Below, piece by piece: positions 1 through 64,000 of a stretch of 64,000 nucleotides of DNA. Each line of letters begins with the position of its first letter. Position 1 is the stretch's first letter. The position numbers were made by a program, and so were the translations under genes. The notes under the pieces are model-generated. The model ran no database searches, was not told the origin of the DNA, and was given only the letters and a program-made list of their open reading frames with translations. Source of the DNA: Alphaproteobacteria bacterium (GTDB lineage: Bacteria > Pseudomonadota > Alphaproteobacteria > UBA7887); NCBI GenBank assembly GCA_965216755.1, contig CBDCGL010000011.1, forward strand, positions 4,288,001 through 4,352,000. Direction: 5' to 3'.

Positions 1-450
1 CCGGAATTCATGGTGCCGTCGTTGTTTGTTGAACTTGATGCGTTTCCGCTGACTCCCAACGGCAAGGTTGATCGGAAAGCCCTGCCAGATCCGATGGATA
101 GCCGGCCACGGCCAGCATCGGTCGCCGACTATGAACCGCCCGTGGGCGAAATGGAAAGCGATATCGCGGAAATTCTGTGCGAGGTACTTGGCGTCGAGAA
201 GATGGGACGGCAGGACAGCTTCTTCGACCTTGGCGGTCATTCACTGTCTGCGGTTCGAGTCGCGTTCCAGATGCGCCAGCAATTCGGGGTCGATTTTCCG
301 CTTCAAACACTCTTCGAAGCGCCCACTGTTGCGGCACTGGCGGAGCGTGTTGAAACCATGGTACTTGAGCAAGCCGATAGCGATGAGCTTGAGAGTCTCT
401 TGGCAGAAATGGAAGATACCTCAGACGCCATCGCGGTCGGCAACGACTAA
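1..450 (+). CDS. NRPS, C-terminal fragment (end of A domain + PCP + acidic docking tail); 5' truncated by window
   Basis: A10 motif PLTPNGKVDRKALP; PCP motif FFDLGGHSL; frame open from base 1. Confidence 0.93.
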   Translation, partial: PEFMVPSLFVELDAFPLTPNGKVDRKALPDPMDSRPRPASVADYEPPVGEMESDIAEILCEVLGVEKMGRQDSFFDLGGHSLSAVRVAFQMRQQFGVDFPLQTLFEAPTVAALAERVETMVLEQADSDELESLLAEMEDTSDAIAVGND

Positions 451-480
451 ACGCACAAACGACAGGTGAGGTTGCGGAGC

Positions 481-3400
481 GTGCGGGAAAATAGAGACCG
501 GCTATCGCGTTTGTCGCGTGAAGAGCGGGCGCGCTTGGTTATGCGCCTCAAAAAACGATCGGCCGCGGATGAGCCTGATCATATCCAACCGGATCCCGAG
601 AACCGCTACGCGCCGTTCCCGCTGACCGATTTGCAGCAAGCTTATTGGATTGGGCGTAGTGGCTCTTTCCAGATGGGCCAAGTCGCCAGTCACAGCTATT
701 TGGAGGTTGAGGGCGAATACGATCTGCCGGCCTTGGAGGCGGCGCTGCAAAAGGTGATCGCCCGGCATGAGAGCTTGCGCACGATTGTTCAACCGAACGG
801 TCAGCAGCGGGTTCTGGAAGAAACGCCGCTTTATAAAATCGAAACCACCGATGTTGGCGCTCTGACGCCGGACGCGGCGCAGGCCGCGATGGACGCGTTG
901 CGCCGTCGTATGTCGCATCAGGTCCGGCCCAGCGACCAATGGCCGGTTTTCGAGATCCATGCCGCACTACTGGGCGGCCGGCGCGCACGTCTCTATGTCA
1001 GCCTCGACGCGCTTCTGATTGATGGCTGGAGTATCGCCGTGTTGTTCCGCGAGTGGGCGCAGGCGTACCGAGAGCCGGATAAGGCATTGCCGGACATCGA
1101 TCTGACGTTTCGCGACTATGTTCTGGCGGAACGTGCTTTGGAAGAGACGGCGAAGTTTGAACGTGACCAAGCTTATTGGTTGGCGCGCATCGACGATTTG
1201 CCCAATGGGCCGGATTTGCCACTGGCCAAGCCGCCGTCCGAATTGGCCGAGGCACGGTTTGTTCGACGTCACGCCCGCCTTGAGGCGGAACAATGGACCC
1301 AATTGCGAGCGCGGGCGAAGGCACATGGTCTGACGCCGACAGGGATTCTGCTGGCGGCTTATGCCGACGTGGTGGCGTTGTGGTCGCAGAACGAGCGGTT
1401 TTTGATCAACGTGCCGCAGTTTAATCGCGCCCCCTTGCACCCACATGTAAACGACGTCATCGGTGAGGCCGCGTCGTTCAGCGTTGTCGCCGTGGATATG
1501 ACCGGCAATGACGGATTTAGTGACCGCGCACAACGATTGCAGCGGCAAATGTGGGAAGACCTTGACCACAGCGGATTCAGCGGCGTCAAAGTCCTGCGCG
1601 AGGTCGCGCGGTCACGGGGCCAGACCTCGGGGTCATTGGCGCCGGTGATTTTTACCGCGGCGCCACAAGACGATGACGGCAAAGACGGCTACGCGACTTT
1701 GGTTGCACGCGAAATCGGTGAGGTGGTGTTTTCCGTCAACCAGACCTCTCAAGTTTGGATCGATAACCATATCTCCGAGCAAGATGGTGGCCTGATTTGC
1801 GATTGGGATTCGGTCGACGAGCTGTTCCCACCGAATCTGTCCGCGGACATGCTTGGCGTCTATTTCGATCTGCTGAACCGCTTGGCGCGCGACGACGCGG
1901 TGTGGGAGATGGATTGGCCAAGCATCGCTGCGACCTTGATGCCGGCTGATCAACGCGAGCGCCGCGACAGTGTGAATGACACCGCCCAGCCGGTGCCCGA
2001 TCACTTGATGCAGGACCTGTTCGCCGCCCAAGTCAGTGCACATGCGGATAAGCCAGTGGTGATCGCTCGCGACCGCACCTTGCGCTACGGCGAGCTTGAT
2101 CAATTGGCCAACCGGTGGGCGCGACGCTTGCGTGATATGGGTGTTGCACCGGGCGATCGCGTGGCGATTGTCATGGAAAAAGGCTGGGAGCAGTTTGTCG
2201 CGGCTTTCGCTGCGCTCAAAGCCGGTGGCGCGTATGTGCCGATCGATTCCGAGCAACCTGTCGAGCGACTGACCTATATGATCGAGAACTGTGGCGCGGC
2301 CTGCATTCTCAGTCAATCGTGGGTTGACGCACGACTGACTTGGCCGGACGGGGCCCGGATCCTGTTAGTCGACAAAGAGTCGGTCGATGATTGGGACGCA
2401 ACGGCCATAGATCCGGAACGGACGGCTGACGATCCCGCCTTTGTGATTTACACCTCGGGTTCGACCGGGATGCCGAAGGGCGTGGTGTTGAGCCATCGGG
2501 GCGTCGTTAACGCGTTACTGGCGACCAATCAGCGGTTCGATGTTGGGCCGGACGATGTTGGCTTCGCTATCGCGGCATTGCATCACGATCTTTCCATCTA
2601 TGACACGTTTGGATTGCCGGCGGCGGGGGGCACGGTCGTCATGCCTGACCCGACGGGACGGCGTGATCCGGCTCATTGGTCCGAGTTGATGGTGGCGCAC
2701 AACGTCACGGTGTGGAATTCGGTGCCGGCCATGATGGTGATGCTATTGGAATATGCCGATAGCCACGAGAACGCCATGCCGACCGAACTCAGGTTGTCGT
2801 TCTTGGGCGGCGATTGGGTACCCGTTGACGTGCCGCAGCGTATTGCGCGGCACGCCAAGAAATGTCTGTTGGTCACGACCGGCGGTCCGACCGAAACCAC
2901 CCTATGGAACATCTGGAATCCGATTGAGGCATTCGATCCCGATTGGACCAGCATTCCGTATGGCAAACCGATCGCCAATACACGCTATTACATCATGAAC
3001 GAGCATTTCGTTGAGCGGCCGGATTGGGTGGTCGGCGAAATGTATGTGGCTGGTGTTGGCGTCGCGCACGGCTATCTCGGCGATCCGAAACGCAGCGGCG
3101 AGAAATTCGTACTAAATGGGTGGACCGGTGAACGCTTGTGCCGCACTGGCGATTTGGGGCGCTACATGCCGGATGGCAATATTCAGTTCGTCGGGCGCGC
3201 GGACTTCCAAGTCAAGATCAACGGCCAAAGGATCGAGTTGGGAGAGATCGAGGCCGCGCTGGCCAAACATCCCGATATTTCAACAGCCGTGGTCATGGCG
3301 ATCGGACCGGCACAAAAGGCACGCCGCTTGGCCGGCTTTGTGGTTCCGCAAGAGGGTAAGACGGTTGTCAGCGACGACCTGCGGAACTACCTGATGGATA

Positions 3401-4686
3401 AGGTGCCGGACTATATGGTGCCGACCGCATTTGTTAGCCTTGACAGATTACCCTTGACCGCCAATGGCAAGGTCGACCGAAAAGCACTCAGCGCGCTGGA
3501 GACCGAGGTCGCAAAACCTGAGGCGGCGCGGTCCACGGGCGGCGCCTCGACCACGGCCAAAGTTGCCGCCTTGGTGGGGACCGTGATGGGCGACGACGCC
3601 ATCGATCCGGCGGCCAACCTTCTGTCGCTGGGCGCGAATTCCATCAATATGGTGCAGATCGGCAACGAAATCGAAAAGGCATTCGGATTTCGGCCGCGCA
3701 TGGACCAGATTTTTCGCTTGCAATCGATCAACGCCATCGCCGCGTTTTGCGATCGCGAGCTGGGCGGGGCCGACAGTGAAGAGACCAAGGATACCGGCGA
3801 AATCGGTCTGACCAACGAAATTCGAGAAATCATTGCATCCTTCGAGAACATCATCGATCCGTGCGAGCGCGACGCGTTCAAGAACTCGCAACCGGGCATT
3901 CGCCGCGATGACGCCGACCGGGATTTCGTCCAGCTCGTTGCGCCCGAGATAACCGACGAACTCCGCGCCTACTACGCCAATCATCGCAGCAATCGTCGAT
4001 TTGGGCTGCAGCCTATCCCGCTCGAGCAGTTTAGTTCGTTCTTGGCGTGCATGTATCCGATCGAGCTCAATGGCCGGCCGAAATATTTGTTTGCTTCGCC
4101 GGGCGGGCTCTACCCGACCCAGGCCTATGTCCATGTTAAGCCGGCGCGGATCGAGGGTATCCCCGGCGGCAGCTACTACTATCATCCGTCGAAGCATCGA
4201 CTCGTTTCACTCAAAAAGGGCGCGGTGGTCGATCGCGGCATTCATGTCCCGTTTGTCAACACACCGGTGTATGACGAGGCCGCGTTTTCGATTTTCTTGG
4301 TCGTCGATCTGTCGGCAATTGCGCCGTCCTATGGCGAACGATCGATCTTCTTCGCGACCTTGGAGGCGGGCATCATGTCGGTTGTGTTGGAAGAAGCTGC
4401 CCGCGATGCCAAGTTGGGCATTTGCCAAATGGGCGGTGTCGACTTTGATCAGATCCGCGATTTGTTCGATCTACAACCGCATCACCTCTATATGCACTCG
4501 CTGCTCGGCGGACCGCTGTTCGATGGGCCCGATAGCCAACCGGTGATTCGCACGTCGCGAGATGAGGAAAACCGCACGCGGATTGCCAATCTCTTGGAAC
4601 GTATTCGCCAGCTATCGCCGGATGAAGCGCGGGTCATGGTCGGCGTACTCAAGAATGAGGTCGATCGGGGCTCGGAGAATGACTGA
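481..4686 (+). CDS. NRPS module: heterocyclization (Cy) - adenylation - PCP - FMN-dependent oxidase (Ox)
   Basis: Cy signatures FPLTDLQQAYWIGR, DALLIDGWS (DxxxxDxxS), QTSQVWID; A motifs YTSGSTGMPKG, RTGDLG, PLTANGKVDRK; PCP LGANS; nitroreductase-like Ox FASPGGLYP...TLEAG. GTG 481 follows GGAG (GTG 466 also possible). Confidence 0.93.
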   Translation: MRENRDRLSRLSREERARLVMRLKKRSAADEPDHIQPDPENRYAPFPLTDLQQAYWIGRSGSFQMGQVASHSYLEVEGEYDLPALEAALQKVIARHESLRTIVQPNGQQRVLEETPLYKIETTDVGALTPDAAQAAMDALRRRMSHQVRPSDQWPVFEIHAALLGGRRARLYVSLDALLIDGWSIAVLFREWAQAYREPDKALPDIDLTFRDYVLAERALEETAKFERDQAYWLARIDDLPNGPDLPLAKPPSELAEARFVRRHARLEAEQWTQLRARAKAHGLTPTGILLAAYADVVALWSQNERFLINVPQFNRAPLHPHVNDVIGEAASFSVVAVDMTGNDGFSDRAQRLQRQMWEDLDHSGFSGVKVLREVARSRGQTSGSLAPVIFTAAPQDDDGKDGYATLVAREIGEVVFSVNQTSQVWIDNHISEQDGGLICDWDSVDELFPPNLSADMLGVYFDLLNRLARDDAVWEMDWPSIAATLMPADQRERRDSVNDTAQPVPDHLMQDLFAAQVSAHADKPVVIARDRTLRYGELDQLANRWARRLRDMGVAPGDRVAIVMEKGWEQFVAAFAALKAGGAYVPIDSEQPVERLTYMIENCGAACILSQSWVDARLTWPDGARILLVDKESVDDWDATAIDPERTADDPAFVIYTSGSTGMPKGVVLSHRGVVNALLATNQRFDVGPDDVGFAIAALHHDLSIYDTFGLPAAGGTVVMPDPTGRRDPAHWSELMVAHNVTVWNSVPAMMVMLLEYADSHENAMPTELRLSFLGGDWVPVDVPQRIARHAKKCLLVTTGGPTETTLWNIWNPIEAFDPDWTSIPYGKPIANTRYYIMNEHFVERPDWVVGEMYVAGVGVAHGYLGDPKRSGEKFVLNGWTGERLCRTGDLGRYMPDGNIQFVGRADFQVKINGQRIELGEIEAALAKHPDISTAVVMAIGPAQKARRLAGFVVPQEGKTVVSDDLRNYLMDKVPDYMVPTAFVSLDRLPLTANGKVDRKALSALETEVAKPEAARSTGGASTTAKVAALVGTVMGDDAIDPAANLLSLGANSINMVQIGNEIEKAFGFRPRMDQIFRLQSINAIAAFCDRELGGADSEETKDTGEIGLTNEIREIIASFENIIDPCERDAFKNSQPGIRRDDADRDFVQLVAPEITDELRAYYANHRSNRRFGLQPIPLEQFSSFLACMYPIELNGRPKYLFASPGGLYPTQAYVHVKPARIEGIPGGSYYYHPSKHRLVSLKKGAVVDRGIHVPFVNTPVYDEAAFSIFLVVDLSAIAPSYGERSIFFATLEAGIMSVVLEEAARDAKLGICQMGGVDFDQIRDLFDLQPHHLYMHSLLGGPLFDGPDSQPVIRTSRDEENRTRIANLLERIRQLSPDEARVMVGVLKNEVDRGSEND

Positions 4687-7600
4687 TCTGTATCAAGGCA
4701 CGGACGGGTTGAGCCCAGAGCAGAGCGAACTTTTCGCGCTGATGCTGGATTATGAAGGACTCGACCCGCAGGAGCTGCCAATCGCGGCGCGTGGTGACGA
4801 CGCGCCCAACGCGCCACTGTCCCATACCCAAGAACGCTTTTGGTTTCTGAACCAAATGGCGCCGGACAGCCCGGCCTATAACGAGCCGATCGCCATGCGT
4901 TTGCAAGGTGCGTTGGATCGCGATGCGCTCACTCAGGCATTGACGGCCCTTTTACGACGGCATTCGGCGCTGCGCGTACGATTTGTGACCGATGGCGCAT
5001 CACTCGCGCAGACCATTGAACCGGTGCCCGACAACCCGCTGACTATCGAAGATCTTCGGGATGTCGCGGCAGATAATCGGCTGGCTCAGGCACAGGCGCG
5101 GGCGGCGGCGGTGACCGTTGCGCCGATGGACTTTTCCGTTGGGCCTCTTTACCGATTTCGCCTGTTTCAACTGGACGACCAAGATCATTTGCTCCTGATC
5201 GTTTTGCATCACGGCATTGCCGATGGCTTCTCGCTGCGTCTGCTGATGCGCGAATTGTCGGCCCTGTACGCCGCATTTTGCGCAGGTCAGCCGTCGCCGC
5301 TGCCCGACGTGCCGCTGCACTACACTGACTATGCCGCGTGGGAGCGTGCCGCGGCGGGCGAAACGCGGAGGCGCGATAGTCTGTCCTATTGGCGGCGCGT
5401 GCTGAGCGACGCGCCGGACCTGCTGGCATTGCCCACGGATCACCCGCGGCAATCAGCTTTCACGTTTCATGGTGCGACCGAACGTTTTGCGGTCGATAAC
5501 GAGCGGTCGACTGCCTTGCGTGATCTCAGTGCTGAACAAGGCGTTACGCTATTTATGACCATGCTGGCGGCGTTTCAGGCGCTGCTGCACCGTTATGCGC
5601 GTCAGGACATGATTTTGGTGGGCACGCCCGTATCCAGTCGTGAACGTCCTGAATTGGAAACCGTTGTTGGGTCGTTTGCCAACAATCTTGTTCTGCACGC
5701 CGACTGTGCTGACAATCCGCGGTTTGTCGATCTGCTGGCGCAGGTTTCCGACACCTCTTTGGAAGCTTTCTCGCATCAGGCCGTTCCGTTTGAAAAAGTT
5801 GTCGAGGCCGTTGATCCGAAGCGCGACGCCGGGTATAACCCATTGTTTCAGGTCGCTTTTTTACTTCACCAAAACACATTGCGTGATAATTTAGAGCTCT
5901 CTCATCTACGTGTCTCAGCGGTGCCGATCGAAACCGGCGCGACACGCTTCGATATCGACCTGATGCTTGAGGATACGCGCGCCGGGTTGGTGGGCACCCT
6001 GCATTACAACACTGACCTGTTCGAGCCGGCGACGATTGCGCGTTTGATAGGCCACTATCAGACCCTCTTGCAGGCGGTGGTCGATGATCCGCAGCAGCGT
6101 TTGTCGGATATCGCCCTGCTTGAAGCCGATGAGCGGGGGCTGCAGCTCGAGACTTGGAACAACACGGCGCAGGACTACGACCGCACCGCGACCCTTCACG
6201 GATTGATCGCGCGCCAGGCGGACCGCACGCCCGAGGCCGTCGCGGTTGTTGATGACGCCACGTCACTGACTTATGGCGAACTTGAGGCTCGCGCCAACGC
6301 GTTGGCGGCGCATCTGTGTCGGCATGGGGCCGAACCCGGCAAGATCGTTGGCGTCATGCTTGAGCGGCGGACTGATCTTTTGGTCGGTTTACTGGGCGTT
6401 TTGAAATCTGGCGCGGCCTATTTGCCGCTTGATCCCGGATTTCCGAAACGGCGCCTGTCGATGATGCTGGAAGACAGCGCCGCGCCTTTGATTGTCAGCG
6501 AGCCGTCGCTGGCTGCGGATGTCCCGGATTCGGCGGCGACAGTGGTGGATTTGTGCGACATCGCCACGTCCGGCGCCGCACCGCCTGACTCAGCGACGGC
6601 AGGCGCGGACGACTTGGCCTATGTGATCTTCACCTCGGGCTCCACCGGTCGGCCCAAGGGCGTGCAGATTAGCCATCGCAACGTGGTCAATTTCTTGACG
6701 AGCATGGCGAAAGCACCAGGCCTGAACGCCGACGATCGTCTATTGGCGGTGACGACCACGTCGTTCGACATATCGGTGCTTGAACTGTTTTTGCCCCTGA
6801 CTGTTGGGGCGACGGTCGTCTTGGCAGACCGAGACACCACCGCCGATGGCGACGCGTTGGCGGAGTTCGTCATGGAGTCCGGGGCCACGGTCATGCAGGC
6901 GACGCCGGCCACCTGGCAGCTTTTGATCGCTGCCGGATGGAACGGAGACATGGGCCTGAAGGCGCTGTGTGGTGGTGAGGCGTTGACCCGCGATTTGGCA
7001 CGCAGCCTGAAATCCCGTGTCGGTTGTCTGTGGAACATGTATGGGCCGACAGAGACGACGATTTGGTCGACATGCGCCGAAATCACCGATTCGGACGATA
7101 TCACGGTCGGGCGGCCAATCGCGAACACACAGATATACGTTTTAGACACCCATCGGCAACCTGCACCCATCGGTGTTCCCGGCGAGTTGTTTATTGGCGG
7201 CGATGGCGTGGCGCGCGGCTATCTCAATCGGCCAGACCTCACCGCTGAACGCTTTGTACCGGATCCGTTTCGGGCCGGCGATGCGTGCATGTACAATACC
7301 GGTGACCTGGCGCGGCTTCACGACGACGGCCGAATCGAACATCTGGGCCGGGTTGACAGCCAAGTCAAAGTACGCGGATTCCGCATTGAGTTGGGTGAGA
7401 TTGAGTCGGCCCTGTCAGAACATGACGGCCTCGCGCAAGCGGCTGTCGCGGTACGACACGCCAGCCCCAATGATGCGCGATTGATCGCGTATACCGTCAA
7501 TGCGGTCGCTGACCAACCGCCCACGGTTGGCGATCTTAGAAAACACCTCAGACAACGACTGCCGGACTATATGATCCCGCAGAAATTCGTTGAATTGGAC

Positions 7601-8026
7601 CGGCTGCCGCTAACGGCGAACAACAAAGTCGATCGTTTAGCTTTGCCGAATCCGTTCGAGGATGTCGCCGCCGTCGAAGACGATTATGTGCCGCCGCGGA
7701 CTCCGGCCGAAAAGCTGGTGGCGGGCATATGGCAGGATGTGTTGGGTGGTACGCGTGTTGGCGCGAATGATAATTTCTTCGAGGTCGGTGGTCACTCGTT
7801 GCTCGCTATGCAGGTCATTGCACGGATTCGGCAAGAAACCGGGCAGAAACTCTCTCCACGTGCTATGATATTGAATTCGCTGGAAAGAATCGCGGCCGAT
7901 CTCGGTCCGATCGGTGTTGTGACAAGTTCTGTCGCCGGCCCGTCCGAAGCCGAGACGGTGAACGATGATTCGGCGAATAGCTCTTTGCTAAAGCGCGTCA
8001 AAAGTTCGCTCTTTGGGCCGCAGTGA
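4679..8026 (+). CDS. NRPS module C-A-PCP, predicted glycine-specific, no thioesterase
   Basis: C motif HHGIADGFS; A motifs FTSGSTGRPKG, YGPTETT, NTGDLAR; binding-pocket code read by eye as DILQLGMIWK (Gly-type); PCP FFEVGGHSL; ATG 4679 overlaps the end of the upstream gene. Confidence 0.92.
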   Translation: MTDLYQGTDGLSPEQSELFALMLDYEGLDPQELPIAARGDDAPNAPLSHTQERFWFLNQMAPDSPAYNEPIAMRLQGALDRDALTQALTALLRRHSALRVRFVTDGASLAQTIEPVPDNPLTIEDLRDVAADNRLAQAQARAAAVTVAPMDFSVGPLYRFRLFQLDDQDHLLLIVLHHGIADGFSLRLLMRELSALYAAFCAGQPSPLPDVPLHYTDYAAWERAAAGETRRRDSLSYWRRVLSDAPDLLALPTDHPRQSAFTFHGATERFAVDNERSTALRDLSAEQGVTLFMTMLAAFQALLHRYARQDMILVGTPVSSRERPELETVVGSFANNLVLHADCADNPRFVDLLAQVSDTSLEAFSHQAVPFEKVVEAVDPKRDAGYNPLFQVAFLLHQNTLRDNLELSHLRVSAVPIETGATRFDIDLMLEDTRAGLVGTLHYNTDLFEPATIARLIGHYQTLLQAVVDDPQQRLSDIALLEADERGLQLETWNNTAQDYDRTATLHGLIARQADRTPEAVAVVDDATSLTYGELEARANALAAHLCRHGAEPGKIVGVMLERRTDLLVGLLGVLKSGAAYLPLDPGFPKRRLSMMLEDSAAPLIVSEPSLAADVPDSAATVVDLCDIATSGAAPPDSATAGADDLAYVIFTSGSTGRPKGVQISHRNVVNFLTSMAKAPGLNADDRLLAVTTTSFDISVLELFLPLTVGATVVLADRDTTADGDALAEFVMESGATVMQATPATWQLLIAAGWNGDMGLKALCGGEALTRDLARSLKSRVGCLWNMYGPTETTIWSTCAEITDSDDITVGRPIANTQIYVLDTHRQPAPIGVPGELFIGGDGVARGYLNRPDLTAERFVPDPFRAGDACMYNTGDLARLHDDGRIEHLGRVDSQVKVRGFRIELGEIESALSEHDGLAQAAVAVRHASPNDARLIAYTVNAVADQPPTVGDLRKHLRQRLPDYMIPQKFVELDRLPLTANNKVDRLALPNPFEDVAAVEDDYVPPRTPAEKLVAGIWQDVLGGTRVGANDNFFEVGGHSLLAMQVIARIRQETGQKLSPRAMILNSLERIAADLGPIGVVTSSVAGPSEAETVNDDSANSSLLKRVKSSLFGPQ

Positions 8027-8085
8027 ACAGGACGCCAATCCCGACTCGAACGGGTGACGCATCGCGCGATGGGGATTGACTGGCA

Positions 8086-8883
8086 ATGATGCCGCAATAT
8101 TTTGGTGCTGAGAACGAACGGCTTTTTGGCGTTTATCAAGAGCCCACGCATGGCACAGACCATGACCATGGCGTGGTGCTGTGTTATCCCCTATGGCAGG
8201 AATATGTGCGGTCCCATCGCGCCTATCAGCGCTTGGCGGTTATGCTCGCGCGCCAGGGACACCACGTTTTCCGATTCGACTATTTTGGCTCCGGTGATTC
8301 GTCCGGATCCAGCGACGGCCTCACGATAGCCGCGTGCCTCGATAACATCGCCACGGCGATCGACGAGCTCAAGGACGTCGCGGGCGTCAGCCGCGTGTCA
8401 TTGGTCGGGCTACGGTTTGGCGCCACGCTGGCGGCGCTTGTCGGCGGCCACCGCGTTCCCTGCCACAGACTGGTGCTTTGGGATCCGGTGGTGGTCGGCG
8501 CGGATTATATGAATGGACTGCATGGCTTGCGCGACAAGGTGATGACGGCGTGCAGCTGGCGGCGCCGGCGGCCAAACGGTCTTGCCAGTATTGGGGCGCA
8601 TCAGCTCTTGGGATTCCCGGTCCCCGAGCCCGTCGCCGCCAATGTTTCGGCCGCCGATCTATTGTCGGTTGAAAAATTCCCGGCGCGCCGCGCCCTTGTG
8701 GTCGGTTCATCGGACAAGCCCAGCTACAAAACGCTGGTCGATCACATGGAGCGCCGTGGTACCAAGACGTCCTATCAAGTGGTCGAGGATGACGACGATT
8801 GGGACGAATTTTCCAAATACGATTTTATCCTCGTACCGCCAAACGCCCTGTCGGCGATCACGGCGTACCTTGCCGCGGGATAA
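8086..8883 (+). CDS. alpha/beta-hydrolase-fold protein (exosortase/EPS-associated 'hydrolase 2'-like; no nucleophile Ser)
   Basis: RFDYFGSGDS motif, elbow GLRFGA, LVLWDPVVVG. Confidence 0.8.
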   Translation: MMPQYFGAENERLFGVYQEPTHGTDHDHGVVLCYPLWQEYVRSHRAYQRLAVMLARQGHHVFRFDYFGSGDSSGSSDGLTIAACLDNIATAIDELKDVAGVSRVSLVGLRFGATLAALVGGHRVPCHRLVLWDPVVVGADYMNGLHGLRDKVMTACSWRRRRPNGLASIGAHQLLGFPVPEPVAANVSAADLLSVEKFPARRALVVGSSDKPSYKTLVDHMERRGTKTSYQVVEDDDDWDEFSKYDFILVPPNALSAITAYLAAG

Positions 8884-8887
8884 AGCA

Positions 8888-9760
8888 ATGGAACGTGCGT
8901 TTGCCTTTGGCCCGCGATCGGCCTTGATCGGTACACTGACCGAGGCTGTTGACACGCCACTATCCGACCACCAGCCGGGTGTCATCCTGATCAATGCCGG
9001 GTTGGTTCATCGCATCGGTCCCGGCCGCCTGTACGTGGAAATCGCCCGTCGCCTGGCCGCACGGGGATTCCCGGCGTTCCGTTTCGACCAATCGGGCATC
9101 GGCGACAGCATGGCCCGGCGCGACGATGTCGCGTTTGAAAAACGTGCGCAGGAAGAAATCGTCGCGGCGATGGATTTGATGGTGGCGCAGGGTCAATGCC
9201 AGACTTTCGTGCTGATGGGGATTTGCTCTGGCGCCGACAATGCCCATCAGGTTGCGCTATCGGATCCGCGGGTTGTTGGCGCGGTTTATTTGGATGGTCC
9301 AGCTTATCGAACCGTGAAGTTCCTGGTGCGCCACTACGGCGTCCGGCTATTTCGACCACGCAGCTGGGCCGGACTTGTCGCGCGTCTGTTGGCCCGGATA
9401 TCGCGAACCGCCGGTGAACAACAGGAACCGACATATGTGCGCGAACTGCCGCCGCGTGAGCAATTCGGTCGTGAGTTATACAATTTGGCCGAACGCGGCA
9501 TGTCGCTGCTGCTGATCTTCACCGGTGGTTATCAACGTTACTACAATTATGAGCACCAGTTCGCCGATGTATTCGCACCATTGGCTGCGAACGCCGGTTT
9601 GCAGAACATCTTTCTGTCGCACTGCGACCATACGTTCGGGTTGGTCGAAGACCGTGCCGCCGTTATCGATATTATCGCGGATTGGATGTTGAACGCGTTC
9701 GGCGCGACCAATGACCGCCCGGTCGCTGAGACACTGCGCCAAGCGTCCGGTCAGGTCTGA
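8888..9760 (+). CDS. alpha/beta-hydrolase-fold protein (exosortase/EPS-associated 'hydrolase 1'-like)
   Basis: NAGLVHRIGPGR, RFDQSGIGDS, elbow GICSGA, C-terminal DHTF (catalytic His); ATG 4 nt after upstream stop. Confidence 0.82.
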   Translation: MERAFAFGPRSALIGTLTEAVDTPLSDHQPGVILINAGLVHRIGPGRLYVEIARRLAARGFPAFRFDQSGIGDSMARRDDVAFEKRAQEEIVAAMDLMVAQGQCQTFVLMGICSGADNAHQVALSDPRVVGAVYLDGPAYRTVKFLVRHYGVRLFRPRSWAGLVARLLARISRTAGEQQEPTYVRELPPREQFGRELYNLAERGMSLLLIFTGGYQRYYNYEHQFADVFAPLAANAGLQNIFLSHCDHTFGLVEDRAAVIDIIADWMLNAFGATNDRPVAETLRQASGQV

Positions 9761-9790
9761 CAGGATTCACCTTGCGCTAGCGGGCGCGGG

Positions 9791-10549
9791 TTATGCGTGC
9801 GTGAAAGCGCTGGTAAGAATATGACTTGACGTGCAATGAAAGCGCCCAGAAATGCCTTGTCTTGGGCCAACCTGGCTGCCTTCGAAAACGATTTTGGCGC
9901 GAAAGGTTCCGCGCTCAGGGTCGATCGACAAGCGTACGTCCAAAAAGTCGAAGGGGATCCGGTGGGCCGGATATAGGCACTTGTACACGCTTTCTTTGGC
10001 GCTGAAAATTACCTTTGACCATCCGCTCGCCCGTGGTGCCGGCGTGACCCGCGCAAAGGCCATTTCGTCATTCGTGCAAATCATGTCGTTGAGATCGCAC
10101 CCCAACTCGCCGGCGCACTCAACATCAATGCCGATGCCATGAAAGACCTGCGCGCGCGCGACCGCCGCGACGCACAGATCCGTGCAGTGCGACAGACTGC
10201 CGACAATGCCGTGTGGCCATATCGGCACGCGGTCGGCATCACGCGGCAGTGGCGCCTGTTCATGTCCAAAGTAACCGAGCGCACGTCGCGCGCAGACCCG
10301 ACCAGCCGAATATTCGCGCCGTCGCTGCGACGTCGCCCGCACGAGCTCGTTTTCGCAGTCCAAACCAGCGCGATTGCCAACGCGATCGTCAATTTCGGCC
10401 ACGCCGTCAAGGTCGAGCATGGCCACGCTGACGCCGCCTGGAAACAACCGTGCTAGGCGCGAATCGGGCCGTGGCGCGCCAACTTGGTGGGCCAGTCCGA
10501 TGCCGGTCGCCGGCGACTGTTCGACGCTATCTAGTCCGGGCGAGAACAT
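9791..10549 (-). CDS. 4'-phosphopantetheinyl transferase (EntD/Sfp superfamily); start uncertain
   Basis: RREYSAGRVCARRAL, PIWPHGIVGSLSH, GIGIDVE, FSAKESVYK motifs; adjacent to NRPS. Confidence 0.92.
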   Translation of the reverse strand: MFSPGLDSVEQSPATGIGLAHQVGAPRPDSRLARLFPGGVSVAMLDLDGVAEIDDRVGNRAGLDCENELVRATSQRRREYSAGRVCARRALGYFGHEQAPLPRDADRVPIWPHGIVGSLSHCTDLCVAAVARAQVFHGIGIDVECAGELGCDLNDMICTNDEMAFARVTPAPRASGWSKVIFSAKESVYKCLYPAHRIPFDFLDVRLSIDPERGTFRAKIVFEGSQVGPRQGISGRFHCTSSHILTSAFTHA

Positions 10550-10561
10550 TGGCCTGACGCC

Positions 10562-12031
10562 CTAGTAGGCGTTTTCGTCGCCAAGCAGAACGAACAGTGT
10601 CTTGGCGATGATGACCAAATCCAGCCACACCGACCAATTGTCGATGTAGTAGAGGTCATATTCGACACGCTTTTGGATTTTTTCGATGGTGTCCGTTTCG
10701 CCACGCCAACCGTTAACTTGGGCCCAGCCCGTTATGCCGGGTTTCACGCGGTGTCGGGCGGCATAACGGTCGACGACTTCCTCAAATAGCCGCCCTTCGG
10801 CTTTGGTCGCCAGGGCGTGGGGACGCGGCCCAACAATCGACATGTCGCCACGTAAGACGTTTAGCAGTTGTGGAAACTCGTCCAGGCTGGTCTTGCGCAA
10901 CAAGGCGCCCACGCGCGTGACTCGCGGGTCACCGCGCGTGGTTTGGATCTCGCAGTTGGCGTCGTTCATATCGACGCGCATGGTGCGGAACTTCCACACC
11001 TCGATCAGCTTGTTGTTAAAGCCGTAACGACGTTGTTTGAAGAATATCGGACCCGGTGAATCGAGTTTCACGGCCAAGGCGATGATTGCCAGAGCGGGCG
11101 CAAAAAACAGTAAGGCAAGAAGCGCCAGAGTCCGGTCTTCGATCGCCTTCAGCACATGCGACCATCCGGATATCGGTCGGTCGAACAGATGCAGCATTGG
11201 CAGGCCGGCAACCTGCGTGAATGAACGATCGGCGAAATGCAGGCCGGCCAAATCCGGCGCCAGTCGGATCCGCACCGGCGTCAACGCCAAACGCTGCACC
11301 AAGGTCCGCAACCGGCTCTCGGCGCTCCACGGCACGGCGATAAACACCTGGTCGACGAGATTGCTGCGAATCAAGCGAATCAAGTGATCCGTATCGCCAA
11401 GGACCGGAAGGCCGTCGGCCGGCGGTACGATCCGGTTACGCCGATCATCGATAAAGCCGACAAGCTGGGTGCAGACATCGCCATACTGTTGCAAATGTTG
11501 CGACAAGCGCTGGCCATTCTCACCGGCGCCGACGATGACCGTGCGGCTGGCGAATCGGCCCTCTCGGGCCAGCGTTGCAACCCAATGGGCCAGCGCCCCG
11601 CGGCCGAAGCCCAGAACGATGAAGACGCTCACCATCCAGCCAACCGACCAGACACGCGAATACATGTCCGAAATCTTGACCGCGAAAGCGGTCGCCAACA
11701 GCGCGCCGCAAATCACGACCCACGCCGTCAAAACCCGGTCAAAACGTGGCGTGCGCGAGAAGATGTATTCCTCCGCATACACCCCAAACCATTGGAACAG
11801 GACGGCTGCCATGGTCATCGCGATCAACACCGCGACGACATATTCGCTCTCCACACCGGACGCCTCTGGATAAACACCATACGCGAAATAGATGCCCGCA
11901 CCGAGCAGCCCGATGACGCTCAGGTCAAAGAGCCGAAGGCATCCGCTGACGAACGCCGTGGAAATTGGCTGAACACGACGACCCGCCAGCGCTGGGTCGA
12001 GCGGTGTCTCAAATAGATTCGATTGCGTCAT
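10562..12031 (-). CDS. wcaJ: undecaprenyl-phosphate glucose phosphotransferase (priming glycosyltransferase, WcaJ/GumD family)
   Basis: N-terminal TM helices, CoA-binding-like domain (VIVGAG), Bac_transf motifs [49 protein letters not shown]; start placed downstream of the sigma54 promoter. Confidence 0.93.
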
Positions 12032-12054
12032 TGCTTGTTCCATGGGAGTGGGAA

Positions 12055-12070
12055 AGCAAGGGGCATGCCA
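12055..12070 (-). promoter_or_regulatory. sigma54 (-24/-12) promoter of wcaJ
   Basis: minus strand TGGCATGCCCCTTGCT matches TGGCAYG-N4-TTGCW with exact GG-N10-GC spacing; AT-rich region upstream. Confidence 0.82.
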
Positions 12071-12740
12071 GTCTCGCCGTTTCGTAAGTCTTTGAAAAAC
12101 CTTGATAAAACGATGGCGTGCCATGATTGACTCGCGTATGTACCAGATTTGTTACACACATCTCAGACCACGCCGAATTCTCGTCTTCTCGGTTCGTTTC
12201 ACGATGGCAACAAGTGTAAGCAAATGCTTGTCAAATAAACATAAAATTTTTCATTTAATAACGCTCTCCGTCGTCGACGGCGTGGTCACAGATCGACGTT
12301 GAATAGCGACTGTAAACACGATGAAACGCACAATAAGGGGTGATGCCGCGTCAACGCGGCGTTTCTTACGGTGTCACGGTGCGGCGCCGGCAATTCGCCC
12401 CGCAAAATATGTAAAGCTTGCGAAACAAAGGCTCGGAATACGCCCTTGTCTATAGTCCGTTTGGCTCAAAGCTCGGGTGGAGAGACTTGGCGAGGCGGAT
12501 TATGATCCGCCGAAGCGCGGCCATGTCGCCCGGCTTTTGCCCTGCGACCGGCCGTTGGAAGGGTGTGGTCGGATCAATCCGCGTCTGTTGGATCATCACA
12601 ACCGACGGCGGCCGACTCGCGGATGTCGACGAATTGCGGGGATCGCCGGTGGGCGTGAATTCGTGTCGCTTGTGGTTGGCCTGCCGATCTGCAAAACACA
12701 TCTCTTTGACGGAAGATCGCCGTCTCGCAGACGGTGCGCC

Positions 12741-13220
12741 GTGATTGACATCAAAAGGTGGAACTTCATATTGGCGGGGCGTCGGAAGATTGCGGATGCC
12801 ATCCAAGGATTCTGTGCGCTTGGTCAAGCGACATTTGCTTGGTTACAACCACTTAACCGCGCGCGTGCGGTTCTGTGTTTTTGGGTCATGTGCCTTGTCG
12901 CGGTTTTCATCGCGGGCATCCTGCCGCAAGGGACGCAGCCGGGACTGCACTATATGGACAAGCTTGTCCATTTCGCGGTGTTCGCTGGTCTGGCTGCCAT
13001 ATCCGGGCTGGCGATCACGCGCGATGCTGAAATCGCGCTCGCTGCCGCCGTGCTGTTGACGGTCGGGCTGGCCATCGAACTAGCCCAGGCGCGGGTTCCG
13101 GGACGATTCGCTTCGGCGGCGGATTTTATCGCCGACGGCGTTGGTGTGGCCGCCGGTTTTTATGGCGTGGCCCGTATTCGTGGCGCGATTTTTGACACAT
13201 TGCGTCGGGACTCCGGTTAA
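12741..13220 (+). CDS. VanZ-like membrane protein; start uncertain
   Basis: DKLVHFAVFAGL ... IELAQARVPGR ... DFIADGVG motifs typical of VanZ family. Confidence 0.8.
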   Translation: MIDIKRWNFILAGRRKIADAIQGFCALGQATFAWLQPLNRARAVLCFWVMCLVAVFIAGILPQGTQPGLHYMDKLVHFAVFAGLAAISGLAITRDAEIALAAAVLLTVGLAIELAQARVPGRFASAADFIADGVGVAAGFYGVARIRGAIFDTLRRDSG

Positions 13221-13250
13221 CGCCGGGGCCGGGGACACGGGCGAAGCATC

Positions 13251-14672
13251 ATGGTGCGCCGGGAACAAGGCCCAGGTGCGGCGCGGCAATCGAGACACTG
13301 TTGCAACACGCGATCTTATTGGCGCGGTTGGTCGGTTTTGCTGGCTGCCGCAATCGCGGTTCTCGTCGCCGCGTGCACCGCGGACGATAAGACCGATCCG
13401 TTATCGGTGCCGAACGGTCACTATCGGGCTGGCCGCTATCAAGAGGCCGCGCGAGCCGCTTTGCCCTATGCCGAAGCCGGCGCGCCGCAGGCACAGGCCT
13501 TGGTCGGGCGCGCGCTGACCCAAACCGGCGCTTATGACCAAGCGCTTATTTGGCTCTTGCGCGCGTCACGCGCCAATGATCGCACGGCATTGGAAACCCT
13601 CGGCGATCTCTATTTCTTCGGCGCTGGCATCAACCAGAACTTTCGCCTCGCGCGCAGCTACTATTTCCGCGCCGCCGTGTCGCCTATCGGTGGCGCGGTC
13701 TATCCGATCCGGGGCTACGCCCTGGCGCGGCTTGGGTTCATGGACATGAACGGATTTGGCGGATCGCGCAACGTGTTCGGCGCGGTGCGCCAGTTTCGTG
13801 AAGCCGCCGACCTGGCGAGCGGCATGGGCATGTTCGGATTGGGACTTGCCAACGACCTTGGTGTCGGCGCGGCGCGGGACCGGAACCGCGCCAATTATTG
13901 GTACGGCTTGGCGGTTGAGCTGGCAGCGACGGTCGATGCGCAGGCTGGCTATGAACGGGCGATCCGCGCGGTGCGCAGGGTCCCGCAGTTACCGGCCGAC
14001 GCGACGCTTGCACTGCCGCCGATCCCCGATGACGGGCGCGAAGTCTTGCAAATGCGTAGCATTGACGTGGGCGTTTTGATCAGCGGGGCGGGTCAAGTAT
14101 TGACCCATTTTGGGGGTGTTGATGATTGCAAACAAAGACGCGTGCGCGATCGATCAACGACCGTCGTGGCGACCATTATGGCGACGTCTCCGACCGACGA
14201 CGTGGCCATATTGGCGACACGCCAAGAGTGGCCGCGCGCCATCGGAATGCGTTTGCGGTGGCCGTTGCAGCCGGCCGAACGCGTTGCCGTCGGCAGCTTC
14301 CCCCTGTTTGGCGTCATCGATCACGGTCCGTTGTGGGCGCGTGGCGAGATCGATCCGGTATTGTCTGCGGATGCCGATCATATCGGCATCCGCACGCGAA
14401 TCGGGCCGGATGAAGTAACCGGCCCGGTCGTCGATATTAGCGGCAATTTGGTCGCTTTCATGATTTCGGGGCATCAGAGGCCGACGGTCTTGCGGCGCTA
14501 CCCGGATTGGCCGGTCGGCTATGCACCGGCGCTCCCAATAACACGGCTGCGGACCTTCCTCGATGATAACTTCATTGACTACGACTCGCGGCCATTCAAC
14601 TTTAACGCCACCGATGAAGACATGATCGGCGAATTGCGGCGGGCCATGGTATTGGTTGAATGCTGGCGTTGA
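13251..14672 (+). CDS. probable lipoprotein with Sel1-like repeats and a degenerate trypsin-like domain
   Basis: lipobox-like LVAAC; Sel1 repeats (LGDLYFFGAG, LGFMDMNGFG, LGLANDLGVG); trypsin-like C-terminus ending VLVECWR with catalytic His/Ser missing. Confidence 0.75.
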   Translation: MVRREQGPGAARQSRHCCNTRSYWRGWSVLLAAAIAVLVAACTADDKTDPLSVPNGHYRAGRYQEAARAALPYAEAGAPQAQALVGRALTQTGAYDQALIWLLRASRANDRTALETLGDLYFFGAGINQNFRLARSYYFRAAVSPIGGAVYPIRGYALARLGFMDMNGFGGSRNVFGAVRQFREAADLASGMGMFGLGLANDLGVGAARDRNRANYWYGLAVELAATVDAQAGYERAIRAVRRVPQLPADATLALPPIPDDGREVLQMRSIDVGVLISGAGQVLTHFGGVDDCKQRRVRDRSTTVVATIMATSPTDDVAILATRQEWPRAIGMRLRWPLQPAERVAVGSFPLFGVIDHGPLWARGEIDPVLSADADHIGIRTRIGPDEVTGPVVDISGNLVAFMISGHQRPTVLRRYPDWPVGYAPALPITRLRTFLDDNFIDYDSRPFNFNATDEDMIGELRRAMVLVECWR

Positions 14673-14738
14673 CGCAATGCGGCATGGTCATCGGCGATCG
14701 TCGCGAGGCGGCCTCGATCCCGTTTCGCCCTATATCTT

Positions 14739-16568
14739 TTGTGTAAGTCGTATCGTGGTTTCGGGGGCGATTCGCCGCCGATTGGCCGACCCGAATCGGA
14801 GCCCAAGCAGGTCGTGCAGCAAAGCAGGGAATCGGATAAATCAGCCACCCCAATACCGCCACTTGCCGCGGTTCGGTTGTGGCGATGGTTGGTCGGATTG
14901 TGGCCAGGCGGCGGGGCGGGGCAAACGCCCGCGCCGTGGTTGGCCAATTATCCGAAGGGGGTGGCGTGGGATGTGGCCATCGGGCCGGCACCTTTGCCCG
15001 AAATTCTACGCAACGCCGCGGCCACCTTTGGCTCACAACCATGCTTGCATCATTATGGCAAGGTTTACAGCTATGCCGAGGTTTGGGAACTGGTTCGCCG
15101 CGCCGCGCGCGGCCTGCAGGGGCTTGGTGTCGGACGTGGCGATCGCGTCGGGCTGCTGCTGCCGAATTCGCCATATTATGTGATTTTCTACTACGGCGTG
15201 CTGTTGGCCGGGGGCACGGTTGTCAACTTCAATCCACTCTATGCGCGCCGCGAAATTGCCAGTCAGATCGCTGATTCCGAAACCCGCATTCTGGTCACCA
15301 TCAATCTCAAAGGGGTGTATCCAAAGGCCGCCGCCGGCTTCGATGCTGGCTTGAAATACCTGGTCGTGTGCCCGATGGGCGAAACGTTGCCATTAGCAAA
15401 TAAGGCTTTGTTTGCCCTATTCCGGCGCCGTGAAGTGGTGACCATTCCCAACGATACCCGACACATCACATATGGCACGCTCATGGACAATGACGGCGTG
15501 CCCGCCGACATCCCCATCGCAGCAGAGAAAGACGTGGCGGTGCTGCAATATACCGGCGGCAAAGTCGGCCGGCCAATGGGTGCAAAACTCACCCACGCCA
15601 ATCTGTATGTAAATGCGCATCAGACCCGCATGTGGGCCACCGACACCACGCCCGGCGCGGAAAAAGTGCTGGCAGTTTTGCCACTGTGTCACGTATTCGG
15701 CATGACCGTGGTCATGAACACCAGCTTGGCCCTGGGCTCTGAGATTATACTTGTGCCCCAGTTCAAGGTCGGTGACGTCCTCAAGACCATCCATAAACAG
15801 CGACCGACGATCATGATGGGCGTGCCAACCATGTACGCGGCACTGAATGCCTACAAAGAGCTCGACCGATATGATCTCACGAGCCTGCGGTTCTGCACGT
15901 CGGGCGGTGCCGCATTGAGTGCCGGTATCAAGGCGCAATTCGAAGAATTAACCGGCTGTCGGCTGGTGGAGGGCTATGGCCTGACCGAAGCCGGGCCGGT
16001 GTGCACGATCAACCCGTTTGATGGATCCGACCGGTCGGGCTCGATCGGTCTCCCGTTGCCGGCGACCCAGATCCGGATCGGCTCGGTGAAACGGCCAGGT
16101 CGGGTGTTGAAGATCGGAGAGACCGGAGAGATTTGTATATCAGGGCCCCAGGTCATGGTCGGCTATTGGCGCCGCGATCAAGAATCGGACGATGTCTTTG
16201 GCCCTCTTGGCTTGCGCACGGGCGACCTGGGTTACATGGATACGAACGGTTTCGTCTACATTGTCGGGCGCTGCAAACCCCTGATTATCACTGGCGGTTT
16301 CAATGTCTATCCGGGTGTGGTCGAAGACGCCTTGCGCCTCCATCCGGCCGTGGCGGACGTGGTCGTCACCGGCAAGCCTGATCGCCATCGTGGTGAAGTG
16401 GTGATGGCGACTGTTGCGCTGCACCCATCGACTCAGGCGACGCCGTCGGAGCTGCGTGGCTTCCTGCGCGACAAGCTGGCAACTTTCGAACTGCCACGAC
16501 GAATCAAAATCGTTGCTGACGTCGACGACACTTCGGCAAGCATGGCCATGGCAGAGGTGGCTTCCTAA
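14739..16568 (+). CDS. long-chain fatty acid-CoA ligase (FadD-like), with degenerate catalytic motifs; start uncertain
   Basis: PWLANYP N-terminus, GDRVGLLLPN, LPLCHVFG, EGYGLTE, GPQVMVGYW, LRTGDLG; P-loop altered to YTGGKVGRPMG and A10 Lys absent. Confidence 0.85.
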   Translation: MCKSYRGFGGDSPPIGRPESEPKQVVQQSRESDKSATPIPPLAAVRLWRWLVGLWPGGGAGQTPAPWLANYPKGVAWDVAIGPAPLPEILRNAAATFGSQPCLHHYGKVYSYAEVWELVRRAARGLQGLGVGRGDRVGLLLPNSPYYVIFYYGVLLAGGTVVNFNPLYARREIASQIADSETRILVTINLKGVYPKAAAGFDAGLKYLVVCPMGETLPLANKALFALFRRREVVTIPNDTRHITYGTLMDNDGVPADIPIAAEKDVAVLQYTGGKVGRPMGAKLTHANLYVNAHQTRMWATDTTPGAEKVLAVLPLCHVFGMTVVMNTSLALGSEIILVPQFKVGDVLKTIHKQRPTIMMGVPTMYAALNAYKELDRYDLTSLRFCTSGGAALSAGIKAQFEELTGCRLVEGYGLTEAGPVCTINPFDGSDRSGSIGLPLPATQIRIGSVKRPGRVLKIGETGEICISGPQVMVGYWRRDQESDDVFGPLGLRTGDLGYMDTNGFVYIVGRCKPLIITGGFNVYPGVVEDALRLHPAVADVVVTGKPDRHRGEVVMATVALHPSTQATPSELRGFLRDKLATFELPRRIKIVADVDDTSASMAMAEVAS

Positions 16569-16569
16569 G

Positions 16570-17877
16570 ATGTCCGCGCAGCGCGTCGTGCCAAGGCCCG
16601 ATACACGTCTGACTCCGGCAATGTCGGCGGCGCCGGCGTGGGATCTTGCATTGGCAACGGTCGATCCTGATACAGAGGTGATCGTCCTTGGAATCTGGCT
16701 GCACGGTGCTGCCATGATGCGCCGTCTCGCGGCACGTGGCTGGCGCGTTGTCGGCGTGACCGATGACCTCCGTGACGGTGCGCGGGCCTCGCGCTACTGC
16801 TTCACTGGGTTATGTCCCAACCCGAACTTGGATGCCGATGGCTGGCTCGAATTCATGAATGCCTTGGGCGCGCGCTGTACACGACGCCCGCTGCTTTTGC
16901 CGACCCTCGATCGTTTTGTTCTGGCCCTGGACCGTCACGCGGACAAACTATCTGGTAGCTTTCGCCTGCACGGTTTCGGCTCGAACTTACGCACCAGATT
17001 GACATCTAAGGAGCAATCTTACGCGCTAGCCGATAAGTCAGGTTTTCCGGTTGTCAAAGCGCAACCGATCGACAATGTCGACGCGTTGGCGGAATTTTGT
17101 CATGGCGCCACGTGGCCGGTCTTGCTGAAGCCGGACTTGACTTTCGAATGGCACAGGCCGGAGATCGCCAAGCAAATTGGCGATGCCAAAGTATTGCGCG
17201 GCGACTCTGTCGAGACGTTGTGCGCCGCGTACCAAGACATCGCCACATATTGTCCGCGCATGATCGCCCAAGAGGTCATCGTTGGGCCGGATGAAAATCT
17301 CATCTACTGGGCTGGTTTCGTTGACGCTGATCACCGGGTTCGAGGCCGCATTGTCGGGCGGAAGCTGCGCACGATGCCGCCAGGTTATGGATCTGCGACG
17401 TTTGTCACTTTGATTGATATGCCCGAGGTCGAGGCCACATGCGCGCGTTTCGTGCGGCGGATTGGCTATCAAGGATTGTGCGGTATCGAGTTGAAGATCG
17501 ACACCCGTGATGGGATCGCGAAGTTGATCGAGGTCAACTCGCGCTTTGGGCAATGGGACGAGCTGGGCGCGCCCTATGGCGTCGACCTGGCTCACGAAGC
17601 TGCGGCGGCTGCCTTTGATCGGCCATATCCGGACGCCGCCAGGCCAAGCCGGTTTGGCGGTCAATGGGTGCATCTGGGGTTGGATCTGGCCGCTTTGCGG
17701 CGCTATCGGGCCATGGGCCGCTTGACGATGTGGCGGTGGTTGCGGTCTTTCGGTTGGCGCCTGACCGTCACCGACCAGCCGTGGCGTAGCGATCCTGGCT
17801 ACGCCTGGGCGCAGCTGCGTCGTATCGGCGCGGCGGCACTGCGCGTCGCCACGGGACGATCGATTCGAACGAGCTGA
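16570..17877 (+). CDS. ATP-grasp ligase (carboxylate-amine / D-aspartate ligase-like)
   Basis: WPVLLKP, IAQEVIVG, GRKLRTMPPGYGSA, GLCGIELKIDTRDG, LIEVNSR; starts 1 nt after upstream stop. Confidence 0.8.
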   Translation: MSAQRVVPRPDTRLTPAMSAAPAWDLALATVDPDTEVIVLGIWLHGAAMMRRLAARGWRVVGVTDDLRDGARASRYCFTGLCPNPNLDADGWLEFMNALGARCTRRPLLLPTLDRFVLALDRHADKLSGSFRLHGFGSNLRTRLTSKEQSYALADKSGFPVVKAQPIDNVDALAEFCHGATWPVLLKPDLTFEWHRPEIAKQIGDAKVLRGDSVETLCAAYQDIATYCPRMIAQEVIVGPDENLIYWAGFVDADHRVRGRIVGRKLRTMPPGYGSATFVTLIDMPEVEATCARFVRRIGYQGLCGIELKIDTRDGIAKLIEVNSRFGQWDELGAPYGVDLAHEAAAAAFDRPYPDAARPSRFGGQWVHLGLDLAALRRYRAMGRLTMWRWLRSFGWRLTVTDQPWRSDPGYAWAQLRRIGAAALRVATGRSIRTS

Positions 17878-17959
17878 CCGGAACAGCCCGCGGTCGCGGT
17901 ATGTGGATACCGTCAATCGTCGCGCGGGCCCGGTCTTCCACTGCAAAGCAATTGTACGC

Positions 17960-18013
17960 TTGACAAAACACACCGTCCGGCCATTTATAAATCATACTGA
18001 TTTGGTCATGATT
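17960..18013 (+). promoter_or_regulatory. suf operon promoter with overlapping Rrf2/IscR-type operator
   Basis: TTGACA at 17960-17965, AT-rich -10 region, imperfect palindrome AATCAT-N12-ATGATT (17990-18013; TGAC-N7-GTAT on minus strand). Confidence 0.55.
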
Positions 18014-18039
18014 TGTCCGCGCGCGCGGAAGGGGTACCA

Positions 18040-18528
18040 ATGATACGTTTGAGTCGCCTGGCAGACTACGCCGTGTTGTTGATGAGCCACTTTGCCCGCG
18101 ATAGCGCGGCGATCTATAACGCCCAGGACGTCGCGGCATCATGCGGCCTGCCGGCGGCGACGGTCAGCAAGATCTTGGCGGCCCTATCGCGCGATGGGCT
18201 GCTAGATTCGATCCGCGGTAGCAAGGGCGGCTACCATCTCGCTTTGCCGGCGGAAGAAATCTCGGCGGAACAGATCATTCGCGCGATCGATGGTCCGATC
18301 GCTCTAACGGTGTGCGTGGACCAAGGGCCCGACAATTGCGAGGTCGCGGCTTTTTGTCCATCCCGCGCCAATTGGCGCAAGATCAATGATGCTGTATGCG
18401 ATGCCTTGCGCGCGGTACGGTTGACTGACTTGACGACCACGTCAGCATTGTTTCCATTGCCAACAGATGCCGTGACATCTGAGGTCGTGGAGCAAGGCAA
18501 ACACAGACGCGACCGCGCAGAAGTGTAA
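18040..18528 (+). CDS. Rrf2-family SUF system Fe-S cluster assembly regulator (IscR-like)
   Basis: MIRLSRLADYAV, RGSKGGYHLA, three Cys (C-x7-C-x5-C); heads suf operon. Confidence 0.92.
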   Translation: MIRLSRLADYAVLLMSHFARDSAAIYNAQDVAASCGLPAATVSKILAALSRDGLLDSIRGSKGGYHLALPAEEISAEQIIRAIDGPIALTVCVDQGPDNCEVAAFCPSRANWRKINDAVCDALRAVRLTDLTTTSALFPLPTDAVTSEVVEQGKHRRDRAEV

Positions 18529-18600
18529 GTCGCACATCCGCACCAGCAATGACGATCAAAAGAGAAACCGCGAAACGCGGACGGTGGAGAGGTTCTAACG

Positions 18601-20061
18601 ATGGCAGCATCGGTCGATACGGTTACCGCCGTTGAAGAGGTAACCGGCGGCGATTACAAATACGGTTTTACAACCGATATCGACGCGGAATTCGCGCCGA
18701 AAGGTTTGAACCGCGACATCGTTCGGTTCATTTCGGCGAAAAAAGACGAGCCGAAATGGTTGCTTGATTGGCGATTGACCGCGTTCGAGCGCTGGCTGCA
18801 AAGTAAGTCCGACGAACCGGAATGGGCCAATGTGCGGTATGCACCGATCGATTTTCAAGACGCGTATTATTATGCCGCGCCACGGCAAACCGAGCGGCCA
18901 AAAAGCTTGGACGAGGTTGATCCGGAACTGCTGCGGACCTACGAGAAACTCGGCATTCCGTTGCGTGAGCAAGAAATGTTGGCCGGTGTCGCGGTCGATG
19001 CGGTGTTTGATAGTGTGTCCGTGGCAACCACGTTTAAAGGCAAACTCAAGGAACTGGGCATCATCTTCTGTCCAATTTCGGAAGCCGTGCGTGATCATCC
19101 GGACTTGGTTCGAAAATATTTGGGCAGCGTTGTTCCTTATGGGGACAATTTCTATGCAACGCTGAATTCGGCGGTTTTCAGCGACGGCTCGTTCGTCTAT
19201 GTGCCGCCCGGGGTTCGCTGCCCGATGGAGCTGAGTACCTATTTTCGCATTAATGCAGCCGAAACTGGACAATTCGAGCGCACGCTTATTATTGCAGACG
19301 AAGGCAGTTATGTGAGCTATTTAGAAGGCTGTACCGCGCCGATGCGCAGTGAGCATCAGCTCCACGCGGCCGTGGTCGAATTGGTGGCCATGGACAATGC
19401 CGAAATCAAGTACGCGACGGTCCAAAATTGGTACCCCGGCGACAAGGATGGCCGCGGCGGAATCTATAATTTTGTCACAAAACGAGGCGCCTGTCGGGGC
19501 AAGAATTCGAAGATATCGTGGACCCAGGTAGAGACCGGTTCGGCCATTACCTGGAAATATCCGAGCGTTATTTTGCAGGGTGATAATTCGGTTGGCGAGT
19601 TTTATTCGGTCGCGATCACCAACAATCGCCAGCAAGCCGATACAGGGACAAAAATGATTCATATCGGCCGCAATACCTCAAGCACGATCATTTCGAAAGG
19701 CATATCCGCTGGGCACGGCCAGCAAACCTATCGCGGCTTGGTCCGGGTTCAGGGCAAAGCGGACAAGGCGCGCAACTATACCCAGTGCGACTCACTGTTG
19801 ATCGGCGAAAAATGTGGCGGTCATACCGTTCCTTACGTCGAAGTCAAGAACCGCTCGGCGCGGGTTGAACATGAAGCGACAACATCAAAAATCAGCGACG
19901 ATCAGTTGTTCTACTGTCGGCAGCGAGGATTGTCCGACGAAGATGCTGTGTCGCTGATCGTCAACGGCTTCTGCAAGGAAGTCCTGCAAAAACTACCGAT
20001 GGAATTTGCCGTTGAGGCGCAAAAGCTTTTGGGCATTAGCCTAGAAGGTGCCGTTGGCTGA
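18601..20061 (+). CDS. sufB: Fe-S cluster assembly protein SufB
   Basis: [51 protein letters not shown]. Confidence 0.98.
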
Positions 20062-20079
20062 ACCGGGGCATTAGAGACC

Positions 20080-20826
20080 ATGCTGAATATCGAAGACCTT
20101 TGCGCGAGCGTCGATGGCAAACAGATTCTGTCTGGCCTGAGCTTGCAACTGGACCCAGGCCAAGTGCACGCCATCATGGGGCCAAATGGATCCGGCAAAA
20201 GTACATTGGCGCACGTTTTGGCAGGCCGCGGTGGCTACGAAGTCACATCCGGATCCGTCACCTATCAAGGCAAAGATTTGTTGGCTTTGGCGCCGGACGA
20301 GCGTGCGCGTGAAGGTATCTTTCTGGCGTTTCAATATCCGGTCGAAATTCCGGGCGTGGCGAACGCGACATTCCTGCGGGCTTCGGTGAACGCAGTCCGT
20401 CAGCATCGTGGTGAACCCGAACTTGACGCGATCAAGTTCCTGAAGCAGGCACGGGCGATGCTCAAGGACCTGCAGATGGATGACTCGTTTTTGAATCGTC
20501 CGGTCAATGTCGGCTTTTCGGGCGGCGAGAAAAAGCGAAACGAGATTCTACAGTTGGCCCTGTTGAAACCGGCACTGGTCATTCTCGACGAAACCGACTC
20601 CGGTTTGGATATTGACGCGCTTAAGATTGTTGCCGATGGCGTCAACAAGTTGCGCAGCCCGGATCGGGCCATTTTAGTCATTACCCATTACCAACGTTTG
20701 CTCGACTATATCGTGCCGGATCGCATTCATGTGTTGGCCCATGGTCGGATTGTGCGCTCTGGCGACAAAGGGCTGGCGCGCGAGTTAGAGGATAAGGGGT
20801 ATGCCGAATTTGGAACGGCAGCGTAA
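20080..20826 (+). CDS. sufC: Fe-S cluster assembly ATPase SufC
   Basis: Walker A GPNGSGKST, FQYPVEIPGV, GFSGGEKKRNE, LDETDSGLDID. Confidence 0.98.
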   Translation: MLNIEDLCASVDGKQILSGLSLQLDPGQVHAIMGPNGSGKSTLAHVLAGRGGYEVTSGSVTYQGKDLLALAPDERAREGIFLAFQYPVEIPGVANATFLRASVNAVRQHRGEPELDAIKFLKQARAMLKDLQMDDSFLNRPVNVGFSGGEKKRNEILQLALLKPALVILDETDSGLDIDALKIVADGVNKLRSPDRAILVITHYQRLLDYIVPDRIHVLAHGRIVRSGDKGLARELEDKGYAEFGTAA

Positions 20827-20829
20827 ACG

Positions 20830-22206
20830 ATGGCGCTAACCTTACGCAGCGATGGCGTGGCGCCGCTTGTGGCCCATTTTGATGCCATTCGTGGCGCGCT
20901 GCCGGGTCAAGACCTGGCATGGCTCGGTGACCTGCGCACCGAGGCGTTGGCGCAGTTCACGGCCGCCGGCGTGCCCGGGGCAAAGGTCGAGGAATGGAAA
21001 TACAGTGCCGTTGCCCGCGCTCTGTCGGGCGACGCGCCGGCTGGTGAAGGTCGTCGCACGGCGGCACCGGCAGTCGATGCCGCCATGGTACGCGCCCAAA
21101 TCGACGATTACGATGGTCCAAGTCTGGTGTTTGTCGACGGCATCCATCAGCCGCAATTGAGTCGTGTGCCGGTGGGGCAAAAGGGTATTTCGATCCGTCC
21201 TCTCAGCACCGTCTTGGCGGAGTCGCCCGAAGATCTGCGTCCGTTTTTGGCCAAGAGCCACGATCGCGCGGAACATCGGCTGTCGGGGCAGGTTGATCGT
21301 CGACCATTCGCGCTCATTGCCTTGAATGCGGCGTTGATGGCTGATGGCGCGGCCATAAAGGTGGCCGCCGATACTGTGTGCGAAACGCGGATCTACATAC
21401 TGCATCTGAATCGGCACGGGGATGACCAAGGTATGGTCACGCCGCGGACAGTTGTTGCCTGCGATAGCGGTGCCCAGTGCCGGATTGTGGAAAGCTATGT
21501 CGGGGTGGGCGACGCCAGCTATCTGACCAATGCGGTCACACAGATTTTTGTTGGCTCAAACGGCCGGGTTGAACACTGGCGTTTACAGGCTGAATGCGGC
21601 GCGGCCAACCATGTTGGCGCGACATTGGTGGATTTGGGCGATGGCGCGCGCTACGACGCCACCGATGTCACGATTGGGGGTGGCGCCAATCGCGCCGAAA
21701 TGCGCGTTGGGCTCGCGGGCGATCATGCCCAATGCCACTTGAAAGGGCTCTATTTGGGGCGCGGCCGGCAGCAGCATGATCTTCTCACGCGCTTAGACCA
21801 TGTCGGTCAAGATTGTATCAGCGATCAGGTGTACAAAGGGGTGATTGGCGGCAATGCGCGCGGTGCTTTTCAGGGCAAAATCCACGTTGCGCCGAATGCT
21901 TTGAAAACAGATGCAAAACTACTGAATAAGAATCTGATTGTGTCCGACGCCGGCGAAGCCGACAGCAAGCCGGAGCTTGAGATCCTGGCCGATGATGTCA
22001 AATGTGCGCATGGTTCGACGGTTGGGGATCTGGATTTGGATGCATTGTTCTATTTGCGCGCGCGGGGAATCGATGAAGCTGCGGCACGCGCCTTGTTGAT
22101 AAATGGCTTTGTCGCCGATGTACTGGACGGCGCCGGCGATGAAACGGTCGCCGGACAAATGCGGCGGGCGGTCAATCAATGGTTGGCGGGCGAGGTGCAA
22201 TCATGA
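20830..22206 (+). CDS. sufD: Fe-S cluster assembly protein SufD
   Basis: EEWKYS, FQGKIHV, SKPELEILADDVKCAHG, FYLRARGI. Confidence 0.96.
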   Translation: MALTLRSDGVAPLVAHFDAIRGALPGQDLAWLGDLRTEALAQFTAAGVPGAKVEEWKYSAVARALSGDAPAGEGRRTAAPAVDAAMVRAQIDDYDGPSLVFVDGIHQPQLSRVPVGQKGISIRPLSTVLAESPEDLRPFLAKSHDRAEHRLSGQVDRRPFALIALNAALMADGAAIKVAADTVCETRIYILHLNRHGDDQGMVTPRTVVACDSGAQCRIVESYVGVGDASYLTNAVTQIFVGSNGRVEHWRLQAECGAANHVGATLVDLGDGARYDATDVTIGGGANRAEMRVGLAGDHAQCHLKGLYLGRGRQQHDLLTRLDHVGQDCISDQVYKGVIGGNARGAFQGKIHVAPNALKTDAKLLNKNLIVSDAGEADSKPELEILADDVKCAHGSTVGDLDLDALFYLRARGIDEAAARALLINGFVADVLDGAGDETVAGQMRRAVNQWLAGEVQS

Positions 22207-23456
22207 ATGCCATGACGGCGGACAGGGCGCCGGTGCCGGTTTTTGACGCCATCCAGGCGCGCTCCGATTTTCCCATCCTCGGCGAGTCGATGTATGGCAA
22301 ACCGTTAGTGTATCTGGATAGCGCGGCAAGCGCGCAAAAGCCACGTTGTGTAATTGACGCCATCAGTGGTTGCTATGAGAAGCAATATGCCAATGTCCAT
22401 CGGGGCGTGTATTGGCTCAGCGAGCGGACGACCGAGGCCTATGAGGACGCGCGAGAAAAAGCGCGGGCGCACATTAACGCGCCCCGTGGCCGCGAGGTGG
22501 TTTTCGTGCGCGGTGCGACAGAAGGCCTGAACCTGGTTGCCAGCAGCTACGTCCGGGCGTTCATGAAGCCCGGTGACGAAGTGATTATCAGCGCGATGGA
22601 GCACCACTCCAATATCGTGCCCTGGCAAATGGCCCGCGATCAGTTTGGAATCGTGCTGAAGGTGGTGCCGATTACCGATGCCGGCGAATTGAAGCTTGGC
22701 GCGCTCGAAGCTTTGATCACCGCGCGCACCAAAATGATCGCAATCACCCATGTGGCCAACGCGTTGGGCACCGTGCTGCCGGTTGAGGCGATTTGCCGGT
22801 TGGGCCGCGATCGCGGCGTTCATGTGCTGATTGACGGGTGCCAAGCGGTGCCGCACATGCCGGTCGATGTGCAAGAGCTGGGCTGCGACTTCTATGTCTA
22901 TTCGGGTCATAAACTCTATGGTCCCAGCGGTATTGGCATTTTGTACGGCCGCGAAGACTTGCTGGATGCGATGCCGCCCTATCAAGGCGGCGGCGAAATG
23001 ATCAGCTCGGTAACGTTCGAGAAGACCGAATTCGCTGCCTTGCCGCACAAGTTCGAGGCGGGCACGCCGCATATTGTCGGCGCCATAGGTTTGGGTGCAG
23101 CGATCGACTATCTCGCTGGTATCGACAGCGCGGCCCTGGCGGCGCATGAAGCCGACGTGTTGGACTATGGCGCGCGCCAGCTTAGTGCCGTGGCGGGGCT
23201 GCGCATGATTGGCACGGCACAACACAAGGCCGGCGTCTTGTCGTTTGTGCTCGATGGCGTGCACCCGCACGACGTCGGCACGATCCTGGATCGTGAAGCC
23301 ATCGCTGTGCGCGTCGGGCATCATTGCGCCCAGCCGGTCATGGATCGGTTTGGCGTTCCGGCGACTGTGCGCGCGTCGATTGGGCTCTACAATACGCGCG
23401 AGGATATTGACGCGCTGGTGACGGGTTTGGAAAAAGTGCGGCGGATTTTTGGCTAA
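22203..23456 (+). CDS. sufS: cysteine desulfurase SufS
   Basis: YLDSAASAQKP, MEHHSNIVPW, SGHKLYGP (PLP Lys), RVGHHCAQP. Confidence 0.97.
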   Translation: MNAMTADRAPVPVFDAIQARSDFPILGESMYGKPLVYLDSAASAQKPRCVIDAISGCYEKQYANVHRGVYWLSERTTEAYEDAREKARAHINAPRGREVVFVRGATEGLNLVASSYVRAFMKPGDEVIISAMEHHSNIVPWQMARDQFGIVLKVVPITDAGELKLGALEALITARTKMIAITHVANALGTVLPVEAICRLGRDRGVHVLIDGCQAVPHMPVDVQELGCDFYVYSGHKLYGPSGIGILYGREDLLDAMPPYQGGGEMISSVTFEKTEFAALPHKFEAGTPHIVGAIGLGAAIDYLAGIDSAALAAHEADVLDYGARQLSAVAGLRMIGTAQHKAGVLSFVLDGVHPHDVGTILDREAIAVRVGHHCAQPVMDRFGVPATVRASIGLYNTREDIDALVTGLEKVRRIFG

Positions 23457-23914
23457 TGTCAGACCTGAGAGACCTCTATCAGGAAGTGATCCTGGATCAT
23501 AATCGGCGGCCGAGGAATTTCGGCCAATTGGCTGAGCCGTGCCGCCACGCGGACGGCCATAACCCGCTATGCGGGGATCGGCTGACCGTTTACCTGAATG
23601 TCGACGACGGCACGGTCCAAGATATTCGTTTTGAGGGCAATGGCTGCGCCATATCGACCGCGTCGGCGTCCATGATGACCGAATTGGTCAAGGGCAAGAC
23701 CGAGGCCCAGGCCGAGGCTCTGTTCGCAACATTTCGCGGCATGTGTACGGGGGAAGACGTGTCCGAAGTGGCGGCGACCGACGAAGAGGACCGCGACGTG
23801 TTGGAAGTCTTGTCGGGGGTACGGGAATTTCCCATGCGCGTCAAATGCGCAACCCTAGCGTGGCATACGCTGAGCGCCGCCTTGCACGGTGAAGATGCCG
23901 CGACGACCGAATAG
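23456..23914 (+). CDS. sufU: SUF system NifU-family protein SufU
   Basis: LYQEVILDH, NPLCGD, GCAISTASAS, RVKCATLAW. Confidence 0.95.
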   Translation: MSDLRDLYQEVILDHNRRPRNFGQLAEPCRHADGHNPLCGDRLTVYLNVDDGTVQDIRFEGNGCAISTASASMMTELVKGKTEAQAEALFATFRGMCTGEDVSEVAATDEEDRDVLEVLSGVREFPMRVKCATLAWHTLSAALHGEDAATTE

Positions 23915-23950
23915 AGAGACGGGGCGGACAGCGAGCAAGCAAAAGGTTCA

Positions 23951-24355
23951 GTGATGTTTGGAAGCTTTTTCGGTAGCCGGGCGCCAGATCTGGAAATGGA
24001 AAGCGCCGTATTGAGCGCACAGGCGGGCGAACCTTTAGAGACAGGTTCGCCCGTGGCCGGCAAAGAAACGGTGGTCGCGGCTCTACAGACTGTTTACGAC
24101 CCAGAGATTCCGGTCAATATCTATGATCTGGGGCTGATCTATGACATTCAGATCAGCGAAACCGGCCAGGTGGCGATCCAAATGACATTGACCACCCCGG
24201 GCTGCCCGGTGGCAGGCTCGATGCCCGGCATGGTCGCCCAGGCCGTGGCGGCCAGCGAGGGTGTCGGCGAGGTCGAGGTCGTCTTGGTTTGGGAGCCGCC
24301 GTGGACTCAGGATCGCATGACCGAAGCCGCCAAGCTGGAATTGGGCATGTTTTGA
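23951..24355 (+). CDS. sufT: SUF system DUF59 protein SufT
   Basis: YDPEIPVNIYDLGLIY, MTLTTPGCP, WEPPW. Confidence 0.92.
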   Translation: MMFGSFFGSRAPDLEMESAVLSAQAGEPLETGSPVAGKETVVAALQTVYDPEIPVNIYDLGLIYDIQISETGQVAIQMTLTTPGCPVAGSMPGMVAQAVAASEGVGEVEVVLVWEPPWTQDRMTEAAKLELGMF

Positions 24356-24400
24356 TGTCGTCTTTGCCAAGTTGGAATACCTGTATCAAAAGGACGCCAG

Positions 24401-24742
24401 ATGGCCGATAGACCGCCGCTTCTCACCTTGACCGCTGCCGCCGCCACCCGCGTTAAAGAGGTATTGGCGAAGCGTGATACGCCGGCGCTTGGTCTGCGCA
24501 TTGGTATTAAGAACGCCGGCTGCTCGGGCATGTCGTATACGGTCGATTATGCCGACGAAGTCGGGCCGCACGACGAAGTGATCAACGACAAGGGGGTCAC
24601 CATAATCGTTGCGCCGACCGCTTCGCTGTTTTTGATCGGCAGTGAGGTCGATTATGTGGAAGACCGTTTGCAATCGGGCTTCGTGTTTTCAAATCCGAAT
24701 GAGAAAGGCCGCTGCGGCTGCGGCGAGTCGTTTCACGTCTAG
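24401..24742 (+). CDS. sufA: A-type Fe-S carrier SufA/IscA (HesB family)
   Basis: GCSGMSY, NPNEKGRCGCGESF. Confidence 0.95.
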   Translation: MADRPPLLTLTAAAATRVKEVLAKRDTPALGLRIGIKNAGCSGMSYTVDYADEVGPHDEVINDKGVTIIVAPTASLFLIGSEVDYVEDRLQSGFVFSNPNEKGRCGCGESFHV

Positions 24743-24744
24743 AA

Positions 24745-24870
24745 TCAATTACGGTGAATTACGGTGACAGTTTACTTAATTCCGATCGAAGTGCTTGTGG
24801 ACGAAAACGGAACCGCAACTGAATTAAGTAAACTGTCACCGTAATTCACCGTAATTGACTGTCACCGTAA
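24745..24870. repeat. AT-rich long inverted repeat (REP/REPIN- or MITE-like), copy 1
   Basis: perfect 38-bp arms 24745-24782 / 24821-24858 with core GGTGACAGTTTACT, 38-bp spacer, extra partial arm to 24870. Confidence 0.9.
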
Positions 24871-24882
24871 GTCCGATCCGCA

Positions 24883-24930
24883 TAAAACGACGGCCCGACA
24901 ACGGCGACATAAGCCGCCACTATCGGGCCG
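24883..24930 (-). terminator. probable intrinsic terminator of histone-like gene
   Basis: CGGCCCGA...TCGGGCCG stem followed on minus strand by TCGTTTT. Confidence 0.45.
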
Positions 24931-24985
24931 AGGTTTGATCAGTCTTGAACCGGGCCTGACGGCCCGATTCAGGCTGACGGCGTAA

Positions 24986-25759
24986 CTAGATGCGCGCGAT
25001 GCCGTTCTGACGGGCAGAATAGGCTTTCCGGAACGCGGTGCTCGACGTAATCGACGAACCGCCGCTCCGGCGCGCGGAACCGCCGGCCTTGCGGGCCGTG
25101 GTCTTGCGAGCGCTGGCGCTACGGCGCGGGCTCGCCTTACGGACCGACACCTTGCGGGTGCTGGTACGCTTGGCAGCCGTGGCCTTCCGAGCAGTCGTCT
25201 TGCGGGCTGTCGTCCGCTTGGCTGCGGTGCGGCGGGCCGTGCTCTTGCGGGCCGTGCTCTTGCGCGCGGTCGTGCGCCGCGCTGCGCTGGCGCGCCGGGT
25301 CGCGGCTTTGCGTGCGGTGGCTTTCCGCGCGGTCGTCTTGCGTGCCGTTGTCCGCTTGGCTGCCGTGCGGCGGGCCGTGGTCTTGCGGGCTGACGAAGCG
25401 CGCCGGGTGGTGGCACGTTTTGCAGTGGCTTTGCGCGCCGTGCTCTTACGTGCAGTGGTCTTTTTCTTCGCCGCGGTCTTCTTGGCCGTGCTCGAAGCCC
25501 GGGCGGTTACTTTCTTCGCCGACGCGGCGAGAGTGGCAGCCTTCTTGGCGGCGGATTCGGCGGTCTTTGCACTGACGGCGACCCTGCCAACAACTTTGGC
25601 CATTTGGGTCACGGTACGCGCGACGGCTTTGATTTCTTTCTCAATGGCCCGCAGCTGTTTCGTCATTGCCTGCACTTGCGTGGCAGAGACCGGTTTGCTG
25701 GTGGCCGCCTTTCGGGCTGTCGAAGCCTTTCGGGACGACGACTTTGCCTTAGTTGCCAT
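24986..25759 (-). CDS. histone H1-like Lys/Arg/Ala/Thr-rich DNA-binding protein with pentapeptide repeats
   Basis: MATKAK start after GAGG RBS; runs of ARKTT/ARKAT/AKRTT/ARRTA. Confidence 0.85.
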   Translation of the reverse strand: MATKAKSSSRKASTARKAATSKPVSATQVQAMTKQLRAIEKEIKAVARTVTQMAKVVGRVAVSAKTAESAAKKAATLAASAKKVTARASSTAKKTAAKKKTTARKSTARKATAKRATTRRASSARKTTARRTAAKRTTARKTTARKATARKAATRRASAARRTTARKSTARKSTARRTAAKRTTARKTTARKATAAKRTSTRKVSVRKASPRRSASARKTTARKAGGSARRSGGSSITSSTAFRKAYSARQNGIARI

Positions 25760-25936
25760 GGGAATTGCCTCTTGACTCGTTAACGAAATCGGGCGGCCGA
25801 ATCGCCACCGCTGCAAGTTGATCTAGGCGCACATGCTTAAAAAAGTCTTACTTTTTGCCTGATCCGCAGAATTTGTTGTTTGTGAGTCACGCATTTAGAA
25901 GCAAAACGGCACTCAGTGCCGGCATGACTTGGACAA

Positions 25937-26698
25937 TCAGGGCGCAATTTCGATTGAGTCCACTTTGTCCGGATAGAAGCACAAGTGGTCTTTCATCTTT
26001 GCCACCTCTGGTAAGGGTGCCGGATAGCTCCATGCAATGTCTCTGATCGTGTCACCCTCTACTTCGATTGACCAATGAACGGCCGTGCCCTTATACGGGC
26101 AGGATGTTCGTGTCTCCGAAGGCCGCAAAAGATCACGTCGTACATCCATTAGGGGGATGTAATAACGGGGTGGAAGACCGGTCTCGAACAGGAACACCGC
26201 AGTGCGCGAATCCGCGATTGTGATGCCCTTCAATTTGATCGTAACCGCGCGCGAACTGCGCAAAACGTCAATGCGCACACGCGGGTCGCGGGCGTGGACA
26301 AAGACCTCTTCATCTTCTTCCAACCAACACTCCAGCCGATTCCAATAAAAAGCTACGTAATCCTTGAGTTCGCGTACTTCGGCATAGGGATTGTCATAGC
26401 CCCAGACCGCGTTTTGAGACCGCCGCGCGCCAACCGTGATCGTCCAATAACGTGCCGTGCCCTTGAATGGGCATTCGGTCTGGTGATCGGTGGCGTCGAG
26501 CAACTCCATGCGGACGTCGGCGCGCGGCAGGTAGTAAACCGGCGTGTGGCGTGATTCGCGCATCAGCAACGCGCGCGTCGTGTCGGCGATGGTCGCGCCG
26601 GCGAAACGCGCCCGAATCCGTTTCGCGCATGGTTCCAAGGCGACCATATGGTCTGGATGGCGGACGTAACCGGGACCCGGGTTGGCATCGTCGGGCAT
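25937..26698 (-). CDS. DUF427 (NTP_transf_9) two-domain protein
   Basis: two copies of YY(L/I)P...CP(F/Y)KG.A..W...W.Y..P; HARDP linker. Confidence 0.9.
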   Translation of the reverse strand: MPDDANPGPGYVRHPDHMVALEPCAKRIRARFAGATIADTTRALLMRESRHTPVYYLPRADVRMELLDATDHQTECPFKGTARYWTITVGARRSQNAVWGYDNPYAEVRELKDYVAFYWNRLECWLEEDEEVFVHARDPRVRIDVLRSSRAVTIKLKGITIADSRTAVFLFETGLPPRYYIPLMDVRRDLLRPSETRTSCPYKGTAVHWSIEVEGDTIRDIAWSYPAPLPEVAKMKDHLCFYPDKVDSIEIAP

Positions 26699-26765
26699 GG
26701 CAGGCCTCCTGACTTTCACGTGAGATCCCCACTAGACTAAACCGAATTCGCTTTGTGGAGGCAGC

Positions 26766-28157
26766 ATGAAGTCATTTGTCGTCGGCACCATCCTGGCACT
26801 GGCCCTGGCTCAGGGCCCGCGCGCCGCCGCGGAGACCCTTGCTCTCATTGGTGCGACCGTGGTCGATCCGGCGCGCGCCGGATCGATAGCCGATGGCGCT
26901 GTCGTGATCCGCGACGACCGGGTCGCGGCGGTGGGCGGACGCGATGACGTGGAGGTGCCCGCAGACGCACGCGTGGTCGATCTCACCGGCAAATGGATCG
27001 TTCCGGGACTGATCGACGCCCATATCCACTTTTTTCAATCAGGTGGTCTCTACACGCGGCCTGATATCATCGATCTCCGTGCGCTTCGGCCTTATGGGCA
27101 GGAAATCGCGACGATACGGGCCCGGCTCCCCGAGACCCTAGCGCGCTATATCGCCAGCGGCATCACAGCTGTCGCCGATGTCGGCGGCCCATTCTGGACC
27201 CTGCGTATCGCTGCCGAATTGGACTCGTTGGACGCTGCGCCGCGCATCGCCGCCAGCGGTCCGCTGATATCGACCTATTGGCCGCGTGCCCTTGATATTG
27301 CCGATCGGGCCATCGCCCATGTGACCACGCCCGAAGAGGCCCGTGCGCGGGTGCGCGACCATGTGGCGCGAGGCGCCCAGATGATCAAGATTTGGTTTGT
27401 CCGCATCGCCGGCGAAGACCTCGAAGATGCGATCGCGTGGGTTCGTGCAGCGGTTGCTGAGGCCCATGGTGCCGGGCTAGCCGTCGCGATTCATGCCACC
27501 CAATTGGAAACCGCTCACGCGGCCGTCGATGCGGGGGCCGATATTCTAGTTCACAGCGTCGACAATGCGCCGATCGACGATGGGCTGCTCGACAAGCTGC
27601 GTGCCGGCAATGTCGTCTACACGCCCGCCTTGGCGGTTTATGAAGGATATCGCGAGGTACTGGGGCAACATGTGGGACTAACAGACATCGACCGCCGGGT
27701 CGGTGATCCAGCTGTTATCGCAAGCTTCGATGATCTCGCCGACATTTCGGCCGACATGTTGCCGTGGGGCGCGCAACGGCGCCAGCCGCAGCCAATAAAT
27801 CCGATCATGACCGACAATCTGATCCGCGTTCAGCGCGCTGGCATCACCATTGCCGCCGGCTCGGACGCCGGCAATATCGGCACATTGCACGGATCCGGCT
27901 TGCATCGAGAGTTCGAGATCATGGAGGACGTGGGTATGTCGCCGATGGCGGTCTTGGCCAGCGCGACTCTGAGCGGAGCACACGTGATGGGTATGGCTGA
28001 TCGGATCGGCCAGATCGCGCCGGGCTTTTTGGCCGACTTGGTGGTATTGAACGCGGATCCCACCCTTAGCGCCACCAATTTGCGGCGGATCGACCGGGTT
28101 ATGAAAGGTGGTGTGTTCTTCGATCCAAACGCCTTGCTGGCCGAGCTTGGCCAATAG
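26766..28157 (+). CDS. secreted amidohydrolase-family protein
   Basis: signal peptide; PGLIDAHIH metal motif, AIHA, LVHS, AGSDAG, ADLVVL. Confidence 0.9.
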   Translation: MKSFVVGTILALALAQGPRAAAETLALIGATVVDPARAGSIADGAVVIRDDRVAAVGGRDDVEVPADARVVDLTGKWIVPGLIDAHIHFFQSGGLYTRPDIIDLRALRPYGQEIATIRARLPETLARYIASGITAVADVGGPFWTLRIAAELDSLDAAPRIAASGPLISTYWPRALDIADRAIAHVTTPEEARARVRDHVARGAQMIKIWFVRIAGEDLEDAIAWVRAAVAEAHGAGLAVAIHATQLETAHAAVDAGADILVHSVDNAPIDDGLLDKLRAGNVVYTPALAVYEGYREVLGQHVGLTDIDRRVGDPAVIASFDDLADISADMLPWGAQRRQPQPINPIMTDNLIRVQRAGITIAAGSDAGNIGTLHGSGLHREFEIMEDVGMSPMAVLASATLSGAHVMGMADRIGQIAPGFLADLVVLNADPTLSATNLRRIDRVMKGGVFFDPNALLAELGQ

Positions 28158-28173
28158 TCGTTCCTTTCCTCGA

Positions 28174-29733
28174 CTACGCGCCTCGCGCGCTGGCCCATGG
28201 CGACATGATATGGGCGCAGCCGCGTTTGACGCCGTGCGTGGGATCGTCCTGAACGGCCGACGGGCAGGCATAAAACGCGGGATAAACCGTCGGCTGCGCG
28301 GCTTGGCTCGGAAACCTGTCGGTGAGCGCCTTGATCGTGGCCGTCGCCAAGTTCGGATCATAAACAAGAATATCACCGCCGCTGGCGTCGATCCGCGGGT
28401 GGTGAAACGCGCTTTCCAAGTCCATCCGAAAGTCAACCAACGCCGACGTCAACTGAAACACAGCCGGCATGATTCTGCGGCCGCCCGACGCGCCCAAAGC
28501 GGTCCGGGTGCCGTCGTCATGGTGAATGATGGTCGGGCACATGTTGGTCAGCGGCCGGGCGCCGGGCCGAATCGAATTTGGCCGACCGGGGCGGGGGTCG
28601 AACCACATAATGCCGTTGTTCATCAGAATCCCGGTCTCCGGCAGCACCACGTTGCTGCCGAACAATGACAACAAGGTCTGGGTCAGCGAAACCGCCATGC
28701 CGTCGCCATCGACCACGCACATGTGGGTCGTGCACGCCGGCGCGGTGTTGGATTCCGTGTCGCCCAAGCTGGTCAAACGTTGCTCGTAGGCGTCGCGCAG
28801 GCTCTGTGCTTGGGCGATCACTGCCTCGGCGTCCGGCGTCGTACCCTGGGGCGTCAATCGCGACTCCAGCCGCGCCAGCGCGTCGCGCAAGGTTGGCCCC
28901 GCGGTGAGGCCCGGCGGGGCAAATACTTTGGCGTCGCGATATGCGGCGGCCGGCGCCTCAATGACGCGCGCTTGATAGGCACGCAAGTCTTCGACCGAAA
29001 GCGTGCCGCCCAGCGCGGCGACGTCCGCGACTATGCGCTCGCCGACCGGCCCGCGATAAAACGCATCCGGCCCGCCGCGGGCCAATTCGCTGAGCGTTGC
29101 GGTCAGCGCCGGGAAAGGCCGCGTCGGCTTCGTGCCCGACCAGTCACAGACCGGCACAAAGCCGTCGTCCAAGAAGATAGCGCGGCTGCTTGGATAGCGG
29201 CTCAGGTCGCGGGCATTGGACGCGATCAGCGTGGTGGCGTACCAATCGACCGATAGGCCGCCATCAGCAAGGGCGACGGCCGGTGCGAGTGACTCCGCCC
29301 AGCTTCGGGAGCCAAAACGCTCCAACGCGAGCGCCATGCCGGCAACGTGGCCAGGCACCGCCATGGACAGCGACCCCATGACATTGCGATCTTCGACAAC
29401 CGCCGGCCAGCCAAACAGATCACCCCCACTGCCATCGACCAAAGGATAGGCATTCGGATCGAGGGCGATCGGCGCCACCATGGTGAAATCGACAGCGGAA
29501 ACCGTGTTCGCGCCGGCCTCGGCGACCAGCATGACGCCGCCGCCGCCGATCCCGCTCATCCAGGGCTCGACGACGCCGATGGCAAACGCGGCGGCGACCG
29601 CCGCGTCAACGGCATTGCCGCCTTTCGCCAGCACCTCGGCGCCGACCGCCGAGGCCAAATAGTGCTGACTGGCGATCATGCCCCCCTGTGACTTGACCGC
29701 CGGCTTGGTTACCGTCCAATGCTCGCCGCGCAC
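28174..29733 (-). CDS. ggt: gamma-glutamyltransferase family protein
   Basis: GGNAVDAAVA, SGIGGGG, TTH nucleophile (CTTHMCVVD), LMNNG, GASGG. Confidence 0.92.
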   Translation of the reverse strand: MRGEHWTVTKPAVKSQGGMIASQHYLASAVGAEVLAKGGNAVDAAVAAAFAIGVVEPWMSGIGGGGVMLVAEAGANTVSAVDFTMVAPIALDPNAYPLVDGSGGDLFGWPAVVEDRNVMGSLSMAVPGHVAGMALALERFGSRSWAESLAPAVALADGGLSVDWYATTLIASNARDLSRYPSSRAIFLDDGFVPVCDWSGTKPTRPFPALTATLSELARGGPDAFYRGPVGERIVADVAALGGTLSVEDLRAYQARVIEAPAAAYRDAKVFAPPGLTAGPTLRDALARLESRLTPQGTTPDAEAVIAQAQSLRDAYEQRLTSLGDTESNTAPACTTHMCVVDGDGMAVSLTQTLLSLFGSNVVLPETGILMNNGIMWFDPRPGRPNSIRPGARPLTNMCPTIIHHDDGTRTALGASGGRRIMPAVFQLTSALVDFRMDLESAFHHPRIDASGGDILVYDPNLATATIKALTDRFPSQAAQPTVYPAFYACPSAVQDDPTHGVKRGCAHIMSPWASARGA

Positions 29734-29857
29734 TGCGTCCTCCGTGTTCCAACTTTTGTATCAGGGCATGCTTGGGCGCCAATGCCAAACCTGTCAAGCG
29801 TCTGACGCATAGGCACAGCAGGTGCGCCGGCGGCTAAATTGCGGCATCGTCGGCGTT

Positions 29858-31120
29858 ATGGCTTTGGTTAAACACCCGACCGGTTGGGCCCGCGTACCCG
29901 GCTTTGGCGGTATCGGACGCGCGGTCTCGAACCGAAATTATCGAATCTACGCCGCCGGCAACGTGCTGTCCGTGATCGGTGGCTGGGTGCAGCGAGTCGC
30001 GGTTGTTTGGCTCGCCTGGCAGCTCTCCGAGTCACCGGCTTGGCTGGGCGCGATTGCATTTGCCGACCTACTGCCATCGATTCTGGTTGCGCCATTCGCT
30101 GGCTACATCGCCGACCGGCGCAACAGACTGCACTTGCTGATGATGGCTCAGGCCGCGGCCATGACGCAGGCCGTCATCTTATGTGTGTTGACCGCCTTGG
30201 ATCGGATGACAATCGAAGTGCTTATGGCGCTGACTTTGTTTTTGGGCACTGTCATCGGCTTTAGCCAGCCGGTTCGCTTATCGCTGGTGCCCAGTTTGGT
30301 CCGGCCGCAAGATTTATCTGCCGCTATTGCGGTGAATTCGTTGGTCTTTAACAGCGCACGGTTTGTCGGACCGGCCATTGCCGGTGTCGTCATCGTCAAG
30401 GCTGGTGTCGCCTGGGCGTTTGGGCTCAACGCGCTGAGTTTTCTCGGCTTGCTGGCGGCGCTTGCGCGGTTGCGGCTGCCGCCGCAAGAGCGGGGTGCTA
30501 CCAAGGGCCTTGGCGTGATCGCGGGGTTGCTCGAGGGATTGACCTATGCCAGTCGCCATCCCGGCATCGGCCCGCTATTGGTTTTGTTGGGTGTGTCGGC
30601 GTTCTTTGGCCGCCCGGTGATGGAGCTGTTGGCGGCATTTGCGGGCGACGTCTTCGATCGCGGTGCTGATGGCCTTGCCATGTTGACCGCCGCGAACGGG
30701 TTCGGAGCCATGGCGGCTGGATTTTGGCTGTCGCAACGTGGCCCGGTACGCGGCCTGACGCGGGCGGCGGTCGTCAGCGTATTGGTTTTTGGCGTTGCGA
30801 TTGCGCTGTTCGGCATCACGGAATTGTTCGCCGCAGCTTTGGTATGCATTGGCGTCGCCGGTTTTGCCATGGTGGTCGGTGCGGTTGGGATTCAAACGTT
30901 GTTGCAATTCTCGGTCGACAGCACCATGCGCGGCCGGGTGCTGAGCCTCTATGGGCTGACGTTTCGGGGCGGCATTGCCATCGGCGCCCTGGCAATGGGA
31001 ACGGCGGCGGATCATTTTGGGCTCGCCCTGCCGGTGATTGTCGGTGGTACGATGTGCGCGACGGCTTGGCTTTTTGCGGTACGACGCATCCACGTCTATG
31101 CGGCCGCGTTAGAGGACTGA
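29858..31120 (+). CDS. MFS transporter
   Basis: about 12 hydrophobic helices; GYIADRRNR, ARFVGPAIAG, RGRVLSLY. Confidence 0.92.
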   Translation: MALVKHPTGWARVPGFGGIGRAVSNRNYRIYAAGNVLSVIGGWVQRVAVVWLAWQLSESPAWLGAIAFADLLPSILVAPFAGYIADRRNRLHLLMMAQAAAMTQAVILCVLTALDRMTIEVLMALTLFLGTVIGFSQPVRLSLVPSLVRPQDLSAAIAVNSLVFNSARFVGPAIAGVVIVKAGVAWAFGLNALSFLGLLAALARLRLPPQERGATKGLGVIAGLLEGLTYASRHPGIGPLLVLLGVSAFFGRPVMELLAAFAGDVFDRGADGLAMLTAANGFGAMAAGFWLSQRGPVRGLTRAAVVSVLVFGVAIALFGITELFAAALVCIGVAGFAMVVGAVGIQTLLQFSVDSTMRGRVLSLYGLTFRGGIAIGALAMGTAADHFGLALPVIVGGTMCATAWLFAVRRIHVYAAALED

Positions 31121-31199
31121 ACTTGCCTTTTCCGAGGCCACGCTGGCCACGATCTATTTCGCCTGAACCGTTCCCGATGCCATCATTTGTCTTAGCGCC

Positions 31200-32135
31200 C
31201 TAATTGAGATGGGCACGAAACCAATCGATTGCCTGTTCGATCGCCTCGGCGCGATGGGGCCCATAGACTGTGTAGTGGTCACCGGGAAACAATTTGTATC
31301 CCGCCGGGGCGTGTTGACCGATAATTTCATAGACCGCGCGACCGTTCGCGGCGCTATCGAAATACTGGTCGTCCTTCGCATCCAGAATCAATGTCGCGGC
31401 TATCACCCGATGGGCGTTCTCAAGTGGCCGGTGCTGCACCATTTTCGCGAAATCTGGCCAGCCACCGGCGAGCTCGTCGACACCCATAGCAGAACCATCA
31501 ATTTCACCGCGTGCCTTCTGGACCATGCGCTTTTTTCCCAACTCAATCCGTTCCGTCGTGCGGGCGACACCCATGAAGCCGACCTGTGCCACGACCGCCG
31601 CGACACGTGGCTCGCGGGCGGCGGCCTCGATCACGTGACCGCCACCGTAACTTGTGCCCCATAGGCCAATTCGGTCGGCCCGCACATGCGGTTCGCCCAT
31701 GACGAACGCGACCGCGTTGAGCAAGTCTTCGACTTGTTCTTGCGGGTCGATAACCTTGCGGATCTCGCGTACACGAACGATCGCCGTGCCGTCCGGATCG
31801 GGTGTTGGAATCGGCTCGGAGGTGGTCAAGCGGCCGTCGCTGCCGCCCCAGCCCCGATAGTCAAACGTCAACACAATGAACCCGTACGACTCGAAAATCG
31901 GTGCGTAACTGTCGTTGAGCTCGGCGCGCAAGCCCCCCCATCCCTGGGCGAGAACAATGGCCGCGCGCTTTTCATCCGCGGCTAGGTCGTCGGGCAGCCA
32001 AAGATCTCCCGAAAGGCGCGTGCTGTCGCTCCAAATGTCCACAGGACGGCTATCCGCGGCCACCGGCAGCGGCAAGAAACTGCAAGACACTGCGATCGCG
32101 ATACCGACGAGACCCAAATTCGAAATTGTCTTCAT
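31200..32135 (-). CDS. secreted alpha/beta hydrolase (S9/S15-like)
   Basis: signal peptide; FDYRGWGGS, GTSYGG nucleophile elbow, C-terminal DHY. Confidence 0.87.
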   Translation of the reverse strand: MKTISNLGLVGIAIAVSCSFLPLPVAADSRPVDIWSDSTRLSGDLWLPDDLAADEKRAAIVLAQGWGGLRAELNDSYAPIFESYGFIVLTFDYRGWGGSDGRLTTSEPIPTPDPDGTAIVRVREIRKVIDPQEQVEDLLNAVAFVMGEPHVRADRIGLWGTSYGGGHVIEAAAREPRVAAVVAQVGFMGVARTTERIELGKKRMVQKARGEIDGSAMGVDELAGGWPDFAKMVQHRPLENAHRVIAATLILDAKDDQYFDSAANGRAVYEIIGQHAPAGYKLFPGDHYTVYGPHRAEAIEQAIDWFRAHLN

Positions 32136-32428
32136 CAAAATCCCTTTCTCAGACGGGCCAGTCGAGCCCACCGACCAAACAATCATCGATTTTAATTGTC
32201 CGCGATCCGCCGCGGAATCACCAAGTGGGAAAACCAAAAGGCGTCTTGTCGCGTTCGAAATTCTCGTCCATGGCGATGCTGGCGTCCACGAATGGCATTG
32301 ACGGCAGGTCGGTCCTGGCTGACCATTCGACACGTACCATTGAATTTGGTTGATTGGGCAGGTCACGAATTGGCGCGTAGGTGGGGCGAGCCGTGTGGCC
32401 GGGCAATCAAAATACAGGGAGTCGTATC

Positions 32429-33151
32429 ATGGCCAGAGTAGCACTCGTTACTGGCGGAACACGGGGCATCGGCAAAGCGATATCGGTCGCTCTGCGCGAC
32501 GCGGGGTGCAGCGTCGCAGCCAATTATGGTGGCAACGACCAAGCCGCGCAGGCCTTCAACGAGGAAACTGGCATTGCCGCGTTCAAGTGGGATGTGGGCA
32601 GCTTCGATGGGTGCGAAAAGGGCGTTGCCGCGGTCACGGAGGCATTGGGCCCCGTCGATATATTGGTCAACAATGCCGGCATCACGCGCGATACCACCAT
32701 GCACAAGATGGCCCACGATGCATGGCAGACCGTGATCGACGTCGATCTTGGCTCGTGTTTCAACATGGCCCGCTGCGTCATTGAATCGATGCGCGCGCGC
32801 AATTTTGGACGCATCGTCAACATAAGCTCGATCAACGGGCAGGCGGGGCAGTTCGGGCAGGCCAACTATGCCGCCGCCAAGTCTGGCATGTTTGGGTTTA
32901 CCAAGTCTCTGGCACAAGAAGGGGCGTCCAAAGGCATCACCGTGAATGCCATTGCGCCAGGCTACATCGAGACGGATATGGTGGCCGCGGTCCCCGCCAG
33001 CGTGCTTGAAAAGATCGTCGGGCGCATTCCGGTCGGTCGTCTGGGACAGGCCGAGGAAATCGCGCGTGCGGTCTTGTTCCTGGCCGACGATGATGCGGGT
33101 TTCATCACTGGTTCAACGCTGTCGATCAATGGCGGCCAATACATGGATTGA
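32429..33151 (+). CDS. phbB: acetoacetyl-CoA reductase
   Basis: TGGTRGIG, NNAGITRD, SSINGQAGQFGQANYAAAK, GSTLSINGGQYM. Confidence 0.95.
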   Translation: MARVALVTGGTRGIGKAISVALRDAGCSVAANYGGNDQAAQAFNEETGIAAFKWDVGSFDGCEKGVAAVTEALGPVDILVNNAGITRDTTMHKMAHDAWQTVIDVDLGSCFNMARCVIESMRARNFGRIVNISSINGQAGQFGQANYAAAKSGMFGFTKSLAQEGASKGITVNAIAPGYIETDMVAAVPASVLEKIVGRIPVGRLGQAEEIARAVLFLADDDAGFITGSTLSINGGQYMD

Positions 33152-33157
33152 TGGACG

Positions 33158-33550
33158 ATGTCGGCAGCCGATGACCAGGCCCGCTTGCGGCTCTTGGATG
33201 CCATTCAAGCGGCATTCAACCGCCATGATGTGGATGCCATTCTGGACCATTTCACGGAGGATGGCGTGTGGGTGATGGCCCGCGGGCCAGACGCGCCGAG
33301 CGGGCGCCGCTGTGCCGGAAAAGAGGAAATCGGTGCGGTCTTGCAGGCTCGTTTCGCGCGCATTCCCGACATGCGTTGGGAAGACATGCAGCATTGGGTC
33401 AGTGGCGACCGCGCCGCTTCGGAGTGGGTCGTGTGCGGGACCCCGGATGACGGTGGCCCAAAGCTGAATCTGCTCGGTTGCGATCTTTGGACGTTTCGCG
33501 GCGATAAGGTGGTCAAGAAGGACACCTATTGGAAGACGATCGAGATTTGA
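33158..33550 (+). CDS. SnoaL-like / NTF2-family protein
   Basis: AFNRHDVDAI, GDRAASEW, GCDLWTFRGDKVVKKDTYWK. Confidence 0.88.
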   Translation: MSAADDQARLRLLDAIQAAFNRHDVDAILDHFTEDGVWVMARGPDAPSGRRCAGKEEIGAVLQARFARIPDMRWEDMQHWVSGDRAASEWVVCGTPDDGGPKLNLLGCDLWTFRGDKVVKKDTYWKTIEI

Positions 33551-33619
33551 GTTGTTGTCCGAAGAACGCTCGGTGCCGTTAGGCGGTCCAGCTGAGCGGC
33601 TGTCATCGCGCGATCGGTC

Positions 33620-33838
33620 ATGTTGTCTCTAAACTGGACCTTGGGCTTGTTGGCCCTCGGCGCAGCCGTGTTTGTCTATGCCACGGTGCGCGCGCGTCGG
33701 CCGCGCGAAATTGGCACGGTCCGCTTGATCCCCTATGGGGCGATCCAATTTCTGGCTTTATTGGTCGTCATATTGATGCTTGCCCATCTCTACACCTTGG
33801 TCACCGGCGTCCCGCTGGAAGGGCGTTTTTCGCGATAG
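33620..33838 (+). CDS. small two-TM membrane protein
   Basis: two hydrophobic helices around RLIPY; co-oriented with upstream genes. Confidence 0.65.
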   Translation: MLSLNWTLGLLALGAAVFVYATVRARRPREIGTVRLIPYGAIQFLALLVVILMLAHLYTLVTGVPLEGRFSR

Positions 33839-33854
33839 CCACTTGTCGTCCAAT

Positions 33855-34283
33855 TCAGTCGTCGGTGCTTGGACGCCCCCGCCGGCGCTTGGTCAGGGCG
33901 TGGAGGCGTTTGCTGTATAGACGCCGTTCGCGGGCCGCCCTGGGGGGCGCCGTGGGGCGTCGCGGGCGTGGTGGTTGCGCCGCCCGGCGGACTAGATCGC
34001 TGAGCCGCTCGAGCGCGTCGTCGCGGTTTCGCGCCAGACTGCGGTGACGCCGGGCGTCGATCACGATCACGCCGTGTTTGGTTGCGAGTTGTCCCGCCAA
34101 CGCCAGCAGGCGCCGGCGCACCGGTGCCGACAAGGAGGGCGAGTGTGCCGCGTCAAAGCGCAGTTGCGCGGCCGTGGCCAGCTTGTTCACGTTTTGACCG
34201 CCGGGACCGCCGCTCAGCACCGCCTTGAAAACCAGTTCACGTCTGTCGAGCGCAATATCTTTGGTAATGGGAAGGGTCGTCAT
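33855..34283 (-). CDS. arfB: alternative ribosome-rescue peptidyl-tRNA hydrolase ArfB
   Basis: SGGPGGQNVNK (GGQ), basic tail RRPT...RERRL..KR. Confidence 0.92.
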   Translation of the reverse strand: MTTLPITKDIALDRRELVFKAVLSGGPGGQNVNKLATAAQLRFDAAHSPSLSAPVRRRLLALAGQLATKHGVIVIDARRHRSLARNRDDALERLSDLVRRAAQPPRPRRPTAPPRAARERRLYSKRLHALTKRRRGRPSTDD

Positions 34284-34403
34284 TTGCCGCATCCGCGTAA
34301 CGTGCATGCTGCATCGCAGGTTACGCGACGTGACGCAAGCGACGAAAGTCGCGATCCATGGTTCCCGCAGCGCCGGATAAGCTGACCCGGTCGGCGGAGC
34401 CGA

Positions 34404-34778
34404 TCAGAATGAACTGGATCGCGTGGTCGCTTTGGCGGGGATTAGTCCGCCGATTGCCGGTACGCCTGCGGTCGCCACCGATGAATTGATGCCGCCGCCG
34501 GCTGCGCTTACAGCTGAGGTAGTGCCGCTGAGTGCACTGCGGGTCAGTTCCGCGGGATCGACGCCCATCAGCGTGTTTGGATCGACCAGAAGCCCATCCA
34601 GGTCCTCTGGGCCGAGGGCGCGAAATGCGTCGGGATCGGTTCCCAGATCCAATGGCGCACCAAGCTCGCCGATCGCCTCGGGCGTCGTCGCATCTTCAGC
34701 AAATGCCACGACACCTGTCCCGCACAAGATAGCGGCGGCACCGAGAAACGCGCGTAACAGTGAGCCGTGACCACGCAT
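34404..34778 (-). CDS. small secreted hypothetical protein
   Basis: signal peptide ending AFA; acidic then Ser/Gly/Ala-rich mature part. Confidence 0.5.
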   Translation of the reverse strand: MRGHGSLLRAFLGAAAILCGTGVVAFAEDATTPEAIGELGAPLDLGTDPDAFRALGPEDLDGLLVDPNTLMGVDPAELTRSALSGTTSAVSAAGGGINSSVATAGVPAIGGLIPAKATTRSSSF

Positions 34779-34976
34779 TTTTGCAATCCTTTCAAGGCGC
34801 TAGAAGGAAATCGGCAATTTCTCTATATATTACCACGAAATAGCCGAGAAATCCACGCGCCGATCGGGCCATGGTGCAAATTGCACCAAGTCCCGGGTCA
34901 AGTTTCGAACAAAACATGAACTCGAGTCACGTCGATATGATGCCCCGCTGATGCGGGGCCAGGCGCCCACCCCGTT

Positions 34977-35399
34977 CTAGTCGTATAGTTTGTGTCGAAA
35001 CCGTCGGTCCCAGCACTGGATGACGTTGCGTCCGTAGGTGGCTGTCGCCATGACCGCGCAGGCCGTGACCGTGCGTCCATCCGCGCCGACAAGCCATAGA
35101 TAATCGCCGCCTGTCACGATCGGCTTGTACCATCCCCTTTTGCCATGGCGATGATGGTGCCGACCACTGATCTCATTTGATGATGGTTTGGTGCCACGCT
35201 GGATGGCGACCCCCGACGTCCAACCGGCGATGCCCGGTCGCACGGTTTCTGTATCGGAACCGCGCACAATGGTCACCGTCTCGGCGCTGAGCGCGGCCGA
35301 CGGCGTCGCCGCCACCAGTGTTACGAGCGTCGCCGCGGCGAGCGCGCTTTTCCAAGGGTTGATGCGGCGCATTTGCGATAATGGCAAGGTCGTCGACAT
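34977..35399 (-). CDS. small secreted hypothetical protein
   Basis: signal peptide; His/Arg-rich segment and C-terminal Cys pair. Confidence 0.6.
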   Translation of the reverse strand: MSTTLPLSQMRRINPWKSALAAATLVTLVAATPSAALSAETVTIVRGSDTETVRPGIAGWTSGVAIQRGTKPSSNEISGRHHHRHGKRGWYKPIVTGGDYLWLVGADGRTVTACAVMATATYGRNVIQCWDRRFRHKLYD

Positions 35400-35805
35400 T
35401 TATGTTTCTTTCTCGGTTTCTTTGCCCGTGCCATGCCGTCTACTGGACAGGACATGGGTTTGTTTTGAATCACCACGCGAATATATCCAATTTTACGAAA
35501 TTTTGAAATAGATCGGCTTTCGCAGAACCGTAGTTTGTGGTTCACGACTGGTGCAGGTGTAGAGCCCTTTCGGATGCCACGCAGCCGTTGCCGTCGAGCA
35601 ATCGCGTTTATCCGTGTTTCAAGGCCCGCTGTCGTGAATACTGCGACATCACCGGGCCAACAAGTATCTGCCCAAACATTAATTGTTCATCGAAAGAGCT
35701 GAACATCATTATTTGAGTACGAAAACAACAGTGCGCTATTGTATTGCGAGTCCGAATATTCAATAATCAAATTGACGTTGGGAAAAACAAACAGACATCG
35801 GGGTC

Positions 35806-36924
35806 ATGGTCCAACTTAAGGAAGAGTCGCTGCCGAGAACGATGCACATGTCCCAAGATGACATCGGTCATAGAAAACGACTTCTGAGCTTGACCGGTGC
35901 GGACGAGGACATGATTGCGGCGTGTCAGCCATCAATTCTCAGCGCGATGGAAGCTATCGTAGATCAGTTCTACGTGAGTCAAATTAGTCACCCAGAGATC
36001 GCGCTACTATTTGGCGACGCGGACCATTCGGACGCCGCGTTGCAGGCTGTGCGCACGTATCTGCGTGATCTGTTTTCCGGCAGCTATGGGCCGGAATATG
36101 TCGAAAAGCGCTTATCTTTGGGCGCTGTTCAGAAGACATACAACATAACGCCCGCTATGTGTTTTGGTGCAATGCAGGCATTGCAATCATTGCTGCACGA
36201 TACTTTGCGCGGCGCGGCGGACCAAAACGCCAAGTCGACACAAGTCGACGATACAGCGCGTGCCGTGTCGCGCCTTATGATGTTCGATCTAAGCATCATC
36301 ACTGACGCGTATATCGTGAATGTCTTGTCTGACCTTGACAGAGAACGCCAAGACGTTGAGCACTACGCAGAGAGCCTGGAGGAAACAATCGCCGAACAAG
36401 CGCTGCAACTGGCGGAATTGGCGCGCAAGGACATTCTGACCAATCTCTACAATCAGCGCGCATTTTATGAGCACTTGCGCCGAGAGGCGAGCAATGCGGA
36501 GCGCCATGGGCAGCCGTTGTGTCTCCTTAACTTGGATGTGAATCGTTTTAAGGCCTTCAACGATCGTGAAGGGCATATCGCGGGCGACACGTTGCTTGCC
36601 TCAATTGGACGCGCGCTTCAGGACGGCGTGCGCGAGGGTGACATTGCCTGCCGCTATGGCGGCGACCAGTTCTGCATCATCTTGCCAAAGGCGGCAATCA
36701 GTGATGCCCAGGTGTTGTGTGATCGTTTGGTCCAGGCGCTTGAGCGCGGCGACACGCGCAACGTCGCATTCAGTATCGGAATCGCCCAAATGGGCCCCGA
36801 TCAGTTTTTCGACGTCGACCACTTTGTGAAGCAGGTCGATGGACTGGTTCACGCCGCCAAAATCGAATCGGGAAAGCGACCGGGCACCCACGTCAAGTCG
36901 CAGCGCGCGTTTGGCCCGCACTAG
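35806..36924 (+). CDS. globin-sensor + GGDEF-domain protein (degenerate GGDQF)
   Basis: protoglobin-like N-terminus (IVDQFY, SGSYGPEYVEKR), DILTNLYN, DVNRFKAFND, RxxD I-site REGD, GGDQF. Confidence 0.9.
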   Translation: MVQLKEESLPRTMHMSQDDIGHRKRLLSLTGADEDMIAACQPSILSAMEAIVDQFYVSQISHPEIALLFGDADHSDAALQAVRTYLRDLFSGSYGPEYVEKRLSLGAVQKTYNITPAMCFGAMQALQSLLHDTLRGAADQNAKSTQVDDTARAVSRLMMFDLSIITDAYIVNVLSDLDRERQDVEHYAESLEETIAEQALQLAELARKDILTNLYNQRAFYEHLRREASNAERHGQPLCLLNLDVNRFKAFNDREGHIAGDTLLASIGRALQDGVREGDIACRYGGDQFCIILPKAAISDAQVLCDRLVQALERGDTRNVAFSIGIAQMGPDQFFDVDHFVKQVDGLVHAAKIESGKRPGTHVKSQRAFGPH

Positions 36925-37028
36925 ATCAACCCCCGTTCAAATGCGCATTTGGACTGGGATCAGTTGATCGGGAAGACGAAGATCAACCCCCGTTCAAATG
37001 TGCATTTGGACGGGGTCAGTTGGCCTAG
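36921..37028. repeat. tandem pair of ~47-bp palindromic REP-like units
   Basis: AGATCAACCCCCGTTCAAATG(C/T)GCATTTGGAC..TCAGTTG at 36923 and 36980; each folds into a hairpin; block bounded by CTAG. Confidence 0.85.
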
Positions 37029-37111
37029 CACGCCGAACGCCCGACCAATGGCCGGGCGCGCCCGTTCTCGCAATAATTCGGTCGTGATATCGGCGCGATC
37101 ACCAAGGCGGA

Positions 37112-37993
37112 TCAGTAATCGTGTGAGGCGTCCTCGGTCATGCGAATGATCCGCTGGACCTGTTCCTCAACATCACCCGAAGATTTCTCCTTATCCGACT
37201 CGGCCTCGTCGCTGGTCGCATCGGCTGATTCGCCGCTATCGTCGCTGGTGTCGCCGTTCGATGCCGCACTGTCGGCGTAGGGCCAGCCAGACTTCTGTTG
37301 TTCGGTGGTCTCGGGCCCGTTGGTGTCGGCGCTGTCTTCGTCGTCAGCGTCTTCGTCCGACGCGGTGTCGCCGCCGGCTGCTGCAACGTCCGTGTCCGCG
37401 GTATCTTCGCTCACCGAGGTCTCGTCGGCCGGCTGCTCGGTGGCCTCGTACGGGCTGGTCGCACCCTCGGCCTCTGTCTCCCACGGTGTTTCGGGCAACG
37501 GCGGTGGCGGGGGTGGGGGGGTGTCGTCCGCTGGCACCAGACTCTCAGTCTCGTCCACTGGCGCCAAGCTTTCTGTCTCGTCCACGAGCGCTAAACTTTC
37601 TGTCTGGTCCGCGGGCGCTAGACTCTCTGTCTCGTCAGGTGGCGGCAACGCGCCGCCTGGCTCCTCGGGCGCCGGCAAGTCTTGCTGTCCAACCAATCCG
37701 CTGGCCCGGTGCTCAAGCATTTGCATAGTTTCGCTAAGAGTATCCCGCGTACCAGATTCAATAGCTAATAATAAAGAATGAAGCATACTCTTCAATTCTT
37801 CATTTTCATGTGCAATACGATTGACTTGATCTTGATGTTCGCCTTCTCGAGACTGCTGAACTCTTAACCCCTCATCAATCGTATCCATAAGACCGATGAG
37901 CCGCTCGCTATATCTTCTTTGCTGCTCATCAAACAAACCAAAATTCTGTTCGGCGGCTTCCACGCGTTGCCGCAATTCTTCGATACTGCTCAT
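37112..37993 (-). CDS. hypothetical protein: N-terminal coiled coil, acidic/Pro-rich disordered region with 9-aa repeats
   Basis: 293-aa ORF with heptad N-terminus, (E/Q)TESLxxxD x4, poly-Pro, short C-terminal helix. Confidence 0.75.
   Translation of the reverse strand: MSSIEELRQRVEAAEQNFGLFDEQQRRYSERLIGLMDTIDEGLRVQQSREGEHQDQVNRIAHENEELKSMLHSLLLAIESGTRDTLSETMQMLEHRASGLVGQQDLPAPEEPGGALPPPDETESLAPADQTESLALVDETESLAPVDETESLVPADDTPPPPPPPLPETPWETEAEGATSPYEATEQPADETSVSEDTADTDVAAAGGDTASDEDADDEDSADTNGPETTEQQKSGWPYADSAASNGDTSDDSGESADATSDEAESDKEKSSGDVEEQVQRIIRMTEDASHDY
37525..37636. repeat. four 27-bp intragenic tandem repeats
   Basis: encode ETESLAPAD/QTESLALVD/ETESLAPVD/ETESLVPAD. Confidence 0.8.
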
Positions 37994-38400
37994 GACCCGA
38001 CCCTGTCTAAGACCATCCGTCCTTTAATTAACAACCCACTTGTCCTTTGGGTATCCTCAATTTGGGCGACGAATTGACATGAGCGATCGTTCGCCTTTCC
38101 AGGGGGTTAACGCGTCGCGCAACAGGTCGCGCGGCAAGTCGATGAATGAAGTTGAGACCTACAGCTAACAAATAACTCGAATCGGTGACCCGACAAGTGA
38201 GCAAAAGCTCGGAGAAAAAAGGGCAATAAAAAGGCTGGGCATCGGTTGTTTGATGCCCTTCGACGACGCCAATATTCTTAGAGAACTGGTCGATATTTGC
38301 GCACGAATTGGGGTGCCATGAACCGCCTTTTTCGCCGTTTTGGAGCGAGCCGGCCATGGCCCGACCAGCGCATCACGTTAGATGCTGCCGGGAATGGTCA

Positions 38401-38438
38401 ACCCGGTCCGCAAACGTTTGACGGGGTGCGGACCGGGT
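38401..38438 (-). terminator. hairpin downstream of adhesin gene
   Basis: ACCCGGTCCGCA...TGCGGACCGGGT 12-bp stem 25 nt after stop; no clear U-tract. Confidence 0.45.
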
Positions 38439-38462
38439 CATAATCGACTGAACGGCTTACCC

Positions 38463-41400
38463 TTAGTAAGTGGGGAAATCGCGGCTCAGATCTTCTTCGA
38501 CGGCAATCAGAGCGTCGCCATTTTCATAAACCCGATACACCGAGCCTTCGCCAAACGGATTGCTCATCGTACCGACGTGGGACCACTCCCCAGGGTTGTC
38601 TTCCCACAAAGAGATCGAGTCATTCTCATTGCCGGCAACAAAGATATCGATATCCCGAAGCACGCCGTCGTCGTCTGCCATCGGTGCCAGATTGTTACTG
38701 GCACCCAGAGTGTTGACGGACGCAGCGTCGAAGGATACGCGATCATGGCTGTCGCCGTCGGTCATATCGATCAGTTCGATGCTGTGCAGCTTGGCGACTT
38801 GGTTGTCCTCAGCCTCGGGGCCCATATAGAGCTTACCGATACCATTGGCGCCAAAATCATTGCCGACATGCAACCGGTCAAAGCCGCTGCCACCGTCAGC
38901 CACCGCAAAGTCCCGAATTTCCTTGAAGTCGGCCGAAGGCGTCAAGTCTTGGAGGACCAGGATATCATCGCCTTGGCCGCCATAGAGCTTGTCGCCGGCG
39001 TCATTATCAAGGCCGCTGTAAAGGGTGTCGTTGCCCTTACCGCCATACAAAAGGTCGTTGCCCGCGCCACCATTAATGATGTCATCACCATCACCGCCAT
39101 GGGCCGTGTCGTCACCTTCGCCAGCTTGGATGTTGTCGTCATCGTCGCCGCCAAAGATGATGTCGCCTTGGTCACCGCCCAGCAATTCGTCAGCCAATGC
39201 ACTGCCCCAGATTGTATTGGGCGTGCCATTGTCGGCGGCAACCGAGATGCCGCTGCCAGCGTCCTCAATGACGCTCTTTATTTCGATGGATGCCGCGACC
39301 GGTCCGGCGACACCATCCGACACGGTATAGGAGAGGTTGCCGCTGTCGGCGACGCCATTGTTGTCTGGCAAATAGCGCAGTGAGGCGAACTCAGCGGCGT
39401 CCAGAGCCTCTCCACCGACCAAGGCCACAAAAACGCCATCCGATGCGCCGGTTGGATGGTAAAAGACATCGCCTGCACCCGGTACGTCGCCGATCGAGTA
39501 GGTCAAGGTGTCGCCTTCCAGGTCGGCGGCCGGATTGACCATGAGGGCGTAACCCGCGGCGGCGAGTACGCCAGGCAGCGCGGCCGGGTCGGCCGGATCG
39601 GTTGGGCGAATGGCCGTATTGTCTGGTACCCAAACCGTGCGTGATTCCGGCACCGGCGGCGTGTTCAAGCTGCTCGTGCCCAAGTCCGTGATGTTCAGTG
39701 TGAGCTCGGCGCTTGCCGTGCTGCCGTCGCCGTCGACGATTGTGTAGGCAAACGCTTCAGACTGGTTGCCATCGACCGGCGGCGCTGCGTAAGTGTAGCC
39801 GCCCGTTTCAAAGTTGAAACTCAAGACGCCGTCCAACGGAGTCACGATGGTGACTGTATCGCCGCTGGTCGTCGTTCCGTCCGGATTGGTAATCGTTCCG
39901 GTGACCGGATCGTATTGGAAAGTGAGCGTTTCACCGCTCGACGGGTCGGTGAAACTGAGCGAGGCCACATGGGCGTCGCCACCGGCGGGTCCATCGGCGC
40001 CAAATACGTCATTGGCGAGGACGTTGCCGTCAACCACCGAGCCTTCATTGGTCGGAATTGTTGCCAAAAGCCCTTCGGTGAGGGCGCCGTCTTCGACCAC
40101 GACGATGTCATCGGGATAGGCGACATCGTTGAGTGGCGAATCGCCAGGCACGACTTCCGGCCCGATCCGGACCGCAATTGAGCGTACGCCGTTGGTCACC
40201 ACGAAGGTCTTCCAATCCGCCGGCGTCGTGTTATTCGACGGAAACGGTTCGCCGTCAGAGACGAAATAGACAATGTTCGAAACTTCATCGCTTGACGGTG
40301 TTGCCGAAACGATGCCTTCGACAACGCCGCGGGTAACGACCAAGGCATCATCATATTCCGTGCTTAAGCCGAGGCCGTTCATACCCAGCGCCAGGCTGTC
40401 GATGAAATCGCCCGCGTCGGCGATGTTCATGGTGACGGTGTTGAAGGCGCCAGCCGTATCACCCATGAAATCAAGGTCACCACCAGATGCGAAGACCACG
40501 AACGTCACGGTCACTTCGGCCGTAATATCGCCATAACCGTCGATCAAATCGGCCAAGGCTTCCTTCATCGCCGACAGGCGGCTTTTGCCGGTGCCGGGAA
40601 TGATATCGCCCATGCTGCCGGACACATCGACAACCATGGTCAAGTTGACGAGTTTCGCGATGCCTTCATTGGCGGCATTGCTGTCGTCTTCCGCGATTGG
40701 CTGATCGTCGGTGATGTTGATCCGCAGCGTGCTGCTGGCCGTGCTGCCGTCGTCGTCGGTCACCACATAGGTGAACTGGTCTGCGACCGGACCGCCGCTG
40801 TGATCGCCATTGTCGGTCAGGTCATAGCGATATTGGCCGTCGCCGTTGATCGTCAGCGTGCCGTGCGTGCCAATGATGATGGTGTTACCGGTGTCGCTAA
40901 CAGGCACGCCGTTAACTTCGGTGACTTTGGCTGGATCGGTGCTGGTGAAATTTAGCGTGCCGCTGGTGCTTTCCGTGATCGCGGCCGGGTCGCTGCCGAT
41001 GTCGTCTCCGAGCACCACGTCATCGCTATCAAGCGCCGATTCCTCAACAATGCCGTGGGTGATTTCGGCGACCGGTTGATTGGTGTCGTGGAAATGAATC
41101 CAGATCACCGACTTGGCCGTATCACCGTCCGCGTCAACGATGTGGTAGAAAAAATCTTCCATCCCGTGCGGCGGAACCGATTCGACGGTCAGCGTGTAGG
41201 TATAGCTTCCATCGGGTTTGATGGTGACAAATCCGTACTTGCCGTCGACCCGAAGGCCGTCTTCGGGCACCGGCCGTCCAGACAACATCGTTACCACAAT
41301 GTGGTTGTCACCACCGGGATCGTCATTGTCAAAGACGTTGCCCGAGACGCTGTTGCCAAGACCTTCGTCCAGACCAATCACTTCCGCTTTGGCGCGCGGC

Positions 41401-43445
41401 GCATCGTCCTCAACAGCAACGGTGAACGTGCTGCTGTGGGAATCGCCGTCTGAATCCGTGATGGTGTAGGTGAAATTCAGGTCCAACACGTCATCATCGC
41501 CGGTGCGGACGACATCCGGGTGGTCCAGCGGTCCAAGCAGTTCAAATACATAGCTGGCGCCAGTGGGCGTCGGCGTAATTGTTATGACAAAGATTGTATT
41601 GCCACCGGCCGATCCGGTGATGATCGTGTTGCCGCTGCCGTCGGTGCCTTGGCTATAAGTGAGCGGAACGCCATTCGAGGTGAGCGTGGCGGGATCCGAC
41701 GGAATTGCTTGCACATTCGGATCGCCGTCGGTCACCGAGGTGAATTCGACAACGAGGGCGCCATCGGCGGCCGGGCCATCCATGCCGTAGGAGAAAAGCA
41801 ATGTGCCTGTCGCGCTATCCGGCACGAACTCTTGATCATTGCCCTTGCCGACAGAGTCCTCGGTTACGACCACCTTGCTGCCGTCGCCACCAGGCTGACC
41901 ACCTTCGTCGATCGTCGGCACACCATCGCGCACACAAACATGGAACGACGCCGAGGTCGAATCCATGTCGAAATCGGTGATCGTGACGCCGAACTCGAGA
42001 CCGACCACATCATCGTCGCCGCTTTCGCCGGCGCCCATGTGATCGATGCCGCGGATCAGATCGAAATCAAAATCGCCAGTCGTCGTGTCGATCTCCAAAC
42101 GCCAGACCGTGTTGCCGCTATCCGGGCCAAGGGACGGTTCAAAGCGTCCGGTGACGCCGACAACGATCAGCGTATCGCCGTCGAGAAAATAGTAATGGCT
42201 GATCGGTTCGCCATCGGATGTACCGGCAATCGTGCTGCCGTCGCCGCTGTCGTCGGTGTAGCGAATGCCGTCAATCGAGAACCAGTCGAGCTGGCCATCG
42301 GGCACGATGCGCATGCCGCCAGAACCCGGCACGATCGCCAAGTTATCGACAGACTCGGCGGTTCGATTCGGGCCATCGGAGCCGTGGTAGACGACGATGC
42401 GACCCGTGGCGCTGGCGCTATCGATCGTGCCACCGACATCGTCCGTGGCAATTGGCGGTGCCTCGTTCAGGCACACCATCGAGTTGTCGCCAACGAACAA
42501 GGCCGGGCCATCGTCGGAAACCGAAATGGTCACTGTGGCGGATCCGGTCGCGCCCGTCGAATCGGTGATATCCAAGACAAACACCAGATCTTGTAGATCG
42601 TCCGGATCGCTCGGGTCGCCGTGATCGAGGCCGTCGAGTAAATCAAACGTGACGTCGCCCGTCGGTGAAATCGACAATTCGAACACGGGCCGGCCACCGG
42701 CGCTGCCTTCGATCACCAACGTGCCGCTGTCGTCCCGTGTCGTGATGTCGATTGGATCGCCGCCCGAGGTGACGATGGTCGGGAATCCGGCAAAGCCGAT
42801 GCTGGTAATGGGGTTGCCTGTTGAGCTGATCAGCGCCCCCGACGTGCTCCCCAGCACGCTCGGTGTTGGGAAAGGATCGGTAAAGGGGTCGAAGCCGGCT
42901 CCAAGGTCGATCGATTCATCCGTGCCCAGGCCGAGCGTTGCGCGCGGGCCGTCCAGCGCCTCAACACCAATGCCGCCGTCCAGACCAAGATTTTCTTGGG
43001 CAACGCGGCCCTCGGGCTCCTGGAAGCCATCCTGGGGAATTTCACCGATGACACCGCGCGCGCGCAGATGGTCGGGGAACAGGTCGCCAATCGTCACTGT
43101 GCCGTCATTGCCGAGGCCGTCGTCTTCGTCGACATCGCCTGGCGGTTGTTCACCCGCCGCGGTCGCGATCAGATCGTCGAGCGTCGCAATTTGGGAATCC
43201 GCAAAGACCAGCCCGACATCGTCGGCATTTTCGAGCTGCGCATAGAAACCAGAGATCGTGACATCGAAATTGTCAACAGTGACGACGGTGTCGAAGTCGC
43301 CCTGATTCGTGATGGTGATACCGTCGGTGCCGATATCATCAAAGACTGCGCGTTCGCCCGGTCTTAACTGGATCCGGTCGACTGGTGGAACATCAAATGC
43401 CCGAACTTCGACGCCGGCAGCGTCAACGATACGAATCGTTGCCAT
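38463..43445 (-). CDS. large T1SS-secreted RTX adhesin (LapA-like): retention-type N-terminus, Ig-like/T1SS-143-type repeats, vWA domain, RTX repeats
   Basis: no Sec signal; TAAG at aa 95-98; repeats ending LDH...TITDxDGD...DDxP; MIDAS DVSGS and FVSDGEP; about 7 GGxGxDx(L/I) nonapeptides near C-terminus. Confidence 0.9.
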   Translation of the reverse strand: MATIRIVDAAGVEVRAFDVPPVDRIQLRPGERAVFDDIGTDGITITNQGDFDTVVTVDNFDVTISGFYAQLENADDVGLVFADSQIATLDDLIATAAGEQPPGDVDEDDGLGNDGTVTIGDLFPDHLRARGVIGEIPQDGFQEPEGRVAQENLGLDGGIGVEALDGPRATLGLGTDESIDLGAGFDPFTDPFPTPSVLGSTSGALISSTGNPITSIGFAGFPTIVTSGGDPIDITTRDDSGTLVIEGSAGGRPVFELSISPTGDVTFDLLDGLDHGDPSDPDDLQDLVFVLDITDSTGATGSATVTISVSDDGPALFVGDNSMVCLNEAPPIATDDVGGTIDSASATGRIVVYHGSDGPNRTAESVDNLAIVPGSGGMRIVPDGQLDWFSIDGIRYTDDSGDGSTIAGTSDGEPISHYYFLDGDTLIVVGVTGRFEPSLGPDSGNTVWRLEIDTTTGDFDFDLIRGIDHMGAGESGDDDVVGLEFGVTITDFDMDSTSASFHVCVRDGVPTIDEGGQPGGDGSKVVVTEDSVGKGNDQEFVPDSATGTLLFSYGMDGPAADGALVVEFTSVTDGDPNVQAIPSDPATLTSNGVPLTYSQGTDGSGNTIITGSAGGNTIFVITITPTPTGASYVFELLGPLDHPDVVRTGDDDVLDLNFTYTITDSDGDSHSSTFTVAVEDDAPRAKAEVIGLDEGLGNSVSGNVFDNDDPGGDNHIVVTMLSGRPVPEDGLRVDGKYGFVTIKPDGSYTYTLTVESVPPHGMEDFFYHIVDADGDTAKSVIWIHFHDTNQPVAEITHGIVEESALDSDDVVLGDDIGSDPAAITESTSGTLNFTSTDPAKVTEVNGVPVSDTGNTIIIGTHGTLTINGDGQYRYDLTDNGDHSGGPVADQFTYVVTDDDGSTASSTLRINITDDQPIAEDDSNAANEGIAKLVNLTMVVDVSGSMGDIIPGTGKSRLSAMKEALADLIDGYGDITAEVTVTFVVFASGGDLDFMGDTAGAFNTVTMNIADAGDFIDSLALGMNGLGLSTEYDDALVVTRGVVEGIVSATPSSDEVSNIVYFVSDGEPFPSNNTTPADWKTFVVTNGVRSIAVRIGPEVVPGDSPLNDVAYPDDIVVVEDGALTEGLLATIPTNEGSVVDGNVLANDVFGADGPAGGDAHVASLSFTDPSSGETLTFQYDPVTGTITNPDGTTTSGDTVTIVTPLDGVLSFNFETGGYTYAAPPVDGNQSEAFAYTIVDGDGSTASAELTLNITDLGTSSLNTPPVPESRTVWVPDNTAIRPTDPADPAALPGVLAAAGYALMVNPAADLEGDTLTYSIGDVPGAGDVFYHPTGASDGVFVALVGGEALDAAEFASLRYLPDNNGVADSGNLSYTVSDGVAGPVAASIEIKSVIEDAGSGISVAADNGTPNTIWGSALADELLGGDQGDIIFGGDDDDNIQAGEGDDTAHGGDGDDIINGGAGNDLLYGGKGNDTLYSGLDNDAGDKLYGGQGDDILVLQDLTPSADFKEIRDFAVADGGSGFDRLHVGNDFGANGIGKLYMGPEAEDNQVAKLHSIELIDMTDGDSHDRVSFDAASVNTLGASNNLAPMADDDGVLRDIDIFVAGNENDSISLWEDNPGEWSHVGTMSNPFGEGSVYRVYENGDALIAVEEDLSRDFPTY

Positions 43446-44333
43446 CTTGTTTCCCGTTTTCTTGCGGCTACGCGGATCATTGCCGTCTTAGCCTTATGGA
43501 TGCCGTCTTTTCGTTATTTGACCCGGTTATATCACTTTCGAATCCTCTGTCATGGTCTGTTCGAACCATATCGAATTTCAAGGCATTGACTGTGTGATTT
43601 TGCTCACCCTAAACGTTTCTACTGCATGACGTTTTTAGCGTTGCATCCGGATGCTTGACAGTTTTCGCAAACTAACCGTACACACGATTGCGAGACTTCA
43701 AGCAAACGCCGCCGCGAGAGCGGTGCGTGGTAGCCCTCAAAACACCACTCAAATATGAGGACAATTATGGCACATAGTTGTTGCTTGGTGGCACCAGAGT
43801 GTATGAGAATAAGCCGCATTTGCAATTCCCGGGGGCTTTTGTAGCCGCATTCTCGTGTCGGTGGAATTGTTTCAGCCGCGCCAGGACGCAAGAAGCTGAA
43901 TGGAACTTGGACTCAACCGACGACAAGGCTTTTCGCGCGCGCCGTGCCGGGCTTTTCGTTTCTGGATATCGTCAACAAAGTTTCGGTATTTGTCATTTAA
44001 TTTCAATAAATTAACGTCAAATCCGCAGAGGCCGAGCGGCACTTTCGTCGACGCTGTTGCTTCGTTTTTGTGGAATCCTAGTGCGTTTGAGCCATGACGT
44101 CTCGCAACCGGTTTGTGTATCTTCCGTGGCAAGAAAGTCACACGGTCGAAACACCGCGCGTGTATATTGCCAGCGCTTGCTGGATTTCAGCGTCCCAACG
44201 CGCGCACGACCGCGCTGTCAAAAAATTGCGCCGTGCGCATGTGGCCGGAGTTGGAAATGGTTGGGGATTTCTAGGGCGCGATTTTGATGGAACCACCGAG
44301 AATGTCGTTGCACAAGAGAGGATTTGAGCAAGC

Positions 44334-45791
44334 ATGACCCGCAAAGTTGAAGCCTGGGCTGACATATTGTTGTACAAGCCCGGCTTGGCCGACAAACGGG
44401 CCGTTGCCGAAATTGAAAAATCGCGTGACGTGCAATGGCTCAAAGAGCGCGGCGCGTCGGTGACGGTGTGCACAAATGCGGCTGCTATGCGTCAGCGACT
44501 GTCCACCCACGCGCCGACCTTGGTGCTGTTGGATTTCGCGGCCGGCGAAGAGTCCATCGATTCAGTTGAAATCGAGAGTCTGCACCACATTCGTCCGAGC
44601 TTGCGCTTTGTTGCGCTCGTCAACGGGGATCTCGTTGGGTCGCCAATATTTGCCGACTTGGTGCGCAAGCGCCTTCTCTACGACTATCAAACATTGCCCT
44701 TAGATCGCGACCGCCTGCTGTTCGTCGTCGGTCACGTGCGCGGTTTGGTGGAAGTTGAGCGCCAGCATCGAGCGGCGCGGCCAATTGGCACCGAGAACGC
44801 GGAATCCGAGCCCTTCATGGTCGGATCGCATCCGGCAATGTTGCGTGTCTTCTCAACGATTCGGAAAGTGGCGCGAACCGACACGCCTGTTTTGGTCACT
44901 GGTGAGAGTGGCACCGGCAAAGAACTGGTTGCCAACGCAGTGCATGAACGTTCGCCGTTTCGCGAGGGCCCATTTGTTGCCATCAATTGCGCGGCCATCC
45001 CGTCGACGCTGATTGCGTCGGAGCTGTTTGGTCACGAAAAGGGTGCCTTCACAGACGCGCGCGAGCGCAAGTTGGGCAAGATTGAATCGGCTTCGAACGG
45101 CACTTTGTTCCTGGACGAAATCGGCGATTTGCCGCTTGAGCTTCAAGGGCATCTGCTTCGTTTCTTGCAAGAGAAAACCATCGAACGGGTTGGTGGCACG
45201 CGCACGATTCAAGTGACGACTCGGGTCATCGCGGCGACCAACGTAGACTTGTGGGAAGCGGTCGAAGCCGGAAAATTCCGTAAGGATTTGTTTTATAGGC
45301 TGAATGTCTTGCCGATTCACTTGCCGCCGTTGCGAGAGCGCGGCAATGATATCGAGCTTGTCGCGCGTTATTTTCTACAGCGGTTTAGTTCCGAGCTTGA
45401 GCGGCCCGACCTGGAGTTTAAGTCGAGCGCGATCGCGGCAATCCGAAATTATGGCTGGCCGGGCAATGTGCGTGAGCTGATCAGCGTCATCCGCCGGGCG
45501 GTGGTCATGGCGGAATCACGTTGCATCGACGCATCGGATCTGGATCTTCCCGTTTCGGTCGATGACGGTGGTCGGTTGCCGACCATCGAAGAGGCACGGT
45601 ATCAGGCGGAACAAGAGGCGATCCAAAGGGCGCTGCACAAACATAACGACAATATCAATCGTGCAGCAAAGGAGCTTTGTGTCTCGCGCGTGACGCTGTA
45701 TCGACTGATCGAGAAACATGCCATCGTCTACACGCCGCGCGGTCGCAAGCGCGTCGCGGATTGGACGCCGGACATTGAATATATTAACTAA
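44334..45791 (+). CDS. sigma54-dependent Fis-family activator with atypical receiver domain (VpsR-like)
   Basis: GESGTGKE, ELFGHEKGAFTDA, FLDEIGD, WPGNVREL, C-terminal HTH; N-terminal YDYQTLP as in VpsR-type proteins. Confidence 0.92.
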   Translation: MTRKVEAWADILLYKPGLADKRAVAEIEKSRDVQWLKERGASVTVCTNAAAMRQRLSTHAPTLVLLDFAAGEESIDSVEIESLHHIRPSLRFVALVNGDLVGSPIFADLVRKRLLYDYQTLPLDRDRLLFVVGHVRGLVEVERQHRAARPIGTENAESEPFMVGSHPAMLRVFSTIRKVARTDTPVLVTGESGTGKELVANAVHERSPFREGPFVAINCAAIPSTLIASELFGHEKGAFTDARERKLGKIESASNGTLFLDEIGDLPLELQGHLLRFLQEKTIERVGGTRTIQVTTRVIAATNVDLWEAVEAGKFRKDLFYRLNVLPIHLPPLRERGNDIELVARYFLQRFSSELERPDLEFKSSAIAAIRNYGWPGNVRELISVIRRAVVMAESRCIDASDLDLPVSVDDGGRLPTIEEARYQAEQEAIQRALHKHNDNINRAAKELCVSRVTLYRLIEKHAIVYTPRGRKRVADWTPDIEYIN

Positions 45792-45873
45792 ATTTGCAGA
45801 CAGGGCGGGGTATAACACATAAACTGCGGCACATCGCGGCGTAAGGGACGCGCCGCCAAAAATAGGTGGGAAG

Positions 45874-47142
45874 ATGGGACGAAGGACTGCGGGAACGGTA
45901 GCCGTCTTTGCGGGTATCGTTGGGGTGACGTTACCACTGGGTGCTTTTGAATCCGCCTGGGGGGCAGAGGCGCCGGATACCGCGCTCCAAGCCGAGATTG
46001 AGATTCTTCGGGGCGAGATTCAGCGCCAGCAGAATTCCTTGGATGCCCAACAAGAACAACTTCGGCGTCTCGAGCAGCGTTTGTTTGAGCGGATCGGGGG
46101 TGCCGGCGGTCAGATCGTCGACCCTGGCTTGTTGGAAGATGTTCGTGGTGCCGGCACTGGCGCCGGAGGTGGGCAAGCCAATGGCGGCGTGTCGGATCCG
46201 GTCGGTGAGGCGGCACCCGAGACACGGCCTGAAGTGAGCGTATTGTCCGATGTCGGCGGTGTTTTGACCCCGCGCGGTCGGTTGGTGGTCGATCCTTCTT
46301 TTGAGTTCAGTCACACGGCGGTCAACAAGTTCTTCTTCAGCGGTGTCCAGATCGTCGATGCGGTGTTGATTGGCGCGATTGAGGCGACCGATGCCCGTCG
46401 CGATAGTTTCACGCCGTCGATCGGAGCACGCTACGGCGTCACCAATCGTATTGAGGTGGATGCGCGCGTTCCTTATTCGATTCGCGATGACGTGGAGAGT
46501 GATCCGTTGGATGCGTCATCGCCGCTGTCGCGCGAGCTAAGTGCGAACGATCTGGGCGATGTCGAATTCGGCGCGCACTATCAGATCAATGACGGAACCG
46601 CCGGGTGGCCCTATTTCATCGGCAATTTGCGTTTCAAGACAACAACGGGAACCGGACCGTTCGACGTCGCGTTCGACTCTCAAGGTCGTCAGCGGGAACT
46701 TCCGACTGGATCTGGCTTTTACACGCTCGAACCCAGTGTCACGGTGCTCTATCCGACCGATCCGGTGGTCCTGTTCGGGAATATCGGTTATGCAGTCAAC
46801 TTGCCGGACGACGTCGACAAGACAATTGGGTCACAGTTTTTCGGCAAGGTCGACCCGGGCGACAATTTGCGCACCAGCTTTGGCATCGGTTTCGGCATCA
46901 ACCAACAGGTATCGATGAGTCTGGGGTATGAACACAGTTATGTGTTCGAGACCGACTCGGAGATTGATGGCGTTACGGTGAAGTCTGATCCAGCGCAAGT
47001 GGGATCTTTCCTGTTTGGTTTGTCGTTGGCGGTGACCGACAGGATCTCGACCAACTTGAACGTGGCTGTTGGGGCGACGGAAGACGCACCAGATGTCCGC
47101 ATTGGTATCAGTACGCCGATATCGATCGATCTTTTCAACTAA
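45874..47142 (+). CDS. fapF: FapF-like outer-membrane beta-barrel transporter with N-terminal coiled coil
   Basis: signal peptide, coiled coil (EIQRQQNSLDAQQEQLRRLEQ), GGVLTPRG, RYGVTNR, LGDVE, LPTGSGF, TDPVVLFG, GATEDAPD; near C39 peptidase. Confidence 0.82.
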   Translation: MGRRTAGTVAVFAGIVGVTLPLGAFESAWGAEAPDTALQAEIEILRGEIQRQQNSLDAQQEQLRRLEQRLFERIGGAGGQIVDPGLLEDVRGAGTGAGGGQANGGVSDPVGEAAPETRPEVSVLSDVGGVLTPRGRLVVDPSFEFSHTAVNKFFFSGVQIVDAVLIGAIEATDARRDSFTPSIGARYGVTNRIEVDARVPYSIRDDVESDPLDASSPLSRELSANDLGDVEFGAHYQINDGTAGWPYFIGNLRFKTTTGTGPFDVAFDSQGRQRELPTGSGFYTLEPSVTVLYPTDPVVLFGNIGYAVNLPDDVDKTIGSQFFGKVDPGDNLRTSFGIGFGINQQVSMSLGYEHSYVFETDSEIDGVTVKSDPAQVGSFLFGLSLAVTDRISTNLNVAVGATEDAPDVRIGISTPISIDLFN

Positions 47143-47348
47143 ACACCAGGGTCGATGGTAGGCCGCTTTTGGCCGGCGTGAAAAGCTGAGTAGTTTCAGG
47201 TAATCGGGTAGAACGAGCACTTGTCCGGGACAGCGGTCAGGTGCTCGGTCTTTTCAGCCTCAGTAAGAACGCCCGCGGACGGATGGCGGTGGTCTGTTCG
47301 ACAGGTAGAGAAATTCCGCACGGTTCCGTGACACGACGCCAGATGACT

Positions 47349-47704
47349 TAGAGCACTTTCCGACCATATTGAGTCAATTCTGTTTCCGGTCCGGCGCGGC
47401 GGTCCACGCGAAGGGCGGCGCAGCGCGATGCTCGTGTCCCGAAACCGAAGTTCGTCACGTCTGACCCCAGGCACCTTACGAACTGCGGTTTCGTCAGGAC
47501 ACGAGTCGAATATTTGGATCTCGCGCGGTTCACGGATCGGACGTTCGCTCTGGGGCTCGATGCGAGATCAAGCGAACGTCCGATCCACCGCACGAGCGCA
47601 TCGGGCAAGTCCGCCGACCAATGTGGTCGTCCACATGGATTCCCATCGGGGGACGCCCGCCGGTCGGAAACAGAATTGATTCGATATGGTCGGAAAGTGA
47701 TCTA
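47349..47704. mobile_element. ~356-bp MITE-like non-autonomous element
   Basis: ~47-bp imperfect terminal inverted repeats TAGA(G/T)CACTTTCCGACCATAT..GA.TCAATTCTGTTTCCG; TA at both ends; no transposase ORF. Confidence 0.72.
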
Positions 47705-47812
47705 GCGGCCGCGTTTGCAACGTGCACGAACCGATCTTTTGAAAGTACGTTGGATCGAATCCAACCGCGCCGGTTGGCCCTTTGACTTCGGGACAGTTGT
47801 GCGTGGGGGCGC

Positions 47813-47848
47813 AAAAAAAGGGCCGGTGGATCCAGGGTACCACCGGCC
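47813..47848 (-). terminator. intrinsic terminator of fap-like operon
   Basis: GGCCGGTGG...CCACCGGCC stem followed by T7 on minus strand. Confidence 0.75.
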
Positions 47849-47989
47849 AAAAACTTGGTTCTTAAGACATCGACGCCGTATGGCTCCACCAAATGGGCGG
47901 CCGATGTTGAGGTCGACGGCTACGTTAGGTCCCCCCGGTCCTAGGCGTTAACGAACGCGTGATCCGCCGACCACTCTCGTGTCGCGGCC

Positions 47990-48628
47990 TTAGAATTGCC
48001 CGACATTGATTTGATTTGTGATCTTCCGGGCCTTGATGGCCGGCAAAGCGTTCATGATGTAGCTGGTTAGGCTACGAACATGAATATTCACTTCGGTTGA
48101 AGATTCAAAAATCTGCCGATCGGCCGTGTTGTTGATCATGGCCAATACTTGGCCATTATTGTTCACCTGATGAACAATCTGTGTTGAAGACGGATCGCCG
48201 AGTGCCACACTGTAGCCACCGCCGTTCGACTGCTGTACAGCCGCCGCAGCGGTTGTTGCCGTTTGCTCGCCGCCGGTATCCACGTCGGCCAATCCGGCAT
48301 TCGACGGATTGACTTGCGTGGTCGCCGGCAGCCATTGCCCGGCGTCATTCATCGTCAGTTGGGTCACCAGTTCCATGGCGCCGTTAACCGTCGATCGAAC
48401 CGTCAACCCGAAGTCGAACACGACGCCACCGATCACCATGCCGCCACGCATTTGGTCAAGGTCATCGTTGTCGACCGGTGCAAACGCCGAGAAGACATCG
48501 GCAGAATGCGCGCGCGCATCCACCTTGTCGCTGCCCAAGGACACGATTGCCCCAAACGCCGCTGCCCCGATAATCAAGCCACCCAGCGCCAATGTCGTTT
48601 TGTTGTTGTTCTTTAGTATCGACTGCAT
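47990..48628 (-). CDS. FapE-like secreted protein
   Basis: signal peptide; APVDNDDLDQMRGG...FDFG...VNG; C-terminal INNTADRQIFESSTEVNI; directly after C39 peptidase. Confidence 0.72.
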   Translation of the reverse strand: MQSILKNNNKTTLALGGLIIGAAAFGAIVSLGSDKVDARAHSADVFSAFAPVDNDDLDQMRGGMVIGGVVFDFGLTVRSTVNGAMELVTQLTMNDAGQWLPATTQVNPSNAGLADVDTGGEQTATTAAAAVQQSNGGGYSVALGDPSSTQIVHQVNNNGQVLAMINNTADRQIFESSTEVNIHVRSLTSYIMNALPAIKARKITNQINVGQF

Positions 48629-48643
48629 TACGTCCCAATCCCT

Positions 48644-49345
48644 CTAGAATTCAGCAAGACCCGGCAAGTTCATCGTGAACGATGCCAAGCCTTGTCGAAC
48701 CATCGCCGTCTGCACAGGGGCTCGCACCCTGACATTCCAATCGTCATCCTGGTTGAATGTCGCGTTCGCGACTTCGACATTGTCCCGGATCACGAAAACG
48801 ATCCCATTCCAGATCTGTTCAAATTCATCCCGCCGTACGACCATGACGCCACGGGCCGGATCCCCAAGTACGACCTCATCGCCGCGAATACCTTTGACGA
48901 CGACAAAATGCTTGTAGCCGTTGGTATCGATCAATGTGATCGCCGGCACCCCCACTTCCGCGAGTTGGTCTAGCGAAATCTTGAAACCGTCGCCGGTCCA
49001 GCCAACCGATTCCAAGAACCGCTTCATATCCAGCAACGAAAACCCGTAGCGGTGAATGGATTCCTTGTCGCCGACTATGTACATGGCCTCGAAAAGTTCG
49101 GCTTCGGTGATCTCTTGTTTGTAGTGATACGTCAGCAAACTCGCCAATGCGGCCGAGCCACACGAGAAGTCATACTGCTGCGCAAGGATGGTCTTAAAAC
49201 GCCCTTCTTTAAGACTGATAATGGGGACGCTGTAGCGCATGCCATGAAACCCTGGCGTCGAAATAAAAACTTCGCCCGCCATGGTCGGGGTGAACGCCGC
49301 AACGCTGGTCAAAATAACACTGACCAAAAAAGAACGTATGCGCAT
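48644..49345 (-). CDS. fapD: secreted stand-alone C39 cysteine peptidase (FapD-like)
   Basis: QQYDFSCGSAALASLL (catalytic Cys), GFSLLDMK, YKHFVVVKG (His), GDPARG (Asp); signal peptide, no ABC domain. Confidence 0.9.
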   Translation of the reverse strand: MRIRSFLVSVILTSVAAFTPTMAGEVFISTPGFHGMRYSVPIISLKEGRFKTILAQQYDFSCGSAALASLLTYHYKQEITEAELFEAMYIVGDKESIHRYGFSLLDMKRFLESVGWTGDGFKISLDQLAEVGVPAITLIDTNGYKHFVVVKGIRGDEVVLGDPARGVMVVRRDEFEQIWNGIVFVIRDNVEVANATFNQDDDWNVRVRAPVQTAMVRQGLASFTMNLPGLAEF

Positions 49346-49406
49346 TTGCTCTCCCTTTGATTCCCGTGAAGCCGCTTTGGTTTGAACAGGTCTGAACTTG
49401 CCTGCG

Positions 49407-49805
49407 TTACTTCACGTCCAATCCATCGAGATAAACGTTCACGATGGTCGAATAGTTGAAGTTGTTCATATCGCCCGTGTTGTTGACGACCGTCGTGATG
49501 CCGTGGGTATCAGTGACCACGTTGTTACGGATTTGCCCGGAGGTCTTCGTGGAGCCGTTATCCAGGCTAATTGTGTTGTCTTTGATCGTCGCGTCCGAAT
49601 CCACCTGCGACGTTGTGAGGACGCTGTTAGCCACGCCGATAGCGACACTGCTGAGGGCAGCGCTATCCACGGGCTGCAAACTATTCAGTCCTTCCGATTG
49701 GGCGGTCGCCGTTGTGCTCATCGCTGCGACGACACCAACGGCGATCACGCCTGCCAAAACTCGGCTCTTGCCGGCCGCCTTACGTTTCTTATGGAGCATT
49801 TTCAT
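49407..49805 (-). CDS. small secreted Fap-repeat protein (FapB-like minor subunit/nucleator candidate)
   Basis: signal peptide; C-terminal GITTVVNNTGDMNNFNYSTIVNV resembling the Fap repeat G-x-x-x-x-x-(Q/N)N(S/T)G-x-N. Confidence 0.7.
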   Translation of the reverse strand: MKMLHKKRKAAGKSRVLAGVIAVGVVAAMSTTATAQSEGLNSLQPVDSAALSSVAIGVANSVLTTSQVDSDATIKDNTISLDNGSTKTSGQIRNNVVTDTHGITTVVNNTGDMNNFNYSTIVNVYLDGLDVK

Positions 49806-49840
49806 TTTTTGCGTTCCCTGGGATGTTTTCTGCTCAGATC

Positions 49841-49875
49841 GTTCCGGCGGCAGGGAGAATTTCCTGCCCCGGAAC
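49841..49875 (-). terminator. intercistronic hairpin after the major-subunit gene
   Basis: GTTCCGG.GGCAGG...CCTGCC.CCGGAAC stem 11 nt after stop, no U-tract. Confidence 0.55.
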
Positions 49876-49886
49876 AGTGATGCCTC

Positions 49887-51080
49887 TTAGTTCCTGATCG
49901 ATCCGCCACCATTGACGCTGCCAACAATGGCGTTGACGCTCATCGCGACGTTTTGGTTTTGGGCGAAACCGGTGTTTTGCATAATCGGATTTACGCCGGA
50001 CAGTCCGGTGATCCCCTCCAACAGACTTCCTGTCTTGAACTTGAATGCCAGGCTGGTTGTTTGACGGCCACCGCCAATAGCTGCCGCGGTCGTGTTCTCG
50101 GCATCCGCCGCGATTCCATTTGCAGCGGTCGCGGCATTCGACACTGGTCCGGATTCGGCCTTGGCTGTGGCGTCTCCAGACTTTGCGTTGCTACCGGCGC
50201 CGGCCGTTGCGGACGTTTCGCCGACCGCGCCGCCGCCGCCTGTGGCGCCGCCGCCTTCGCCGGATGTCCCGGCCGCGTCGCCATCCTTGTCGCCCAAGCT
50301 GGTCGCGTTTGTTGCCTTGCCGCCGCCGATGGCGATGCCATCCGCGAAGTTTGCGGCGCGTCCGCCAGCGGCCCGGCTGTTGCCGCCTTGATTGCGCGCA
50401 TCGCCGCCCTCATTGCCGCCAGCCAATGCGGCTGCCCTCGCTGCCGAATCCGAGCCCGAGAAATTCGCATTTCCGCTGGTTGAATCACCGTCCGCGCTGG
50501 CCGCAGCGACGCCGATTCCGATCGCTGCCACTTCGCCCGCCGCAATCGCGGCGCCCGCTCCACCAGTGGCGGCACCATTGGCTTCAAGATTGAACATCTG
50601 AACTTTCGCGATCGCCGAACGGAGCTGCGAATGGCTCAACTGGGCCACATTGTTGTAGATGCTGCGGTCGTAGGCGACGGCGTTGCCCGAATTCCACATT
50701 ACGTGCCACAGTGCGCTGTTGTTGCTGTCGACGGTGGTCGTGTTGCTATAGGTCAGCTTCTCGGCATCGACATCCAAAGCGTCGATGTCCACTTTGCCGT
50801 TTTTGTTGTCGATGACGTCGTTGTCAGCTGTCGCGCCACCGCTGGCGTTGCCCGCGCCCAAATTGTTGTCAGCGGCCGCCAGATCGACATCCAACACGTC
50901 ATTGTCTGCAATACTGCTGTTGTTCGCGTTCCCCGCTGCCACGCCCGCGATGCCCACATTCGCTTGGCTTTCTGCCACACCAAGGCCGCCACCTGCGCCA
51001 CCCCCGGCGTACGCCGTGCCGGCCAAGGCCATGCCAACGGCGACTACCGATGCTGTAGCCAAATGGGAGTTCATCTTCAT
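49887..51080 (-). CDS. secreted Gly/Ala/Asn-rich protein with C-terminal Fap-like repeat (FapC-like major amyloid subunit candidate)
   Basis: GGAGGAG RBS, signal peptide ending AYA, ADNDV(L/I)D repeats, C-terminal SGVNPIMQNTGFAQNQNVAMSVNA; first gene of operon. Confidence 0.72.
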   Translation of the reverse strand: MKMNSHLATASVVAVGMALAGTAYAGGGAGGGLGVAESQANVGIAGVAAGNANNSSIADNDVLDVDLAAADNNLGAGNASGGATADNDVIDNKNGKVDIDALDVDAEKLTYSNTTTVDSNNSALWHVMWNSGNAVAYDRSIYNNVAQLSHSQLRSAIAKVQMFNLEANGAATGGAGAAIAAGEVAAIGIGVAAASADGDSTSGNANFSGSDSAARAAALAGGNEGGDARNQGGNSRAAGGRAANFADGIAIGGGKATNATSLGDKDGDAAGTSGEGGGATGGGGAVGETSATAGAGSNAKSGDATAKAESGPVSNAATAANGIAADAENTTAAAIGGGRQTTSLAFKFKTGSLLEGITGLSGVNPIMQNTGFAQNQNVAMSVNAIVGSVNGGGSIRN

Positions 51081-51249
51081 CGACATCTCCTCCAGCGTCC
51101 CCTTAACGATCCATTCCCGACAATCCGGCGTGCGACGCAATGTCCAACCCGCGGTTGAATTGCCGTCGCATCCCTTCGTTGGCCCACGTCGCAATTCACG
51201 TCGTGTGGCTCACCGGGTTGCCGGCGAGCCGCCGTCCGAGGGCTATATA

Positions 51250-51265
51250 AGCAACTCTCATGCCA
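51250..51265 (-). promoter_or_regulatory. sigma54 (-24/-12) promoter of fap-like operon
   Basis: minus strand TGGCATGAGAGTTGCT, exact GG-N10-GC; AT-rich tract 51288-51307 upstream (possible IHF site). Confidence 0.82.
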
Positions 51266-52023
51266 TCGCCTTGTTTGTCATAAGCAATTGAAAAATAATA
51301 TGAAAATGTCGTGGTTGGGGGGTGCGCAGCGCGGGGGCTTATCAGGTGTCCCAATCTTGTTACAGTCGATCGGGGGCCATTTTCGATGGCTGCTATTGGT
51401 GGCTTAAGCAGGTGTGACGCCGCGGACCGAAATGGTCTGTCAAATATTTGAAATTGTTCGTAAAATTGATGTCGATTTGTGCGAAGTTGCGCGCACCTTG
51501 GCGTGGGTGCAGTTCCGCCGTGACGTGTCAAATGTTTCGTTTCTGAAACATAGGCCGGACTGCAAGGCGCCCGAACGGGTAGGCTTTGCCCGATCCGGCG
51601 CATGTGCGGCGACCGTAAAGCGGTGCCGGTATGGTCCAATTGGGTGGTTGGAGATGAGGATGTATCAGGCACGAAACCCTTGGCCCATATGCACCACTTG
51701 GGTCACAAATGACGCGCGCGCATCCTCAGCCGGCGGGCGATCTCATTGCCGCCGCCCGTGACATGGCCTCATGGACGGGCGCCCCACGGCCGATTCCGGC
51801 GTGGCTGTCCTTGGCCGTGTTGACGAAGGCGCGCCGAACGTCACCAGGTCGTGGTGAAAATACACACCCAGAATGTTTCAACATGGCCCCAGATTGGCCG
51901 AAAGGTGCGCACCACCGCTGTTCGTTCAAACGGGGTCGTTTGAACGACGTTGAATCGATCGATGTCAGTTAGATAGAGCGTATCATGCGAACGTATGTCA
52001 ACCTGATCGGCTCCAGATCCGCA

Positions 52024-52359
52024 CTACATGTTAAATACGATCTTGACGCCGTGTTCGGTGTGGCTGATCGACGGCGGCTGTCGTCCATTCGGCGTTCGCG
52101 GATGGCGAAACTCATCCCACAAAATTACCGCTGTGTCGGTCTCCATCCGACCGCTGTCCGCGGGCCCAGAGGCGTGACCGGTCCCGACCGTGGCGCGCAG
52201 CCGAGCTTCGTCGAGAGGCATTTGGCAGCCATCGCCAAATAGGTTTGGCCTGGACACGCAGCCATCGATTGCGCGCGCCGGGGCAACGACAAGTAGCGTC
52301 GCGGCACAGCCTATGACCAGTGTGCCGACGCAGCATCTGAATTGTGAATGAACTTTCAA
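52024..52359 (-). CDS. small secreted protein, probably fap-locus associated
   Basis: signal peptide ending ARA; PLDEARLRATVGTG motif like the leaders of the FapB/FapE-like proteins; VILWDE motif. Confidence 0.55.
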   Translation of the reverse strand: MKVHSQFRCCVGTLVIGCAATLLVVAPARAIDGCVSRPNLFGDGCQMPLDEARLRATVGTGHASGPADSGRMETDTAVILWDEFRHPRTPNGRQPPSISHTEHGVKIVFNM

Positions 52360-53188
52360 ACTTCCTGCCTCAACATTGAGCAGGCCCCGCCCAGGGCAGC
52401 ACTTAAAATTCCACGCTAATTACGCCTACTCAATTCATGGGCTTGCCGCAAGTGAAAAATTTCAGATCGACTGTGATGAGTCATGGAAAGGTACAAAGAA
52501 ACGTCCCAAATCTATTTGCAAAGGACCTTTTGACAGCTGTTTCAATTATGAAACTCTAGCGCCCGTCATTAATGCAGGTCTTGGGCAGCCAAAATGATCG
52601 ATCCGCCCGAATAAGTGCCGGCCGACGCAGACCTTTAAATCCAATAGGTAGATAATAATAAGTATATAAATTACACGTAAGGCTTCTAAATTCAACGAAT
52701 CGCGTGCATCAACTTTTTACCGCGCAGCTTTGGATGTAACGGTCCTAACTGTGAGAGGCGAAGGTAGCTTCATATTTGACGTATTATTTAGATGTATCAC
52801 GAAAAAATATGGAGACACAGAAAAACCGAGGCCCCGGTTTGCAATGCGGCGCATGGGGTGCGGGGTTGGCGTCATAGCCGCCGAACCGGTTTCTATCGGT
52901 GACTTGATGGTCGCGCCATGATCTGCCAACTTCGGGCGCGGCAAACGACCCGTAACGCATTGAATTTGTGAAGCATCTGAGATAGGATAATGTTCCGGAT
53001 GCGGATCAAAAAGGGCGCTGACACGCCATGCGGGTGTGCCCGCGCGTCGCGACAGTGGCCAAAAAAATGTACCCTGGGCGGATGCCACCACGGTTGCCGC
53101 AGATATTCGTCGGTTGCGGCGTTGATGTCGTTTCGGCCAGAGGCATAGTCACAAGGTCCGAATGCCATTCGGTCGGAGGATTGGTTTG

Positions 53189-53839
53189 ATGTGTCAAGTG
53201 AGATTTCATCAAGCGATCGCGATGATTGCAGCCGTAATTGCGCTGTCGTCGCCATTGCTGGCGCCGCCCGCGCATGGCGCCTGGTATCAAGAGACTTTCG
53301 ACGGCGCGCCGAACGATGTCATGATGGGCATTCTGCATTTCGGCGCAGGTGAAGTTTGGCAGGGTGATTTGCGTGGTGGCACCTACTATCTCGGGAATCA
53401 ATCCGATGAACAGGCCGTCAACCTGTATTTCATCGGTGCGCTGCCAAATGAACCGGCCGGTTTATTGGGCGAGGCTGTGGTTTCCGTCGACGTCGGGGGT
53501 ACGTATCAAGGGCAGCGGGCCGGGTCGGGGCTGATTTATCGCTTCAGCGACGATCCGCTCAACTACTACGCGTTTTTGCTCATGCAAGGCAACAGTTACG
53601 GCCTTTTCCAAAGGGACGCGAGCGGCTTTACTTTGATAGCCAGCGCGCAAGATTCCGCAATCGCTGTTGACCGGATGAATCGCCTGACGGCGGCGACATA
53701 TTCAGATGGGATTTGGTTTTATATCAACGGCAAACATGTGCAGACGGTTCCGGCGCCCGGATTTGGCGGCAGTTCGGTCGGCATCATCGCCAAGGGCCTT
53801 GGCGAGCATTTCTTCGATAATTTTACGGTCGAACGTTAG
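53189..53839 (+). CDS. secreted beta-sandwich (DUF1080/concanavalin-like) hypothetical protein
   Basis: signal peptide; YQETFD, GLIYR..D..NYYAF, FYINGK, HFFDNF. Confidence 0.7.
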   Translation: MCQVRFHQAIAMIAAVIALSSPLLAPPAHGAWYQETFDGAPNDVMMGILHFGAGEVWQGDLRGGTYYLGNQSDEQAVNLYFIGALPNEPAGLLGEAVVSVDVGGTYQGQRAGSGLIYRFSDDPLNYYAFLLMQGNSYGLFQRDASGFTLIASAQDSAIAVDRMNRLTAATYSDGIWFYINGKHVQTVPAPGFGGSSVGIIAKGLGEHFFDNFTVER

Positions 53840-56800
53840 TCGTCACCACCAGGCAGCCTTGGCCGCGCGCCTTAAGCGTGGCGCACAACTGGGCAGCCTC
53901 ATCAAAGTCGGTGAATAGACCCGTGCGCAATCGATAGATCGTGGTGCCATCGTCGCGCGCGACGTCTTCGAAGATGGGCGCGCGACCGATCAGCACATCG
54001 CCATGGGCGGAGAGGATCGAATCCCACGATTCCGCCGCTGATTCCGCGCTACTAAGTGCTGCCAACTGGATCAAATACGCCGTTTCGGCGGACGCCACGT
54101 TCGAGCGCGGCTCGGTATTATTGATTTGCACTGCGCCATTCTCGCGATTTGGCCGCACATCGCGCGGTGCGGTCGGTGATGCAGGTACGTCCCGATCGAC
54201 AAAACGCTGACCTGTGGCGGCCGCTTGCGTGGTTTGATGGGCCGCCGCGCGTGCCGCATGAGCCGTTCCATTTACTACGCCGGAGGTGTGGTTGCGCGCC
54301 CCATTGCGCATCGGGCCTGCCTGTTCGTTGCCAAGGCGCGGCTGTTGGCTTGCTTGCCTCGTGTCGTCGGTCGCGCCCACATTGCGTGCCAGAAAACGGG
54401 ATGACCGTGGCGGCTGCGGTTCTTCGAGTGACGGTACCGGCGCGGTCCCTTGGTGGGTTGTGCCGCGCAGGGGTACGGGTGTGTCAATGGCACGCGCGTC
54501 GCGGTCTGCATTGGCACGTGGCGGCAGTGGTTCTTGTGGAAGAATGGGCTCGGGGTCGGCGATGGCCACCACGGTTCGCGACGGCCAAGTCATGTATCTC
54601 GGCTCCGTCGTCGCGGTTTGTTCACCCGGTTCGGCGGAGAGCAACGCCGTCGACTGTTCCATGCCTTCCAAGTCCGTGACAGTCGTCTGGCCGACCTGAA
54701 TCGAACGGGTCGCCGCACGAGCCAGTCTCGTTGCGCCATTGGTGTGCCGCGCAGGAATGGCCGGCGGCATCAGCTCGCCGGCTGCGGCCAATGCAACCGG
54801 CGGCATCACATCAATGGTCGTGCCCGTGCCCACGGTCGTCGCGCTATCGGCCCATTCCGGTTGGTATAGAGGTGGCCAAGACAACGCGTATCGCGCGGCC
54901 GACAGTTCAGCTGGCTCCAGCGGTTCGGCAAGGTGACGATCGACCCCCGCAATCGCTGGTGGTGATGTGGCCGCGGCCATCGCCACATTGACCTGACGTG
55001 GCGCCGGCTGCGGGCGCATTGTGGCCAAGGCGGCCTGATCGTCTGAGCGATTTCGATGCTGTGGGCGCCGCCCGACCGGCGGTTCTGAAAGCACGAACCC
55101 GACCATGGCCGGCACGGCGCTGTTAAGTTGACTGGGTTCCAATCGCTCGGGCGGCGTTGGCAACGCGACAAGGGTCGGTTGGATCGGATGGAAAAGCGAC
55201 GCGGGTTGGTCCGGCACCGCAACCCGACCCAACGGCTCTTGTGGCGCGGGACCTTGCAAGAGTGGGTCGGGCGACGTGTATCGTGGTTCGGTTGGACTGG
55301 GGGTCGGCGCTCGGTGCTGTTGGGGTGCCCGCAGCAGCGCACCAATGTCGAGCATCGCGGCGACCGAACGCTTGGGGCTTGGCGGCGTTGACGGCTCTTG
55401 AAGGCCAATGGGCGTGATCGCCAAGCCAACGCGCAAAGGCGGTGGCGTTGCGTCACCAAATGCGACGGCGACAACATTGCCCAGGCGCTGATGTGGGGCC
55501 GGTTCATCCATACTCTCGCGCGTGGCGTGGATAACCGGGGTCGGAACCGTGCTTTCGCTCGTGGTTACACCCACGCCGTTTGTGGCGGCGGCGTAGTCGA
55601 GCGTTTCATCGGGTGCCAAGGCGGCAAGTGAGCTCTGCGCGCTGCCGGTACTTGCTGCGTCATCCGGCGGCGATGGTTCATGCTCGATGTTGCTGTCACC
55701 GCCCAGATTCGCTGCAACACGAATGGTGCCTTGGATGCGTGCCAAACGTGTGCGCAAGTCCACCGCGTCTGAGCCCCTGCCAAGGGCAACATAGGCCTGT
55801 GACAGGCTGTTCAGAGTTCCGACCAGACGCGGATCATCCGGTCCGAAAAGCCGCTCGCGAATAACCAAGTCGCGAATCAATAGGGGCACCGCCTCGGCTG
55901 CCCGATCCTGCGCCAAATAGCACGCCCCCAGGTTGCTCAAAGCGCGGCTGAGGGCCGGATGATTCCACGGCAACTGGCTTTCAAAAATCGCCAGAGCCCG
56001 TTCCAGCAACGGTTCCGCTTCGGCCGCCTGGTCATGGGCATTATGGACGGCGCCCAGGTTGGCCAGACTGTGGGCCACGTCGACATGGCCGGGACCTAGA
56101 ATGCGTTCACGCGTGGCGAGCGCCGCCCCCAAAAGAGGTTCTGCGGCGTCGGCGTCCCGTGTTTCCAGATACACCGCGCCCAGATTGTTGCGACTTTGTG
56201 CGACATCCAGATGTTGATCTCCGAGCGTTTCAAGCCGAATTTCCAAAGCTTGCGCGAACAGCTGCGCAGCTTTGCGCAATTCACCTTGGGCCTGATATGC
56301 CACGGCAATATTGTTGAGGCTTGTGGCCAGCGACGGATCTTTGTCATCGAGCAGCCGACGTTTTATTTCCAGGGATTGCTGGAAAAAGTCGATGGCTGTT
56401 TGATGGTTTGCTTGCGCATCGTGCAGGCTGCCCAGATTGTTCAGGATTCGCGCGATCGCGAGTTCGTTGTCGCCATTGGATTCGCGCAAAACGGCCAGCG
56501 CGCGTTCGTAGAGAGATTCGGATTCGGCAAAGCGTCCTTGCGCCTTGTAGATGTCTGCCAAGCTATTCAAGACGCCGGCCGCGGCCGGATCGGGTAGCTC
56601 TGTGCCGCGTTGGTACATGGCCAACGCGCGGTCATAGAGCGGTTCGGCCTCTGCATATCGCTTTTGGCGCCGGTAAAGATCCGCCAGCGCAAACAAGCTG
56701 TTCGCAATGGCGCGATCGTCGGGGTCCAAAATCCGGACATTGATGCCCAGTGCCTCGGTCAAGAGCGGATCGGCGTTCTTATAGTCGCCAAGCGCCTTGT

Positions 56801-57206
56801 GAAGGGTCGCGAGATTGCTCAGCAGTGCGGCATATGTGGCGTTTTCTGTGCCATATCGCGCCCGCCCGATTTCCAGAGCCTTCTTCCAAAACGGCAGCGC
56901 AAACCGATACCTACCTTGTTGATAATAACGCTGGCCGCGCTGATATGCGTGAACCAGCTCATCTTGGACTGGGCCCGACTCCGTTTGTCCTGCCTCTGCT
57001 TGTGTCGTGCCGTCGGCGCGGTTCACCGGATCCTGGGCGTAGCTCTGATGGCGCGCAGCGGCGGCTGCAATTGCCGTCATCACCAATGGCAACAACAGTT
57101 TGACGCGCAACCCTCGGCGCGGCCGATTTGGCCGGCGCAATTCAGGAATCGGCGAAGCCGAATTGGTGCTCTGGCGCCCCATGTCGCAGGTCACTCTTAT
57201 CGGCAC
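53823..57206 (-). CDS. exported TPR-repeat protein with Pro-rich linker and C-terminal SPOR domain
   Basis: about nine 42-aa TPRs (LNNLG...AEPLY.RAL), long Pro/Ala-rich region, SPOR YLIQLAALSS...YRLRTG.F....A..LC..LK..G..CLV. Confidence 0.85.
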   Translation of the reverse strand: MPIRVTCDMGRQSTNSASPIPELRRPNRPRRGLRVKLLLPLVMTAIAAAAARHQSYAQDPVNRADGTTQAEAGQTESGPVQDELVHAYQRGQRYYQQGRYRFALPFWKKALEIGRARYGTENATYAALLSNLATLHKALGDYKNADPLLTEALGINVRILDPDDRAIANSLFALADLYRRQKRYAEAEPLYDRALAMYQRGTELPDPAAAGVLNSLADIYKAQGRFAESESLYERALAVLRESNGDNELAIARILNNLGSLHDAQANHQTAIDFFQQSLEIKRRLLDDKDPSLATSLNNIAVAYQAQGELRKAAQLFAQALEIRLETLGDQHLDVAQSRNNLGAVYLETRDADAAEPLLGAALATRERILGPGHVDVAHSLANLGAVHNAHDQAAEAEPLLERALAIFESQLPWNHPALSRALSNLGACYLAQDRAAEAVPLLIRDLVIRERLFGPDDPRLVGTLNSLSQAYVALGRGSDAVDLRTRLARIQGTIRVAANLGGDSNIEHEPSPPDDAASTGSAQSSLAALAPDETLDYAAATNGVGVTTSESTVPTPVIHATRESMDEPAPHQRLGNVVAVAFGDATPPPLRVGLAITPIGLQEPSTPPSPKRSVAAMLDIGALLRAPQQHRAPTPSPTEPRYTSPDPLLQGPAPQEPLGRVAVPDQPASLFHPIQPTLVALPTPPERLEPSQLNSAVPAMVGFVLSEPPVGRRPQHRNRSDDQAALATMRPQPAPRQVNVAMAAATSPPAIAGVDRHLAEPLEPAELSAARYALSWPPLYQPEWADSATTVGTGTTIDVMPPVALAAAGELMPPAIPARHTNGATRLARAATRSIQVGQTTVTDLEGMEQSTALLSAEPGEQTATTEPRYMTWPSRTVVAIADPEPILPQEPLPPRANADRDARAIDTPVPLRGTTHQGTAPVPSLEEPQPPRSSRFLARNVGATDDTRQASQQPRLGNEQAGPMRNGARNHTSGVVNGTAHAARAAAHQTTQAAATGQRFVDRDVPASPTAPRDVRPNRENGAVQINNTEPRSNVASAETAYLIQLAALSSAESAAESWDSILSAHGDVLIGRAPIFEDVARDDGTTIYRLRTGLFTDFDEAAQLCATLKARGQGCLVVTTNVRP

Positions 57207-57422
57207 AATCGCAGCAATGGCCGCGAACGCGATGGCATTATGCCATCGAGCTGTCCCACGCGTCGTCTTAATGTGCCTATTAACGTGATCATCGACCGCA
57301 ACCGGCGCTACGCTCTCCTCACGGGATCAGAGTGTGACGCTGTATGTCAAACAGAAAATCGGCGCTTTATCCGACAACGCGCTTTATATCCCTAACCTGC
57401 GTCATGAGTGCGCAAATGCGCC

Positions 57423-58655
57423 TCAAGGCTCAAGCTCCGCAATAAATGCTTCGGTATTCGCGGCGCCGAATGCGGTAATCGCTGCCGTCGCGTTTGGATC
57501 GTTCGCGTAGGCGACAATGATCGCGTCATACGGATCGCGCCCAAGGTCGCGCGCAGCGTTGTAGCGGCCGCGCGCCCGTGCGTCCTCATTGATGACGAAC
57601 CTTATATGGGCGCGGGCGATATCCGACACGGCGTCGGTAACAACACTTGGCGTTGCCGAGGCCCGCGCCGCGGCATTCTCTATGCCCATTTCTGTTGCAG
57701 GCACGTCCGAAATAGTAACCGATGTCACCGGTGCGGCTTCGACAGCGGGTTGTGATACGATATTCGCAGAGGGGACAGGCGGCAACGCGGTGGCCGCGGC
57801 GGTTTCGGCGACTGGCCGCGCGTCTGATGCCGCCAGCGGTTGCGTTTTGCTTGCGGTCGCTTGGGTGGCGTAAGAACCGCCACGATCTGGTTGGTCGTCG
57901 TCAGACTCAGAATCGACGGCGACCCATTGCGGCCGCACGGGCCGGGCGAGCACCAGGGCCTTGGCCGCTTCCAATCGATTGGCGGTTGCGCTTAGTTCGC
58001 GCTCCAGCTTTGCCGCGCGCTGTTCGGCGCTCGATAGTTGGGAACTTGCTTGTTTTTGCTCAGCTTCCGCGTCGGCCGCCACGTTCTTGAGCACACCGAC
58101 CTCATCCTGGAGGCTCGCCAATTGCTCATGCAGATGATTGGCCTGATCCGATTGGGTCTTGGCCTGCGCTTCACTTTGGGCCAATCGTGAGGTCAGGTCC
58201 GCGTGGCGTTGTTGGGTAAGCCGGGCGTAGTCGGTCATCACGGTCTGAAGATAGGCGAGACGGCGCTGTGATGCGTCGAGCTGCACGTCTGCCGTCACAC
58301 GTGCCGTCCGTTCGGCAGAGACACGCGTTTGCCGCTTTTCGTGCGCCAAGGCAGCTGACTTGCGTGCCGCGCGCGCGGCGCGCCGTTCGGTCTCGATGGT
58401 GCGCCGCTGCGTTTCCAAGGCGGCAGCAAATGTGCGTGCGGCTTCGGCGTCGGCAAGTTGGGCTTGCCGCGCATTAAGGACGCTGAACGCAACCGCAAGC
58501 CCAAAAAAGGCGAGGGCGGCCCAGGCACGAACCGTGAGTTTACGATGCAAAGGCGCGGCGCGACGGACCGTGCTGCCGGTCACGGCAAGAAAGAATGCGA
58601 AAACCCCATAGGCTGGGGCCAGGGCCGAAAAGCCCAGATCCACCTTGCCCTCCAT
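57423..58655 (-). CDS. membrane-anchored coiled-coil protein
   Basis: two N-terminal TM segments, about 180-aa Ala/Gln/Glu/Arg coiled coil, low-complexity linker. Confidence 0.68.
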   Translation of the reverse strand: MEGKVDLGFSALAPAYGVFAFFLAVTGSTVRRAAPLHRKLTVRAWAALAFFGLAVAFSVLNARQAQLADAEAARTFAAALETQRRTIETERRAARAARKSAALAHEKRQTRVSAERTARVTADVQLDASQRRLAYLQTVMTDYARLTQQRHADLTSRLAQSEAQAKTQSDQANHLHEQLASLQDEVGVLKNVAADAEAEQKQASSQLSSAEQRAAKLERELSATANRLEAAKALVLARPVRPQWVAVDSESDDDQPDRGGSYATQATASKTQPLAASDARPVAETAAATALPPVPSANIVSQPAVEAAPVTSVTISDVPATEMGIENAAARASATPSVVTDAVSDIARAHIRFVINEDARARGRYNAARDLGRDPYDAIIVAYANDPNATAAITAFGAANTEAFIAELEP

Positions 58656-58730
58656 TTACGATGATCCGGGTGGCGCTGTGGCGTGAATTAGCCGTGCCAC
58701 AGGCAGAAACCTGAAAAATGAGTGACGCTG

Positions 58731-58746
58731 GTTAACAATTCGTTAG
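58731..58746. promoter_or_regulatory. possible CtrA box in divergent promoter region
   Basis: minus strand CTAA-CGAATTG-TTAAC, one mismatch to TTAA-N7-TTAAC; upstream of cpaF. Confidence 0.4.
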
Positions 58747-58923
58747 GGCGATTGAGATCCGGGGTGCCGCCGCAGCGATCACAAAACCAGCGAGCCTGCG
58801 GTCCAGCGCCTAGTCCGTGTGGATCATGCCGTTCCATACAAAATAGATAAAATTTTACTCAATTCGATGGAACGACCTCAGCAGTTGTCAGATAAGGCGG
58901 CGCGAGGTCAGGGAGAGCAAGAT

Positions 58924-60462
58924 ATGTTTACGCGACGGGTTCATCCCGTTGGGGGCGCCAAGACCCCCGCGGGATCGGATATGGTCAGCCGGCTGGCTGA
59001 CCGCATGCGTCATCAAGAAGAGAACCGTGGGGCGGATTCAGCCGCCCAACAGCGGTCAACCGATACCCGTCACATGCCGCTCGACGGCGGCGCGACGCCG
59101 ACACGTCTCCCCGCGGCGCCGGATCGCTCGACCAGCGCGCCGGCCCCGGAGCGTGCCGAGGACAATGTTGCGCGATTTCGTGCCCCCGGCACGCGCATGT
59201 CCACTGTCTTGCGGGATCTGAGAGATCGAGTCATTCCGGTTCTCTTAGAGCGGGTCCAGGCCGACAAAGTGGTTGGTCTTGACCGCCGCCAGATCGGTGA
59301 GCGCATCGATCCGGTCGTCGCGGAAATCGTCGCCGAAATCGGCGCATTGCTAAATGCCACAGAACACCAACAGCTGGTTCGCACGCTGGTCGATGAATTG
59401 GTCGGTTTGGGACCGTTGGAGCCGCTGCTCGCGGACCCAGATATCACCGACATCATGGTTAATGGGCCCGGCAAGGTTTACATCGAGCGTGACGGCAAAA
59501 TCAGTCTGACCGATGTCACATTGCGTAACGACGCGCACGTTATGCATATTGCAACGCGTATTGCGACGGCGATTGGGCGGCGTGTCGATGCCACCCAACC
59601 CATGGTTGACGCCCGACTTGCCGACGGCAGCCGTGTCAACATCATCGTACCACCCCTTGCCATCGATGGTCCGTGCCTGTCGATCCGTCGCTTTGGGCGC
59701 ACGGTCATCACGCTCGATGACATGGCCGCGCGAGGTAATATGAGCCAGCAAATGGCCACCTTCTTGAAAGTGGCTGCGCGGTCGCGACTAAACGTTCTGA
59801 TCTCCGGCGGTACGGGGTCGGGCAAGACCACTTTGCTCAACGCACTATCGCAATTGATCGATGAACGCGAACGGATCGTCACGATCGAAGATGCCGCTGA
59901 GCTTCAACTTCAGCAAAGTCATACTGTAAGGCTGGAGACGCGACCCGCCAATATCGAGGGCGGCGGCGAATTGACCATGCAAGATCTGCTGCGCAATGCC
60001 CTGCGCATGCGCCCCGACCGGATCATCTTGGGCGAGGTGCGCGGCGCCGAGGCTGTCGATCTGCTGCAGGCCATGAACACCGGTCATGACGGCTCCTTGT
60101 CGACCATCCACGCCAACCGGCCGCGCGAGGCCATCACGCGGCTGGAAAACATGGTGGCGATGAGCGGTATCACATTGCCGTCACATGCGGTCCGCGGACA
60201 GATTTCCGAGGCGGTCGACTTGATCGTTCAGGTCCAACGCATGCGCGATGGGGTGCGGCGTGTCACCAACATCATGGAAGTTGTCGGCATGGAGGGGCCG
60301 GTGGTCACCGGCCACGAAATCTTCACCTACGAATTTGATCGCGAGGACGACCAACGCCGATTTGTCGGACGGTTCGTCTATTCCGGGGTGCGACCGCAAT
60401 TTGTCGAGAAGGCGCGCTATTTCGGCATTGAGAACCTCTTGCTGAAAGCGCTGAGCAACTGA
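58924..60462 (+). CDS. cpaF: CpaF/TadA-family pilus assembly ATPase, copy 1
   Basis: [20 protein letters not shown], Walker [39 protein letters not shown]. Confidence 0.95.
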
Positions 60463-60610
60463 CTTTGGGGCGTGTGCGGCCGTCTTTGGCGAGAACCGGT
60501 CGCATGCGAATTGGGGGACTCCGTTGAGGCGGTGGACGATCGAACGTTCCGTCGGGTTTGATCTTCCACCGCCCACGGATCTCTAGTTCTATTTTCTATC
60601 CCGATATTCC

Positions 60611-60692
60611 GGTGACAGTTTACTAAATATACGATATGCGGTGTGATTGGTATTTCGAGCACCATATTTCGTATATTTAGTAAACTGTCACC
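60611..60692. repeat. AT-rich long inverted repeat (REP/REPIN- or MITE-like), copy 2
   Basis: perfect 24-bp arms GGTGACAGTTTACTAAATATACGA / TCGTATATTTAGTAAACTGTCACC, 34-bp spacer; same core as 24745-24858. Confidence 0.9.
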
Positions 60693-60725
60693 TTAATACG
60701 GAAGGTGTTATCGGCGGGTGCTGTG

Positions 60726-60766
60726 AAAGAAAAGCCCCGTTCCCTGATTGCTAGGGGGAACGGGGC
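60726..60766 (-). terminator. intrinsic terminator of cpaF copy 2
   Basis: GCCCCGTTCCC...GGGAACGGGGC stem followed by TTTTCTTT on minus strand. Confidence 0.75.
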
Positions 60767-60897
60767 GAGGTCCCGACGAACGGTATGGGAAGGGACGTGG
60801 TGCTGAGGGGTTGCCGAACGTCGGGGATAAGGGTTGTTTTTGGTTATCGGCTGCGCGGTAATCCTTGCGATTGTGTGCTGCGGTTTGGGTGTGGCGG

Positions 60898-62733
60898 CTA
60901 GACGCCCATGGCGTCCTGCAGGGCCCGATCGAGGCCGAAATAGCGGGCCTTTTCGAGGAACTTGGGTTGCAGGCCGGAGGCGACGAAGTTGCCGGTGATA
61001 CGGCCCGATTCATCGTCACCGTCATATTCGAACTTGAACAGCTCCTGGGCGGTGATGATGTCGCCTTCCATGCCGACGATCTCCAGGATCGAGGTTACGC
61101 GGCGGACACCGTCGCGCATGCGCTGGACCTGCACGATCAAGTCGATGGCCTCGGTGATCTGGGTGCGCACGGCGCGCGAGGGCAGATTGAGGCCGGCCAT
61201 GGCGACCATGTTCTCGAGCCGGGTCAAGGCCTCGCGCGGGCGGTTGGCGTGGATGGTCGACAAGGAGCCGTCATGGCCTGTGTTCATGGCCTGCAGCATG
61301 TCGATCGCCTCGCCGCCACGGGTCTCACCCAGGATGATCCGGTCGGGGCGCATACGCAGGGCATTTTTGACCAAGTCCTGCATGGTGATCTCGCCCTGGC
61401 CTTCGAGATTGGCGGGCCGGGTCTCCAAGCGCACGGTATGGTCCTGCTGGAGTTTCAATTCGGCGGCGTCCTCGATGGTGACGATGCGCTCGTCATTGTC
61501 GATCAGCTGCGACATGGCGTTGAGCAGGGTGGTTTTACCGGAGCCGGTACCGCCTGAGATCAGGATGTTGAGGCGCGAGCGGGCGGCGATTTTCAAGACC
61601 ACGGCCATGGCCGGGGAGATATTGCCCTGCGACGCCATCTGATCGAGGGTGATGGTGTGCTGGGAGAACTTACGGATCGAGATCGATGGGCCGTCGATGG
61701 CGAGCGGCGGAATGATGATATTGACGCGGCTGCCGTCGACGAGGCGGGCATCGACCAAAGGCTGTGAGCGGTCGATGCGGCGGCCGATGGCGGTGGCGAT
61801 GCGGGTGGCGATCTGCATCAGCTGTTCGTCATCGCGGAAGCTGACATTGGTGCGCTCGAGCTTGCCGCCACGTTCGACGTAAACCCGGTTGCAGCCATTG
61901 ACCATGATGTCGGTGATGGCCTCGTCGGCGAGCAAGGGCTCGAGCGGGCCCAAGCCGATCATTTCGTCGACCAGCACGTCGACCAGTTGGTCGAGCTCGG
62001 AGCCGTTGAGGACGACGCCCATTTCATCGACGATCTCGGCGACCAGATCTGTGATCTGGCGGATCAGGTCGTCGCGTACCAGTGTCAGGGCTTTCTCGGC
62101 GTCGATGCGCTCCATGAGGGTGAGCTGGACGCGCTCTTGGAGGTCTTGGACGACGGGTGAGATGCGCTTGGCGCGGGGTTTGGCGGCGGTTACGGGGGCG
62201 GCATTGGCGACGGCGGGCAGATTGGTGCTGGTGTCGGCGCCTGTGGCCTCGGCATTGGGGGCCAAGGTGGCGAGCTGGTCGGCGGCGCGGCGGCGCGGAT
62301 GGGGCTTGTGGGCCGTGTCGGCGGCGGGTGCCGGTGCGGCGGCCTGAGGTGCGGGACCTGTGACCGAGCTGTCGGCGACGGCCATGACCTGGGCCATGAG
62401 ATCGCGCTCCTGGGCGAGCATGGCGGCGCGAACTTCAAGATCCTCGGCCTCGGCGAGGGAGACGGTGGCGGGCGCGGGCGCGGCGTCTACGGCCGGGGTG
62501 TGATCGGCGACCGGCGCTTCTGGGGCCGGCATGGAGACCGGGTTGGCGCCAGAGATGTTGGCGTGGGGCGCGGTCTCGACATTGTGTGTGTCGTGAGACT
62601 GGGCTTTGGCGGCCAATTCGGCGCGGGCGACCTGAACGGCATGGGCGCGTTCGGCGAGGCGATTGAGGCGATCATTGACGGCGGCGTCACGGCCCGGATT
62701 GTCATCGAAATTCTTTTTGCGCAGAGCGAACAT
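60898..62733 (-). CDS. cpaF: CpaF/TadA-family pilus assembly ATPase, copy 2, long Ala/Pro-rich N-terminus
   Basis: same motifs as copy 1 ([30 protein letters not shown]); ATG 62733 after GGAAGGGA. Confidence 0.95.
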   Translation of the reverse strand: MFALRKKNFDDNPGRDAAVNDRLNRLAERAHAVQVARAELAAKAQSHDTHNVETAPHANISGANPVSMPAPEAPVADHTPAVDAAPAPATVSLAEAEDLEVRAAMLAQERDLMAQVMAVADSSVTGPAPQAAAPAPAADTAHKPHPRRRAADQLATLAPNAEATGADTSTNLPAVANAAPVTAAKPRAKRISPVVQDLQERVQLTLMERIDAEKALTLVRDDLIRQITDLVAEIVDEMGVVLNGSELDQLVDVLVDEMIGLGPLEPLLADEAITDIMVNGCNRVYVERGGKLERTNVSFRDDEQLMQIATRIATAIGRRIDRSQPLVDARLVDGSRVNIIIPPLAIDGPSISIRKFSQHTITLDQMASQGNISPAMAVVLKIAARSRLNILISGGTGSGKTTLLNAMSQLIDNDERIVTIEDAAELKLQQDHTVRLETRPANLEGQGEITMQDLVKNALRMRPDRIILGETRGGEAIDMLQAMNTGHDGSLSTIHANRPREALTRLENMVAMAGLNLPSRAVRTQITEAIDLIVQVQRMRDGVRRVTSILEIVGMEGDIITAQELFKFEYDGDDESGRITGNFVASGLQPKFLEKARYFGLDRALQDAMGV

Positions 62734-63166
62734 TTTGCGAAGTCCCTTCCGAAAAACCCAACAGCAATCGAGAAGTAATTTGGCGGAAGGTGCGTAATTA
62801 TTCAATAAAGTTTTATGTAATGGTGGTCACACAATTGAGGGAAAGTGGAGTGTTATTTTATTAAAGTTGTATATAAATATGTAATAGTGATCACATATTG
62901 CGATCCCAACTTATTGACTACATTGATTGGCGGTATTTTTATTTACCAACCACACCCACTCCCTTCCCCCAATACACGCTCACCCAGCCAGACCACACTC
63001 TCTCGACGCAGGCGCGCCAACCGACCCGAATGGCCCGGCACGCGACGCTCAAAGAACTGTGGCCGGGCGTTGGCCCGGCCACGGATAGGTGACGGTATCT
63101 AGGGAAGGGGACTATTGGGCGCGAGTTGCGCGCGCCCAGTCCGGGGACGTTCGGCCGATTGGGGTG

Positions 63167-64000
63167 CTAAGCCGCCATGTTGCTGGACCCGAGCAAGTCC
63201 TCGTCGCCGCCCATCTTCTCGGCCAGCCGTTTCTTTGCGGCATCCTTGGTGTACAGGTTGGATAGCGCGTCATCGATCAACTCGTTCGTGAAATGGGGTT
63301 CGACGCCGTTGAACTTGCAGGCCGAAACCACCTGATCGATGATGAATTTGGGTTGATAGCAGGCCAGGTCGAAATTGCGATCGTTCAGCGCCGCAATGAC
63401 GTGGTTGAAGACATCCTGGGTCAATTGCAAGCCCCGATCGGCGGCGACTTTGTCGAAAATCCTGTAATAAGCGTCGTTCGACGGGCCGGTGGTCTCCAAT
63501 TTGTAGGGAATACGCCGCAGGAAGGCCGGGTCCATCAGATCGTCCGGCGACATGTTGGTCGAAAAGATGATCAGTTCGTCAAAAGGCGTCGAAAAGCTCT
63601 TGCCGGTATGCAGCTTCAGATAGTCGATGCGGTTCTGCAACGGTACGATCCAGCGATTGAGTAGATCTTCCGGGTTGACCAGCTGGCGCCCGAAATCGTC
63701 GATGATGAAGGTGCCGTTGAGCGCCTTCATATGCAAAGGCGCCTCGTAGAACATGGCTTGTTCGTTGAACTTCAGGTCGAGCATTTCGAGCGTCAATTCG
63801 CCGCCGGTAATGATGATCGGCCGCCTAATCGCCACATACCGCTGATCAAACATGGATTTGCGGACGGTCTTCGATGAGGACAGGACCGCTTCGCCTTCTG
63901 CGCGCGAGGCAGGGATATGCACTGCCGGGTCAAAGATCTTGATGATCTGTCCGTCGACATCGATGCAATAGGGCACATAGATGACGTCTTTGAAGATGTT
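63167..64000 (-). CDS. AAA-type ATPase of the family often found beside Flp/Tad loci; 5' truncated by window
   Basis: GGELTLEMLDL, FIIDDFGRQ (Walker B), LLNRWIVPL, FSTN, AFLRRIPYK. Confidence 0.85.
   Translation of the reverse strand, partial: NIFKDVIYVPYCIDVDGQIIKIFDPAVHIPASRAEGEAVLSSSKTVRKSMFDQRYVAIRRPIIITGGELTLEMLDLKFNEQAMFYEAPLHMKALNGTFIIDDFGRQLVNPEDLLNRWIVPLQNRIDYLKLHTGKSFSTPFDELIIFSTNMSPDDLMDPAFLRRIPYKLETTGPSNDAYYRIFDKVAADRGLQLTQDVFNHVIAALNDRNFDLACYQPKFIIDQVVSACKFNGVEPHFTNELIDDALSNLYTKDAAKKRLAEKMGGDEDLLGSSNMAA

Follow-up and report, generated by a model that had tools for sequence, protein, structure and literature searches.

The Fap system of Pseudomonas (fapABCDEF) is described in two reports as comprising a stand-alone periplasmic C39 peptidase, a channel whose N-terminal coiled coil is followed by linker and barrel, and Sec-exported cargo rich in Asn, Gln and Gly (PMC5557850; PMC3792158). 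Structures of its channel, FapF, have been deposited (5O65 and 5O67). The Fil system of Acinetobacter (pilus_FilB and pilus_FilC) provides another FapD-like peptidase and FapF-like channel outside Fap proper, while in PCAT1, LahT and ComA the C39 peptidase is a domain of an ABC exporter. In curli (CsgA, CsgB and CsgG) and in the Caulobacter HfaA/HfaB pair, as in the locus described here, small Asn/Gln-rich subunits travel unfolded through a dedicated outer-membrane channel; in those systems, however, the channel is of the CsgG type and no C39 peptidase is involved.

The locus analysed here lies in a window of 64,000 nucleotides, the term denoting the whole stretch of DNA studied, and is a real but distant relative of the Pseudomonas Fap export machinery, placed within a sister group that is large and has no name; the fibre-like proteins secreted by this group form a separate family that has never been studied. 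It shares with Pseudomonas Fap a stand-alone C39 peptidase, a channel of coiled coil, linker and barrel, an accessory-protein gene with a leader-like segment immediately after the peptidase gene, Asn/Gln/Gly-rich cargo with Sec signals and an adjacent sigma-54 activator. The sister clade is widespread yet uncharacterised, and combines a secretion kit akin to Fap with a cargo family of its own.

Layout, machinery and regulation of the locus

The six main open reading frames of the original prediction are all present where it had placed them (Table 1). The minus-strand genes for p397, p132, the peptidase and p212 are separated by gaps of only 81, 61 and 15 nt, which makes the proposed operon plausible, and they run towards the activator and channel genes on the plus strand. 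Codon usage is of the coding type for these four genes and the channel gene, the reading frame having a lead of at least 0.42 log units over either off-frame. Sec-type signals were recognized by eye at the N-termini. The proposed fifth small secreted gene, p111, fared less well: besides its TTG start, it has an in-frame codon advantage of just 0.17, matches no Pfam or NCBIfam family and has no counterpart in the 19 other sister loci, and it probably lies outside the system. Genes for an RTX/cadherin adhesin and for a GGDEF protein are located nearby, pointing to surface and biofilm biology in general.

Table 1. Features of the locus (positions within the 64,000-nucleotide window)
Feature	Coordinates	Strand	Description
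Sigma-54-dependent activator (EBP)	44334..45791	+	Receiver/VpsR-like N-terminus, AAA+ sigma-54 interaction domain, Fis-type HTH
FapF-like outer-membrane channel	45874..47142	+	Signal peptide, Gln-rich coiled coil (~36-73), Gly-rich linker, beta-barrel
p212, FapE-like accessory/secreted protein	47990..48628	-	Sec-type signal, double-glycine-type leader, beta-rich body, C-terminal helix
Stand-alone C39 cysteine peptidase, FapD-like	48644..49345	-	Signal peptide; Pfam Peptidase_C39 1.3e-22
p132, small secreted subunit	49407..49805	-	Sec signal, degenerate leader, ~70-residue Asn/Thr-rich C-terminal domain
p397, large Ala/Gly/Asn/Ser-rich secreted protein	49887..51080	-	RBS GGAGGAG 6 nt before ATG at 51080
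Candidate sigma-54 -24/-12 promoter	51250..51265	-	TGGCAT-N5-TTGCT, ~170 nt ahead of the start codon of p397
p111, doubtful ORF	52024..52359	-	TTG start; ~940 nt upstream of p397

Judged by profile and structure-database matches, the channel is a clear FapF homologue, as the coiled-coil/beta-barrel transporter of the original prediction implied. It matches the NCBIfam FapF model NF058560 over profile positions 14-417 of 420 (E = 1.4e-46) with 159 bits, far below the equivalog cut-off of 700, and FapF of known structure (PDB 5o67) over residues 131-415 (E = 1.8e-31) with the LPTG motif aligned, while coiled-coil families of Pfam match at residues 36-73. The genome has a single copy of the gene. 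The peptidase is likewise a clear FapD homologue, with a match to the NCBIfam FapD model NF058616 (E = 1.3e-43, 149 bits, cut-off 330) that agrees with its earlier assignment as a stand-alone C39 enzyme. Fil, compared by models alone, scores lower than Fap for both proteins: 79 versus 159 bits for the channel with FilC (E = 3.1e-22, cut-off 630) and 120 versus 149 bits for the peptidase with FilB (E = 8.2e-35, cut-off 475). The nearest solved relatives of the peptidase are double-glycine-motif protease domains (6mpz, 4.7e-10), which by sequence gives it the C39 fold of PCAT1, LahT and ComA. In the alignment with the 6mpz protease, its segments are matched by FSCGSAA with its Cys, YKHFVV with its His, and DPARG, and we take these to be the catalytic residues. 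The enzyme is free and Sec-exported, unlike the exporter-bound domains, and presumably periplasmic.

On the plus strand, 82 nt separate the sigma-54 activator gene from the channel gene that follows it. The identification of the activator is upheld by Pfam matches to Sigma54_activat (2.2e-70), AAA_lid_14 and HTH_8, with a VpsR domain at 22.5 bits, just below the cut-off of 23.7; among NCBIfam models it scores best with the PEP-CTERM-box response regulator (398.6 bits, cut-off 502.6). The channel gene does therefore stand apart from the peptidase operon and next to the regulator, as had been noted. Activator homologues adjoin the channel gene in ten other loci, from both the Fap and the sister clade, and are found beside it in five of the seven Fap-clade loci examined. 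The candidate promoter differs at one position from the consensus TGGCAC-N5-TTGCW; since two such sites were found in the 64 kb against 2.5 expected by chance, it is its position alone that is suggestive.

A sister clade of Fap with a conserved module

A tree of 27 channels separated seven Fap from 20 sister rows with support of 100/100, and placed the window channel in a six-row subclade of the latter (100/99). This split, together with the sub-cut-off scores of both machinery proteins, bears out the view that the locus is homologous to Fap but distinct. The sister clade is spread over many Pseudomonadota, and its module consists of a large low-complexity protein, a small protein of ~130 residues, a C39 peptidase and a FapE-like protein, often with a convergent channel gene and an adjacent sigma-54 activator. 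All 20 sister loci have the channel and 16 have the peptidase; BLAST recognizes the small protein in 11 and the E-like protein in 10, with p212 falling in a BLAST cluster of its own that covers three loci. The activator is present in six loci and the large protein in five, and no further family recurs among them. Profile searches place the small, peptidase and E-like genes next to each other in 15 loci, and likewise in 13 of another 14. The small gene lies just upstream of the peptidase gene in the loci examined, and the C39 context is present at 13 of 14 alphaproteobacterial small-subunit loci. Since the clade shares both module and arrangement, the layout of the window (large, small, C39, E-like and a convergent channel), the commonest in the clade, is its norm rather than the one-off rearrangement initially supposed. 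Unlike in Pseudomonas Fap, the gene for the large protein comes before that for the small protein, and the channel gene is usually convergent, whereas that of Fap is the last of a collinear operon.

Searched with curated models, the genome yielded nothing for FapA, FapB, FapC or FapE at E <= 0.01. The FapA and FapC models, the two that were re-run, detected each of the five genomes of the Fap clade on which they were tried, including two from the class of the window. The reported lack of a recognizable fapA thus holds for the whole genome and extends to fapB and fapC, while the notion that Fap belongs mainly to other proteobacterial classes needs amending, given the genuine Fap-clade operons in those two genomes. 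In one genome, G083, a Fap operon and a sister system occur side by side.

Leaders and cargo candidates

In the small and E-like proteins, the Sec signal precedes a leader of double-glycine type (L-x3-R-G-G), likely to be the C39 cleavage site. Among 128 aligned small-family sequences, Leu is found at -7 in 127, Arg at -3 in 119, and Gly at -2 in 125 and at -1 in 110; the E-like proteins show [LY]-x3-[RY]-[GA]-G in 16 of 16. The spacing agrees with the double-glycine rule (Leu-12, Glu-8, Leu-7, Val-4 and Gly-Gly) as stated in PMC6363468. As for PCAT1, LahT and ComA, the leader has hydrophobic residues at -12, -7 and -4, an acidic one at -8 and Gly-Gly at -2/-1; the substrates here differ in having a Sec signal before the leader and an outer-membrane exit via a FapF-type barrel. 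Fap leaders, in contrast to the Gly-Gly of the sister clade, end in Gly-Lys or Gly-Arg.

The leader of p212 (DDLDQMRGG) follows the pattern closely, with Val at -12, Asp at -8, Leu at -7, Met at -4 and Gly at -2 and -1, residues 62 and 63. The protein has no match in Pfam or NCBIfam. Its description as FapE-like stands for the leader segment and for the gene position, directly after the C39 gene as fapE follows fapD, but not for the mature protein: hhalign of its 16-member family against seven true FapE sequences gave 96.3% (E = 1.7e-9), and 90.3% over only 30 columns without signal peptides (E = 1.4e-6), whereas the mature parts alone were not significantly similar (E = 0.18). An HMM of the seven FapE sequences matched p212 in two collinear stretches (E = 8.9e-6). 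The AF2 model (pLDDT 64.7) has a helix on the leader, residues 54-60.

In p132 the leader reads Val-12, Leu-7, Val-4, Ile-2 and Gly-1. It is the sole member among the 128 with Ile at -2 and the sole one with Ala at -3; having alone lost the near-invariant Arg-Gly, p132 may not be a C39 substrate. It nevertheless scores 97.8 bits in a family search that, among representatives clustered at 50% identity, gathered 2067 at E <= 1e-3, of which 1393 reached E <= 1e-10. This family has no Pfam or NCBIfam model, the members looked up are all named 'hypothetical protein', and a word search of 5.8 billion proteins returned no close relative of p132. Its AF2 model (pLDDT 60.7) shows four strands and a helix on leader residues 48-55 (block pLDDT 84); Foldseek, given the low-confidence models of p132 and p212, returned nothing from the PDB at E <= 1e-3. 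Some members of the family have the domain in tandem, in six and 15 copies, the six-repeat member, P0057, matching the curated FapB model at E = 0.0015. In profile comparisons whose reversed controls all gave E >= 0.08, the small family reached 98.0% with the E-like family of the clade, 93.3% with FapE and 74.1% with FapB, the last falling to 36% without the leader. The label 'B' is accordingly a poor fit.

The composition ascribed to p397 was confirmed (21% Ala, 17% Gly and 10% Asn, with no Cys), and the protein, the presumed major cargo, shares position and composition with the large proteins that other sister loci encode ahead of their small gene. It has no relative in the word search of 5.8 billion proteins, no match to the Fap HMMs and no significant similarity to FapC that would justify the label 'C'. 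Its C-terminal 80 residues scored 13.8 bits against an HMM of the clade C-terminal domain built without window sequences, a marginal value equalled or exceeded by 17 of 1000 shuffles (p ~0.02). The 'one clear Fap-type repeat' once read in both subunits was thus overstated, p132 reaching Fap proteins only via family profiles; neither p397 nor p132 has internal repeats, and the absence of CxxC is as described. The cargo family here has a single C-terminal domain and no CxxC, against three repeats in Pseudomonas Fap. As far as the profiles indicate, the cargo resembles FapB, FapC and FapE weakly and for the most part only in the leader, and the iterated HMMs that merged all families may have been pulled together by leader and composition.

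Proposed mechanism and competing readings

The locus very probably encodes a sister-clade secretion system of the FapD/FapF type, for which p397, p132 and p212 are likely to be the cargo. The adjacent activator would drive the sigma-54 promoter upstream of p397, leading to transcription of the genes for p397, p132, the peptidase and p212, and all four products would cross the inner membrane by Sec. The periplasmic peptidase would then recognize the helical leader through its hydrophobic -12, -7 and -4 positions and cut after Gly-Gly, a step that seems certain by design for p212 and doubtful for p132, and the unfolded Asn/Gly/Ala-rich proteins would leave through the coiled-coil-gated FapF-like barrel. 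Outside, they could build up a matrix or a fibre consisting mostly of p397, which p132 and p212 would nucleate, cap or anchor. Membership in the sister clade together with this mechanism is, in our view, the probable reading of the locus; that the product is an amyloid-like (cross-beta) fibre we infer only tentatively.

That the locus is a true, merely rearranged fapABCDEF orthologue, with p397 as FapC and p132 as FapB, draws on its best NCBIfam matches being FapF and FapD, on a large-small-D-E order loosely recalling C/B-D-E and on the iterated HMMs that joined FapB, FapC and FapE with the window families. It is largely refuted, and now extremely improbable, by scores of 159 against 700 bits (FapF) and 149 against 330 (FapD), the 100/100 separation of the clade, the genome devoid of FapA, FapB, FapC and FapE matches where the FapA and FapC models find all five Fap-clade genomes, the coexistence of both systems in G083, and the lack of triple repeats and CxxC. 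A decaying or silent remnant, in which intact machinery has outlived working cargo genes (the orphan p397 and p132 with its broken leader), is also improbable: all frames are open with normal codon-usage signals, the putative catalytic residues are intact, and the operon has an RBS and a promoter-like site, against which stand the isolation of p397 and p132 among 5.8 billion proteins, the outlying of p132 at two near-invariant leader positions and the occurrence of the system in only one of 40 related genomes.

Export of something other than amyloid (for instance an adhesin or thin pilus, a protein of the surface layer or matrix, or small secreted peptides matured at a double glycine, the low-complexity proteins staying disordered or assembling in a form that is not cross-beta) carries more weight, although we still consider it unlikely. 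The FilB and FilC models, from a 'putative pilus system' of Acinetobacter, also match, but the channel is nearer FapF than FilC; the solved relatives of the peptidase process bacteriocin/RiPP leaders, yet a Sec signal plus leader is unlike cytoplasmic bacteriocin precursors. The mature cargo domains lack robust similarity to Fap repeats, AF2 shows no confident solenoid for p132 or p212, and the neighbouring adhesin and GGDEF genes suit any surface context; on the other side, the cargo is Asn/Gln/Gly-rich with predicted strands, its family has tandem proteins of six and 15 copies, as do amyloid repeat proteins, and P0057 weakly matches FapB. A language-model look-up in which a canonical small subunit adjoins a cluster automatically named 'HfaA family' (score 0.94) offers a lead towards a possible relation between this subunit and HfaA.

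Gene content and machinery of the locus

The original prediction was largely right in what it observed, and its six main open reading frames are all present, with an in-frame codon likelihood at least 0.42 above that of both other frames in every case. The four minus-strand genes, which encode the large, small and FapE-like (hereafter E-like) secreted proteins p397, p132 and p212, named by length, together with a C39 peptidase, are separated by only 81, 61 and 15 nt, and a GGAGGAG ribosome-binding site lies 6 nt ahead of the ATG of p397 at 51080. The end of this operon is separated by 847 nt from the convergent plus-strand genes for the activator and the channel. A fifth small secreted gene upstream, also assigned to the system in the original prediction, has been excluded from it, owing to its codon-likelihood margin of just 0.17, its TTG start, the lack of a family match in Pfam/NCBIfam searches and the lack of a counterpart across related loci.

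Features of the locus and its surroundings, in window coordinates
Feature	Position	Strand	Remark
Protoglobin-GGDEF diguanylate cyclase gene	35806-36924	+	upstream of the activator
RTX/cadherin/Big_9 surface protein gene (1660 aa)	38463-43445	-	just upstream of the activator
Activator	44334-45791	+	ORF present
FapF-like channel	45874-47142	+	ORF present
Convergent gap	47143-47989		no convincing gene
p212 (E-like)	47990-48628	-	ORF present
C39 peptidase (FapD-like)	48644-49345	-	ORF present
p132 (small)	49407-49805	-	ORF present
p397 (large)	49887-51080	-	ORF present
Candidate sigma-54 site, TGGCAT-N5-TTGCT	51265-51250	-	~170 nt before p397
Stretch of ~760 nt lying upstream of this site	51266-52023		no convincing gene
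Excluded ORF	52024-52359		

The channel matches the NCBIfam FapF model (NF058560) over nearly its full length (1.4e-46), its residues 131-415 match the solved FapF barrel 5o67 (1.8e-31) and coiled-coil family matches fall at residues 36-73. Its score of 159 bits (158.7 in the genome sample) is far below the FapF equivalog level of 700. For the peptidase, matches were obtained both with Pfam C39 (1.3e-22) and with the NCBIfam FapD model NF058616 (1.3e-43), the latter at 149 bits, again far below the FapD equivalog level of 330; the Cys, His and DPARG segment of this protein align with those of the double-glycine-motif protease 6mpz (4.7e-10). Judged by these profile matches, the machinery of the window is homologous to that of Fap, the Pseudomonas fapABCDEF amyloid system, and the homology of the channel to the FapF type is clear at the superfamily level.

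Pfam assigns the activator a Fis-type HTH, an AAA lid and a sigma-54 interaction domain (2.2e-70), besides a VpsR-type N-domain that stays below threshold; a homologue of the activator is adjacent in ten other loci, five of which belong to the Fap clade. The window contains two one-mismatch sigma-54 sites where chance alone would give 2.5, so that position alone favours the candidate site ahead of p397. Scans for sigma-70 promoters and for terminators gave no excess over shuffles.

Separation from Fap and architecture of the sister clade

The system was compared with Fap proper, with the Acinetobacter putative pilus system Fil and with a sister clade defined here by FapD/F-like machinery plus small, E-like and large cargo. 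FapF-like matches (E<=1e-10) were found in 31 of 401 sampled genomes of the phylum, including one, G423, that was left out of the analysis, and their scores fall into three tiers, at ~765, 355-392 and 100-180 bits, the window lying in the lowest. Among the 20 neighbourhoods fetched for comparison, one locus (L039) holds a genuine fapABCDEF operon in which six of six proteins exceed the NCBI cut-offs, and in all seven Fap-clade loci, which come from the top two tiers, genes B-C-D-E-F are collinear. In a maximum-likelihood tree built on 27 channels, seven Fap rows part from 20 sister rows at 100/100. The window is among the latter, in a subclade of six rows (100/99) together with MAGs bearing Rhodospirillaceae and Bdellovibrionales titles and with three genomes from the same class/family as the window. 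For two genomes, G692 (locus L004, identical to L093) and G707 (L007, identical to L092), the submitters' Bdellovibrionales label disagrees with the GTDB placement in the window's class, most likely Alphaproteobacteria, which also holds a 'Rickettsiales' MAG. The earlier view of the system as homologous to Fap but distinct from it was right in substance.

The curated FapA, FapB, FapC and FapE models match nothing at E<=0.01 in the window's 99.8%-complete genome (FapA, NF058617; FapB and FapC, NF058557 and NF058558, the latter being FapC), and the absence of a recognisable fapA is confirmed with it; the FapA and FapC models, re-run as a positive control from which FapB was left out, each matched in five of five Fap-clade genomes. 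Dueholm 2013 (PMC3792158) describes fapA as frequently deleted from real Fap operons, and its absence is therefore weak as a lone criterion. As the original prediction had it, neither three imperfect repeats nor a FapC-type CxxC was found in the window subunits; p397 contains no Cys at all, and the true FapC of L039 ends in C-x-x-C-L. Whereas Fap proper is a collinear operon ending in fapF, the window channel is encoded on the opposite strand, convergent with the operon. As for Fil, which NCBI naming treats as a related Acinetobacter pair, its models match the window machinery more weakly than the Fap models do, at 120.5 bits for FilB (cut-off 475) and 79.4 for FilC (cut-off 630). The sister position is the preferred assignment.

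G180 (L041) and G228 (L042), which share the window's class and were among the five control genomes, carry full Fap-clade operons with B, C, D, E and F and a weak FapA match (2.2e-4), and genuine Fap is therefore present in this class; Dueholm 2013 (PMC3792158) reports Fap in Beta-, Gamma- and Deltaproteobacteria only. In a further genome, G083, contig C11 carries an operon of the Fap clade as well as a sister system (L045 and L046), ~90 kb apart, so that Fap and the sister system cannot be regarded as alternative forms of a single system.

Profile searches of the open reading frames revealed a recurrent sister-clade layout in which a small protein of ~115-145 aa is followed by the C39 peptidase and then by a protein of 140-260 aa, and matches to the small and E-like profiles were confined to the surroundings of the peptidase and channel in the 18-kb stretches and the 64-kb window. 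The window's order of small, C39 and E-like genes is also that of 15 other loci and of 13 of 14 further ones. BLAST clustering of the 20 sister loci recovered the channel in 20, C39 in 16, the small protein in 11, the E-like protein in 10, the activator in six and the large protein in five, with p212 in a separate E-like cluster of three loci; no further family recurs, so that these loci have no FapA analogue. The channel gene converges on the operon in eight of the 16 loci with both genes (the window included) and, in a second set, in all seven non-duplicate loci that hold it. A split-off fapF had been proposed; the separate, opposite-strand channel stands, and these counts make it the norm of the sister clade rather than a local rearrangement.

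The small-subunit profile, applied to a class-level sample of 401 genomes, matched 16, among them G000 and G642 (the latter left out of the analysis), and C39 and E-like genes lay beside the small subunit in 13 of 14 loci. Among the window's 40 nearest relatives a FapF-like gene was found in one genome only. In one locus (L051:3924-5506 and 6788-8370) the module of small, C39 and E-like genes occurs twice in tandem with a single convergent channel gene, the copies giving identical scores in every search.

Cargo proteins and the double-glycine-type leader

A small-subunit profile built from 16 sequences (alignment A1) was searched against 1.84 billion cluster representatives, recovering 2067 of them at E<=1e-3, a number that falls to 1393 when the threshold is tightened to E<=1e-10. 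Of the 11 named members listed for ten of these clusters, one is called 'carbon storage regulator' and the other ten 'hypothetical protein'; a search with the E-like profile returned seven proteins, the named ones all 'hypothetical', and none of the small and E-like proteins tested has a model in Pfam or NCBIfam. Two members of the small-subunit family, P0057 (439 aa) and P0137 (1500 aa), carry 6 and 15 tandem copies of a ~65-residue domain. The large proteins encoded directly upstream of the small gene are rich in Ala, Gly, Asn, Ser and Thr and have a C-terminal domain in common with the small subunits: an HMM of 14 of their C-termini recovers small proteins at 7e-8 to 1e-2.

The window's own cargo is divergent. 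While p132 scores 97.8 bits against the small-family profile, a word search of 5.8 billion proteins with p132 or p397 returned the query alone. No relative of p397 was found and it has no internal repeats; it matches the sister-locus large proteins in position and composition. Against the large-protein HMM its C-terminal 80 residues reach 13.8 bits at the expected position, a value equalled or exceeded by 17 of 1000 composition-matched shuffles, and this domain was not found at E<1 in a database-scale search. A kinship of p397 to other large proteins was also sought with phmmer and rejected: nothing remained once composition was corrected for, and the uncorrected search also matched opposite-strand open reading frames, so that the likeness is one of composition only. 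In a language-model look-up, to be taken as a lead only, the closest neighbours of p397 were unnamed Pseudomonadota clusters (0.92), with a FapB/C cluster at 0.76. AF2 models of p132 and p212 are beta-rich and of low confidence (pLDDT 60.7 and 64.7), and the p212 model found nothing in the PDB with Foldseek at E<=1e-3, the best matches being LolA/MucB-like chains (E 0.03, TM<=0.2). Complex prediction with four copies of mature p132 gave 0.24, 0.44 and 0.09 in separate runs and weighs neither way. A protein-atlas look-up, again a lead only, puts a canonical small subunit from another locus (L049:11193-11624, minus strand) next to a cluster that bears the automatic name 'Holdfast attachment protein HfaA family' (0.94), after a Caulobacter anchor protein of amyloid-like character.

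The small and E-like proteins share a conserved segment behind the Sec-like signal. Among 128 aligned small subunits, position -12 is mostly V, L or I, and the columns that follow hold Leu-7 (127/128), Arg-3 (119/128), Gly-2 (125/128) and Gly-1 (110/128); [LY]-x3-[RY]-[GA]-G is present in 16 of 16 E-like proteins. The spacing is the same as that given for C39 substrates in PMC6363468, namely Leu-12, Glu-8, Leu-7 and Val-4 followed by Gly-Gly. The leader of p212 has V-12, D-8, L-7, M-4, G-2 and G-1 ('LDQMRGG'), and that of p132 keeps V-12, L-7, V-4 and G-1, with Ala-Ile replacing Arg-Gly; p132 is the sole member among the 128 with Ile-2 and the sole one with Ala-3. AF2 predicts a helix over the leader segment of both proteins. 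From this pattern we infer that the peptidase cuts the leader of the small and E-like proteins.

True FapE has a comparable segment. In L039 (9613-10467, minus strand) L-12, E-8, L-7, L-4, G-2 and K-1 come right after the signal peptide, and FapE in L039 and L040-L045 shows the canonical C39 leader spacing followed by R-G-K or R-G-R. Rouse 2017 (PMC5557850) describes FapE lacking its mature N-terminal peptides and the FapD target as unknown; by alignment, the leader segment of FapE could be the FapD cleavage site in Pseudomonas.

How far the cargo itself resembles that of Fap was assessed with hhalign, in which ten reversed controls all gave E values of at least 0.08. The E-like profile matched FapE at 96.3% (E 1.7e-9) and the small profile matched the E-like one at 98.0% (E 1.9e-13), FapE at 93.3% and FapB at 74.1%, neither matching FapC significantly. 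With signal peptides cut, the E-like/FapE match stood at 90.3% over just 30 columns, which correspond to the leader, and with the leader cut too it was not significant (E 0.18); for the mature parts, small versus E-like remained at 89.8% and small versus FapB fell to 36%. A seven-sequence FapE HMM aligned to two collinear stretches of p212 (8.9e-6), and the NCBIfam FapE model gave nothing on it at E<=10. Custom FapB and FapC HMMs matched p132 at E 0.038 and 0.011, respectively, and p397 not at all. The claim of one clear Fap-type repeat per subunit was overstated; the six-repeat P0057 matches the curated FapB model weakly (E 0.0015). The E-like protein thus appears to share with FapE its leader and gene position, and any kinship between the cargo repeat domain and the Fap repeat is very remote at most.

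Proposed export pathway and genomic surroundings

These observations suggest, with somewhat less than an even chance of being right, that the window holds a divergent member of a large undescribed family of extracellular fibres, sister to Fap, assembled and exported as follows. Across Pseudomonadota the family would number ~2000 subunit clusters (50% identity), its subunit being one stackable, Asn/Gln-rich unit of ~70 residues that some members carry as 6 or 15 tandem units. Subunits would leave the cytoplasm by Sec export bearing a second, double-glycine-type propeptide, which a free periplasmic C39 peptidase would remove before passage through the FapF-type channel. No description of the sister clade was found in the literature on Fil, Fap homologues and FapD/FapF outside subscription journals and bioRxiv supplements.

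To our knowledge, Fap is one of just two well-studied Gram-negative routes of amyloid export. If the product of the sister systems is amyloid, they would constitute a third major functional-amyloid pathway in Gram-negative bacteria, beside curli and Fap. The FapD/FapF machinery serves far more systems than Fap alone, an unnamed group that has a cargo family to itself, and this accounts for the many 'false positive' FapD and FapF hits in Dueholm 2013 (PMC3792158), where the two HMMs match 'two larger protein families'. The textbook double-glycine leader behind the Sec signal offers a testable cleavage site in the sister systems and, through the alignment, in FapE as well; if the proposal is true, the same logic would also pinpoint where FapD cuts its substrate in Pseudomonas, a site that has long been sought. 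Given its orphan large subunit and the broken leader of its small one, the window copy is not the best model for the family, whose size, separate cargo and double-glycine leader are of greater interest than this aberrant copy. Single-domain subunits and their multi-repeat relatives form a natural series for relating repeat number to fibre assembly.

The surroundings fit surface and biofilm biology without proving it. The GGDEF and RTX/cadherin genes may be part of one biofilm programme with the locus, and other neighbours encode a TPR-SPOR protein and two T2SSE-type ATPases. The two long stretches devoid of a convincing gene flank the minus-strand operon, and an Rfam scan of 43400-53200 returned nothing at E<=0.1. 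A search for sequencing runs containing the organism listed four of DNA, all from one study, and none of RNA. The GC content is 0.541 at 48001-50000, where the C39, p132 and p212 genes lie, against ~0.58-0.60 on either side, a dip that could reflect Asn/Thr-rich coding sequence or a foreign origin.
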